Below are positions 1-64,000 of a DNA stretch of 64,000 nucleotides, piece after piece; positions within the stretch are counted from its first letter, which is position 1; every line of letters starts with the position of its first letter. This DNA comes from Gekko japonicus. Taxonomy: Eukaryota. The stretch spans positions 862,150 to 926,149 of the forward strand of contig NW_015172563.1 in assembly GCF_001447785.1 (NCBI RefSeq), given 5' to 3'. The position numbers were made by a program, and so were the translations under genes. The notes below the pieces were generated by a model. That model did not search any database, was not told the DNA's origin, and worked only from the letters and a program-made list of their open reading frames with translations.

Positions 1-1390
1 CATTTGAATCCAGCCATTCCAGTCTGAGGTTCAATTTAGATTTAAAAAGCAAAGTTTGTTTGCTATATATAAAGCATTTTTTGCAGCACTAAATAACATA
101 AAACTGAAAGGGAGATATTTATTTGCAAACACTGGCAGACATTCAGGGAACAAGGGGTGCACAGTTCCTCATCATACTCTATGACAGTCAGTAAAAACAG
201 GTGTGCTATGGCAGTACAGTATGAATCAGTCTTTAATCCAGCAACATATCCTGTTTTCATAACGGAGTCCTATTACATACACCTCAGTGAAAACAAAACT
301 GTGTGTGTGATCCAAAGATGGTAGGTTTCTTCATATACTACAATGGAAACGCTCTGAACAACCAAAGGGTGAACGTGCAGAACAGTCTCTATCACTAAAG
401 TGAATGTGAAATCCCTTACAGCTAGGGAAACTTGATGTTCACACTGTAGGATCTACACCAAGAGTTCATTAAATTAGGGCAGTTATACAGTAATAATTTA
501 ATGAAGGTGTACATACTGTGCACTGAAAACTGGTTTTCCTGCTGCTGGGAAAGAATTATTTTTACTCACAGAGAGTCTACCTCAAGGAGGCCACAGTAAG
601 AATCCCAGTGTATTTCAGCTCAAGGCCTTAAAATGTACCCAAACACTTAGAAAGTATCAGCAGTGCAGATTATTTTACAATTTAATCTTATTAGTGGCAA
701 ATAATGAAAGCAGACACTTCTCTCTGTCTCTAATATATATCCATCTCTTTGCAAAGGCAACATGTGTAAGGGTTTAAAAATTGTGGAAATATAGATATAA
801 GTGGGTTTTTTTAATGCATCAACCAAAGTATTAGCATCAAGCAAATGTTATGGTCAAGGTACAAATCCCTGAAATGAGAGTTTTTAATAAATGAAAACAC
901 TGACACAACCTTCACTATAGTATTGCAAACATCAACGCTATTTTACTTTGCTTAAATATCACCTAAGACTACAACAAGCCAATAATTAATTATAGAAACA
1001 TACAAATGAGGATAACAAATTAGTTGTAAATGTAATCTTTCCTTCTTCTCTTTCAGCCCATTTGAAGACACTTGAAAGGGAACTGGAGGCTAAGAATAAT
1101 CATTCCGTCACAGGTTTATAAATCTTAAGCATTCTTTCAGTGGGAAAACTCATTTTCATACAAACAAATAATTTAAGGCAAGAAACGGTCGGAATAAAAA
1201 CAGCTATGGCAAGTTGGTAGGTCAGGCAAGCAATGGGTCACTCAAGCCAATTATTGAACTGATTCTTTTTAAATTGAGAAGCATTCTTATAACCTCAGAA
1301 TTTTAATAGGAAGTTGACCTTAACTTAGCACGTGATGGTCCCACCAATTTCAAGCCCTGGCCAGACGTGTATTCTCGAACTGGAATCAGT

Positions 1391-1579
1391 NNNNNNNNNN
1401 NNNNNNNNNNNNNNNNNNNNNNNNNNNNNNNNNNNNNNNNNNNNNNNNNNNNNNNNNNNNNNNNNNNNNNNNNNNNNNNNNNNNNNNNNNNNNNNNNNNN
1501 NNNNNNNNNNNNNNNNNNNNNNNNNNNNNNNNNNNNNNNNNNNNNNNNNNNNNNNNNNNNNNNNNNNNNNNNNNNNNNN
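1391..1579. other. Assembly gap
   Basis: Run of N. Confidence 1.
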
Positions 1580-2057
1580 AGACCAGGCCCTCCCACTTGG
1601 TAAGGCAAAAAACCCCAAAAAACCTTTATTAAACCAATCATTACCACTTAAGGTAATGAAAACATGCCAAGGCATTTAACACAAAAGTTCTAAAGGTCAC
1701 TGATCTAAACAATTCATCTATCACTATTATGGCCTCCCTTCACAAAAAAGAAAACACTATGTCTATTGTAGTTAATATCTGTCTAGGGTATATTTGAGGC
1801 TGGCCTTATAGAGAAAAAAAGCAATGCCAAAATATCATTCTTTTTTTTAAAAAATCTCTATTTTTCAATTTAGACATCTTTAATGCAATATGTAAATGAT
1901 AGGAAAAATAGTGCCCAATTAACCTATATTGGGGGGGGGGGAATCATGATCTGATCCTCAACTGTTTTGCTTAGTTAGCTACAGCAAAGAAAAAGAGAAA
2001 AGAAAAAGTGCAGATTCTATGCAAAACTAAGAACAACACTGTAGCACAATACAGTAC

Positions 2058-2153
2058 CTGCTTGTTTAGACCTAGCATATTGCAGACCATATCTCTGGAA
2101 TAGGGTTGCTCCAGCACATACCGCAACAAAGCCGTTTGGGGCTCAAACAGATC
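2058..2153 (-). CDS. MED23: MED23 exon 10 (DLFEPQTALLRYVLEQPYSRDMVCNMLGLNKQ), 96 nt; gene continues beyond the left edge
   Basis: Within ORF 1971..2210; AG/GT boundaries. Confidence 0.96.
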
Positions 2154-3022
2154 CTTGAAAACAAAAAAAGCAAACAAATACCAGCATATTGACACAAAGC
2201 TAGTCTTCATTCAGAAAGTGAAATCAGAGTCACTGTCCAGGTCACTTTGACCAATTTTAAGCTGGTAATGTATATGTTTTGCTTTATGCTTTAGTTCCCC
2301 CCCTTTGGGGAGAAGAGTTAGCAATTTAACCCTAAATATTACCTTACCTCTGACTGTCACTATGATGATACCCCACCCAAATAAAACTACACCCAAATGC
2401 TGCGGCATTTCACATTTGTAGGTATGGAAGCTTTCACAAAAGCAGCAACTCATCTGACACATTCCTCAGTTCCTCACCAGCTTCATTTTATAATCTCTCT
2501 CTCTTTTTTTAACCTCAAAACAATAGGGTTAAATGATCAGAGACAACTTACCTCTTCTTGCCTTTTAAATGTATCACATGGTGCTAAAGATTATACCTTA
2601 GTTTAGCTATCCACGTGTATTTTATTCACATACACCCCTCCCCTAGATTCTTCTCAAAGATGCATGATGATGAGTTTGGGAAAAGGGAGAAGAAGAACTA
2701 ACGACTATTTCTACAGAACAATTTAGGTCTGTATGAAAATGCCACCTCCGGAAGCTATTTCCTTCAGATATGTTTCTCCCTTTGGCAGAGTTCTCCTATG
2801 GCACCAACACAAGCATCAACAGCGGTAGGGCCACTGACAACATCACCAGCCACACGCGCAATTTACTTTTCCAGAAGGACCATAGCAGATGAACACTGGA
2901 GGTGTTTTCATAAGGTGCTTCTGAAAACAATGGAGTAGACCTTGTAGCATAAACTAATCTAAGAGGAAGAAATAATGGGCACTGCTGTATAAAGTTTTCA
3001 CGACTATCACATGAGCATATAC

Positions 3023-3135
3023 CTTATCATATGGCAAAAGGCCTCTCAGGGGAAAACGAAGAGTTGTAGGATCCAGCTTCCAGGAATTGCAAATAGCACC
3101 AGAGTTATTTACCACAGGAAGTAGACTACATCTCC
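3023..3135 (-). CDS. MED23: MED23 exon 9 (GRCSLLPVVNNSGAICNSWKLDPTTLRFPLRGLLPYDK), 113 nt
   Basis: Within ORF 2954..3181; AG/GT boundaries. Confidence 0.96.
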
Positions 3136-3882
3136 CTACACATATTGGACACCAAAGAGAAAAAAGTGATTCACAAAACAAGAACTGTCATATAGTTTGC
3201 TATGCTCTGCACTGGAGTGCTGTCCACTGCGAATAAAATAAATCATGCCTTAGGTTGACTACCGATGTCAAAATCTTGTATTTTCAGATATGACCAGCAA
3301 TCAGAATGACTTGAGTAATATATACCAAATTTCAGCATTCTTGCTACTTTGTAAACTTGCCTGTAAGCCTTCTTGCCATTTTTGTGTATATAAAAGAAAG
3401 GCTAATCCAAAGAATCTGATCTTGTCCAGATATGTGACATTTAGCTACAAGCTATAGCTTTGGCTAGCACATCTACTATGCATGCATGGGAACTAAGACA
3501 CAGCCACACAGCCCTAATAACTTACTTTTCTTAAAAACCAAGAGGACAGCAGTGCTAACCACTGCAGCCCTACCATGCTCAAAAGGCCAAGAGAATTCTG
3601 AGTGGAGCTACAATGCATCCTGCTTTCCTTAAATCCTTGAAATAACAGTAAAAGTCTTACACAACAAGATAAGGCTGATGCAACTTTGCCAGCACACTGC
3701 CATGACTAGGACTACTGCTTTGTTGTCAAGTACATTACGCCTAATTCTGAGTAACAAATCACTAGAGCGCAGGAACGGGTAGTAAAACTAGCTGATTAAC
3801 AGGCACAATAGTAATAGTCACACTATTTTTTAATTTTTACACTACAAGCAAAAGTACACTAAATTAACAGAGAAGTTCTTAC

Positions 3883-3952
3883 CACAGATGGAGTTTATTC
3901 TTGCTGTGGGTCTGAAGGAATCCACGAAATCTGACAGCAGGCTGCCTAACAA
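3883..3952 (-). CDS. MED23: MED23 exon 8 (LLGSLLSDFVDSFRPTARINSIC), 70 nt
   Basis: Hand translation; poly-T/AG acceptor, GTAAGA donor. Confidence 0.95.
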
Positions 3953-4622
3953 CTAAAAAAAAAGTTAAGATTAATATCCAGTTGAATAAAGGATGTTCAC
4001 TGGATTACTTGGCAGTTATTTTCATTTCATCAGTACTACATGATTCATCCAAGTACTGTTAATCTGGGTCTACAACAACTAGACTTTTAATTAAAGTACT
4101 GGACCCAGAGACCCATCACCTGAAGATGCTGATGGATCTTGGTCCCTCCCTCCAACAGATCTTTCCAACCACAGAAAATTGATTCCCAGGTTCCATGACC
4201 AGCATAGACTAAACTCCAGTGGGACAGGGATCTGCAATGAGGAGAAGGAAAGGGGAGAAACTATCCCTCCAACCTCTGCCTTAAGTGGAACCCACAGATC
4301 AGAAGATCCTCAAGACTGGCCAGTGGCCACACCCACTGATTCACTGCTATATGTTCCAAAACACAAGCAGAAGGATATTTAAACACCTCCTATCAAGTAT
4401 GGCTTGCAACAGAATTTAGTTCACTTCACATCATATACCTTAAATGCTCTCTTCTATGCACCAAGAGATGCAATACAACAACAAAAAAAAGAGGCTGACA
4501 TGAAACGGGAGAATTCCGAGTACAACTGCATTCAAGCCATTTATTTCAAAAGATATGAGATTAAGTAGGCCTTTAGTGGCACTATTCTGGCACATAACAT
4601 TTTTACTTGCTGGGTAGTTTCT

Positions 4623-5116
4623 TTCTTTCTTTCTTTTTTAAAGAACAATTTTTATTATAGGAATATTACATCACGTTCAACATAAAAATATTAGAATTAA
4701 TACATATCCCTTTTCCTTCCCGCAGTGGTCCCACCCCCCTCCCATTTATCATTTCTTTTAACTCTTCTTATCTCTAACAAAAACAACCATAACACTTGTT
4801 TGTATACCGGTAACCTATAGTTCAACATATGAGTTTTTAACTTTTCTATATCTCGGAGTCTATAAACTCTATTCTCAATAATTCTCTAAGGAGAACAAAT
4901 TATTCTTCACGTCCCAATCTTTCTCTAGATATTCTTTAAAGTAAGTCTAACCAATCTGCAAAGAATTCTTCCGAATTTTTGCTATTCAATTTCCTTGTAA
5001 GTTTGTCCATCTCTACCATAAAAAGTAACTTCTTAATCCATTCCCAAATCATTGGTACTTTTTCTTGTTTCCAAGCTTGAGCATAAGTCATTCTAGCCGT
5101 TGTAATTAGGTACCAC
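4623..5116 (-). mobile_element. 5'-truncated L1-like LINE (ORF2 C-terminus + 3'UTR)
   Basis: ORF 4936..5118 resembles an L1 ORF2 C-terminus; A-rich (AAAG)n tail; 18-bp TSD ACTTGCTGGGTAGTTTCT at 4605-4622 and 5117-5134. Confidence 0.8.
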
Positions 5117-5479
5117 ACTTGCTGGGTAGTTTCTGAAAGCCAAGGTGCTTAATCTAATTTTACCTAAATTAGGTAAACCGGCTTCCTTGGTTGGTATGAG
5201 GGTCACAGAATAATTCCTTGCAACTTTTACCACTTGCTACAATCCTTTCTGAGAGTGTTTTGACATTATATACAATAAAACCATACCTACCTACCTACCA
5301 CTTGCTACAATAACATCATTCTACAGTTAGGCAAAGTGGCTTTCATTTAGCATTAGCTAAAGACTTTTCTGGGACTTTTCCAATTCATAGGAAGAACCTT
5401 GACATTATAGGGTGGCATTAACACATTAACAGGCTGTTATCTGCCACCAACTATGCTTCTGATTTGACAGGGGCTATAC

Positions 5480-5801
5480 CAGGTGTCTCCAAACTTTTTT
5501 GAGCCTGTGGCACCCTTTGGAATTCTGACACAAAATGGCTGCCGCAGGAGGCAGAGTCAACCACAAAATAGATCCTGCAGCTTACCTTTAGTCACCCAGT
5601 GAAGATCCTTGTGTTGTGGTGGCAGCTGCTGCCAAACCAGCATTTTTAAAAATCTGCACAGCCAATCAAACCTTCAGTGGCCAGTCAGAAGTCTTGCTAG
5701 GCAAAAGCCTCACCTGGCCTCGCACACTTTCTAAAAACATTTGGCGGGGAAACGTGTCTGTGGATGCTATGGCACCACTGGCACCACACTGGGGACCCCT
5801 G
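5480..5801. mobile_element. hAT-type MITE
   Basis: TIRs CAGGTGTCTCCAA / CTGGGGACCCCTG; degenerate 8-bp TSD GGCTATAC/GGCCATAG. Confidence 0.7.
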
Positions 5802-6388
5802 GGCCATAGCAATGACCTGTTAGGTTTGAAGTATTTGTTTTACTGATGGGGTTGAGTAAAAAAAAATGCCCTATCCTAACATACACTGTGCCCACTTCAG
5901 AAAAACACAGACATTAGTTCATACATAACACATGGTTTATACATTCCACCTTATGGGATGGCCTGTCCAAGGAACGCAGGAAGACAAACTCAATTCTTCA
6001 AGAGGGCTTTTCTGCACTGTACAAAATGATCCATCAGCTTGTTTGGATAAATGATTAAGGATGTGGTCCATCCCATGTGCAGTGGCAGTATTGTCGCCAA
6101 TGAGGCTAAGCCGAGGCGTGATTATCACTAATTGATTAAGGACTGCAGCCTGTACTGCTATACATAGTTTACTGTAAGTACGATGCACTGTGTAACTTTT
6201 GTATTGCTTAATGTGTCATGTCAATACTTATGCTATGTTCCAGTTCTGTGTTTTAGATTTCTGGCTGGTTCTTGACTTTTGCAATCCTAACGTACTGTTT
6301 ATAGAAGGTCCCATTTTGGTGATTGTATTGACTTACTCACCCTGTGACAAAAGGGGACTATAAATAATGTAAAGAAAGAAAGTCTCAC

Positions 6389-6490
6389 CCAGTGAGGAAG
6401 TTTTCCCTCAGGGTACAGCTTTCGGATCTCTGTCACTGCAAAGTATGCAGGTAGTAAACATGCATTCCTTTCTAAAATATAAGCAACCAC
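6389..6490 (-). CDS. MED23: MED23 exon 7 (VVAYILERNACLLPAYFAVTEIRKLYPEGKLPHW), 102 nt
   Basis: Within ORF 6299..6490; AG acceptor, GTGAGA donor. Confidence 0.96.
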
Positions 6491-7185
6491 CTAGGCAAAA
6501 AAAGTTTATGTTATTAACAAATGGAAGGGGGTGACTCATACAGAAGCAGTAATGGCAGCAAAGCACGGCCAGAAATAATTGCAATCATACAGAGAACAGA
6601 GCTTTCATTTTAAGTCCAAATTATGCTGTGATGCTCTTACATCCCTGAAAGCTAGTGTGATAGCTGAGAAGACAGTGAATACTTAGATTTAAAAACATAA
6701 AGCTATCAATGCTTTGAGATGTTAAAATACTGAAACATTATATTTGATAACATCATACTTCCTTCAGGAAGGCTGGACAATTGAAACTGATTTTGTTTTC
6801 AATTTTAATGTGCTATAACAACATGGCAATTAATGGATCAAATGAAATATTTCAACCGGCATATTTTATTTCAGTAGCTGTATTACTTACTTTAACTGGA
6901 GATTTAATTATACTTTCTGAGAGCCTCAAATGCAGAGATTTGAATTCAGTGTAACTTACTATCTAAGAAGTGCAGCAAACACTTCAAGAGCATATAATCT
7001 GCACATCACATGCAAAGAACAATGTTTACTAACAGAACAGTGTCAGATAAGATCAACTTTCAAAAATCTTTTAACTAGATTTAAAATACGTTACAAAAAT
7101 TCCTCAAAAACCAAACAAGAACAGAGAAAACGCAGACTATGAAGTCAAAAGTGACTCGCCATCGTATAAAGTTTTGCCATTTTAC

Positions 7186-7284
7186 CTCTCTTGCAGCTAA
7201 AAGTTGCTGTACAACAGCAGAGCTCACTGTGTTAGGAATAGTTAGGATTTTCTCTAGGATAACCTTCAGAAGATCTCGCACACC
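7186..7284 (-). CDS. MED23: MED23 exon 6 (GVRDLLKVILEKILTIPNTVSSAVVQQLLAARE), 99 nt
   Basis: Overlaps ORF 7081..7281; AG/GT boundaries. Confidence 0.96.
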
Positions 7285-7588
7285 CTATAAAGATACAGAT
7301 AAAATGTTTTAATGTAGAAATCCTGTACACCATAGTGACAGAAAATTCAAAACAGAAGATATATGCGTTCTTACCACTGTATGGTAAGATCTCCTATCTC
7401 CTTTAAAAACATTCTGAAAAAACTACCATATGCACCAGTTTAACAAAAGGGTTAGCTCCCATTTATCTCCTCTTGACTTAATGAATGCAACATACCAGAC
7501 CTCTGCATAGTTACCTTGAAAACCACATCAGGTTTCTATGCATCAATCCTCTCTGTAGTTTTGGACAGGTAATCCATTGGATAGGTAA

Positions 7589-8712
7589 TCATCCCCCTAA
7601 ATTCCATAGTATACCAGGTGGATGATTTGGAGCGGGGGCGAAGAGGATGTTGGTGGCAATTTTGTTGATGGCTTCAGAGAGATGGGAATTCCAGTCCTCT
7701 ATCAGCACATCTAAGGAGTTGCCGGGGGCATTGGATCCCGCAGAGCATTCTGGAATCCAACTGGATCCATTAGTCTCTGCAGGCAAGCAAAAATCAGCTT
7801 GCCACCTAGACTGGGGGGGTAGGGATACCCATCTGGGCCTTCAGGACCATGTGATCTGACTGTAGCACTTTCTCCTTAATAACCAGATCCATCCTCATGC
7901 TGAAGATTAAGTCCAGGGTGTGGCCTGCTTGATGTGTGGTACCCGATACAATTTGAGAGAGCCCCAGTGCTGCCAGGGAAGACACTAGGCCCAATGCCTG
8001 CAAGGAGGCGGCAGCAGCATCGGCATAGACGCTGAAGTCCCCAAGTACCACCAGACATGGGAACTCCAAGGCCCAGCCAGCTACCATCTCCAGCAGGCTC
8101 AGCAGGCTGTCAGCTGATGTGCTAGGCGACTGGTACACCAGACATACAGCTAAGCTCTCCTCAGCATCCCAAACCAGACCAACACAGTCAATCCTGGCAA
8201 TCTTTGGGATGGGGAGTGGCCTGAAGAAAACCTCCTGAATGAGTATCGCCACCCTTCTCCATACCCCTTGCTCACGACTGATGAAGGACTGAGAAACCTG
8301 GTGGGGCCAGCTTTTCCATGGCGACTGTTTCACCCTCCCACACCCAGGTCTCGGTCACACAAGCCAATTCCACATTTTGCGCTGCAATATAATCCAGCAG
8401 CACTTTGGTTTTATTGTTAATGGACCTGGCATTGCACAACATCAGTGTCGAAGAGGGGTCAGTATTCCTAGCCCTCACACCAACGTGTCTCAGGATGGGA
8501 TGAAGGTTGGAAGGAGACCGAGCATATCCATATCTCCATCTCCTTCCATTCCAACACCTTCTCCTACCTACATACTCCCCAGAGCCCCCGATCACTGGGA
8601 TCCCCCGCCAAAGCTGGCACCCCAAATATCGACTAGAAGCATTCTGCTGTTCCCTTCCTCCACCACTTGCAAACAACAATCCAGCAATACAAAAAGATCT
8701 TCCTTTCATCAC
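7589..8712 (-). mobile_element. L2/CR1-group LINE fragment, APE endonuclease region (frameshifted)
   Basis: Motifs LCNARSINNK, ACVTETW, VLGDF, HQAGHTLDLIF across ORFs 8272..8712 and 7806..8333. Confidence 0.85.
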
Positions 8713-8944
8713 TAACTAGCTAACTAATACAGCAGTATTAATAACCCAACATACCGTAACTAACCTATCAGCATAAGCTCCCAGATAATTGCACCCAAAC
8801 AAGATATCCCAACACCCCCAACTCCAACCCCCTCCCAAAAGTACTATTTTTTCCAACCCTCCAATTATCGTAGATACTACAATAAATAAATTATAAAAAC
8901 CATCTTGTTAGATACTAATGATCCCCTGATAGCATGACTCGACC

Positions 8945-9273
8945 CATGTTCAACTGGGGGGTTGAACATGGTGCTCCTCTGCACCCTCTGCTACATTCAG
9001 TGGACACTCCGATGACCCCAGCCCTGATTTCTCCACGTCTCCCCCAGTTTTGGTGCCTGGGGCTTCCATCCTGCTGGAGAGCCCCATTCAGCCCAGCCAG
9101 ATCATGCATGTTCAACTGGGGGGTTGAACAAAAGTGCTCCTCTGCACCCTCTGCTACATTCAGTGGACACTCCGATGACCCCAGCCCTGATTTCTCCACG
9201 TCTCCCCCAGTTTTGGTGCCTGGGGCTTCCATCCTGCTGGAGAGCCCCATTCAGCCCAGCCAGATCATGCATG
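8945..9273. repeat. Tandem duplication, 2 x 162/163 bp
   Basis: Units start at 8945 and 9107 and are near-identical. Confidence 0.95.
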
Positions 9274-9984
9274 GCAATCAGCTGGTCAATCAGTCATCTG
9301 CTCACTCTCTGCTTGAGGCATCCCAATCCAGGCATGTCAAATTGGGCTAGGCACATCATCCTGATGTTCCACCAGCCGGGGAGTTACAACAAACAGGTAG
9401 ATGACCCTCAGCAGGTTTTAGCCCAAGAGTTCTGTTCTTGAAAACTAGAGATAGGCCTGTACAGGTTATTGACTAAGCATGTGTGCTACAAAGCAGATAA
9501 TTGGGTGGAATACAGACAGGTGGAATAATTACAGAAGTCTAGTAAAACAAATGCAGTTGCAAGCTAGATCTACTTACAATGCTTAAGCACCCCACTCCCT
9601 AGGGATGTGTTCAAGGCTGAGAGCTTTGTCTTTGTCGGGGAGCTTACCGAGACCTGTCAAAGGAGTTGCTGGAGATTTGTTTTGCCTGAACATGTTTCCA
9701 ACAGTCCATGAACCATGCCCAAAGAACCGTGAACAAAAAAAACTACACCCAAGGTTCCCCCATTTGATGAGGTTCCCTCACATTTGGCGATGCAAGATAA
9801 AATCCCTAATCAGCAATCTTGGGCTCATGACTTTCACTCAAGTCTTGTGTACTTCATCAGATGGTTGTAAGGAGCAAAGGACAGAATGTAAGGACAAGAC
9901 GGATGAATGTATGTTGCCTTGAATTCTTGGGGGAAAGCCTGGAGACAAACATATATTACTATACTGGAGTTTTTGGATGATTAC

Positions 9985-10096
9985 CTTGTAGTCTATGCCA
10001 CCAATTATTTTTCGGACAAGTTTAAATGTTAGAGACCAAAGCTGTGTCCTCTCCCATTCAAGGTTATCAGAATTTAGCAGAGATTCACAAACCAAC
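9985..10096 (-). CDS. MED23: MED23 exon 5 (LVCESLLNSDNLEWERTQLWSLTFKLVRKIIGGIDYK), 112 nt
   Basis: Within ORF 9838..10110; AG/GT boundaries. Confidence 0.96.
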
Positions 10097-10209
10097 CTAG
10101 AGAAATTCAAAACAAAAATGAGATATACATTTTGTAAGAATAGTCAGCAGATCCCAATACCAATAATCCTTATCTGTAAGAGGTCAAGCCTTAAGCAACT
10201 GGAACATAC

Positions 10210-10334
10210 TTGGGTGGCAGCAGTCCAGTCTCCACAGCCATTGCTAGACAGTCATACAGAAAAGAAATTCTTTTAGGGCTATGCTGGTTATGTATGAATC
10301 TTACAATCCACTGAACGCATTGTTCATGAGATTC
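10210..10334 (-). CDS. MED23: MED23 exon 4 (ESHEQCVQWIVRFIHNQHSPKRISFLYDCLAMAVETGLLPP), 125 nt
   Basis: Hand translation; cccacag acceptor, GTATGT donor. Confidence 0.96.
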
Positions 10335-11450
10335 CTGTGGGAGGGGAAAGATATTAAAATTAGTCCAGATATTTTCCTATGTTACGATTTACAAAAACAC
10401 TGAATGGAAACATTTTCACTGATAAACTCTTTGGTGCACATAATCTTAAAACTATTCGCTAATTTTTTATCCTATGAGAAATTATCCAAGTGAATAACAA
10501 AGACCGATGATCCAAACCCACTAAATTCATCTGATTGCCTGTAAATTGAAAGAAAATGCTATCATAACAAAGATCTTGACAGGCTGCTGGTATAACAATT
10601 ATTAAACCCAGTCTTAGGCATGACTACTTCTAAATCCTACTGAGTTAAAATGGGAATTCCTAGCAAATGTGATTAGGACTGTAACGTTCTCATACTTACT
10701 GGGGTCAAACATACTTCATTCAGGACAAAAAGCAGCAAAACAAAATACTTAGATAAAAACTTTCCCTCTGGATCATAAAAGGTCAAAGTTTTCATGAAGG
10801 CAAATAATTGGTTCCAGTCTACTGAATGAACACATGGAAATTTTGGCTATTCCCTGTTGAAGCTGATCCAGGAATGCACAGCTGAGGGGGAAAGGGAGTA
10901 GGACTAAAATGTTAACATAAATTAAAGATTAACAGCCATCAATTTAGCTAATATTTAGTAGATCCTGATTTTTAAGAGGAAGGCAGCTCCCAGCCTTATA
11001 ATATGTAACATTTTATTTTACCATAAAAAGATTACAGCGCTCAGCAGTACACTAAAACCACAAAACTTGACCTAAACAGTTCACAATTATAAAAATATAT
11101 TGTTTTCTGCAATATTTCTTCATTTTTCTTTGGGATGTCAAAAGTGCCCAATGCTAACAGGTTTCCAATAGGAAAGTGTTTCACAGAGGTGAAGTTACCA
11201 CTGGAAAAAAATGCCTCCTGCTCCTTCTAGTATAACCCAATAGGAGACAAGGCACTGCTGAAATCAGAGGAAAAAGTTAGGGCTCCTGTGAGAAGAGGTG
11301 CATGCTGCGGTATGCTAGGTCAAAAGTAATTTGTAAAGGTTAAAAATATGATAAGCATCTGCTTATGAACTGTTTAGGTTGGGTTTTGTGTTTTTAGCAC
11401 ACTGCTGAGCACTGTAAAAAATACATACCAGCAACAAATGGAATACTCAC

Positions 11451-11538
11451 CTGAGAAAGATTGCTCCAAAACTGTCTAAAGGCTCCCAAGCAACTGATTA
11501 ATTTGGTTCTTTCATCTTCAGGAGTGTCCATAAACATG
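11451..11538 (-). CDS. MED23: MED23 exon 3 (MFMDTPEDERTKLISCLGAFRQFWSNLSQ), 88 nt
   Basis: AG acceptor, GTGAGT donor, phase consistent with exons 2 and 4. Confidence 0.96.
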
Positions 11539-11639
11539 CTGTTGCAAACAAAACCACTGTTATTCACAAAGGGTTCTACCACTAGGAATGCAACCAAATG
11601 TTTACAATCCTACAAGCAAGTAAATGGTACTGTACTTAC

Positions 11640-11671
11640 CCAGGGAAAGCCTCCTCAATGACCTCTGTTTT
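11640..11671 (-). CDS. MED23: MED23 exon 2 (KTEVIEEAFPG), 32 nt
   Basis: ttcttccag acceptor, GTAAGT donor, translation matches MED23. Confidence 0.96.
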
Positions 11672-12459
11672 CTGGAAGAAGAAAACAAACAAGCATGAAG
11701 CCATACTTGCAGATAAAAGCTACTCTGCTGACTGTTCTACGTTTTTTCTCCCCTGTGTTCAGCCACAGTCACTCAGAGAAACCAAGCAATCAAATAATCA
11801 AATCACATCTCCTGAGATGAAGAGTGATCTGCAAGAACAATTAATATCAAGGGATCAAAAAAGAAACAATTGTACAATGATCACCATCAATGGCTACTAG
11901 AAGAAGGCATAATATCAATTTCCACATCCTGAAGTGCTGCTTATTCAGAACAGGGCAGCAACCTCAGAAACAAACAAGAAAAACAGCTTTCAAAGGATGA
12001 AGATCCTCACTTCAGAGCATGGGTACAAAAGAAATTTTTGACCTGGCCCCTAAACAACAGAAAGGTAGGTACCAGGCAAGCCTCTGAGGGGAGGGGGAAT
12101 TCCCAACCTGAGATGCCACAATCCCAAAAGCCCTGCCTGGTCTACATTTGCAGGCAAGGGCAGAGAAAGAAGGGGTTGTGCTGTCTAGAGATATGAAGGC
12201 TCAGGGGGAAAAAACACACCAAAAATTGGGAAAATGTTTTCCCCATGGCCTTTCCCACAGTTTTCTGATGGGAAAACCTCAAATTTTGGAGAGTACTCGG
12301 GGGAGGGGGGGGTCCGATGAAACATTTTCTTTCTCTCCTTCCCCCACGCGCTTTGCCCTCAAGTGGGAGCCAATTTATGGAGATCCTATAGCATTTTCAT
12401 GGGAAGAGACGTCCAGACATTCTTTGCCACTGCCTACTTCTGTGTATCAACCTTAGATG

Positions 12460-12552
12460 TCCTTGGTGGTCTCCCATCCAAATACTGACCAGGGCTGACC
12501 CTGGTTAAGTTCTGGGATCTGACAAGATTAGGCTAGCCTGGGCTATCCAGGC
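12460..12552 (-). mobile_element. 5S rRNA-derived SINE head
   Basis: Reverse complement resembles the 5S internal region (GATC..GAA.TAA.CAGGGTCAGCCCTGGTCAGTA.TTGGATGGGAGACCACC). Confidence 0.75.
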
Positions 12553-12763
12553 CAAGGCATTTTCTCTTTTAGAATGAATGAAATGCTTTTACAGACTTAT
12601 GTGTAATAGGGATGTGCATTTGGTTCGTCTCCACATTCGGGCCCCTTTCGAGCTACTCTAATTCTCTAATCTGAATCGGCTTGCCACCGAATTGCCGCCG
12701 AAATTCGGCAGCAATTCAGACCCATTATATCCTATGGGCCTCTGAAGTCAATGGCAAAAACAT

Positions 12764-13034
12764 AGAAGAAGAGGAGATTGGATTTATACCCCGCCCTTCA
12801 CTTGGAGTCTCAGAGCGGCTTACAAACTCCTTTTCCTTCCCCTCCCCACAACAGACACCCTGTGAGTGGGTGAGGCTGAGAGAACTCTGACACAAACTGC
12901 TCTTTCAGGAACAGCTGTGCCAGAGCTTGTGACTGACCCAAGGTCACATCAGTAGGTGCAAGTGGAGGAGTGGGGAATCAAACCCGGTTCTCCCAGATTA
13001 GTCTGCACACTTAACCACTACACCAAAATGGCTC
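12764..13034 (-). mobile_element. tRNA-derived SINE (Squam3-like)
   Basis: A-box GGTGTAGTGG and B-box GGTTTGATTCC on the minus strand; (TTC)n tail; four near-identical copies in this window. Confidence 0.85.
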
Positions 13035-13392
13035 TGGGGCTGGAGGGGAGGGGATTTGAGGAAGAGGCTCCAAACTTGCGGGGTAGCTGCTGAATCCTCT
13101 CCCCAAGATACCCACCAAGATTCAAGAACATTGGACCAGGGGGTCCAATTCTACAGGCCCCCAAACAGGTTGCCCCCATCCCCTCCATTGTTCTCTATGG
13201 TGGGAACAAGAATTAGTTTTTTCCCACGGTACTGTTAGTGGCTCTGGGAAGGAGGGAGTTTGAGGGAGAGGATCCATATTTTCAGGGTAGCTTCGGGAGC
13301 CTCTCCCCACATAAACCCCCATGTCCCAAAGCAATTGGACCAGTGGGCCCAATTCTATGGGCACCCAAACAGGTAACCCCCATTATCTCCAT

Positions 13393-14061
13393 TGTCATGC
13401 CTGTCCCTGACCCAGCACCTGGGAGCCTGGAAAATGAGGACTCCGTACCTTTAACAACCTCTGAAGCCCAAGAGTCCTCATCAAACCTAAGTGCCAGGGA
13501 GGATGAACACCAAACTACAGGACAACTGGCACCTGAAGATGATCAGGCACTACCTGGCCCTAGCAACTCGCCACCCGACTTGCCACAACCTGTGGACCGG
13601 CTGAGAAACCAGAGACGCCGGAATCTGGCAATCAGGCGCAAGGAGGCACGCTTGTGTGGACAAGATCGTTAAGCCCTGATTACTGACAGAAGCAAGGACT
13701 TCACAAAGGAATGTTAACAAGATAACAAGCCAGCACACTATTTGAAGAGACCGTTGGCTGCAAGCAAACTGTGCTGGCAACCTCGTCCATGGACCAGATG
13801 CTTTGCACCTCTGGCTCTATGTTGACTCTTGACTGATCTCCAGGTTCCTGAAATCCGATCCATGTTTTGGTGATCCCTCTGGCTCCTGACCCCCGGCTAT
13901 GCTTCTTGACTATGATACTGGACTCTGACTATTGGTAACGTGTGATGATGGCTTGGATTTGTGTATTTGGAACTGTTTGCTTGGACTCTTGTTGCTCTCT
14001 CCGGCTGACTCTTGGACTTGCCTTTTGACTCTTTGCCCGGCCCCCTGGCTCTGTCGTGACA
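13393..14061 (+). mobile_element. Solo LTR (Gypsy-like), 669 bp
   Basis: TGTCA...TGACA termini; perfect 5-bp TSD TCCAT (13388-13392 / 14062-14066). Confidence 0.85.
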
Positions 14062-14291
14062 TCCATTGTTTCCAATGGGGAAACCCAGACAACAGCACTT
14101 AAGGCAGGCAAGCAGGCAGCACCCAGCAGTCAGACTCTCCCAGAGAAACTCAGGGAAAGTGAACTGTCTCGGGAGGTGCTTGTTTGCCATGAGAACAAGT
14201 GGCACACACCAGAACAAGTGGCACTGTGACAGTCCAAGCATGCCACAGTGCCACACAGAAACTCCAAATTTCTAGCAACAGAATCTGTGTT

Positions 14292-14440
14292 CTGGGACTG
14301 GAATGACAGGGCGTAGAGTGGAATGAGAGTCCCTGGGAGTAGCAGCCACGTTCTGGAAATGGAATTCTACTCTGGGAATGGAATTCTGCTACTCCCAGAG
14401 ACCCGTCATTCCACTCTGGGGGCTGTCATTCCAGTCCCAG
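14292..14440. repeat. Long imperfect palindrome
   Basis: CTGGGACTGGAATGACAG / CTGTCATTCCAGTCCCAG plus two further nested inverted blocks. Confidence 0.85.
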
Positions 14441-14707
14441 GATAGTCTAACTTGGCCCAGAGACCTTAATGGAAAACCCATTCTGCATTTTCTTTGCAAC
14501 TTCAATGTATTTCAATGGAGTGGAGCCATAGTTTCAGTTTCCAGTTTTTGTATGCTAGCTGAAGTTGGTGGTGTTCGAGTTGTCTCCTTGCACATAAATG
14601 GCTGATGCTTTGATCCAGCTTGTCTCTGCTGAGTGGACCTGAGAATGGGGGCCTGAGTGAGTACTCTAACCACAGCCAAAGGGGGACATTACACTGGGGA
14701 GGAGGGG

Positions 14708-14975
14708 GAGGAGAAGAGATTGGATATATACCCCGACCTTCACTCCCTGAAGGAGTCTCAGAGCAGCTTACAATCTCCTTCCCCTTCCCACAACAGACAC
14801 CCTGTGAGGTAGGTGGGGTTGAGAGAGCTCTTTCAAGAACTGTTCTTTCAAGAACAGCTCTGACAGAACTATGGCTTGCCCAAGGTCATCCAGCAGCTGC
14901 AAATGGAGTGGGGAATCAAACCCAGTTCTCCCAGATTAGAATCCACACACTTAACCACTACACCACACTAGCCAC
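14708..14975 (-). mobile_element. Squam3-like SINE
   Basis: Same family as 12764-13034. Confidence 0.85.
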
Positions 14976-16224
14976 TCTGAATAGACCTGGGGGGAGGGAG
15001 AAGCTTGCAATGTCCAGCCATTTCACGTTTTCCTAGGTTCAGAGCATTTTATATTTTTAGTTTTTATTCTTAGTTTCTGCTGTGATCCTTGTGCTTTTTC
15101 TTGATGTTTTATCTTAAATATTGCATTGCCAAATCCCAGTATTCCCCCACCTTTCCATTTTATGCAGGCATCTTTTAAGGCCGGGGTGGAAGGTTTGGGA
15201 GGTGTCAGTTATCAAAGATTCTTAAATAAATAAAATATCACAAGAGTGTTACTGTTTTAAGCATGTTTGTAGTTTAAATAAAAAAATTATATCTTTAATT
15301 GTGTTTGTCTGTATCCTTTATAAAGTTAATATCTCCACTACCTGGTGTTACATTTTATGAGACATGTGGCCTGGCCCAACAAAGTCACATTTATGTTAGA
15401 TCTGGCCCTCATAACAAATGAGTTCGACACCCCAGCTCTAACTGCTATTCTGCACTGGATTTCATAAGGTGACCGCTGTTGAACAGTAGCAAGCAGCCAG
15501 GCCTTGTTGACTTACACAAGATAAGTGATATCAAGTCACTCAAAGGTTGCTGCTTGGTGTTGCCAACCTCCAAGTGGGACCTGGAGACCCCCCAGATTTA
15601 CAGCTGAACTCCAGATAAGAGATATGGCCCTCTGGAGAAAATGGCTGCTTTGCAGGATGGACTCTATGGTGTTATATCTGGCTGAGGCCTCCCCTCTCCC
15701 CAACCCCTGCCCTCCTCAGACTCTAACACAATTTCCAGGAATTTCCCAAATCGGATCTGGCATCCCTAGTCAAGCTTGGCCCCAAGAAATCTTCCCTTAA
15801 AGGCCAAAACAGTCCTGGAAAGGGCCCTGTCCCCTCCCCCTGCCTTTTACTCACTGAAACCAAGCCTGGAATACTATACTTGCCTAGCAACAGCCAATGA
15901 GGGAATCTGATGCTTAAAGCCACAGGCATGCCTTTTATCATTTTCACATTTTTAAAACCCTCCATTTTTTTTTTTAGAGTTCACATTTTTCTGCAAACCT
16001 GGGCCCCTTTTCAGGTTTATAGAAAGATCTGTCTTGCCTGTTCACAGCTCCAGTCACCATATTTAAGTATCCATCGATTTCCCGACTTTGCTATTAATAT
16101 ATAGATTCTGAACATGCCCTCATCTGTGGATACTTAAATCTAGAGATTGGGGCCATGAACATACCAGACAGATTTGCAGAAATATCTGAAATCTAACAAA
16201 ATAGACTGGGAGGTTTCAAATGCT

Positions 16225-16615
16225 GCTGTTTCAGTGCCACAGGGCCTGTAAAACAGAGCTGTTCCACCAGGCCTTTGGTTGAGCTGGCAGACATTATATA
16301 ACATTGGCCTCCCCTTCTTTAAGTGCTCCATGGCATCATTTACATCATGGGTGCCAAGAGTGACCATCGGACTCAAATAGAGCGATCCTCCATTGCCCCC
16401 CCCCCCAGCGTGAACTCAGCATACAGTGGACTCAACTGAATCACTGAGCTGCCACTTGGTATTTAAACTGATATTCAATGTTATTTTCCATGAATTGATG
16501 TTTTAATTTTATCTGTACTGATGTTTAATGAGATGATTTTACTGATTTATGACGTAAGCCACCCTGAGCCCGCTTGCAGGGTAGGATAGGACAAAAATCT
16601 CAAAAATAAACAAAT
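16225..16615 (+). mobile_element. L2 3' fragment
   Basis: CACAGGGCCTGTAAAACAGAGCT shared with the L2 at ~38030; L2-type 3' end GTAAGCCACCCTGAGC. Confidence 0.7.
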
Positions 16616-16721
16616 ATATAAAATGACCCAAATAACAGAATCAGTGCCTGGAGCTTAAGAAAGAAATGCCCTCTAACTTCAGTGGCCCTTGCTAGGCAAC
16701 CACAACAATTTCACCCTTATT

Positions 16722-16925
16722 CAAGGTGGGCAGCTGTGTTGGTCTGAAGCAATAGAACAAAGTAAGAGTCCAATGGCACCTTTAAGACCAACAAAGTTTT
16801 ATTTTATTATTGATATGTAATTCCATTTCATCGTCTGACGAACTGTGCGTGCACACAAAAGCTCACACCTTGAATAAAACTTTGTTGGTCTTAAAGGTGC
16901 CACTGGACTCCAACTTTGTTCTACC
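16722..16925. mobile_element. Penelope-like element terminal inverted repeat with decayed hammerhead core
   Basis: Arms GAGTCCAATGGCACCTTTAAGACCAACAAAG / CTTTGTTGGTCTTAAAGGTGCCACTGGACTC; central CTGACGA...CACAAAAGCTC. Confidence 0.7.
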
Positions 16926-18892
16926 CCTATTCAAGTCTTTGTTTCTGTCAGGAAAAGGCAGGGGGGAGGGACAGGGTCCTTTTTAAGCCTTTGAGGGAGG
17001 ACTCATCAGGGCCAGGCTCCACAGCAATCACGAGGTAACATGCTACCATATGACGTACATGACTCACCCAGTCCCAGCCGCTTGCTACTGCTCAATGACA
17101 GCCCTCAAGACAGTGTGGTGTAGAGAGTTTCAGACTAGGATCTGGGAGACCCAGGTTCAAATCCCCTCTTTGCAATGAAAGCTCCCTGGGTGACCTGGAG
17201 CCAGTCATGCCTTCTCAACCTAACCTACCTTAGACAGTTGTATTGAACATGAAATGAAGGAGAATGATGTGAAATAAATATAGTTGAAGATAGGGAACCA
17301 AATAAAAAAGCAGGTTGTTCAGTGAGTGGGAAGAAGAGAGGGAAACAGTGAAAGGGAGAGCATATAAGAGCTTCCAAGAAAAAGGATAAAGGAAATGGTT
17401 CTTGGCCACTGTGTGACACAGAGTGTTGGACTGGATAGGCCACTGGTCTGATCCAACATGGCTTCCCTTATGTTCTTAAACAGTCTGGGGAGAAAGATAC
17501 AGGGAAAGGGAGGTGTCCCCCACAAGTTGTGGGTTTTCCACTGCAACTGGGCCTGGCCCACCAGCCAGCACTGCACAGAGTTTTCTCAAGGTTAGGCTGC
17601 TAGAGGGAGGAAAGGAGGGAAAGTTGAAGATGAGAAGGCAAATAAAGGTAGGCTGGCTGATGGGTAAGAAGGAAAGAAGAAGGAAGCAAGAAAAGGGGAG
17701 AGGCTTTGGAGCTGCAAGGGAAGGGTGTTGGGAGATCCAGATGTGATGTCCCTGTGCCTCACTGGTCTCCCTCTTGTGATGCCCTATTTCAAGATTGTCC
17801 ATATGGCAACAACCAGCTCACGGGCTGTCTCAGTGGTTGGTCAAGACCTCTGGAATGGCCTACGAGACTGGGTGGGGGCAGAAGACATCTTTGATTCCTG
17901 CATTTGGGGGGAAAGTTTATTACACAGGGCTTTTGGTGGAGGGTAAATAATGTTTTGCAGATTTGGTTACATTTTTTAATCTTTGTGCTGTTTTTACCTT
18001 GTTAATGGAATTACTGTATCTTGTGTCCTTGCAATTTATTATTGCATTGTTAGCTGCCTTGACTACAAGAAAAAAAGGTGGGATATATTTTTTTTAATTA
18101 AATAAATTGAACATAGGACTAAACAACCACCAGTTTACAAATGAAGACCTCATCTCCTCATTTCTGTTATTTTCAAAGCAGCTCCCAAACCTCTGGCCAC
18201 TGTATCCTTAGAGCCCATCATAACAACTGCACTATGCCTATAGTTGCCAGGTCCCCCCTTGATCATTGGCAGGGGACAGGGGGGTAAGCCTTGCCAGATC
18301 CAGTTTGGGAAACTTCTGGAGATTTGGGGATGGAGCCTGGGAAGGACAGAAACCTCAGTGGGGTACAATACCATGAAGTCCACCCTCCAAAGCACCATTT
18401 TCTCCAGGGGAACTAATCTCTGTAGTCTGTGGATGAGCTATAATTCTGGGTGATTCCCAGGGAATTCCCAGGTCCCACCTGGAGGCTGGCATCCCTAACT
18501 CTGCCTCAAAAATCTGAAAAGCACCACTGCTTCCAAAGCTAATCCATACCCCCCACACAGACAAAAAAGCCCCGCTTTAAACTAGTCTCAAATCTCCAAA
18601 TCAGATAATATAAGAGCCCTCTGACACCTTAAAAACAAAAACATGCATTATAGCACAAACGTTCGTTATCCAAACGCTTTAGAAGAAATTTATTCTGACA
18701 ATGGACCATAAAAAATCATGCCCTAATCAGACTGGTGGGATTTTGGCTCAGCTGTTCTCTCCGGAATCCCTACAACCAAAGGCATTATCACTCCAAGCAA
18801 AAGGCACAGCCCCTAATTCCAGCCAGAAAGCTCGTACCCCAGGCTGCTGGTTCATTCCCCCCCCCCCTTGAATGTACATCCTTAGCGTGAAC

Positions 18893-19321
18893 TAGGGTTG
18901 CCAGCAATGTTCCCTCTAAGCTGTGGAGTCTTGTGAGCAAAAATTCTACTTTGTGAGCTCCTGGCATTAAAGTTGTGAGCAAGTGATTTGGCTGCTGCAT
19001 AAATTAGTTTGCTCTGGAGCCATCCCTTCCTGAGCTGAGACAAAAATGTGAGAGCCGGAGGCTAAAAAACTGTGAGCTAGCTCACACTAACTCAGCTTAA
19101 AGGGAACACTGGTTGCCAGGTCCGGGTTGGAAAATACCTGGAGACTTTGGGGGTGGATTTGGGAGAGGGCGGGGTTTGGGGAGGGGCCTCAGCAGATCAC
19201 AATGCCATAGAGTCCACCCTTCAAAGCAGCCATTTTCTCCAGGGGAGCTGATCTCTGTCAGCTGGAGACCAGTTGTAAAAACGGGAGATCCCCAGGCCCC
19301 ACCTGGAGGCTGGCAACCCTA
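18893..19321. mobile_element. hAT (Blackjack-like TIR) MITE containing a nested hAT MITE
   Basis: TAGGGTTGCCAG...CTGGCAACCCTA; TSD GCGTGAAC/GTGTGAAC. Confidence 0.85.
18905..19111. mobile_element. Nested hAT MITE
   Basis: TIR CAATGTTCCCTCTAAGCTG / CAGCTTAAAGGGAACACTG; perfect 8-bp TSD GTTGCCAG. Confidence 0.88.
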
Positions 19322-19339
19322 GTGTGAACATTAACGAAT

Positions 19340-19950
19340 TAACTGCGGCCGGTACAGACCGCGCTGCACGCCCCCCCCCCTCCCCGAGCAGACCTCACGC
19401 GGCAGCCATCTCCTCCCTCAGGGTTGCTGGGACAGAAGGAAGGCGAGGGAAGCCTTACCACCACCTCCTCAAAGATGCTCTGCAGCTGGGTCTCCATCGG
19501 CACCATCGCGATCGCCGACCCCCTTCCTGCCCAGGAGCCGGAAGGAGGGAACGGCCACAGCGGAGCCCGCAGAGAGCGGCTCCCGGACGTGCTTCCTTTC
19601 ACATCCGGTTCTCTCACGCAAAGCCGAACGGAGCTTCTCTGGCCTCCAGAAGCTCCTGCAAGAAGGTCGCAAGGAGCTAAAGTTGGAGCGGTACAGGCAG
19701 CATCCCGGGCAGTGCCCAGTTTAGGTGCCCAAAGAAACGAAAAAATGCTGCGGTCTTGCTTGTGTTTACAAGGCGGTAAGCCTCATACAGCTCAGTGAGA
19801 TGGAAAAACAAATGTGGTTTCAGCCCGATCCCTTCGGACGGAGAGCCCGCGGAATTTGCAGCACAACGCTTACGCTATCCCAAACCACGATGGGTATTGG
19901 GGCGAAAGAGAAGCCGCAAGAACGGCCTTGCATGGTTCGACCGCCGGTCC
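19340..19950 (-). promoter_or_regulatory. MED23: MED23 CpG-island promoter / 5'UTR
   Basis: CpG-dense block around exon 1; ETS-type motifs on the minus strand (CCGGAT 19603-19608, AGGAAG 19592-19597); no TATA box seen. Confidence 0.75.
19459..19497 (-). CDS. MED23: MED23 coding exon 1 (METQLQSIFEEVV)
   Basis: Translation matches the vertebrate MED23 N-terminus; followed by a GTAAGG donor; lies in a CpG island. An in-frame ATG at 19506 would add MVP. Confidence 0.96.
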
Positions 19951-20105
19951 ATCTAATCCAGCATCCTGTTTAGTGCAGTGGCCAACCTGGAGGATCAACA
20001 AAAGCTTACCGTGCTGTTGCTTGGCGGCATTGCTATTCAGAGGTTTACATATGGATGTGGAAATTCCCCCTTAGCCACCATGACTAGTAGCCATGGATGG
20101 ACTTA

Positions 20106-20610
20106 GGGTGTGATCACACTGGTGGCTTGGTGCAATTTGGCGCCGCCTCTAATTGTGCCGGTTTAAAATGTTGTGGGGCATATCATCCAGACAGCACACC
20201 TTGCTGTGGGCTACCCTTGCAGCCACCCCCTGGCAAGCATCCACATTACTGCAGTGCCTCAGCCTCAGAGCATACTGCCGTTGTTTTTTAAAAATGCAAG
20301 TGTGCGCAAATGTGCTCATGCGCATATAAGCAAAAACTAAAAAAAGAAACCATCTCAGTGGCGGAAACATCTGCTGGTTCAGACCGGCAATCCGTTTTGC
20401 GTGCGCTGCCCCATGTTCAGACATCTGGCCATGTGCAATGAATGTGCAGGGAAGCAAAAACAACACTTGTGATGTGGTGCCTTTTTAACAGGCATGACGG
20501 GGTGAGTATGCCTTGGGAATGCCTGACCGATGTGGCTGTGTGACTGCGCTCATTTAATCTGGAGGGGAGGGATGGCTATGTTGGGTCAAACTGCTTGTGT
20601 GATCACACCC
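20106..20610. mobile_element. PIF/Harbinger-type MITE inserted in a CR1-like fragment
   Basis: 14-bp TIR GGGTGTGATCACAC / GTGTGATCACACCC; TTA TSD. Confidence 0.85.
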
Positions 20611-21204
20611 TTATTCTCCATAAATCTAATACCCCTTTAGAACCATCTATGCTGGTGGCCATCACTACGCCTACTAGTAATGAATTCCAGAATTTAATCT
20701 GTGAATAAAGTGTGTTTGTCTATCCTGAATCTGTTGCCCAACAGCTTCATTGGGTACCTCCCCCAGCAGTTCTAGTATTATGTACTACCTTTTATTAAGA
20801 ACAACCAAAACCGCAAAACATTGTGCTAGCTTTCAAGAACTTGTCATTAGGCTGGATGTTAAAAGGGGAAGGAAAGCTATGTAATATCTTTTATTAAGAT
20901 TGACCAGAGTAACAAACACATTGCACAGGATTCTGAATTATCCAGAACTCTGAATTATCCAGAACTCATTATCAAGCTGAATGTGAAAAACAGGAAGGGG
21001 TGGTGGTGAGTCATGCAGTACCCTTTATTAAAGCCAACTCAGAGCTGTTCATTTGGCTAGATGTATATAAAAAAATGGGGAGGGGAAGAGACAAGCTTTT
21101 GGTTTTACATTTTTCTGTGGACCAACCTGACTATGGTAACTCACAAGTACAGACTGCTGAATTCAACAGAGCTGGTTAATAAGTGTGTTTAGATTCACAA
21201 AATT

Positions 21205-21305
21205 GAGCAAACTCCGGAGGATGGTGGCAGACAGGAGGGCCTGGCATGATGTGGTACATGGGGTCACGAAGAGTCTGACTCAACTGTGCAACTGAACAAC
21301 ATCAA
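21205..21305 (+). mobile_element. RTE-BovB 3' fragment
   Basis: Matches the 3' end of the BovB copy at ~56820; ends CTGAACAAC. Confidence 0.75.
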
Positions 21306-21962
21306 GACACCCCCCCTCCCAGGTTTCTTTCAGTGAGTTTAAACTAGAGTAATTATGCAAAGGACAGTACTGTTAGTGGCAAAGAGCAGCGGTTTCTATT
21401 CTTACTGCATCCAGGATGAAACTTCATCTTGCCCATATTTTGAGAATGAGTCCAGGAGTAGGTTTTTAGTGGTACTATCTCTTGGACTGATTGATCAATG
21501 GAAAGCAATTATTGATTTGGTTACTACTGTTTTATTTGCAGATTCTATGGTGCCTTCCACACAGTACTTCATGGCATGTACAAAGTTCCTTGCTTCTGAA
21601 GAACAAGTGCAGTGTTTCAAATGTGTTACAGTCAAGTTGCCTATAAGCACAAACCCAAGTGCCCTTCCTTTGTAAAAAGAATGTTCTCTATATTTTGATG
21701 TGGGTGTCTCATTAAATCCTTTTCGTCAGCCATTTTTAATAGTTTTTAAAAAGGGAATTCACTAATGCTGAAACAGGAAGAAGCATAATTCTACAGAGTT
21801 AGTTATCACCTCTGTTTCTGTATTACGTTGTTGTTTTAGCTAATTAAGTTATACTTTTAACCCTTCTGTTAAAAATTGACTTGAACTTTAAAAGGAGGGT
21901 GCCCTGAGAGATTCCCACAATTATAGTTATCCCTGACCTACTGGAGTGCTGTCCAGTTTAAT

Positions 21963-22167
21963 GAAAACGGCTGTGGCTCAGTGGCAGAGTGACTGCTTGG
22001 CATATAGAAGGTCCCTTGTTCAATCCCTGGCATCTCCAGTTGAAAGGACCAGGCAGTAGGTGATGTGGAAGACCTTTGCCTGAGACCATGGGGAGCCACT
22101 GCCAGTCTAAGACAATACTGACTTTGATGGACCGATGGTCTGATTCAGTATAAGGCAGCTTCATGTG
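21963..22167 (+). mobile_element. tRNA-derived SINE with CR1-like tail (Squam2-like)
   Basis: A-box TGGCTCAGTGG, B-box GTTCAATCC, tail GATGGACCGATGGTCTGA. Confidence 0.7.
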
Positions 22168-22194
22168 CTGATTCCACAGAAAGCTTTAAAAATG

Positions 22195-22461
22195 TTTGTG
22201 AGGGTGGAAAATATTAGATAGATTCATGGAGGATAGGTCTTATCAGTGGCTACCAGCCATGGTGACTAAAGGGAACCTCCCATGTTCAGAGGCAGTAAAC
22301 CTCTGAATCCCTATACCAGGAGACAACATCAGGAGAAGGACTCCGCTTCTGTGCCCTGTTGTTGGTCCTCCAGATAAACTGGTTAGCCACCGTGTGAGAC
22401 AGGATCATGGACTAGATGGACCACTGGTCTGATCCTGCAGGGCTCTTCTTATGTTCTTATG
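22195..22461 (+). mobile_element. CR1-type LINE 3' end
   Basis: GGACTAGATGGACCACTGGTCTGATCC and (TTATGTTC)n tail. Confidence 0.7.
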
Positions 22462-23775
22462 ACACACTAGCCCAAATGCAGTACACCAGCCATGCGTTGT
22501 ACCCATCTGGTAATTCACTTGCATTTATAGTCCCAGAAAGGAGATTGCTATAACCTCAGGAGGACTGCTATATATTAACGATGGGTTCCATTTGGCTTGA
22601 TGAGTCACACTGGCCGCCTTGATTGGATGAGAGTTACCAAATTATTATGCATGGCTTAATTAGCCATTGTTATTACAGAGGCCAGTACTAAACATTGGGG
22701 TTCACACCTGGGAAAGTAAAGGTGTTGTTCACTTAATTGATGTTATATTGCTCATATAAGCAGACAACTCATGAACAGTTATTTGGGTAAATATGGTGAC
22801 ATAGGATATTTGAAATGGTTCTCACATCCACTGCTCAAGCATGCAAGTGCTTCACAGCGGTGTACCATACACAGAATATCACAAAATGTGGTTTCCCAAC
22901 AGTGCCACTGAAAGAAATATTTAGCAGCAGGGCTTCAGAAGAAGCAGAATTACACAACCCATTACTAGTTTCTAGCCTTATGCAGAGGTTACTTCTGGGT
23001 GCAGTGAATGTGTATCAGAAGAAGTGGAACCATACCTATTTGCCCTGTCAACATGCACACTTGCCATTAACATCTGCACTGAGCCTGCCTTTTGCAAGGT
23101 CTCTAGTTGTGCATTACTAACTTGTGGAACTTGCTGGCACAGGATGTAGTGATGACCACTAGCATAGATGGCTTAAAAGGGTTTGGACAAATTCATGGAA
23201 AAAGTTTCCTCAATGGTAGTTAAATGGAGCTTTCATGTTTAGAGGCATTATAGCTCTAAATGCCTGTGTGTGGGGGGGGGGCAGCAGAGGAAGACTTTTT
23301 CTTTGCTGTTCCTTGGGGCATCTGGTTGGCCACTGTGGAAAACAGGATGCTGAACTAGGTGATAATTGGTGTGTGGATAGAGTGTCTGTATGCGCAGTTA
23401 GTATTCATGCATGCTTTTTGCAGACATGCTAAATGTGGGGTGGGGCTGGTCAGGGGCGGTGGGCATTTGTTGGATAAAGCAAATAAATTGATCTCATTTA
23501 TGCCTGTTTATAATTATTCTTGAACATATAATGTTACGTGTTTCCATTCTGACCTTTAAAATCTTGGCTTGTACCTCTGTATTGTTCCTACTGTCTAAGC
23601 AAAAATAAATTTATTTTCTACTTGCAGTGCAGAAGTGGTTACTCAACTGGTTTTTCAACGTCATTGTTAATCCTTCTAATCCTTTTTTTCTGCCATTTAA
23701 ATCCTTCTAATCCTTTTTTCTACCATTTCAAAATGTTTTCAACTTTGCCCTTGACAAGGAAGTTATCAGAAGAAG

Positions 23776-23948
23776 GCATGGGATTGCCCAGGCAAGGCCA
23801 ATCTTGAAAGCTAAGCAGGGCCGACCCTGGCAAGTACTTGGAAGGGAGACCACCGAGGAATACCAGGTCTGGGACAAGGATGCAGGCAACCCCACTGGGG
23901 TTGCCAGAAGTCAACAATGACTTCCAGGAATACACACATACACACAAA
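23776..23948 (+). mobile_element. 5S rRNA-derived SINE
   Basis: GAAAGCTAAGCAGGGCCGACCCTGGCAAGTACTTGGAAGGGAGACCACCGAGGAATACC resembles 5S box A/IE/box C; unrelated body and (CA)n tail follow. Confidence 0.75.
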
Positions 23949-24224
23949 ATACATCACTAAAAACCATATCGGAACAAAACCCTCCCACTGCATAAAAGCA
24001 GTTTGTGCTGATTCATCTGGAGTGGTATGTTATTAGGTAATAATGTAGATGAATAAATACGGAAATGGCTGGTCACAGCACAGAAGACAGACTTCTACCT
24101 TTTATATAGTATAGACTGTGGCTGTACAGACATTTAGGAATACTTTCTTCAACTTCAGTTCTGTGAACTTTAATTATGTATTTGTATTATTTTAAATGTC
24201 TCCACTGTGTTTTATTACCTATAT

Positions 24225-25225
24225 TTATTTAATTTAATTAATTAATTCAATTTATATCCCGCCCTCCCTGCCAAGCCGGCTCAGGGCGGCTTACATTAAA
24301 AAGTTAAAATACATTAAAACACAAATAATAGACATCATAAAATCATAACAAGTAAAGTGCATAGTGATCCCAGTAGGCCATGGTGGAATGGTGACAAAGC
24401 AGTATAACCGGAGTCAGTGTCCAGTATATCACAGGCTACTGGTGATGGCATAGAGGGCCTTACCACAGTTCAGTTGTTGTTGGAAGTGGCTCCTAATCAC
24501 AGGCCTGGTGGAAGAGCTCCATTTTGCAGGCCCTGCGGAACTGTAAAAGGTCCCACAGAGCCCTAATGTCTTCCGGGAACTCATTCCACCAGTATGGAGC
24601 CACCACTGAGAAGGCCCTGGCCCTGGTAGAGGCTAGTCTGGAATCTTTCGGTCCAGGGAGGGCCAAGCAATTTTGAGACCCCGACCTCAGCGCTCTCTGG
24701 GGAACATATGGGGAAAGGCAGTCCATCAGGTAAGCAGGCCCCAGACCATATAGGGCTTTGAAAGTTAAAACCAGCACCTTGAAGTGAATCCAGTATGCTT
24801 TTGGCAGCCAGTGCAATGCCTACAGCACAGGCTGGATATCTTTCCGCACAGGAAGACCCATCAGTAGCTGCAGCTTCTGGATTTGTGAAAAGGGCAGCCC
24901 CATGTAGAGAGCATTACAGTAGTCCAGTCTTGAGGTGACCATTGCGTGGATCACTGTTGCCAGATCATTGCGTTCGAGGAAGCCTAATCAGCCGAAGATG
25001 GTAAAAGGCTGCCTTGTCAGTGGCTGCTACCTGGGCCTCCACTGTTAAGGAGGCATCCAGGAGCACTCCCAAACTCCTAACCTTTGGCACTGGCACCAAC
25101 GGCACCCCATTGAAGGCCGGTAGTGGGATCCCTGCCCCCGGTCTGCTCCGACTCAGGCACAGGACTTCCATTTTCATCGGATTCAATTTCATTTGGCTCA
25201 GTCTAATCCTACCAGCCACGGCTAT
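24225..25225 (-). mobile_element. L2 LINE 3' fragment
   Basis: ORFs 24965..25219 and 24493..24816 resemble the L2 ORF2 C-terminus and the copy at 37045-38100; (TAAT/TAAA) tail. Confidence 0.85.
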
Positions 25226-25929
25226 TAGCCATAAGCTATAGATAGGAACTCTCAGTCTGGGGTGAGTGATGCTCTGATGTTCTTATGGCTTGTAAAACCC
25301 AGTCCAGATCTTCCGGGGGAGAGTTGGACTGACTGCCCAACAACAGATATAAGCAAACAAACTGATTCAGTCTGGTTTCTGGACTAAGTTCAGCTTGATG
25401 GAAGCAGGGTAGTACAGATAAAACATTGAATAAATTGGTACCAAAGTAACAACCTTTTTAAGGAAAGCTTGTTGGTAAGTTTTATTTGCGAGTGCAACTT
25501 TGCTGACAGAAGAGGGACCTTTGACTCTCAAAAGCTTCCCCCCCCCAATCTTATTGGTCTGTAAGGTGCTACTAGACTCAAATCTAGCTTTTCTAACAGC
25601 TTCCTATAGAAAGCAATCACATGTTCCAATAAAGGTCTTGTTCTATGACTCTCAGGGACCCTTACCACTACTGAAACAACGAAACGTGTTTGCAGGATAA
25701 TAGCTTTACATTCCCCTTCACTGAAAACAGTCCTTGACAATGCAGACCTAACCAGGCCATTCTTCAGGCAGGTAAACACACAACCTGCCCCATTAGCATT
25801 CCCTACTTAGACCCTGAGTTTCAGTTTCCTGCATCTATCAAGAAATGGTACAGAATTTTAGTATTTAAATGGCTCATCCAAGCTGGCATTTTAGGTCTAG
25901 TCCCTCTGCGACCCTGACAGAAGAAGGTT

Positions 25930-26576
25930 CTGCAGTGGCTGTGAAGAATGCTAATGCAATCTTAGGATGCATTAACAGAAGCATTGTGTCCAGATCACAG
26001 GAGGTGGTAGTTCCACTCTATTCTGCTATGGTCAGGCCTCACCTGGAGTACTGTGTCCAGTTTTGGGCACCACGTTTTAGGAAGGATGTTGACAAGCTCG
26101 AGCGTGTCCAGAAGAGGGCAACCAGGATGGTGAGAGGGTTGGAATCCAAGTCTTATGAGGAAAGGCTGAAAGAGTTGGGTATGTTTAGCCTGGGAAAGAG
26201 AAGGCTTAGAGGGGACATGATTGCAGTCTTCAAGTATTTGAGGGGCTGTCATGTAGAAGATGGAGCAGATCTATTCTCTCTCGCTCCTGATTGCAGGACT
26301 AGATCTAACGGATGGAAATTACAAGGGAGTAGTTACCGGCTAAGTATCAGGAAAAACTGTAAAAACTTCCTAACTGTAAGAGTGGTTGAGTAGTGGAACA
26401 GTTTGCTTCGGGAGGTGGTGGATGCTCCTTCGCTGGACATTTTCAAGCGAAGGCTGGACGACCATCTTTTGGGTATGTTGTAGGGCTATCTTTCAGCTAC
26501 GCTCCTGCGGAGTGCGGGGGTTGGACTAGATGACCTGCAAGGTCCCTTCCAACTCTTAACATTCTATGATTCTATT
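25930..26576 (+). mobile_element. CR1 LINE 3' fragment
   Basis: ORF 25869..26393 ANAILGCI...RPHLEYCVQFWAP...RRLRGDMIAVFKYL is the CR1 ORF2 C-terminus; ATTCTATG tail. Confidence 0.92.
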
Positions 26577-26815
26577 CAGCCAGGATTGTTCCATTGTCTT
26601 GCTGGAACTCTGATACCATGTTTACACACTATAGGGTCAGACAAGTATGAACCTTTCCTCCATCCCTCTTTAACATCTGGCCCAGCCATGCTGCCTTCTC
26701 CCTCCTTTCTCCAGCCTTCCTCTCTGAAAGTGGCTTCCCTCACCCACATTCCACTTGCTTTCCTCCTTTCACATCATGCTGGGAAGAACGTCAGTGCCTG
26801 TATCTTGCTCTAGAA

Positions 26816-27672
26816 CAGGGGTGGCCGAACTTGCTTAACATAAGAGCCACAAAGAAGAAACATCAGATGTCTGAGGGCCACAAGACATGAACAAATATTA
26901 CACACATGTTTTTATTGGAAGATATGTCAATTTGCTTTTTATTAACATTAACATTAAATAAGACTGCTAGAAATAAAAACAAAAAGGGGTAAAAACAGAT
27001 ATTGATAATGATATTTAAAGAGACAAATGCTTTCTCCAAGCCGGCCGTGCTTTGAGAACGCATTTAAAGTTGCTTTCTTTTTCTGCTTCCTCCCCCCCCC
27101 ACATCAAGCCTATCCAGGGAGGGGAGCACTGGCTGGGGAAAGGAAGACCGATGGGCAGGGGTCATTTCCTGCAGGAGCGCACAGGAGCGGAGCTCCGGCA
27201 GTAAAGAGCCCAGGGGGTGGGCACATGCAACAAGCCCCACCCCCTGCTCCCAGCAGCCCTCAGTCAGAGCAAGAAGAAGCCAGGTAGGCCTTCCCACGGC
27301 CCCCAGGTCCAAAACAGTCCAGTGGCACCTTTAAGACCACGTTTTATTCAGGTACAAGCTCTCCCTCCTCTGTGAGGACAGATGTGCACGTCCCCCCCCC
27401 AATAGCTAGCTATCCAAAACAGTCCAGTGGAGCCTGAGCAGGGGGTGTTGCCTTCTGACACACTTCAGGTGATGTCAGGGGGTGTGGCATATGCAAACGA
27501 TTTATGCTAATGAGTTATGCTAATGAGCTCCTGCACCTCTTTTTCTACGAAATGACCCCTGCCGGTGGGGAAGCATGCTTTCCCTTCACTTCCCCAGCTG
27601 ACCTGCTGGGAGCCACACAGGATGTGTGAAAGAGCCGCATGTGGCTCCCGAACCACAGTTAGGTCACCCCCA
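26816..27672. mobile_element. hAT non-autonomous element with nested MITE
   Basis: CAGGGGTGGCC start; TSD CTCTAGAA/CTCTAGAG. Confidence 0.75.
27156..27561. mobile_element. hAT MITE (octamer-like motifs), nested
   Basis: TIR CAGGGGTCATTTC / GAAATGACCCCTG; TSD CCGATGGG/CCGGTGGG; inverted homolog of 30221-30608. Confidence 0.82.
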
Positions 27673-27679
27673 CTCTAGA

Positions 27680-27850
27680 GCAAAGTTTGAATCCAGTGGC
27701 ACCTTGAAGACCAACAAAGTTTAATTCTGGGTATAAGCTTTCGTGTACATGAACACTTCATCAGAATTAAACTTTGTGAGTCTTAAAGGTGCCACTGGAC
27801 TCAAACTTTGTTCCGTTGCTTCAGACCAACACGGCTACCCACTGGAATGT
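27680..27850. mobile_element. Penelope-like terminal inverted repeat
   Basis: ~50-bp inverted arms around a hammerhead core; same family as 16722-16925. Confidence 0.75.
27731..27764 (-). ncRNA. Minimal type I hammerhead ribozyme motif
   Basis: Minus strand reads CUGAUGA-A-GUGU(UCAUGU)ACAC-GAAA-GC-UU-AUAC; the 5' strand of stem I appears lost. Confidence 0.55.
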
Positions 27851-28118
27851 ATCTTGCTCTGTGCCTTCTAACCTGCAACAGGGCTTTAGAAGCTTTAGCT
27901 TTATTAAATCCAGTTTTCTTTCTGATCATTCCTCCCTTGTCTACTTATTCTTCACAACAGCACCCTTTTAGGGGTAGAACAGGGTGAGAGACTGTGATGG
28001 GACCAAGGTCACCTGGCAGGCTTCCATGGTTGAGTGAGGGATTTAAACCTGGTGGTCCCAGGTCATAGTCCTACACTCTAACACACACCAGCCCTCATCT
28101 CCTCTTATTTCTTCTCCC

Positions 28119-28431
28119 TAGGGTTGCCAAGTTGTTGCAGTTGCCACAGTGGGGGACTCCCGGGCGGCGACTGGAGCGCGCGCGTCACCCGGAAGTGACG
28201 TTAGGACGCCGGGCACGCTGGGGGTGGGGCCACGCCCATTGGAGGGGAAACCATAGAGTTTTCCCTCTGATGGTCGTGGCCCCGCCCCCAGTGTGTTCGG
28301 CGTCTCAACGTCACTTCCTGGTGACGCGCATGTCGGGGCGGGGTTCCCCCCGGGGCCCGATCCGCCCACGGCGGGGAACGGGCCTCTGCGGCGGAGATTT
28401 CCCCGCCCCCCGGGGGGACTTGGCAGCCCTA
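28119..28431. mobile_element. CpG-rich palindromic hAT MITE
   Basis: TAGGGTTGCCAAG...CTTGGCAGCCCTA; perfect TSD CTTCTCCC; partial second copy at ~54764-54920. Confidence 0.88.
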
Positions 28432-29716
28432 CTTCTCCCTTTCCCTCTCTCTTTTCTAGCAGTGTGTGGTTTGTGTGTGGTTTGGTGTGGAGGAGAGGGA
28501 AATCTCCCCCATGCTTTGTTAGTAGGGGGCTGCAGTCACTGCTAAAAGAACATAACAGTGACCAAGTGGAAGTCTTCCAGCCCTCCCAAGATGACTCAGT
28601 CGTTTTGGAATGCTTTCCTCATTGGATGAGATTAGGGTTCCCAACAGCCTGGAGGGAAAAAAAAGTCCTATCCCTTTGATATCAGATGTCATTTACCAGG
28701 TGATGTCTGTCCTATGAAAAGCTTCAGCTGCTCATTTCAACAGATTAGACCTCTATTAAAGGGCCAGGGTATTATTTTTCTCCAGGCTGTAGATGAGAAA
28801 AGAAAATTTACATTCCATGCTAAGGATGGAAAAGCAATCAGCCCACCCCAGGGTTTGATACTGAGGACTTCAGTCTGCTCACTGATGTCTGCAGACTTTC
28901 CTTGGGTTATATTCCTTGTGGACTGCTCAGTTATTTTTGACAACTTTCAGGGGCCTCTCTCCCCTTTCTTCTCTGTCACTTCTATTACAATGCTAATGAA
29001 GTGCAGTGTTTTAAACACAATCAGTCCCCAGCCCAGTAAGGTTTTCCCACTACCCAAAGGATTGCTGTTCAATCCCTGGGCCACAGATCTCAGAATATAC
29101 CTACTCATCTCAATACAATTTTCCTGTTTCACCAGAAAAATGAACACAAAAACGGGGAAGGTTGTTTTGTTTTTTGGCATCACTTATAATTACTTGGGTT
29201 TCACTGAATTTCCTTAGCATTTGTTTATTTAATCTTTCTTCTTACCTCAGAAGGTCCCTAAGACTTAATTTTCCATGTTTAAACTTGAGTTTCCACCATT
29301 AATATGAACCTTTCCAGAGTGTTACGGGAACTGTGATCTAAAAATACTTTTGAACATTTTTGTTTATGGCCTTCCAACATGCTCATTTGAACTGCTTGCC
29401 ATCACAAAACTTTCCTAAGGTCTGATATTCCCTGTTGTAGCTTGGAATCTGCCCTCCTCCGGGGGGAGATGGTGGTAGAAACAGCACTTCTCAGACCACT
29501 TCTCAGGAACTGTGATTTCAGAAGTGCACAGCAACTTTTAAGCATGCTGACTTCATTGTTGTCCTAGTTCTGCCTTCATGCCCATCCCTCAAGGACTCTG
29601 ATCTCATTTATATATCATAAGAGCAGATAGACGATTGTTCAGTATGTGCTGAGGTGCAGTAGAATCGGAACGGACAAACATTCTAAGGAAAGCAAAGATT
29701 TATAATTACAGAAATA

Positions 29717-29839
29717 ATGGAAATGTTATCTGCTGGAAAAAGAGACTTAAGCCAAAGCAGCGAAATGGAACTGGTGAATTTACAAACAGATGAAATTGTT
29801 AAGAGGAGTACTCTTCAGAAGTATAAGATACTCTGTGCA
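29717..29839 (+). CDS. ENPP3: ENPP3 coding exon 1 (cytoplasmic tail, ...EIVKRSTLQKYKILCA)
   Basis: VKRSTLQKYKILC resembles the ENPP3 juxtamembrane VKKNTLKKYKIAC; phase-0 GTAAGT donor. Start codon ambiguous (29717, 29723 or 29765). Confidence 0.88.
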
Positions 29840-30220
29840 GTAAGTATTGTTATTTCCTTTTTAAAAAAGAGTTTTAATTGTAACTGCATTGCAGTATCTG
29901 TTCAAATTCCATTGCATTTAACAGAATAAACGTATTAATTAAATCCTTTTAGCATCTAGAAATTTTCTGGCAGAGACCGAAAGGTATTTAGAATACTGCT
30001 TAAACAAAGCCATGCCTATTCTTAATGTTCTTGTCTTATATACCGCTAAAGAAAAGATAGGAAACTTGAAACTTCAAAGGCTGGGGGGGGGGGAAACTCC
30101 CATTAACTTGAAGCAATATATATACTTCTGCTTGTAGGCAGGGCAGCATACCTTGTTTGCTTGTGTTTTAAAACAAAATGAAGACTTCTATTACTAGCAT
30201 GTGCTATTTTCATTCATAAC

Positions 30221-30608
30221 CAGGGGTCATTTCGTAGAAAAAGAGGTGCAGGAGCTCATTAGCATAACTTATTTGCATAACTTATTTACATATGCCACAC
30301 CCCCTGACATCACTGGAAGTGTGTCAAAAGGCAACACCCACCACTCAGGCTCCACTGGACTGTTTTGGATTGCTATATATGGGGGGGGGGGAAACGCGCA
30401 GATCTGCCCTCACAGAGGAGGGAGAGCTTGTACCTGATGGCAAGCTGGGGGGCGGTGGCTCTGCAATTTACCTGGCTGCTTCTTGCTCCTCGTGGCCCGA
30501 CTGAGGGCTGCTGGGAGCAGGGGGCGGGGCTTGTTGCATGTGCCCGCTCCCTGGGCTCCTTACTGCTGGAGCTCCGCTCCCGTGCATTCCCGCAGGAAAT
30601 CACCCCTG
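30221..30608. mobile_element. hAT MITE with octamer ATTTGCAT
   Basis: TIR CAGGGGTCATTTC / GAAATCACCCCTG; perfect TSD TTCATAAC. Confidence 0.88.
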
Positions 30609-31054
30609 TTCATAACCCTTGTAACATAGTCGCTCATGGTGGGTTTGTTAGTGGATGAGTTCCTCTCCTCTAAGGTTTGCATTCTGGCTTAAACAGAGTA
30701 TGTAGGACCAGAAGGATGGCAACTAAAAAAAAAAAAGACAGGGTCAGCAGTGATTAATGTTCTAATTGCTGTACACACTATCTTATGTGTGTGATATGCA
30801 GATAACATAACTATTTATGAGGTGAAATCCAGGAATCAACCATGCAGTTTGAGGCTATGTGCATAATTATTCTATATGTACAGGTCTAATTTGAATGTTA
30901 AGGCCAGGCGGATGTTGGGAAGCAAGCAGGCATGCTGAGTGGTCAGAAAGGTATATAGAGAGCAATGACGGTGAAAAGTGTACAGTTGATACGCCACAGT
31001 TGATACAGTGAGTGAGCTCCATGCACCATGCACATCTTCTAGTCAGGTTATGGA

Positions 31055-31479
31055 TCATTCAGCCTGCTCAGCCTAGAGGAAGTTGACAGGTTGCTCCTAA
31101 CTGTACGCCCTACCACTTGCTCCCTTGATCTGTGCCCTTCATGGCTAATTAAAGCTGGCCATGTGGGGTTTCAAGATGTCCTACGGGAGATTGTCAACAA
31201 GTCCCTCTTGGAAGGGCGGTTCCCTGGAGCACTTAAGGAAGCAGTGGTTCGCCCTCTCTTGAAAAAGCCATCCTTGGACCCGACTGAATTGGCAAACTAT
31301 CAGCCAGTCTCCAACTTGCCCTATTTGGGCAAGATAATAGAGATGCCTATGACCATACAGTTACAGGGCTTCTTGGATGACACTTCCACCTTAGATTCCC
31401 TTCCAGTCTGGCTCTCGCCCGGGACGTGGGACAGAGACGGCACTGGTGGCCCTCACAGATGACCTCAGGAGACGTCTGT
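31055..31479 (+). mobile_element. L2 LINE, part left of the Gypsy insertion
   Basis: ORF 31091..31462 (TTCSLD...LKEAVVRPLLKKPSLDP...NYQPVSNLPYLGK) is the pre-RT region of L2 ORF2. Confidence 0.88.
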
Positions 31480-31870
31480 TGTTGTGTTCTAGGGTTTATT
31501 CCTATGCTGTTTGAATTGCCCTCTAGTATCCTAGTTCTCTCATTCTATTGGCTGTCTAATACAGACCACCCATTGGTCCTGAAGCCACCTAAGGTAACCA
31601 CTGCTTAGGTCCAGTCAGACCTTGTGTATATAGTTACATTGTATATAGTTTACTGTTGAAATCATATAAGTTAAGTGTTGCTCTGTGCAGATCAGATCAG
31701 AGCTGAACAATGTCTTGAATAAAAGCCTTATTATGGTTTATCGTCTCCTGCCTGTCAGTACTTTAAACTGGCGGTGAAGATGGGATTCCAGGCCTGACCG
31801 AACGGGAGATCACTCTCTGCCTGCCCAGACTGAAATAACTAAGGGCGCCTAGAGCTAAATCACTACGGGC

Positions 31871-33013
31871 ATGGCATTCAAGGGCCATATCGAACCGTTT
31901 GACCCCAAGGTTGGGAACTGGGAATCCTACCTCGACTGTTTTGAATGCTTCCTCATAGCAAACAGTATTGAAGGAGACGATGTCTGCCGTGCCACTTTTC
32001 TAAGTACCTGCGGCCAGGCTGTATTCAACATTGCTCGGGACTTAGTAGCTCCATCCAAGGTACTGGAAACACCTCTCAGCATCATAATGACACGGCTCAG
32101 CGACTATTTCATGTCAAAGATGTCTGCTGCCATACATCAATGTGTTTTCCACCAATGGAACCAGAAAGAGGGCAAGTCTGTCACAGAGTACGTCACCGCA
32201 CTGAGAAGGGCTGCTCAAGACTGTCAGTTCCCAAATTTAAAATCAGTCCTGCTGGATTGTCTGCTCTGCGGCATCAGAGATGACAGCATCAGGTGAGTGC
32301 TTCTTTTACAAAAAGAACTCACTTATGAATTGGCACTCGAAGACGCGCTGCAAGTGGAGGCCGCCAATATTTATCTTCGCGAACTGCGACTGGGCGCTCA
32401 CACGTCATGCCACACCGATGCTGTTCACCACGGCGATACTGCTGACTCCTCTGTTTTTCAAGATGACCAATCAGAATTGTCTGATGACAGAGTCCACAGA
32501 ACGGGAGCCAACCAGAAGCCACGCCATTCTCAAAAAAGCCCGCAAAGGGGAGTATGTGCTGGTTGCAGTAGTGCGCATGCTCGCAGAGACTGTCAATTCC
32601 GCGACACCATCTGCTGTGCTTGTGGAAAAATGGGCCACCTTGCCAAAGTCTGCCGCTCATCACAAGGTCCTTCCACACCTAAAGTAGTCCGTCGTCCAGC
32701 AAGGGTTTCCGGAAAATCTCGCCAGTCCTGTTTCCTGTCTTTGCGGTCGTTCAATCGCAGGCTGCAATACAATAACAAAGCAAGTGCCTCAGAAGACTAC
32801 ACCAATCGCCTGTACATTCATCATGGTCTTCGCACTTGCCCCAAGATAAAGGTGACTGTTTTCCTCAAAGATCGTGCTTGCCAGATGGAGATCGACTCCG
32901 GCTCTGCACTGTCAATCGTCTCGTGGAACACTTTCCAACAAGTATGTCCCTGGTTCCCTGCACACCGTCTCCAGAAGTACAGCCTACAACTTTTCGATTT
33001 CCAGAGAAACTGA
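31871..33013 (+). pseudogene. Gypsy gag-protease (interrupted by TGA at 32294)
   Basis: Two zinc knuckles (CAGCSSAHARRDC; CACGKMGHLAKVC) and aspartic protease motif EIDSGS. Confidence 0.9.
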
Positions 33014-33149
33014 GTTCCTGTCGTCAGCATCATCCCCATCCAGGTCACGTAACTTGCTCGTTGTTGAAGGTCGCTGTATGAGCCTTATTGGTCTGGATTG
33101 GTTCACCGCACTCGGTATTGACATTATCAGCGTCAACCACACCAGTTAC

Positions 33150-35270
33150 AAAGATCCACCTGTCTCCCTCACCTTGAATCCTGTCGTCCAACCCATACGC
33201 CTCAAGCCATGGCGATGCCCCATCACTCTCAAGCCGCGTATCGACGAGTAGATCGATAAGCTGCTGGCTCAAGGTATCTTGGAGCCCATCCCCAATGCTG
33301 AGTGAGAAACTCCGATCATCACTCCAATCAAACCTGATGGTTCGATCCACTTGTGCGCGGATTACAAGTGGACCCTCAACAAGGCCCTGCAGCTGCATGC
33401 ATACCCGGTGCCTGTGGTAAGCCATCTTTTAGTGTCCATCTCCGGGGGCCAGGTGTTCGCCAAAATCGATTTAGCTCAGGCATACCAACAACGCCCTGTT
33501 GATGCAGTCACGGCCGAAGCTCAGACAATCGTGACACACCATGGTGCCTTCAAGTTGAACCGTTTACAATTCGGGGTAAGCGTTGCCCCTGGAATTTTCC
33601 AGGAACTAATGGAGTGCCTCCTGAAAGACTTACCCGGCGGCGTCCCTTATTTGATGATGTGTTGATAGCAGGGGCCTCTGACCTAGAACTGACTGCTCGT
33701 GTGCAGGAGGTCCTCTGCCGGCTGCAGGAGGTCAGTCTGCGGGTGAAAAAAGAGAAATGCGAGTTTTTCATCTCCACAGTCTAGTTGTTGGGGTTCCTCC
33801 TGGACAAAGATGGCATCCATCCTGCCCCGGACAAAGTTGCCGCAATCTGCAAGCTGCTCCCTCCGAAATTGAAGAAAGAGCTGCAGTCCTTTTTAGGACT
33901 CCTTAACTTCTATCACACTTTTCTGCCAAACAAAGCAGCTACAGCTGAACCNNNNNNNNNNNNNNNNNNNNNNNNNNNNNNNNNNNNNNNNNNNNNNNNN
34001 NNNNNNNNNNNNNNNNNNNNNNNNNNNNNNNNNNNNNNNNNNNNNNNNNNNNNNNNNNNNNNNNNNNNNNNNNNNNNNNNNNNNNNNNNNNNNNNNNNNN
34101 NNNNNNNNNNNNNNNNNNNNNNNNNNNNNNNNNNNNNNNNNNNNNNNNNNNNNNNNNNNNNNNNNNNNNNNNNNNNNNNNNNNNNNNNNNNNNNNNNNNN
34201 NNNNNNNNNNNNNNNNNNNNNNNNNNNNNNNNNNNNNNNNNNNNNNNNNNNNNNNNNNNNNNNNNNNNNNNNNNNNNNNNNNNNNNNNNNNNNNNNNNNN
34301 NNNNNNNNNNNNNNNNNNNNNNNNNNNNNNNNNNNNNNNNNNNNNNNNNNNNNNNNNNNNNNNNNNNNNNNNNNNNNNNNNNNNNNNNNNNNNNNNNNNN
34401 NNNNNNNNNNNNNNNNNNNNNNNNNNNNNNNNNNNNNNNNNNNNNNNNNNNNNNNNNNNNNNNNNNNNNNNNNNNNNNNNNNNNNNNNNNNNNNNNNNGC
34501 TCCATCGCCTTCTGGACAAATCAGCTCCGTGGGCGTGGGGCTGCCGGGAACAAGCAGCGTTCCAGGCCGTCAAAGCTCTCCTAGTTTCCACTAGGGTCCT
34601 CATCCACTAAGACAAAAGGAAGCCTTTCGTTATGGCTTGCAATGCGTCACCCTATGGGATCGGGACAGTCTTCAGTCACAGGCTGCCTACAGGACAGGAA
34701 GCTCCCATAACTTTCTACTCCAGGACTCTATCCTCAGCGGAGAGGAATTATGCCCAGATAGGCTGAGAGGCGTTAGCTATCACCACAGCTGTAAAAAAAA
34801 TTCCACGATTTCATCATCTATGGTTGTGAGTTCAAGATCGTCATTGACCACAAACCGCTGCTCGGCATTTTTACAAGAGATCGCCAGACTCCGCAGATCC
34901 TGTCGCCTCACATGATGCATTGGGCCGTCCTTCTCTCTGCTTATGACTTTACCCTGGTCCACAATCCTGGAAAGACCATCAGGCATGCCGATGCCCTCAG
35001 CCGCCTGCCGCTGCCAGAACAACACGAGGCCCCGATCCAAGAGGAACTGCTGCAGCCTCCACTCATGGTTGCCGATGTCGCTTTCTACACCACCTGGGAC
35101 CATACACTCAGCCGCCATCACCTGGCCCATGTGGAGGGGCTGGCTGCCCGAGAAGCTCGAGGTCGAATTCCAGCCTTTCCAGTCACACTCATCAGAACTG
35201 TCAGTGAGCAAAAGCTGTCTCCTCTGGGGAAATAGGGTCATAGTCCCTTCCCCACTAAGTGAGTTTTAGA
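33150..35270 (+). pseudogene. Gypsy reverse transcriptase / RNase H (stops, frameshifts, assembly gap)
   Basis: CADYK.TLN, FAKIDLAQAYQQ, RLQFGVSVAPGIFQ, frameshifted Y-DD, ELQSFLGLLNFY, HADALSRLP. Confidence 0.9.
33952..34498. other. Assembly gap (inside Gypsy pol)
   Basis: Run of N. Confidence 1.
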
Positions 35271-35280
35271 CACCCTAAAT

Positions 35281-36130
35281 GTGGGGCACCCCAGCATCGT
35301 GAAGATGAAGGCTATCACAAGAAGCTATGTGTGGCAGCCAGGACTGGACCAGCAAATCGAGTGCTGGGTCCAAACGTGTCAGCCCTGCCAGGAATCAAGG
35401 CCTGAAGCCCTATCCGTTCCAGTCCATCCCTGGGAGAAGTCGTGGGGACCATGGTCCCCCATCCACATGGACTTCGCTGGACCTTTCCAGGGCAGAACGC
35501 TCCTCCTCCTCCTCGACGCCTACTCAAAATGGTTGGAGGTATGCCCTATCTCTTCAATGACCACGGCTGTCATCACCCGCTGCCTGGAGTGGCTATTTGC
35601 CACATTTGGCCTTCCGGACCTCATCGTTTTGGATAACAGGGCTCAGTTCACCTCCACTGAGTTCCAGAGGTTCGCGGATGAGCAGGTTATTCGGCACGTC
35701 ACCTCAGCTTCTTTCCACCCAGAGACGAATGGCCAGGTGGAGCGCATGGTGAGGACCATGAAAGATTCACTTCGCAGACTCAGCGGTGGGAACTTCCTAG
35801 CAAACTTCACGGACTTCTTGTTTCATCAGCATTCTATGCCACACGCTGCCATGGGGAGGACCCCGGCGGAGCTCCTAATGGGATGCCAGTTGTCCATGTG
35901 CATGAGCTGCCTCCACCCGGACCTTGCATCGGACACCAGCCATGACCCCATCGTCTCAGGAATCACAAAGATTTTCGTGCCGGGCAACACAGTCTACACC
36001 TGCAACTACGGAGAGGGTCCTCACTGGGTTCCTGTTGTGGTTCTCCATTCGACATGGCCTCTCTCGTACGAGGTGGAGGACGAGGCAGGGCAGGTCTGCC
36101 GCCATCACCTGGCCCAGCTCCAACGTCATT
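35281..36130 (+). pseudogene. Gypsy integrase
   Basis: H..CQPC zinc finger; D (HMDFAGP), D (LDNRAQF), E (NGQVERM) triad. Confidence 0.9.
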
Positions 36131-36926
36131 GGCCGGCCCAGAGAGAAACTTTGCACTGTATCCCAGTTCCTGATGACCTGTTGCAATGCTCCCCAGTTCC
36201 TGTTCCCTGCTCTGTTCCCTGTCCGGGAAATCTCCCGTCCCAGCACATTGTCGGCGCTCAGGAGACGCGTCCCTCAGAAGACATCTGGCTGCCACCTCCA
36301 GCATGGGAGGATGATGAGCCACGAGAAGAGCCGTTCCAAATCAGGTCAGCTGAGCCCATTCCTCCCCCCTCGTTTGTTATGCCTGCTTGCCGCAGTGCAC
36401 TGTCGCCTGCTAGGGGTGCTGTGGCGTCTTGCCCACGAGTTGAGCCGGCACCTTGCCGCTCAGTCTCTGAACCCATTCCGGACTTTGACAGAGCTGATGA
36501 ACCCCCAGGGCACTGGGACTATGGACATGCCCAAGGTACTCCACGAGGAGGGCAGTCTCCAAGAGGTATGCCACAGCCACAGTGGTCTGGCCTAACAAGG
36601 CTATTTTGTTTAAACCGGGGGGGGGAGTGTTGTGTTCTAGGGTTTATTCCTATGCTGTTTGAATTGCCCTCTAGTATCCTAGTTCTCTCATTCTATTGGC
36701 TGTCTAATAAACACCACCCATTGGTCCTGAAGCCACCTAAGGTAACCAATTGCAGAGCTCTGCTTAGGTCCAATCAGACCTTGTGTATTGTATTACATTG
36801 TATATCGTTTACTGTTGAATTCATATAAGTTGAGTGCCGCTCTGTGCATATTAGATCAGAGCCGAACAATGTCTTGAATAAAAGCCTCGTTATGATTTAT
36901 CATCTCCTGCCTGTCAATACTTTAAA

Positions 36927-38408
36927 TCTGGATCGAGGTGGATCAGCAGTGCTGATGTTTTTAGACCTGTCAGCAGTGTTCGACACGGTCGACCATCAGC
37001 TTCTGATCCACTGACTCGCCGACACTGGGTTTCAGGGGCTGGCCTTGCAGTGGCTTGTCTCCTTTCTCCAAGGTCAGAGACAAAGGGTGGCAATAGGGGG
37101 TCAACTATCCCAGAGGCACCCACTAGAGTGTGGAGTGCCTCAAGGGGCTGTGTTTTCCCTGATGCTTTTAAATATCTATATGCGCCCCCTTGCCCAGATT
37201 GTCCGGAGGCATGGGCTGGGATGGCACCAGTATGCGGATGACACCCAGCTCTATCTGTTGTTGGGCGATCAGTCTGCCTCCAAACCAGAAGATCTAGACC
37301 GGGCATTACAAGCCGTGGCTGGTTGGCTTAGGCTGAGTCGGCCGAAACTGAATCCAATGGAGATGGAGGTCCTTTGCTTGAGCCGGGGCAGTCTGGGGGA
37401 AGGGATCCCGCTTCCGACCTTCGATGGGGTGGCTTTGGTGCCAGCACCAGAGGTTAGAAGTTTGGGAGTGCTCCTGGATGCTTCCTTAACAATGGAGGCC
37501 CAGGTAGCAGCCACTGCCAAATCGGCCTTTTATCATCTTTGACTGATCTGGCAGTTGGTTCCCTTCCTCGAACGCGACGACTTGGCAACAGTGATCCATG
37601 CAATGGTCACCTCAGGATTGGACTACTGTAATGCTCTCTACGTGGGGCTGCCCTTGTCCCAAATCCGGAAGCTGCAGCTGGTGCAAAATGCTGCAGCCAG
37701 GCTGTTGATATGACTCCCAATTTGGAAGCACATCCAGCTTGTGCTAAAGGCACTGCACTGGCTGCCAATAGCATACTGAATTCGTTTCAAGGAGCTGGTT
37801 CTTACCTTTAAAGCCAATTATGGTCAGAGGCCTACGCATCTGAGGGACCACCTTTCCCCATATATCCCCCAGAGAGCACTGCGTTCAGGGGCCCAGAACC
37901 AATTGGCCCTCCTGAGTCTTAAGGAGTCCAGGCTATCAACAACCAGGGCCAGGGCATTTTTGGTGGCGGCTCCATTCTGGTGGAATGAGCTCCCAGAAGA
38001 GAATAGGGCCCTGCGGAACCTCTTATAGTTCCACAGGGCCTGTAAAACAGAGCTCTTCCGCCAAGCTTTTGGAGCTGCCACCACCATTGAACATCATTAA
38101 AAACTTGTAGTTGAAGGGTAGGAAGCCCTGCTGCCTCTGGAATCCATAACATCAGCCTGTGCCAGCCGCCTGTAGGACACCTGGAGTAGACCTAGGAGCC
38201 GGTTATGAGTAGAAAGAACTAATATGGTTGCCATCGTGATTTAGCAACAACAATACCAGCACTTACTGTACTGTTAACTGGTTTTAGCATTATTTTAAAT
38301 GTTTACATTGTGGTATTGTAAATATACTTACTTTATGTAAGCTGCCCTGAGCTGGCCTTGGCTGGGAGGGCAGGGTATAAACTTGAGAAATAAATAAATA
38401 AATAAAAT
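36927..38408 (+). mobile_element. L2 LINE, part right of the Gypsy insertion (RT and 3' end)
   Basis: FLDLSAVFDTVDH, GVPQGAVF, QYADDTQLY; (TAAA)n tail. Confidence 0.9.
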
Positions 38409-41400
38409 CTGATCTCGCACCAAACTCCTTGTAGCAACATCATTCGGAAGTGTGTGTGTGTGTGGGGTCCTTCTGCATTCTTCCCCTTCACTCACCTGTT
38501 AGCCTGCAGCATAGCTGCTGCCCCTGTTCTCTCCTCCCTCAGCAGCCCATGGCTTATGTGGTGGGAGGCAGCAGTGGTGGCAAAGGCTTCTGATACTCTA
38601 CCCACATTTTTGCAGAGGAGAGGCAGTGATAGTGGGGTTGGTATCAGTGGCAGAGGGGCTGACCAGTTGCTCCTCTTTGCCCACATGCAACAGAGTAGAG
38701 GCAGCAGCAGCTCCCAGTCCTTCCCCCATCTACATCGTTGTGGAGGAAGGAGAGGGTGCTCCTACTCTTCCCTCTACCCCTCTTCCACACCTCTTGCTTA
38801 GTTAGCAATAGCAGCTCCCCTCCACATCCTCGGTCTCGTACCGGTACCTGCTGCAGCTGACACAGGTGCTTTGTCTGTGGAAACGCAGAACTATTTATGA
38901 GGAGTTTACCCCCTCTACTTTTTTAACTTTTAATTTTTTTTCTGTAAACCTGGGGGTGCCCCAAGTTTTAAAAATATTTGTTTTTTTCTTTACATGCCTC
39001 CAATCTACAGATTTAAGTATCTGCACATAGGCCATGAGGAGAATTAAATACATCACAAGTGGGAACCTACAAGAAATTTTCAGGATGGTACATGCCATCC
39101 CCCCACCTTTGTTTCCTTCCCCCTCCTGACTTCTTTGACAATCTTCCCCATCTCTTTCTCACCCCCTCCCTTTCTCTGTCAGCCTTTCCCCATTTCTCCC
39201 CCTCCTTTCCCTGACAATTCCCCCTTCTCTTTCTCCCGTACCCCTTCTCCATCAATCCTCCCCCTTTCCCTTCTCTTTCAGTATTTTCCCCATCTCTTTC
39301 CCCCTCCCTACCTTGACCTCCTTCTGGGCCACTAGGGCAGCCCTTCTTGGAGCAGCCCTTGCTCTGAGAGCAACAATGGCAGGGTCCTCAGGACTCGGAG
39401 CCACCACGTCAGTGGCAGGGCCCCCAGGAGCTGCCATGTTGATAGTAGGGCCCCCAGGAGCCAGCAGAGCATCCCTGCTGTGGCCAGGCCTAGAGCAGCT
39501 CCCAGATGCTGCTGCTGTCACTGGGCCTGGAGCAGTTCCTGGACACTGTGGCTGGGCTCAGAGAACTCCTGAACATCAGCAGGCCCTGGAATGGCTTCCA
39601 GACACCATCACCACTGTGGCTGGTCCTGGTGCAGCTCCCAGACACTGCTGGCTCTCATCATGCACAGATAACCAATCTTTTATTTTTGGAGGGATTTAAA
39701 CCTCCAATATATTTTTTTAAGTTTTCAGATTTCTCTGGAAAATTGGGTGTCTCACAAGTCTGCAGGACTATCTGTTTACAGTTGTTGTGTCTCTGATCCC
39801 CAGGTCACAGATTGGGCCACACGTGACTATTAGAATATAAATCATCTAATTTCAAACTGGACCATACAGACTGAATTGACAGATTTGCAAAATGAGCCTA
39901 GGATCAGATGCAGGGATTTCTCTACAAATCTGAAGGAAGTTCTTTTTAAAAAAAATTTCTACATAATCCTACAAAACTACACACTAAAATTACAGCTATA
40001 CAACAACCATATATGATAATAATTATATCTTAAGTCAAAGCTTTTCTCTTATTTAGGTTAAGAATAAAAATTCCATTCTATTATTTTGATATGCAAAAAA
40101 TTAAAATTATTGACAATGCAAGATTATGTAATGTAATGTAATATAAACATTTCTTCTAAAGTTTAAGCTAATTTTTTAAATTATAATAAAAAACCAAATC
40201 TGAAGGAAGTTCAAAGTTTGCAAAGAAATCTGAAATCTAAAAAAAAGAGGATTATTACTCCCTAAAATAATGTAAACAATACCTATAGTTTTAAGAAAAG
40301 AATACCCACTGAGCTCTCAGCAGGCCCATAGCCGGGGGGGGGGGGGCTGACAAAGGCAACACCCCACCCCAAACATGCCCTGCCCCTCCAAATAGCCTTG
40401 AAATAGGTCCCCTCATCAGTCATACCAAGGGCAGAGTGATCTGCCCCAGGTGCAAATAATTAGAAGAGTTGGGCTCCAGGAGCACCCAGTGCCAGTGAAG
40501 GCACTGGCAGCAGCAAAACAACAGAGGTGCTGGCTGGCCAGCCACAAAGGAACACGAACGGAACACAGTTGAGCCAAGGTGCTTGCCCGAGCAAATGTGC
40601 CCACCACTCCCATGTGCTCTTCAAGGCATTTTCAAGCCTCAAAACCTGCCCTGGGTGCTACCTGCCAGCTACCTGCCAGTTGGAAACACTCACTTGCTCG
40701 CTGCACTTGGCCTCCAGCTGCTACTCAAAGACAGCTAGGAGAAGGGTAACTTACTGCACCCCTTCAACTTGGTAAGAGGGGGGAGGAATGAATGAATGCA
40801 GTGGCTTACCAAGGGCTGGGTGGTGGTGTGGGGCGATTCACAGGTGATAAGGGGGTGCAAGCCAGTCCGGATCTGTGGCTCACTGAGAGGTGAAAGGGAA
40901 TCCCAGTGCCTCACTCTTGAGGAAATGGCAGCAGCTTGCCCAGCCTGGTACTCGCTTCCCTCCTGGTTCCACACGGGCTGTTACTGCTTTTCAGAGAGGG
41001 GTGGAAAGGGAGAAACAGATGGAAGGGCTGGAGTTGCGAACTGAGAAGGCAGAGTGAAAAGGAAAGGGGGGGGGGCCTGTCAAAGCAGCACTGGGGGTTC
41101 CCACTGAAGGCTGCTCTCAGGGTGAGCGATGCGTGGCTTTGCAAATGGGGAAGGTGATGGGAGTGCTGTGACTCTGATTCTCTGCCAGCACTCTTCCAGG
41201 ACAAGATGGGGGGGGGAGCGGAGGATTTTGCTTTTCCACCAGCCCCACAGTTTGGCAACTCCTGCATTTTTCTTTGCTCATCTTGGGGGAGGCATTCTGT
41301 CAGGCTGAAGTTGAAACGGGCCATTCCAGCAAGCACTGAGTAACCCACTTCCCTGTGTTTGGGGAAGGAGTTCTGTGCGCAGTCTAGCAGGGTTACGAAA

Positions 41401-42304
41401 TGCAGCCTGATTGTTGATGCCAATGGTTGATCTCAGCTCATTTTTTTCCAGTTTGTATCTTAATTGCCTTGTAACGTTTAAAAAAGATTTGCCCTTTTTA
41501 CGAGACATAAAGATAAACAATCCTATGCAGCTGTACTACAGTGCAGGTAAAATAGAGGCTGTATTTCTAAATAGGCATATTCGGAGGTCTACTTGGAAGT
41601 AAGTCCCATTTTATTCAATGTGGCTTACTCCCAGGAAACAGTTCATAGATAACAGCCTCAGTGAGACTGACCCAGTCCCAGAGTTAAACACACCACCTTC
41701 CTATTGATTTTAATAGGCAGATGACTCCTTCACTGTAGCCAATGGGAGTTTAGAGTACTTTGGTTTGCCTTGATTATGCCTGAGGTTGCTAGCTGGCCAG
41801 GAAAAGTAATGTCCTGTCCCTTTAACAAAGGTTTAACTAATGAAAATGGACAGTGCAAGTTTTTCATGGTATTACTTAAAATAACATCACCTGATATTTG
41901 CTGTAGATCCAACTAATATTAATTTGACACCTAGAGGGGCGATTTAAAAGTTGGTAACTAATTATGTCCATGTTAAGGACTGAGCTAGAATGCTAGTAGC
42001 CATCAAAATCATGGACATCTAACACATATTAAATATCTCTGTAATAAACCTGAAACATTTTTGTGTGATATACCACTTGACTTAGTTATTTAGAAGTATA
42101 AGCATGGCAGTTATGTACAGACATATAATGGGCTGCTCTCCACCATGCTAAACTGCCCCCTTAACAATAAAGTTTCCCCTCTAACAAAAAATTCTGCCTA
42201 CAGGCCTGGCTTTCAGTTGCCATTTTGGAGGTTTCTAGGCAACTACAACAATATTGCTAAGCCTTCCAAGCCTTGGTTTCTGAAATGCAAAGCCAGTGGG
42301 GAAG

Positions 42305-42662
42305 TGTTAAATAGTGGGTTTAACGCGGCAGAGGCGAAGGCAGAGTGATTTCAACAAGCAGCAGTTTATTGCATCTCAACAGGAATGCTTTACATGGGGC
42401 AACTGCCCTAACTATATACACCTAAGCCACTCCCAGGCCCCATGCGATTGGTGAGTTCAAATGGCCTACAGGCTCCAGATTGGCTGGCTGCCCCCAGGGG
42501 TCAATCTGCAGGCAGGCTCCAGGATCCTGCCTGCCTTTGTTCTGGGCTTCAAGCTCCAACTAGGTGGCCTGCCAGACAAGTCCAGGCATGCCTCCTTATG
42601 CTGGCTACTTCACCAGCAGCGGTTAAGCCTGAGTGGAAGATTGCACATATCCAGACATAACA
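42305..42662 (-). mobile_element. Solo LTR, 358 bp
   Basis: TGTTA...TAACA termini; perfect 5-bp TSD GGAAG; minus-strand CCAAT x2, TATA-like motif and AATAAA in LTR order. Confidence 0.85.
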
Positions 42663-43371
42663 GGAAGCATGTGTGGACAAAGACCCAAACAGCTCCAGAA
42701 AGGGTCTTATCCCATTCTTCTGCTGTGTCACCAGATAGAGGAGGACTTGTTGTGAACAGGCCCAGTGGCCACCACCAGAACCACCCACATCACTTGCACT
42801 GGCCTGATGGCCTCTGTGCAACTGGGGTTAGTCTGGAAGCATCAGCCGCTGATGAAAATAACTGCTTTGGAAGGTGGACTCCATGGCATTAGAACCCACT
42901 GAAGTCCTCCCCCTTCTCAAACCCCACCCTCCTTAGGATTCACCCCAAAAATCTCCAGGTATTTCCCAACCCAGAGCTGGCAAACCTACCACTGCTTCAC
43001 CCCATGTTTGTTACATTCTTGTTGATAACATTTATATGATAAACAAAAATAGTGTATTGGAGCTGCATGGCTTTTTTTTTTGGTGTGTCAATCAGAACAG
43101 CAAGCGCAGAAACTTAGTCGGTGTGGGGAGCCCTTTCGGGAAGAGAGACTTGAAGGATCAGAGTGACAATGTTAGCATTTTATAAACCTAAAGGATGATC
43201 TTTAGGGACAGCAGCACTTCTCCACAAATGATTCAGACTTCATGATTATTCATCAGGAGGCCATATATTTCTGGTTAGCTCACTAACAGTGTCATCTTAA
43301 ACAGAGTTGCACCCACTTAAGCACACTTACACCTTTCTAAGCCTATTGACTTCAATGGACTTAGAAGGGTA

Positions 43372-44498
43372 TGTGGCAGAATGGGCCTGCTCCGGCCTTC
43401 AGGCCCTATTCCACCCTGCCCTCCAAGGTTTTCCCAACACCTGGAGAGGCTTTTCTCTCTCTCCGGTAATCCATAACCACCACCTGACCTTTTTTAGGAA
43501 CTCCCAGTTTCCCTTCCAAGCTCTGAGGCCTTGCCTCTGTGTTTCCTGCTACCTAGTGCCTGGTCACCATGGGGACTATTTACTGCCTTATGCACCCCTG
43601 GAGGAATAGCCACTTGGCAACTGACTGCCTTCCCCCTGGCGCTCCTTTCAAAATAGTGTGTCCAAGATGGTGGAGGTCTATGTGGTACAGAGAACCACTA
43701 CCAGCATCAAAAGTTATAAAGTATTTATTAAAGAGAAAATGTTCACAAGCATACTTTTAGCCTTCAGAGGACGGCGGAAGACAGGAGGGCCTGGCGGGAG
43801 ATGATCCATGGGGTCGCGAAGAGTCGGACTCGACTGTGCGACTGAACAACAACAACATACTTTTAGCACAGCACCAGTTTGAGCAAGGGATTCAAACGAA
43901 AGGGGTAAAATGCAATTCCTATGTCCCTTTCTCAATTCATGTCCTATTAGATGTTAAAATATAGGACAGGCTCATTAACTTTGGAAGTTACAGATCTCTA
44001 CAGAGTTTCATTACTTTGAAGCTTCCTTCAGCTGTCCAGGCCAACACATGGCTAATGGCTGCCTCCCCCAGATCTCAGAACTCAGTTAAGAGTTCTGTCT
44101 GCTCTGATGGACTCAGCACAAAGGAGACCTTCCTCCTTGCTCCCCTGAGTTTTATCACCTCTCTTTTCTCCACCCATTGACCTGGTCAGACTGAATCAGA
44201 GAAGCTTTCCCTGGAGATTCTTCTTGGAGTTCCTTCCTGAAGTCTCTGTAGTCTTCAGTTCCTCCAAATCTCTGTTCCCTGCTTGAAGGTGGGGGGGAAG
44301 ACTGGACCCTCCTATTGTCTCCAGCTAGACCTATTAGCATTTCTTAAGAGGTAGCTGAGGTGATCCTGGAAAGCCATTGACTGACTTCCTCCTCCCTGCT
44401 TGTTCTCTGCCCAGAGAGGGGAAAAAAAAACTTTTAAAAACACAAAGTGAAGGTTTTGTTCATTTCAACTTCCAAAGGAAAAAAATCATTTCTTCACA
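43372..44498 (-). mobile_element. Solo LTR (~1.1 kb) inserted in a small MITE
   Basis: TGTG...CACA termini; TSD GGGTA/GGATA; splits a TTAGAAGGGT...AACTCT..GGATTGCACTG MITE; minus-strand AATAAA near 43724. Confidence 0.65.
43762..43855 (+). mobile_element. RTE-BovB 3' fragment nested in the solo LTR
   Basis: (CAA)n tail; 12-bp TSD CATACTTTTAGC. Confidence 0.88.
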
Positions 44499-44785
44499 GG
44501 ATATAACTCTGGGATTGCACTGTAAGTTTTTGTACACATTATTAATCAGATAATCAAGAGCTCCATGTTACTCTAGTATTTCTGTCTCTATACTTGTTCC
44601 CACACTCTGCATCCAACACCTGCTCTGAACTTCAAAGCCATCACTCAGTGCCAGCCTAGTAGGCTGGACACCAGCAGTAACTCCTCCAAAAGGATGAACT
44701 ACATTCTCCATTTGAGGGGTTTTGAGCCATATTGCAGCATAAAGTGTTCTGCTGCACCACCAAGTTAAGCAGTCATTCTGTGCCC

Positions 44786-44824
44786 ATGGGTGGCATGCCT
44801 AGAAATGAAGCCATATCTGCCCAG
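44786..44824 (+). CDS. Candidate alternative first coding exon of ENPP3 (MGGMPRNEAISAQ)
   Basis: Two in-frame ATGs then a perfect CAG|GTGAGT donor in phase 0, the phase exon 2 requires; no transcript evidence available. Confidence 0.3.
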
Positions 44825-45358
44825 GTGAGTAAATGGTGACTATAAGCATGGTCTGTATTAAAGACAGCATCATTTTGTGTAGTTTTACTGAAGTTAGGTG
44901 TTGTTCAGGTACAGGATATACTTGTAGTCCTTTATATTAGAGGTTAACATGAAGAATAAGTTGGAAGCTTGGTGTGCTGTAGGAATTAATTGTTCATTGA
45001 TTCTTGAATTATGTTTTCAAATTGATATTTGCTTTGTGAGCTTATATAAACAAACAGACAAACATAATACCTCTATTGCAAATGCACAATTAATGCCATT
45101 TTGAAGGCAATTTATTGAGGTTTAGTTCTATAATGATAGAACTGATAGACATTTGGCTTTTCAATACAGTATACGGGTCAAATATGACCAGGAAAACTAG
45201 AATCAACAAACTTTGTTTCTGTGGGGACAAAATCCCATGCTTGGATTGGGTCTTATTGGTGAGAATGTATTTTGGATTTGAAGATAGTTTCAGAGGGTAG
45301 ATGTTTTGGTCTGCAGTAGAATAGCTAGATTGGAGTATAGTAGCACCATGGAGACCAA

Positions 45359-45702
45359 TAGGGTTGCCAGACCCCCCAGTGAAGGTGGCCCCCCGCTGTC
45401 AGACCCTGTCCCTCAGCTACCTATCAGCTGGCCAGCGGGGGGGACTTACCTGGAGAAAGAGAAAGGCCCAGGCCTTGCTGCTGAAATCACATAGGAAGTG
45501 ATGTCATCACACCAGCGACATCCAGGCAACGCTCTGATATTTGGCAAAAACTCTATGGTAGAAGCCAGTTTTACCATAGAGTTTTTGCCCAAATACTAGA
45601 GCATCACTTGGACGTCACAGCATGATGACATCACTTCCTGTGTGATGCCAGTGGCAAGATCTGGGCCTTTCTCTTTCTCCAGGTAAATCCCCCCCCACCC
45701 CA
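45359..45702. mobile_element. Palindromic hAT MITE
   Basis: Starts TAGGGTTGCCAG; perfect TSD GAGACCAA; internal ~260-bp hairpin. Confidence 0.8.
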
Positions 45703-45740
45703 GAGACCAACAAGAATTCCAAGGCATCAGCTTTTGAGAA

Positions 45741-45954
45741 TAGTGTTGCCAGGTCTGGGTTGGAAAATACCTGGAGACGTTGGGGGTGAATCTGGGAGAG
45801 GGTGGGGTTTGGGGAGGGGCCTCAGCATGGTATAATGCCATACAGTCCACCCTTCAAAGCAGCCATTTTCTCCAGGGGAACTGATCTCTGTCAGCTGGAG
45901 ACCAGTTGTAAAAGAGGGAGATCTCCAGGCCCCACCTGGAGGCTGGCAACGCTA
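45741..45954. mobile_element. hAT MITE (family of 18893-19321)
   Basis: TAGTGTTGCCAG...CTGGCAACGCTA; degenerate TSD TTTGAGAA/TCTGAGAG. Confidence 0.8.
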
Positions 45955-46568
45955 TCTGAGAGTCAAAGCTCCTTGGAACTTTGACTCTCAACAGCTTATA
46001 CCCTGAAATTCTGATTGGTTTCTAATGTCCTACTGGTCTCGAATTAGAACTTCATCTACTTCCACACTGACTTCTTTGCCCATTTTATTGTTTATGTATT
46101 TATCCATGTTGAAAAAGAGTTAAGTTGCAAGATCCTAGTTATTTAGTTGTTTTTAACTGCCCCCAACTTGTTTGCATCTGACTACATCCTTTAATCCTCT
46201 GGGTTGGATCATACCATATTGTTCCATTAGCTGAAGGTGCCTTGTAGTAGAGGAATACAAGATGCATCAACGCAAGAGCATTATATTAGGAAGAGGCACC
46301 TTGTGCTGGAGAAACATGCAGATGTGGATAGAACAAAATGGTACAGTCCAAACTAAAGAGAATTTCAGTGTAATCATTAAGAAATTAGTCTCAAGGTGTC
46401 TGGATTTGGGGAGAAACCATAGTTCAGAGGTAGAAGATGGTCCCAGGTTCGATCCCCTCCCATCACCATTTGGAGAGAATATATTACTTCCAATCTGATG
46501 ATGCCATTTGTTGACAACCTATATACAATAGATAACTTTTGCCTTATTGTATTTGGCTTTTTCAACAG

Positions 46569-46647
46569 GTTCTTTTTGCTTCTTTAGTGATTGTATCTCT
46601 TGGACTAGGTTTGGGACTTGGACTGAGGAGATCAGCACAACCTCGAG
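46569..46647 (+). CDS. ENPP3: ENPP3 exon 2 (VLFASLVIVSLGLGLGLGLRRSAQPR; TM/signal-anchor), 79 nt
   Basis: Diagnostic LGLGLGLGL motif; caacag acceptor, GTATC donor. Confidence 0.94.
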
Positions 46648-48527
46648 GTATCTTTATAATATTCCCAGTTTTACATAATGTTTTCAAAATTCTTACAAAG
46701 ATGTATCTTAAGTTTCACTAAGAAGGTGGACCTGTATCTGGGCTGCAATATTTTAGACTGCAGGTGGGGCTTTCTTTGACTGAATGCTCCTCCACACAAA
46801 TCCCTTTCTCTGATATCTAGTTTGTAAACCCAGGAAAGCATCTTTATAATGGAATATGTTTGTAGTCCACTGCAATGATTATTTTAGGTATCACCTGCAT
46901 TTTCTGCATTGTCTTTCCTTTGCAATCCACTTTCTGTATTCTTCACAGCATACCTTGCTTTAGATAGTTTGTTGTTCTCACTGTTCTCTAAATTTTGTAA
47001 TTATTGTTCAAACATCATTATCTTATGCTGTTTGATTGTACTGTTATATATCCTGTAACCCACCTTGAGTCTCAGTGGGAAAGGCAGACTATAAATCAAG
47101 TAAATTAAATAAAATTAAACAAAGTGAGGGGACTTGTTTGGAAGAAGGGATATTTCCTAATGCCAGTCCCCATCTATAACCTGAAGTACACCCAGACACT
47201 GGTTTTCCACTTGTAAGAACTTGGCTACAAATCAACCCACAAAAAAGGAGATTACATGCATCTTTTAGGTTTGAGCTCATAAAACTGAGCCACCAAGCAT
47301 TCAATAAACACTTAAATAAGTTGGTTTTGATTGTTCTGTTTTTTCCATTTCCCATTTATTAAAAGAGGGCAGAATTGCCAAAATAACACAATAGCAATGG
47401 GTTATGACAGCTAAATGGAGCTTCTGTGCTTCTGAATATCAGATTCTGGGAACAAACACTTCCTGTTTATGAACATTTAGAAGCATCTGGAATACTGGAG
47501 TAGATGAACTTTTGATCTAATTCAGCCAGGCAGGTTATGAAGATCAAGTATGGCATGGCTACATTCCAATGAATTGAGGTAAAACCCATTATTCAGAGCT
47601 CATTAAAAAGGGTATCCGCTTATATATGGGAATACTGAAGCCAGATAAAAGAACATGTTTTCATTGTGAATATTGTTTGGTACAAATACATAATTTACCA
47701 TCCAAGGAAGGACATGATATTTTTTTTGTTTAACTTTCTGTGGATTCCATGTTCTGTTTATAAAGCTGTACAAGTATAAAGCTGGACAAATGTATCTTTT
47801 TGGACTCATTTTTCACTTAGTTGAGAAGTGTCAAGTAGAATTTGCAATTAATGGAAATATATGATCCTGTATATTAATTTGGTTGCGGCTAGTTTAAATT
47901 ATGAAAGATAACAGAGGGCAGTGGGTGCCTGCCCCCAGTTCAGAATTATATGTAAACTATGATCCTATTCAGTGAATGTCAATTGCCAAAATTAGGTTGG
48001 ATCTTACCAGTCTGTTCTACTGACACCATGTTCCACAGATAAAGCCTCCTCCACAGCTGGAAAGCCTTTTGTGTTGGCAGAAAGTGTGTTGTGCCAGGGC
48101 CCAGAGGAACGTGCCAGCACCAGCTCAGGTGATTTAGGGAAGCCTACACAAGTTAACCATAAAATGTTATGTTCTGAACACATTCTGCCAAAGGCCTCAT
48201 TAGTAAATGTGTAGATGAAAGGTAAGGAACCAGTCCTTCAGGTGCTGCATACAAGCTAGGGTCATGTGTATTTTTGCTGTGGTGGTATATGTGAGTTCCA
48301 CACATGTGGAACTCATGCATCTCACTGCATGGAAGATGTACACAGAAGCAATCAACTTGACATCTTTTGTGACTGTTCCTATGAATTTATAAGTCACTTT
48401 TATAGACCACTGGGTAGAACCATCATGAGAGAGAGAGAGAGGCCACATGTGCTTGCGCATTATGCTCTGTGTGGAAATATCTGCTCACATTTAGGTCACC
48501 ATTAATTATTTTGGGTTCTCTTTTCAG

Positions 48528-48650
48528 TCAGCTGCAGAAGTATTTGTAATGAAACATTCAGTGGAAAAACGATTGGCTGTAGGTGTGATCATAAATGCAC
48601 AGAACATCAAGCCTGCTGCTGGGATTATGAAACTACCTGTATTGAACCAA
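48528..48650 (+). CDS. ENPP3: ENPP3 exon 3 (somatomedin-B domain 1: VSCRSICNETFSGKTIGCRCDHKCTEHQACCWDYETTCIEP), 123 nt
   Basis: 8-Cys SMB pattern; tttcag acceptor, GTAGGT donor; phase 1-1. Confidence 0.95.
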
Positions 48651-49734
48651 GTAGGTCTCTCTTTCCTGCATAAATGATTTTTATTGTAGACTGAATCTTA
48701 ATGCTCAGGGCGGTGGGGACTTGGACCACCTGTCAGTGATATCAACACTTGGAATCAGGGAAACAGAAACGTCTCATAGCACAGATTGTGTGAACAGGTT
48801 AAGTAACAGAACAGGTTTGTAGGCTTGTTCCATCCCAGATCAAAATGATCCAGGTTGTACTATGGTACAAAAAGGACATATTTTGCTATTGCAAACCTTT
48901 GTTATTGTTCACTACATAGGTTACTTTTGTTATTGCATTTAGTTCCAGAGAAGTTGTTCTTTCCAGGTAAGCCTGGATACAATGCAGTGAAATGTAGTGC
49001 TCCTCTCCAGATCCAGACCTGACTTGGGTCAGCTGCTTCCATAGAGCTTATTGTAGCAAGGGCCAGAACAACCATTTTGGTTGCCATACGAATGCTGCCA
49101 AAACAGTCTTTCCACAATGAATAATCCTAATCCTGGCATTAATGTTGACAAGTTGGCATCATATCCTATACTCATCCAGAGGGAAGGAAATAGCAGCCAA
49201 GCATCCCTCCATCTTGCCTGGATTCAGTTCCATCTGAGGACTCCTTCCCTTCAGTGCTGAGGTCATGCATTCCCCTAGGTTTAGAGAAAGTAGCCATGCA
49301 TTCATCCATGCTTAGGAGGACTTCATATTGTGGAGGTGCCTTCCTTTATCCTTTGTAATGGACATTTATATTGGACTTTAAATGCCGTTTACAATTTTGA
49401 GTGCCAGATGTTGTCTGAAAAGCATATGGGAACCAACCAACCAACAAATAAAGAAGTTTTTAATGTCTCCATATCATTTCATATTTGGTATTGCCAGTGA
49501 GGGTGATGTGGAGATTTATAGCAAGAGGCAAGTTATATGGCGGCAAATATTACTGCTAGTGTAGGGATTGTCCTTTCTGAGCTTCTTTAAAAACCATTTC
49601 AGCTCTCTTCATGAATGTCCAAGATCACTATTAGTATACAAGTGCAGAAGTGGCTGTATAATCAAGGCATGTTGATTTTTTCCAACACTCTGCCATTATA
49701 AAGGCCGAAATGCTACTCATCATACAATCAAGAC

Positions 49735-49838
49735 GTTTTGCGCCACTGGTCTGAGGTTTATAAGACAAAAGAAGAATTAAAATAGTTAGTTTTGCGCCAC
49801 TGGTCTGAGGTTTATAACACAAAAGAAGAATTAAAATA
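49735..49838. repeat. Tandem duplication, period 54 bp
   Basis: GTTTTGCGCCACTGGTCTGAGG... at 49735 and 49789, one substitution. Confidence 0.95.
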
Positions 49839-50661
49839 ATCTCAAATATTTTAAGTGAAAAGCTGCCATCTTAACTTCTGGATTGGGTGACAAATACAAG
49901 CATGGGGCTTGATCCAGACTTCCATCAGTGGAACAGAACTGCCCTGTCTCCCTTCTCCCCCTGCAGCCCACTGATCTCCACAAAGTCCTGCTCCTGGGAG
50001 ACAGGAGGAATGATATGATGGGTTTGTAGTGGGAAGGGAGAACTGGCAGAAATTGTCAGTTTAGCTGGGAGAAATTGGGGGGGAGGCATGACTTGGTGTA
50101 CCATCATCATGCTGGCACAAAATGACATCTTTAGATGCCATAGCATTTACAAAATGTCAGAGTACGGGCAGGCAAAAAGCCAACACACTGATGGTATAAT
50201 GATACAACTGAAGTATAAACCAAACATGCTACACACACACACACCCTTTAGAAAGAAAGCAAAATACCTAAAGTTGCCAATTCTAGGTTGGGAATTTCCT
50301 GAATATTCCGGGGTGGAGCCTGGGGAGGTGAGAGACCCCAACTCATATCTGTATTCTGGAGGCCAGCTGTATTTCTAGGAGATCTCCAGGGCCCACCACA
50401 AAGTTGGAAATTCTAAGCAGACCATTCAGTTGCTGCCACCTGTGGGGACAGTGTCAAAGAAGATCACATCTGCACATTTAACCTGTATAAAAACACCCAT
50501 CCCAGCTTGCTCCTGGGGGAATATTTCTAGAGGAATAGATGCTTCTTCATGGGAATAATTCTGTTTCCTGTGAATCTTCAGTTTCCTATTAGGAATTCTT
50601 GACATGGATCATTGTAGGAAGTGTTAATCCATAGTTATTAAAAGCAATTTCCTTTCTGTAG

Positions 50662-50787
50662 CTCAGAGCTGGTCTTGCACTAAGTCACGCTGTGGTGAGA
50701 CACGAATGGCTGGAACCTTGTGCTCTTGTTCTGAAGATTGCTTGGAGAAGAGAGACTGCTGCACAAACCACAAAAGTGCTTGCAAAG
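50662..50787 (+). CDS. ENPP3: ENPP3 exon 4 (SMB domain 2: [42 protein letters not shown]), 126 nt
   Basis: 8-Cys SMB pattern; ctgtag acceptor, GTGAAG donor. Confidence 0.95.
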
Positions 50788-51388
50788 GTGAAGGGAAATG
50801 TTCCAAAGCATGTTTATATAGTTTTAACTGCCTTTCCAGAAACACTTATTGATCCAATTCCCGATAAAGTAAAATGGCTGCATAATTTTTTAAAAAGTCT
50901 GTGTATAAAGTAAACCTGGCTATAGGAACAGAAATAGGATTGTGATAGCATTGCTTTCATTTGATGAAGTTCTTTTCTGAATGTGAAGCTGCACTGAAGG
51001 TTGAGAGGTGTTAGGTGAGGCTACCTTAATGTTTGAGTGGGGTGGAGAAACATAAGTAGGTGCAACATCTCTCTTAATCAATCTACTACTCTTGTCTCCG
51101 GTTTTGAATTTGTTTCAAAAAATTGACAATTGACAACAGACAGTGTACTTTAAAAGTTATTTCAGACAGCTGGTTGTTCTGTTATATTTGCTGAGTTTTT
51201 CATTCTGGGGGACTAGCAAACCTGCAAATACTTTGCTCTTCAGTAATGTATTTTTACATACATCTTAACAACCAGAGTGGCTGGCAACAAATGTAAACCT
51301 GTCTGCACCCAGGAATTTCAGAGAGCTCCCAACAGATTTTCTAAATGTTAGCTTTTCCCAAGATAGCATTTCCAACGTTTGTTAAGGC

Positions 51389-51782
51389 CAGGGCTATTTT
51401 GGGGCAGGGACGCACAGGAATGGAGTTCCGGCTGGCTCCTGAGTTGGCCACGCCCAGCAGGAACTCATTAGCATAATAGGCCACACCCAACAGCAGAAAC
51501 TCATTAGGATTGGCTACATTAGGGGTGTGTGGCCTAACATGCAAAGGGTCCCTGCTACAAAAAAAGCCCTGGGTTTTGACAACAAACAAGGTAAACAGAA
51601 TAAGAACCAAAAGGTGGGTGTGGCTGGATGACCACAGTTCTGGTAATGTGGGGTGTGGCCTAATATGCTAATGAGCTGCTCTGTCAGGGGTGTGGCATAA
51701 TATGCTAATGAGTTTCTGCTGTTTGGTGTGGCATATTATGCTAATGAGTTCCTGCTGGGCTTTTTCTACAAAAAAAGCCCTG
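51389..51782. mobile_element. hAT MITE (ATGCTAAT-rich)
   Basis: CAGGGCT...AGCCCTG termini; perfect TSD GTTAAGGC. Confidence 0.85.
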
Positions 51783-52086
51783 GTTAAGGCTAAGGCTGCA
51801 TACACACATTATGAGATATTGTGTCATTGTTGCGCTATAGTAATTATTCATTTACCAAACTGATTTGTCTGCAAGAGAAAATCCAGTTGTGAATGCTTGC
51901 TGTAGCATAATAACAGAATATATAACAAATGTGGGAATACAGTTAATATACTGCATAACAAATATTGTGATCCAGATTCTAAAGTAAAGTGAATTTTATT
52001 GTTACGGCACCCAGCCAGCAAAGAGATTCTAAAGTATATTTCATTTGGATACTTAAAATTTAAGTACAGCCTGCCTCTGCTTCACG

Positions 52087-52268
52087 CAGGGCTCTTTTTG
52101 TAGCAGGAACTCATTTACATATTAGGCAACACACCTCTAATGTAGCCAATCCTCCAAGAGCTTACAGTAGCCCCTGTAAGAAGAGCTCTGTAAGCTCTTG
52201 GAGGATTGGCTACATTAGGGGTATGTCACCTAATATGCAAAGGAGTTCCTGCTACAAAAAGAGCCCTG
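52087..52268. mobile_element. Near-perfect hairpin MITE
   Basis: CAGGGCTCTTTTTGTAGCAGGAACTC / GAGTTCCTGCTACAAAAAGAGCCCTG; pairing continues to the centre. Confidence 0.85.
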
Positions 52269-53963
52269 TGACAGCTTCAGTATACATGTCATTGAGAAAT
52301 AGTGATATTGGAATGCTGGACCCATATTTATAGATGTTTTAGCATTTGGATCATGTTGGTATCATACATTTCACTGATTAGAACATAATAGCAGCCTTAT
52401 TTGTGGCTGTAATTAGTCATTTACTGATCGACATGTTAAGAGGACTGATTCATGATTAAGAGGGAAGTGGATAGGGTTCAGAGACATCTTGACCTCATCA
52501 GTCCACTTCTGCCATCTTTATATCTAATTTTCAAAAGTTCCCTCTGCATGCAGGTACTTATTTCTGCAAACAGAGGGCACACTCTCCCCCAACAGGTTTT
52601 TCAGAGGACTCCGTGGGTCTGCAGAAAAATCCAAATGTTTTTTTTAAAAACCTTGGGGAGGGTTGAATCCCCCCCCCCAATACCTTTTGAAATGGCTGCT
52701 ACAGGGATCTATTCCAGGTCCCACTGCATCGACAGTGAGAGATAGAATGGCTGATAGCCAGAGAGAAGCTCAGATGTCCTTTTAAAATGTCCTCCTGCTA
52801 TTTAGCCATTCATACTACAGGAGGAATCCCCCCCAATCCCAGCTCAAGTTCTGCTTTTGCTGGGGAGGAAGCAAAGGTGTAAGGAATGGGATAACCACCC
52901 TGCAAGTTTCTTGCAGGTCCCCACTTGTCTAAATACTAATAGCGACATGGGGGCCCATCTGTGAATACCTAAATCTGTGGATTGGGGCCACATAGTCACT
53001 AAGCAGATTTTTCTTCAAACTTGGGGGACTCCCCAGGTTTACAGAAAAATCTGAAATCAAAATTAAACATGAGCGGTTTAAATCTCCCCCCTGATACATT
53101 TGTGTTTTCTGTGCATGGATGCTGGCTTCCACTCTGGGCCAGCTTCAGCATTAAAGGACATCGGCAGCTTCTCTGGCCCGTCCACAGCAGTGGAGTACGC
53201 CCACCAGCCTTGTTGGGCCTGGCTGCAGCAGCAGAAGTTTGAGGAGGGGAGAGACCTCAGAAGGATATAATGCCATAGGCTCCACCCTAGAAAGCAGCCA
53301 TTTTCTCCAGATGGGGCCTGAAGATCTTCTGGAGTCACAACAGATCTTCCAACTACAGAGATCAATTCCCATTAGTAGTCATTTTCTTGAGGGGAACCAA
53401 GGTTGCCAGCCTCCAGGTGGGGAATGGAGATCGCCAGGAATTACTATTGATCTCCAGGTAACAGAGATTAATTCCTTGGAGAAAATGACTGCATTGGAGG
53501 GTGGACTCTATGGCATTATATACTGCTGAGGTTGCTTCCCTCCCCAAACCTTGCTGTCCCAAGGCCTCATCACAAAAATTTCTAGGAATTTCCCAACCTG
53601 GATATGGCAACCCTAATGGGAACTGATCTCTGTGGTTGGGAGATCTGTTGTAATTTCAGAAGATCTCCAGGCCCCACCTGGAGATTGGTAACCTTTGAAG
53701 GAGAGAAGAAAGCTGGAACAGGGAAGAGGCTCTGGGGGCATTGGGAAAGAGGAAATAGTGGGGGAGGGGGAAATGAGATGCCTTCGGCAAGTCCTTGTGG
53801 GTTCCCACTTGTTTTATTAATTTAAGAATTTAGTGGCAGACTAGCTCATGTTAAGGCGTTATTAGGAGGGTGATGCAAGCTTTCATAACAATCGAAAGAG
53901 AGGCTTAGAAATGGCTCTTTAAAAACCTATTTACATTTGTATCCTCTTGTATGTGCTTTTCAG

Positions 53964-54024
53964 GAGAAACCCTTTGGGTGAAAGATTCATGTGCCTCATT
54001 TAACAGTTCTCAGTGCCCAGAAGG
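53964..54024 (+). CDS. ENPP3: ENPP3 exon 5 (GETLWVKDSCASFNSSQCPEG), 61 nt
   Basis: Matches ENPP GExxW...CPxG linker; AG acceptor, GTAAGA donor. Confidence 0.95.
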
Positions 54025-54049
54025 GTAAGATTATATTATTACTCTTTAT

Positions 54050-54321
54050 AGTTTTGATGTAGTGGTTAAGTGCGTGGATGCTAATCTGGGAGAACCGGGT
54101 TTGATTCCCCACTCCTCCACTCGCAGCTGCTGGATGACCTTGGGCAAGCCATAGTTCTGTCAGAGCTGTTCTTGAAAAAGTGTAGTTTCTGTCAGACCTC
54201 TCTCAGCCCCACCTACCTCACAGGGTGTTTGTTGTGGAGAGGGGAAGGGAAAGGAGTTTGTAAACTGCTCTGAGACTCTGAGTGAAGGGTGGGGTATAAA
54301 TCCAATCTCTTCTCTTCTTCT
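54050..54321 (+). mobile_element. Squam3-like SINE
   Basis: A/B boxes and (TTC)n tail; starts ~25 bp downstream of the ENPP3 exon 5 donor. Confidence 0.85.
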
Positions 54322-57300
54322 TTTGTTATATAAATATGCACAAATGAAATGTTATCTGGAAGAGATTTACAGAACAATCCTAAACAATTTTATCCCCTTC
54401 TGAGTTCACTGAGCTTAGAAGGGGGTAATTCTGCTTAAGATTGCACTATTAAGTGTCTTCCTTTCACATTTTCTTTTCTTTTTTTAAATCTATGTATTAG
54501 TTTTCAGATAAACAAACACACAAAGACATATATATATATTTACACACTTCGCAATAATCATATCTGGATTAATCAATTAATTTTACATTCACGATAATAA
54601 AATCTAAATTAAGAGGTTGGTTATACTTCATTACCATGTCAAAATATCCTTATCCCATCCTTTATCATATATTACAAGGTCTTACAAATTGAACTGGCTA
54701 GCAATTTTATAATAGATCAGAGTTTCAACTATTATGGTATAATTACTGTTTGCTACTGAATAGTAGGCTTGCCAAGTCCCCCCGGGGGGCGGGGAAACCC
54801 CCGCCCCAGAGGCCCGTTCCCCACCACCAGCGGATCGGGCCCCGGGGGGAACCCCACCCCGACGTGCGTGTCACCTGGAAGTGACGCGACCACGCCGGGC
54901 ACGCTGGGGGCGGGGCCACGGTCATCTATGGTGTACAACATCATGAGACATGGTTGTAATGTCCAAAGCTTCTATGAACCTTCTTTTTTCCATGCTCCCT
55001 TCCAAAGACTTCATGTGATATCCTGACCAGATATTTGTGATGACAGATGTAATTACCATCAATTCCTGAGTTTTCAATGCTGTCCTTTAAAACACAATTG
55101 AAATGTAAATCAAACAATTTCCAAATGTATTAGGAAAAGCACCTTTGGGAATGAGAATTACTGAAGAAAAATGGTGGTCAGGGGAAAGGATAAGTGAACA
55201 CACAGCCCCTTTTCCCTTTTCCACTTCAAATTGCCCCCACCAGAAGCTGCTTTCCTTAGGATAAGGAGCCATCTGGGTCTTGGTACGTAACATATATTTA
55301 ATAATATGTAACATATATTTAATAATAAATGGAATCAGGTGCTAGGTATTTCTATACTTCTAACAAATGTTAATCTTTGTGAACAGATGGTATTGGTAAT
55401 TTATAGTGGGTGGTAGCCTACAATTCCTTTCTAATAAGTAAAGAGTCTTGCCTGGAAGGTGGAGTTCTTTCGCCCAATTAAGAGTCCTTATGCAGCAGGA
55501 AGAAGCCATAGAATTCAACCCAGTGCATTTTTTTTTTTGTACTAATGCATACTAAGAAATATAACCTGTATTCAATCGGGCTTATTCTTTGGCATGGGCA
55601 CAGAGGATTGAAGTTTGGTTGTCAACCAAAGTACACATGCTTGGAAACAAACTCTTTTTATATCTATGGAATTACTTCTAAGCTGAATGTGTACACAATT
55701 CTATTTTTTTGCCATGGTGTGAAAAATCAAGTAGGGCAGAATTGAATACTCATTTCAACAAACACTTAAATAGAGAAAAAAGGGAGAAGCAACTTTCATA
55801 AAGAAAAGTGAAAAGGTTTGAATTTTGCATATATGTATTAAGATATTTCCTTGATTATATAAATGTACTGTTACCCTGAACTAGAGGTCAGAAGCCAATG
55901 GTCACATTTTATATTGGTATATTTTTTGTACGAACAGTTTCTAAATGTGTTAATGAGTTATGAGAAGATACTGTGGAAAGAGATTATCTGTTATATGAAA
56001 GGACCAAAGTGGTCAAGAAAGTGCATACCTTTGTGTATCACAATCATTTATGGGGCAAATATGATAACGTCAAGTGTAGTTAAATCTATTGACTCATGTA
56101 TGTGTGTAAGTGCGTCTATTAAGAGAGAGAGTGGGCTACACAGAATCTTTGCAGCAAATTTACCATCCAATTTAAATAATATGGAGAAGCACTTCTTTGG
56201 ATAAGAAGTGTTGGCTGATTTTACCAGTTTTATTCATGAAGTCCAGTGGCAGTTAATCAAATTACAACCTCTCCTAAATGGGACTGCAAGAGTGAAAGTG
56301 CTGCTCCTTTGCCAGAAAGTTAGGGCATGTTTCTTCAGATTCAGGGTGTTTATGAACCTTGAACAGGCAAAAGTTATTAGGTAACAACAGGAAACTGACT
56401 TCTAGGTTTACGCTTTTAAAAATAAGCGTCCATAAGGTAATATGAAAGCTTGGCATTCTAAACATGTTCATCCTAAATGCACAGTGTACTGCACTAGTTC
56501 TCTACAGATAAGATTGTCACACTGTGCTATCTCAGTAAGGAGTGTTGTTACCTTGTGTAAGAAGGTGTACCTCATTAACAATCAGGCGGGTAACTTTGGG
56601 GTACGAGCCGTAAAGACTCTGGTGCTGTGCCCCCATCATTCATTTCAGTGACGCTTTAAGAAAGCCCTTCCTGAGCTTAAATTAAGGGAACCTGTGCACA
56701 GTCCCTGGTAGACTATGTACTTAAGGTGCTTCTTTGTGGATTGTATTTTCTGTGACAGTTCTGTGTTAAGTCTTGGCTGCTGCACTGCCCAGTGGTTTTC
56801 CACATTATCATGCTGTGGAATTGTTGTTGTTGTTCAGTCACACAGTCGAGTTCAACTCTTCGAAACCCCATAGACCACATCACGCCAGGCCCTCCTGTCG
56901 TGCTCCGAAGTTTGCTTAATTTCATGTTCATTGCTACGATAACACTGTCTAACCATCTCATCCTTTGCTGTCCCCTTCTTCTTTGACCTTCAATCTTTCC
57001 CAGCATCAGGGACTTCTCCAGTGAGTGCTCCCTTCTCATTTGGTGGCCAAAGTATTTGAACTTCTGCTTCAGTATCTGGCCTTCCAAGGAACAGTCAGGA
57101 TTGATTTCTTTTAGGATTGAGTGATTTGATCTCCTTGCAGTCCAGGGGACTCTCAAGAGTCTTCTCCAGCACCATAATTCAAAAGAATCTATTCTTCGGC
57201 GCTCAGTCTTCCTTATAGTCCAACTCTCGCAGCCATACAGTACTACTGGGAATACCATTGCTTTGACCATATGGACATTTGTTGGCAGGGTGATGTCTCT

Positions 57301-57744
57301 ACTTTTTATTATGCTGTCAAGGTTTGCCATTGCCTTCCTCCCAAGGAGCAGGTGTCTTTTAATTTCATGGCTGCAGTCACCATCTGCAGTGATCTTGGAT
57401 CCCAGGAACATGAAGTCTGTCACTGCTTCCTCAACTTCTCCTTCTATTTGCGAAGGAGTGATGGGGCCAGATGCCATGATCTTAGTTTTTTTGATGTTGA
57501 GTTTTAAGCCAACCTTTGCGCTCCCCTATTTTACTTTCAGCAAGAGGCTCTTGAGGCCCTCTTCACTTTCTGCCATTAGAGTGGTATTATCTGCATATCT
57601 GAGGTTGTTGATCTTTTCCCCAGCAATCTTAATTTTGGCTTCTGAATCATCCAGTCTGGCATTTCGCATGATGTATTCTGCATATAAATTAAATAAGCAA
57701 GGGGACAATATACATCCTTGTCGTACTCCTTTTCCTATGCTAAA

Positions 57745-58020
57745 GGAGAAGAAGAAGAGATTGGATTTATACCCCGCCCTTCACTTGGAGTCTCAGAGTG
57801 GCTTACAAACTCCTTTCCCTTCCCCTCCCCACAACAGACACCCTGTGAGGTGGGTGGGGCTGAGAGAACTCTGACACAAACTGCTTTTTTTCAAGGACAG
57901 CTGTGCCAGAGCTTGTGACTGACCCAAGGTCACATCAGCAGGTGCAAGTGGAGGAGTGGGGAAGCAAACCTGGTTCTCCCAGATTAGAGTCCGCACACTT
58001 AACCACTACACCAAACTGGC
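57745..58020 (-). mobile_element. Squam3-like SINE nested in the BovB RT region
   Basis: Near-identical to 12764-13034; interrupts the BovB RT just before GVRQGC. Confidence 0.88.
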
Positions 58021-58507
58021 ACTACACCAAACCAATCAGTTGTTCCATATCCTGTTCTAACTGTTGCTTCTTGACCCTTATACAGGTTTCTCAAGAGACA
58101 TGTGAGGTGGTCTGGTACTCCCATCTCTTTAAGGACTTGCCACAGTTTGTTGTGGTCCGCATAATCAAAGGCTTTAGTGTAGTCAATGAAGCAAAAGTAG
58201 ATCTTTTTCTGGTATTCTTGCTTTCTCCAGCGAATGTTGATCTCTAGTTCTTCTACCTCTTCAAAACCCAGCTTCTACTTCCGGCAGTTCTTTATCCACA
58301 TACTGCTGAAGCCTAGCTTGTAGGATCTTGAGCATGACCTCGCTAGCATGTGAAATGACTGCAATTGTGTGATAGTTTGAACATTCCTTGGCATTGCCCT
58401 TCTTTGGGATTGGAATGTATGCTGGCCTTTTTCAATCCTACTGTTGTGCTTTCCAAATTTGCTGGGAAATTGAGGGCAGCACTTTAACAGCATCATCTGT
58501 TAAGACT

Positions 58508-58884
58508 NNNNNNNNNNNNNNNNNNNNNNNNNNNNNNNNNNNNNNNNNNNNNNNNNNNNNNNNNNNNNNNNNNNNNNNNNNNNNNNNNNNNNNNNNNNNN
58601 NNNNNNNNNNNNNNNNNNNNNNNNNNNNNNNNNNNNNNNNNNNNNNNNNNNNNNNNNNNNNNNNNNNNNNNNNNNNNNNNNNNNNNNNNNNNNNNNNNNN
58701 NNNNNNNNNNNNNNNNNNNNNNNNNNNNNNNNNNNNNNNNNNNNNNNNNNNNNNNNNNNNNNNNNNNNNNNNNNNNNNNNNNNNNNNNNNNNNNNNNNNN
58801 NNNNNNNNNNNNNNNNNNNNNNNNNNNNNNNNNNNNNNNNNNNNNNNNNNNNNNNNNNNNNNNNNNNNNNNNNNNNNNNNNNNN
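58508..58884. other. Assembly gap (inside BovB)
   Basis: Run of N. Confidence 1.
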
Positions 58885-60471
58885 AAACTAGTCCTTTAAA
58901 CCTATTCTTCACCTCCACTGTATATTCATCAGAGATCTGATCTAGGTCAAACCTGAATGGCCTAGTGGTTTTCCCAACTTTCTTCAGTTTAAATCTGAAT
59001 TTTGCAATGAGTAGCTCATGATCTGAGCCACAGACAGCACCAGGTCTTGTTTTTACTGACTGGATAGAGCTTCTCCATCTTTGACTGCAAATTATATAAT
59101 CAATCTGATTTTGGTGTTGCTCATCTGGTGATATCCATGTGTAGAGTCGCCTCTTAGGTTGTTGGAAGAGGGTGTTTGCTATGACCAGCGTGTTCTCTTG
59201 ACAAAACTCTGTTAGACTTTGCCCTGCTTCATTTTGTTCTCCAAGGCCAAACTTGTCTGTGATTTTGGTTACCTTTTGACTTCCCACTTTAGCATTCCAG
59301 TCCCCTGTGATGAGGAGGACATCTTCTTTTGGTGTTAGTTCTAGGAGGTGTTGTAGGTCTTCATAGAACCTGTCCACTTCAGCCTCTTCTGTATCAGTGG
59401 TTGGGGCATAAACTTGAATTATTGTGATGTTGAATGGTTTTTGCCTTGGATTCGGACTGAGATCATTCTTTCATTTTTGAGATTTTTTCTTCATTTTTTC
59501 TCACTCTCTTGTTGACTATAAAGGCCACCCCATTTCTTCTACAGGATTCTTGGCCACAGTAGTAGATATAATGGTCTTCTGAGTAAAATTCACCCATTCC
59601 TGTCCACTTTAGTACACTGATTCCCAAGATGTCGATGTTCAGTCTTGCCATCTCATTTTTGACCACATCAAACTTACCTTGATTCATATATCTTACATTC
59701 CAGGTTCCTATGCAGTATTGTTCTTTGCAGCATCAGACTTTCCTTTCACCAGCAGACACATCCACAGCTGAACATCCTTTCAGCTTTGGCCCAGCCACTT
59801 CACTCTTTCTGGGGTTACTTGTACTTGCTCTCTGCTCTTCCCCAGTAGCATATTGGACACCTTCTGACCTGAGAGGCTCATCTTCTGGCATCATATCTTG
59901 TAGCCTTTTGTTACTTCCATGGGGTTTTCTTGGCAAAGATACTGGAGTGGCTTGCCATTTCCTTCTCTAGTGTATCACACTTGGTCTGAGTTCTCTGCTG
60001 TGGCCTGTCTGTCCTGGGTGGCCCTCCACGGCATAGCCCGTGGCCTCATCGAACCATGCAAGCCCCCTCGCCACGTCAAGGCAGTGATCCATGAGGGAGT
60101 CCGTGGAATTAGGACCACAGAAACTGAGCTGAAGTGACAGCTTGGAACAGTCACTGCTGCAGTTGCGTTGCTGCAGTCCACACAGGAGCCAGAATGGAGT
60201 CAGGACAGAATCTCATCTGGAGTGTTCCTGCTCCTAGCACACCAAGGAGCTGCCTTTCCTAAACTGAAGCGGTAGCAACAAGAAACATGGCATGCTCTTG
60301 ACAGTCAGCTTTCCCATTTCATTTTCCCCTGACCTGCAAACTAAAATGGGTTATGTGTTTTTCACATTCATTTTAAGAATTTCTAAGCTGGGTTTTTACA
60401 AGGACGAGCTATGAATTAAAGTAAATAAATCTCCTGACGTAACAGGTTGCTTCTATTGTGTTTCCTTTCAG

Positions 60472-60569
60472 TTTTGATCTGCCACCGCTTATTCTTTTTT
60501 CAATGGATGGGTTCAGGGCAGAGTACTTGGAAACATGGAGTACTTTACTTCCAAATATGGTAAAACTCA
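60472..60569 (+). CDS. ENPP3: ENPP3 exon 6 ([32 protein letters not shown]), 98 nt
   Basis: SMDGFR metal-binding motif of the PDE domain; AG acceptor, GTAAGT donor. Confidence 0.96.
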
Positions 60570-62064
60570 GTAAGTAAACCCAATCTCATACTTCTAAAGA
60601 AGGACAAACACTCAAAGGCAGTATTATCATTCTCTTTCTTTACCATCTTCTCAAAATGACCCCACTGTTTTTTAATAACTTGTGAGGCTTGCAAGTCACC
60701 TGTAATCCCTGGGTATCTCTTACAACACATTAACGAGATAAAATTCAGATTGGCTTAGTAATAGGCAATGTGGGTTAATTTTGGGATGTGTTTTGGCTGT
60801 TTATTTACAGACAAGTACAGAGTTGTTTGATTGAATGCACAAATACATACATACATACACCAACATGGTATAGTGGTTAGAAAGCAAGGCTAGGATTTGG
60901 GAGACCCAGGTTTGAATCAACACTGTGCTGTAGAAGCCAGCTAAGTGACTTTGGGTCAACCATATGTTCTTTGCTTAACCTACCTTACAGTAGGGTTGCC
61001 AAGTCCTCTCTGGCCACCAGTAGAGGATGGGCGAGGTAAGGTTGCCAGCTCCAGATTGGGAAACTCGTGGAGATTTGGGTATGGACCCTGGGGGGGGGGC
61101 AGGGACTTCAGTGGGGTACAATGCCATAGCATTCACCCTCCAAAGTATCCATTTTCTACAGGGGACCTGATCGCTGTAGTCTGGACATGAAGTCCCAGGT
61201 TTCCCCCGGGTTTCACCTGGAGGCTGACAGGGTTTTTATAAGGATAAAATGGAGAAGGCAAAAATTTTTCAAGCTACTTTGGGTCCCCATAGGATAGAAA
61301 AGTGGGGTATAAAAGGAAGTAAATAAAAATGTAAGCTAAAAATGCTTTGTCCTTTAAAAAGTCCTAGAAATAAAGTCAGCCTAATAACATAAAATCATGT
61401 TAACAGCATCCTAATTTAGTAGTATATGTTAAAATAAATTGTTACTGTACAAGAATGACAAGAAATTCTAGGCTAAGGATTCTAAAGCAAAGAAGTGAGA
61501 GGCTGATAAAACATGAAACACAGCCATACAACAAGAACTTTATACACAAGCAATTTGGCAATGCTTTGCAGAAGGGTTTCTAAAGTTATCACTGCTGGTT
61601 GCTTTTTGGACAATTCTGTCCCTCCCCATCCTTTTGAGCTGGGAGTAGACACCATGCCTCACAGTCTGCAAGATATTATGCAGAAGAGCTGGGCTGAAGA
61701 CGTCCTTTTTTGGCACTCCCCCTCCACTGCTGCTGCTGTTGAAAGGCAGCATAGATCCACTCTCTGTCCTCACAGGCTTTGAGGGTAGGGCAAGTTTGAG
61801 GCACAGACCGGTGGTCATTTCAGACATCACCAGATATCCTGTCTGCTTTTTTCCTCACCAGTGAAGAGCATCTCCTGTGCTCTTCACCCTCGTCCCAGTC
61901 TGCCCACTTTTGAGCCCAGCACATCTGCATGTTAACTAGCCAGTTTCTTAATAACAGGATGGATTTGTGGACAATATTCACAAATAACCTTTTAAAAAGT
62001 GATATGCATGCTTCATTCTTTATCTGGTTGTACTTGTATAATTGCCAAACATATTCTTTTGCAG

Positions 62065-62144
62065 AACAATGTGGGACACATTCAAAGTACATGAGAGCTG
62101 TTTATCCAACCAAAACCTTCACCAACCACTACACAATAGTTACT
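62065..62144 (+). CDS. ENPP3: ENPP3 exon 7 ([27 protein letters not shown]; catalytic Thr), 80 nt; gene continues beyond the right edge
   Basis: PTKTFxNHYTIVT active-site motif; AG acceptor, GTAAGT donor. Confidence 0.96.
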
Positions 62145-62856
62145 GTAAGTAGCTTCCTCTCCTCATCATTATATGTATTATGACTGTTTCTGCCACCCAT
62201 CATTTCCTCCACTTTCTCCGTGCTTCTTTGTCGCCTTTTATGTTTCGTTCTGCATATCCTCCCTCTTTCACCTCACATGTCCATCAGCTTTTGTTGTTAC
62301 TTCTGCATTCATTTCACCCATTCAGCTTTCAGTTCGCTGTATCCTCGGCTTTTCCTGATCCATTTTTGCAATGGACTTTTCTCTTGCTCTGCTTTAAAAT
62401 CAAGGGTATTTCTGATGCAGACATTATTTCACAGGTACTGCATCACTGCCCAGTTCCCACCCCTTTTCATTCTCTCCCACCACAAGGACATATTTTCTTG
62501 GATTTTGCAAACAACCCCCATTCTCCACCCCGTTTCCGCCCTTCCTTTTTGGTCCACACAACTGCCACCTTTGAGGTTTATTGTTCCTCCCATTCTGCAG
62601 TTTCCTCTGTCCTACTTTCCTACCTGCTTCTGTTCCACCACTGTGAGTGTTCCCCATAATTTCCATTTAATTTTGTTGAAAATAAGCCCTTTAAGTCTAG
62701 TGATAAAATATATTGATCGCTAATCTTTTGGTTCAGTTGTTAAAGAAACAAGAAACCATTTGAGAGCTTGGTAAAAAGTGATGGTTTTCTCCCTCTCCCT
62801 TGTGCATTCTTTTGCACTCACCCTGCAGCCGGCTGTTCAATTACTCAGCTGTGACA

Positions 62857-63168
62857 GGGGGAGGTCTAGTGCTGGAGGGGGTGGAAAGTCAGGAAACCAA
62901 GACCAGGAGCAGACGCAGCAAGGACAGCTGATGATGTTAAGCTAAGGGGCAGTTCCCCAGAGGTGAGGAAGTTGAGGATCCATGGGTCTAAAGTGCCAAA
63001 GTGGGAAGGGCTAGCGCTGGATGGGTGTGGAAAGTCCGGAAACCAAGACCAGGACAGACCCAGCAATGACAACTGATGTTGTTAAGCCAGAAAGGGGGGT
63101 CCCCAGAGGTGAAGAAGTCAAGGATCCATGGGTCTAAAGGGCCAAAGGGGGGGGGGAAGGTCTAGTGC
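62857..63168. repeat. Diverged tandem repeat, ~145-150 bp unit, just over 2 copies
   Basis: CTAG(T/C)GC anchors at 62866, 63011, 63162; shared GGAAACCAAGACCAGGA and GGATCCATGGGTCTAAAG. Confidence 0.9.
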
Positions 63169-64000
63169 AGCTGCAGTAGGAGAATTCTATTTTTTTTTTA
63201 AAAAAAAAACATCTTTGGATGCCATCCCCACACATCACAAGTAAAGTGCCAACCCCAATTAAGCAAAAAATGTGGGTTTTGGATGTAGATGCAGAATGCT
63301 TACACAGAATACACAATAAACAAACTGGAGAAGGGGGAAATGGTGCAGAGGGCACCAACGCAAATCTGAAGTCAGGCTTTAAGGCTTGACAGCTCAGATT
63401 CCCCAAAGTTAAGTGTCAGTGCAGAAAGGGCCTATGACTACTGTTGCTATTATTTGGAATACAATGTGCTTTATTATCTCCCTACATTTAGACCTGATCT
63501 GCAGACTTCCCAGGAATGTCCCAATCTCCAAGTGTTTAAATGAGCACTCAGATCTGTTTGTGTATGTGTGTGTGTGGCTTCCCCATTCACACCAATATAA
63601 AAGTTCGATTTGCTTGTGCACACCAGGTCCATTTGTTGAAACAAATTAGAGTGTTCTTGAGTGCAGGTGGGAACTGGTAGTGATATGCTTATGAAAGTTT
63701 CTCTGCAGTACAAATTTTACAGATCCATACATCATTGGAGTCTGCAAGTAGTTTTGATATGGCTGGACTGACAATGCAACAACATATCAATATGTAGAAG
63801 CCTAAAAAAGGTGTCCATATTAGGTAGGTTGTCTTCTCAAAGGCAGTTGCTAAATTTTTACTGACTGTTAGTGATATTTACATACTTGGATAGCATGGGT
63901 TGATTAAGAGAAAGAGACTCTTGCCTATTCTTTTCTGTAACTTTGTACTGGCTGGAGTCTCAGAAACTATTTTCTTTCCAGAGAGTTTAAGGGACCTTGA

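Follow-up and report, generated by a model that had tools for sequence, protein, structure and literature searches.

Within intron 1 of the gecko ENPP3 gene, in a 64,000-nt stretch of the Gekko japonicus genome that we refer to as the window, lies a 13-codon open segment (positions 44786-44824) that on balance we read as an alternative first exon of the gecko lineage, joined in frame to exon 2 in such a way that the membrane anchor would become a cleaved signal peptide and the enzyme would be secreted. The segment probably represents a real gecko isoform, likely secreted and convergent with snake-venom phosphodiesterase (svPDE). The design is known from snakes; the gecko isoform is already present, unnoticed, in public gene models.

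The ENPP3 gene and its canonical exons

The gene in the window is G. japonicus ENPP3: exon 3 is 100% identical to the species' RefSeq protein (P0001), the Pfam domains follow the SMB-SMB-PDE-NUC architecture with ENPP3 as the best match, and cobra svPDE is the top PDB match for exon 3. The following canonical exons were placed, with all positions given in window coordinates.

29717..29839, + strand: coding part of canonical ENPP3 exon 1 (translation; RNA contigs; match of 34/41 to Paroedura X2)
46569..46647, + strand: ENPP3 exon 2, encoding the hydrophobic segment that is the anchor in the long form and the signal peptide in svPDE (translation, RNA contigs)
48528..48650, + strand: ENPP3 exon 3, somatomedin B domain 1 (RNA contigs, protein matches)
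50662..50792, + strand: ENPP3 exon 4, somatomedin B domain 2 (join 48650 to 50662; contig piece to 50792)

By translation, canonical exon 1 encodes the 41-aa cytoplasmic tail and the first 4 residues of the anchor, and canonical intron 1 measures 16,729 nt, with a GT..AG join from 29839 to 46569 that is confirmed by RNA contigs. An earlier, sequence-only reading of this DNA had called the tail basic; its net charge is 0 in G. japonicus, and the description holds for the membrane-proximal part alone. P0001 begins at residue 17, the third Met in the reading frame of exon 1. Since RNA contigs cover the region from 29659 and other geckos conserve the peptide encoded from the earlier ATG at 29717, the P0001 model is probably 16 residues short.

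A candidate first exon upstream of exon 2

44786..44824, + strand: candidate alternative first coding exon, 13 codons, with ATGs at 44786 and 44795 (translation; best match in the window for the N-termini of three geckos)
44825..44830, + strand: consensus splice donor GTGAGT, phase 0 (sequence)

The candidate exon runs for 39 nt without a stop from the ATG at 44786 and ends at CAG/GTGAGT, with the GT at 44825 in phase 0; the intron from there to exon 2 would measure 1,744 nt. The sequence-only reading had described this 13-codon exon, its donor, the second ATG, an interval of about 1.7 kb to exon 2 and a CATAAA word upstream of the ATG, and all of these are present, the word at 44738-44743, where its first base precedes the ATG by 48 nt. 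The arrangement is of the svPDE type, a short exon in intron 1 that is in frame with exon 2 and bounded by canonical GT-AG sites. The stretch 44775-45200 has a single occurrence in the genome. An internal cassette exon was considered and rejected, given that no pyrimidine-rich acceptor can be seen upstream, that an in-frame stop lies 21 codons before the ATG, and that the models of other geckos begin within this exon.

Perfect MAG/GTRAGT donors occur twice in the 16,729-nt intron, and an in-frame ATG lies within 90 nt of the one at 44825 only. When the intron was resampled 300 times under a first-order Markov model, 7.7% of the resamplings contained one or more perfect donors with an ATG, and 1.0% did so when a TATA-like word was also required; with a looser donor definition the values were 76% and 4.7%. 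Because the criteria were picked after the fact, the motif alone is suggestive, and ATG, donor and TATA-like motif are by themselves no proof of an exon.

The other perfect donor, at 32293, is without an in-frame ATG and lies inside a broken LTR-retrotransposon of intron 1 (window ~31860-36830), which contains an open frame with integrase domains at 35263-36825 and appears Gypsy-like by reading of its frames. LINE-like reverse-transcriptase remnants were recognized by inspection of translated frames at ~36830-38030 and 57125-57871.

Homologous N-termini in gecko gene models

A protein search with residues 40-200 of P0001 found 268 sequences, of which the best 120 of 268 were listed; 30 clusters were examined, the large ones in part. 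Among the 283 proteins collected, the exon-2 block is present in 206, and in 20 a Met start precedes it by no more than 20 residues. For three of the five other gecko species listed, an ENPP3 model opens with a peptide homologous to the alternative exon and joined to exon 2. The Paroedura picta model XP_077208909.1 (isoform X1) begins MSRNQAIFAQ and continues directly into exon 2; that of Heteronotia binoei, XP_060095440.1, the sole model for the species among the matches listed, begins MAGVSRNQAIFAQ, followed by exon 2; and the Sphaerodactylus townsendi record A0ACB8GC83 (UniRef), a 144-aa fragment, begins MAGIPRIQAIFAQ, again followed by exon 2. Conservation in other lizards, which the sequence-only reading had named as a check, was thus found in models of three genera. 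The gecko species compared belong to two gecko families.

Identity to the window peptide is 7/10 for Paroedura, 8/13 for Heteronotia and 8/13 for Sphaerodactylus, with no indels, and every difference can be explained by single base changes. When these three N-termini were scanned against all six frames (~127,900 positions), the alternative exon gave BLOSUM scores of 32, 39 and 38, versus 22, 26 and 22 for the respective runner-up. Between species the peptides are 62-90% identical, compared with 56-83% for canonical exon 1 (window versus three geckos). The frame and the donor-proximal Gln are conserved in four gecko species, and the exact 13-codon length and the sequence A-I-F-A are each kept in three. 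At positions 2, 8 and 11 the window peptide departs where the other geckos agree, changes that could reflect relaxed constraint. Paroedura X1 and the normal-exon isoform X2 are identical beyond the first exon and differ in that exon alone, a pattern characteristic of alternative first exons.

Other models lack the short start. Both Eublepharis isoform models use canonical exon 1, with no homologous short start, the Euleptes model has a start unrelated to the alternative-exon peptide, and the Sphaerodactylus RefSeq models use canonical exon 1. The G. japonicus RefSeq model found also uses exon 1, and the short isoform was absent among the G. japonicus records returned. A short-protein search with the Heteronotia N-terminus yielded 0/40 candidates at E 0.01; the search was weak, as it also missed the known 144-aa Sphaerodactylus fragment (P0128). 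The supporting gecko records are automatic gene models named ENPP3 or uncharacterized, carry no remark on secretion, and could be mere predictions; isolated odd N-termini are also present in mammal and bird ENPP3 models. In annotation, paired isoforms usually have transcript alignments behind them, and pipelines may take models of related species as input.

RNA evidence in G. japonicus

Runs X1-X8 were treated as RNA by guess, none being recorded as RNA, and the informative runs come from two studies. Exon 2 was found in five same-species runs (X1, X2, X3, X4 and X6), and the canonical join of exon 1 to exon 2 was present in 4/4 of runs X2, X3, X4 and X6, at depths of 2.9-4.85. The junction 44824 to 46569, for which the sequence-only reading had proposed an RNA search, did not appear in G. 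japonicus: it was seen in 0/4 runs covering both exons, over the complete table of joins, and in 0/5 runs with exon 2, at low depth and in contigs, which tend to lose rare transcript forms. The contig of run X1 consists of exons 2-3-4 preceded by 86 letters that map nowhere on 44000-51200 and therefore do not come from the candidate exon. Raw-read runs X9, X10 and X11 (~3, 12 and 12 in 100 of each read) covered neither the candidate nor exons 2-4 and so were uninformative. The canonical exon is the form seen in these G. japonicus samples. In snakes, the two ENPP3 forms are described as nearly mutually exclusive between tissues (PMC10121219), and a blank in a few gecko tissues is therefore expected under either reading.

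RNA coverage in every run examined is dominated by a short high-copy repeat, found at window positions 45741-45954 and at several further sites, which is probably why word shares in the run search were small.

The missing junction is what would be expected if the ATG and donor were a neutral, inherited pair that gene finders pick or copy and that, in G. japonicus at any rate, is not or is no longer in use, a reading that we consider unlikely. Because the donor at 44825 is the only perfect one with an ATG across 16.7 kb, predictors would converge on this exon, and pipelines may borrow the models of related species. The Sphaerodactylus record, moreover, is a piece of a broken model in a species whose RefSeq models use exon 1, and the pooled amino-acid identity of ~70% is, by our estimate, little above the neutral expectation at such distances. 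A neutral pair fits less well with Paroedura, where the short form is listed beside an exon-1 isoform and such pairs normally are transcript-based, or with the retention of frame and Gln across the four species and of exon length in three of them.

Membrane anchor or signal peptide

An in-frame splice from the alternative exon to exon 2 would replace the cytoplasmic tail. From exon 2 onward the alternative form would match canonical type II membrane ENPP3 (CD203c), with its pair of somatomedin B domains and its phosphodiesterase and nuclease-like domains. The canonical form differs in having a tail of 41 residues and an apolar run of 22; with the swap the N-terminal part would shrink to 10-13 residues, the size of a signal-peptide N-region, and the purely apolar run to 18. 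The membrane anchor would thereby likely become a cleaved signal peptide, and the enzyme, a nucleotide pyrophosphatase/phosphodiesterase, would be soluble, with its ectodomain unchanged.

In a hydropathy comparison, the 18-residue apolar run of the short form equaled that of svPDE and ended in a Gly-x-Gly site, which in gecko exon 2 is in register with the svPDE cut site; by analogy, cleavage is predicted after the 18th codon of exon 2. The listed chain of mature cobra svPDE (P0172) begins at the equivalent Leu after the Gly repeat. Purified cobra svPDE is described as being without tail and anchor (PMC10121219). In snake svPDE a 5-residue exon is followed by the same exon 2, and a 23-residue signal was predicted for it (PMC6891707). 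The uncharged stretch is longer in the gecko form, 23-25 residues versus 18 in svPDE, because the gecko exon puts A-I-(S/F)-A before the Gln.

Cleavage of signal-anchors is reported to be governed by hydrophobic length and flanks (PMC2115136, PMC2115504), and in the model type II protein described in PMC2115136 cleavage was partial with at least 16 but fewer than 20 hydrophobic residues and absent with 20 or more. By that measure the uncharged stretch, which is not under the 22 residues of the long form and includes the A-I-F-A kept in three species, would leave room for a product that is still membrane-anchored in type II orientation and differs in its shorter tail, in which case the exon would chiefly act as a second promoter or alter sorting. 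That outcome seems to us rather improbable: the invariant Gln limits the apolar run to the svPDE length, and the Gly-x-Gly site is identical to that of svPDE. The short N-region likewise fits a signal peptide. If the exon is used, we therefore expect with reasonable confidence that the short isoform would be secreted.

An old repeat and a putative promoter

44545..44795, no strand assigned: right-hand portion of an old dispersed repeat of no assigned class, holding the putative core promoter and the first ATG (genome copies)
44738..44743, + strand: CATAAA, putative TATA-like word inside the repeat (sequence)

The repeat is present in at least 39 other places (104 candidates, 40 scored), and 24 other copies were fetched for comparison. 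They are ~66% alike over long matches and share a right end near 44788, with matches extending to 44795-44800 in two copies (L014 and L002); other copies run at least 200 nt further left, and several bear an ATG at the element's end. CATAAA occupies the same column in 0/24 other copies, CAGAAA is found in 6/24, and G replaces the window's T in 16/24, some rows of the comparison no longer being homologous at this column; the word thus probably arose in place by a point change. An initiator-like TCATTCT at 44773 lies beyond the ~30 nt that is usual between TATA and initiator. No Rfam family was found on the element in six loci, no Pfam match in seven stop-free stretches, and no terminal inverted repeat. 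Close to one of the copies, a tRNA-like match over the Rfam cut-off (L022:79-150) is probably a SINE head. We infer that a tissue-restricted promoter and the start codon may have come from the end of this old repeat, and the remaining codons and the donor from the adjoining unique DNA.

Comparison with snake svPDE and origin of the exon

The sequence-only reading had described svPDE as ENPP3 with a swapped first exon and the exon-2 block as its signal, a mechanism that is correct (PMC10121219). As described in that study, svPDE-E1a and E1b are likewise short ATG exons in ENPP3 intron 1, with a putative TATA upstream, a GT-AG splice to exon 2, and the same exon-2 hydrophobic block and Gly-x-Gly. 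The promoter word of E1b likewise lies within a repeat and apparently arose in place; E1b, however, is wholly inside its repeat, whereas the coding part of the gecko exon is mostly outside (PMC10121219). The svPDE first exons comprise 5-7 codons, while the gecko exon has 10-13 codons of unrelated sequence and a longer uncharged stretch, and svPDE is known from the venom gland and as purified protein, the gecko form from sequence and gene models.

At the protein level, the gecko peptide is identical to the snake first exons MIQQK, MIMQK and MRCKK at 0-1 of 5 residues, and homology to E1a or E1b was not found. E1a is reported as present in snakes except Typhlopidae and svPDE as limited to snakes; the non-snake sample comprised four families, with genomes of Shinisaurus, Varanus, Pogona and Anolis, and the sample table holds no gecko, nor does the word occur in the accessible text (PMC10121219). 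With so few matching residues, shared ancestry is a poorer fit than a separate origin, and the simplest reading is that the gecko exon is likely convergent with svPDE and independent of both E1a and E1b. Between the two histories that the sequence-only reading had left open, a soluble isoform that predates venom or one that arose separately, the comparison thus points to the second. G. japonicus is a non-venomous lizard outside Toxicofera, and geckos are not known to have a venom gland.

Descent of the gecko exon and snake E1a from a squamate ancestor, by which the secreted form would predate venom, appears very unlikely. In its favour are the shared intron, phase and acceptor, the age of the repeat beneath the exon, an R-N-Q triplet that precedes the snake start in a Crotalus model (P0141) but is shifted by three residues, and an older Anolis model ending I-F-x-Q (3/7 to Heteronotia). 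Against it stand the near-absent identity to the snake exons and the reported restriction of E1a to snakes other than Typhlopidae in a study that covered Shinisaurus, Varanus, Pogona and Anolis (PMC10121219); the Anolis peptide could be acceptor-tract read-through, the window tract also ending F-x-Q.

Other short starts were also noted. Pseudonaja models (P0159, P0167, P0161, P0165) show MIMQK-type and MRCKK-type starts, their assignment to exons being a guess; E1a is reported to be silent in elapids (PMC10121219). Alligator XP_059569075.1 (X3, P0194) and Rhineura XP_061479840.1 (X2, P0014) have other short first exons, of 7 and 18 residues, that are unrelated in sequence; both are single-species models and are the same as the normal isoform from exon 2 on. 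Short starts in the older Anolis model, Elephantulus, Ochotona and a Protobothrops cDNA were discounted as single records and possible artefacts.

In the literature searched, which left most subscription papers out of scope, we found no report of a secreted-form ENPP3 exon outside snakes and no relevant publication on gecko ENPP3; bioRxiv 10.1101/006031 contains no PDE or ENPP terms. Human ENPP3 has been reported in uterine fluid (PMC5036034) and a retroelement-derived alternative ENPP3 promoter in kidney tumours (PMC12060413), in passages that mention no signal-peptide exon.

A possible physiological role for secreted ENPP3

We raise as a tentative possibility that exon 2 is a latent cleavable signal that short first exons have unmasked repeatedly in reptiles, in geckos, on two occasions in snakes, and possibly also in the amphisbaenian Rhineura (X2) and in Alligator (X3), with an ordinary physiological role for the secreted form and venom svPDE as one recruitment of it. 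The repeated re-invention of secreted ENPP3 has been interpreted as reflecting a need in venom, and the secreted isoform seen in male rattlesnake kidney was left unexplained in the accessible part of that study (PMC10121219). If the wider possibility is true, secreted ENPP3 would have an ordinary role, for example in male kidney or reproductive secretions, and svPDE would be no snake invention. The gecko exon would also be a second case at the ENPP3 locus of a repeat end becoming a promoter. A conserved, separately born gecko equivalent would show that such an exchange of first exons comes about easily and is of use even in the absence of venom, and would make the gecko a non-venomous model for finding what soluble ENPP3 does.
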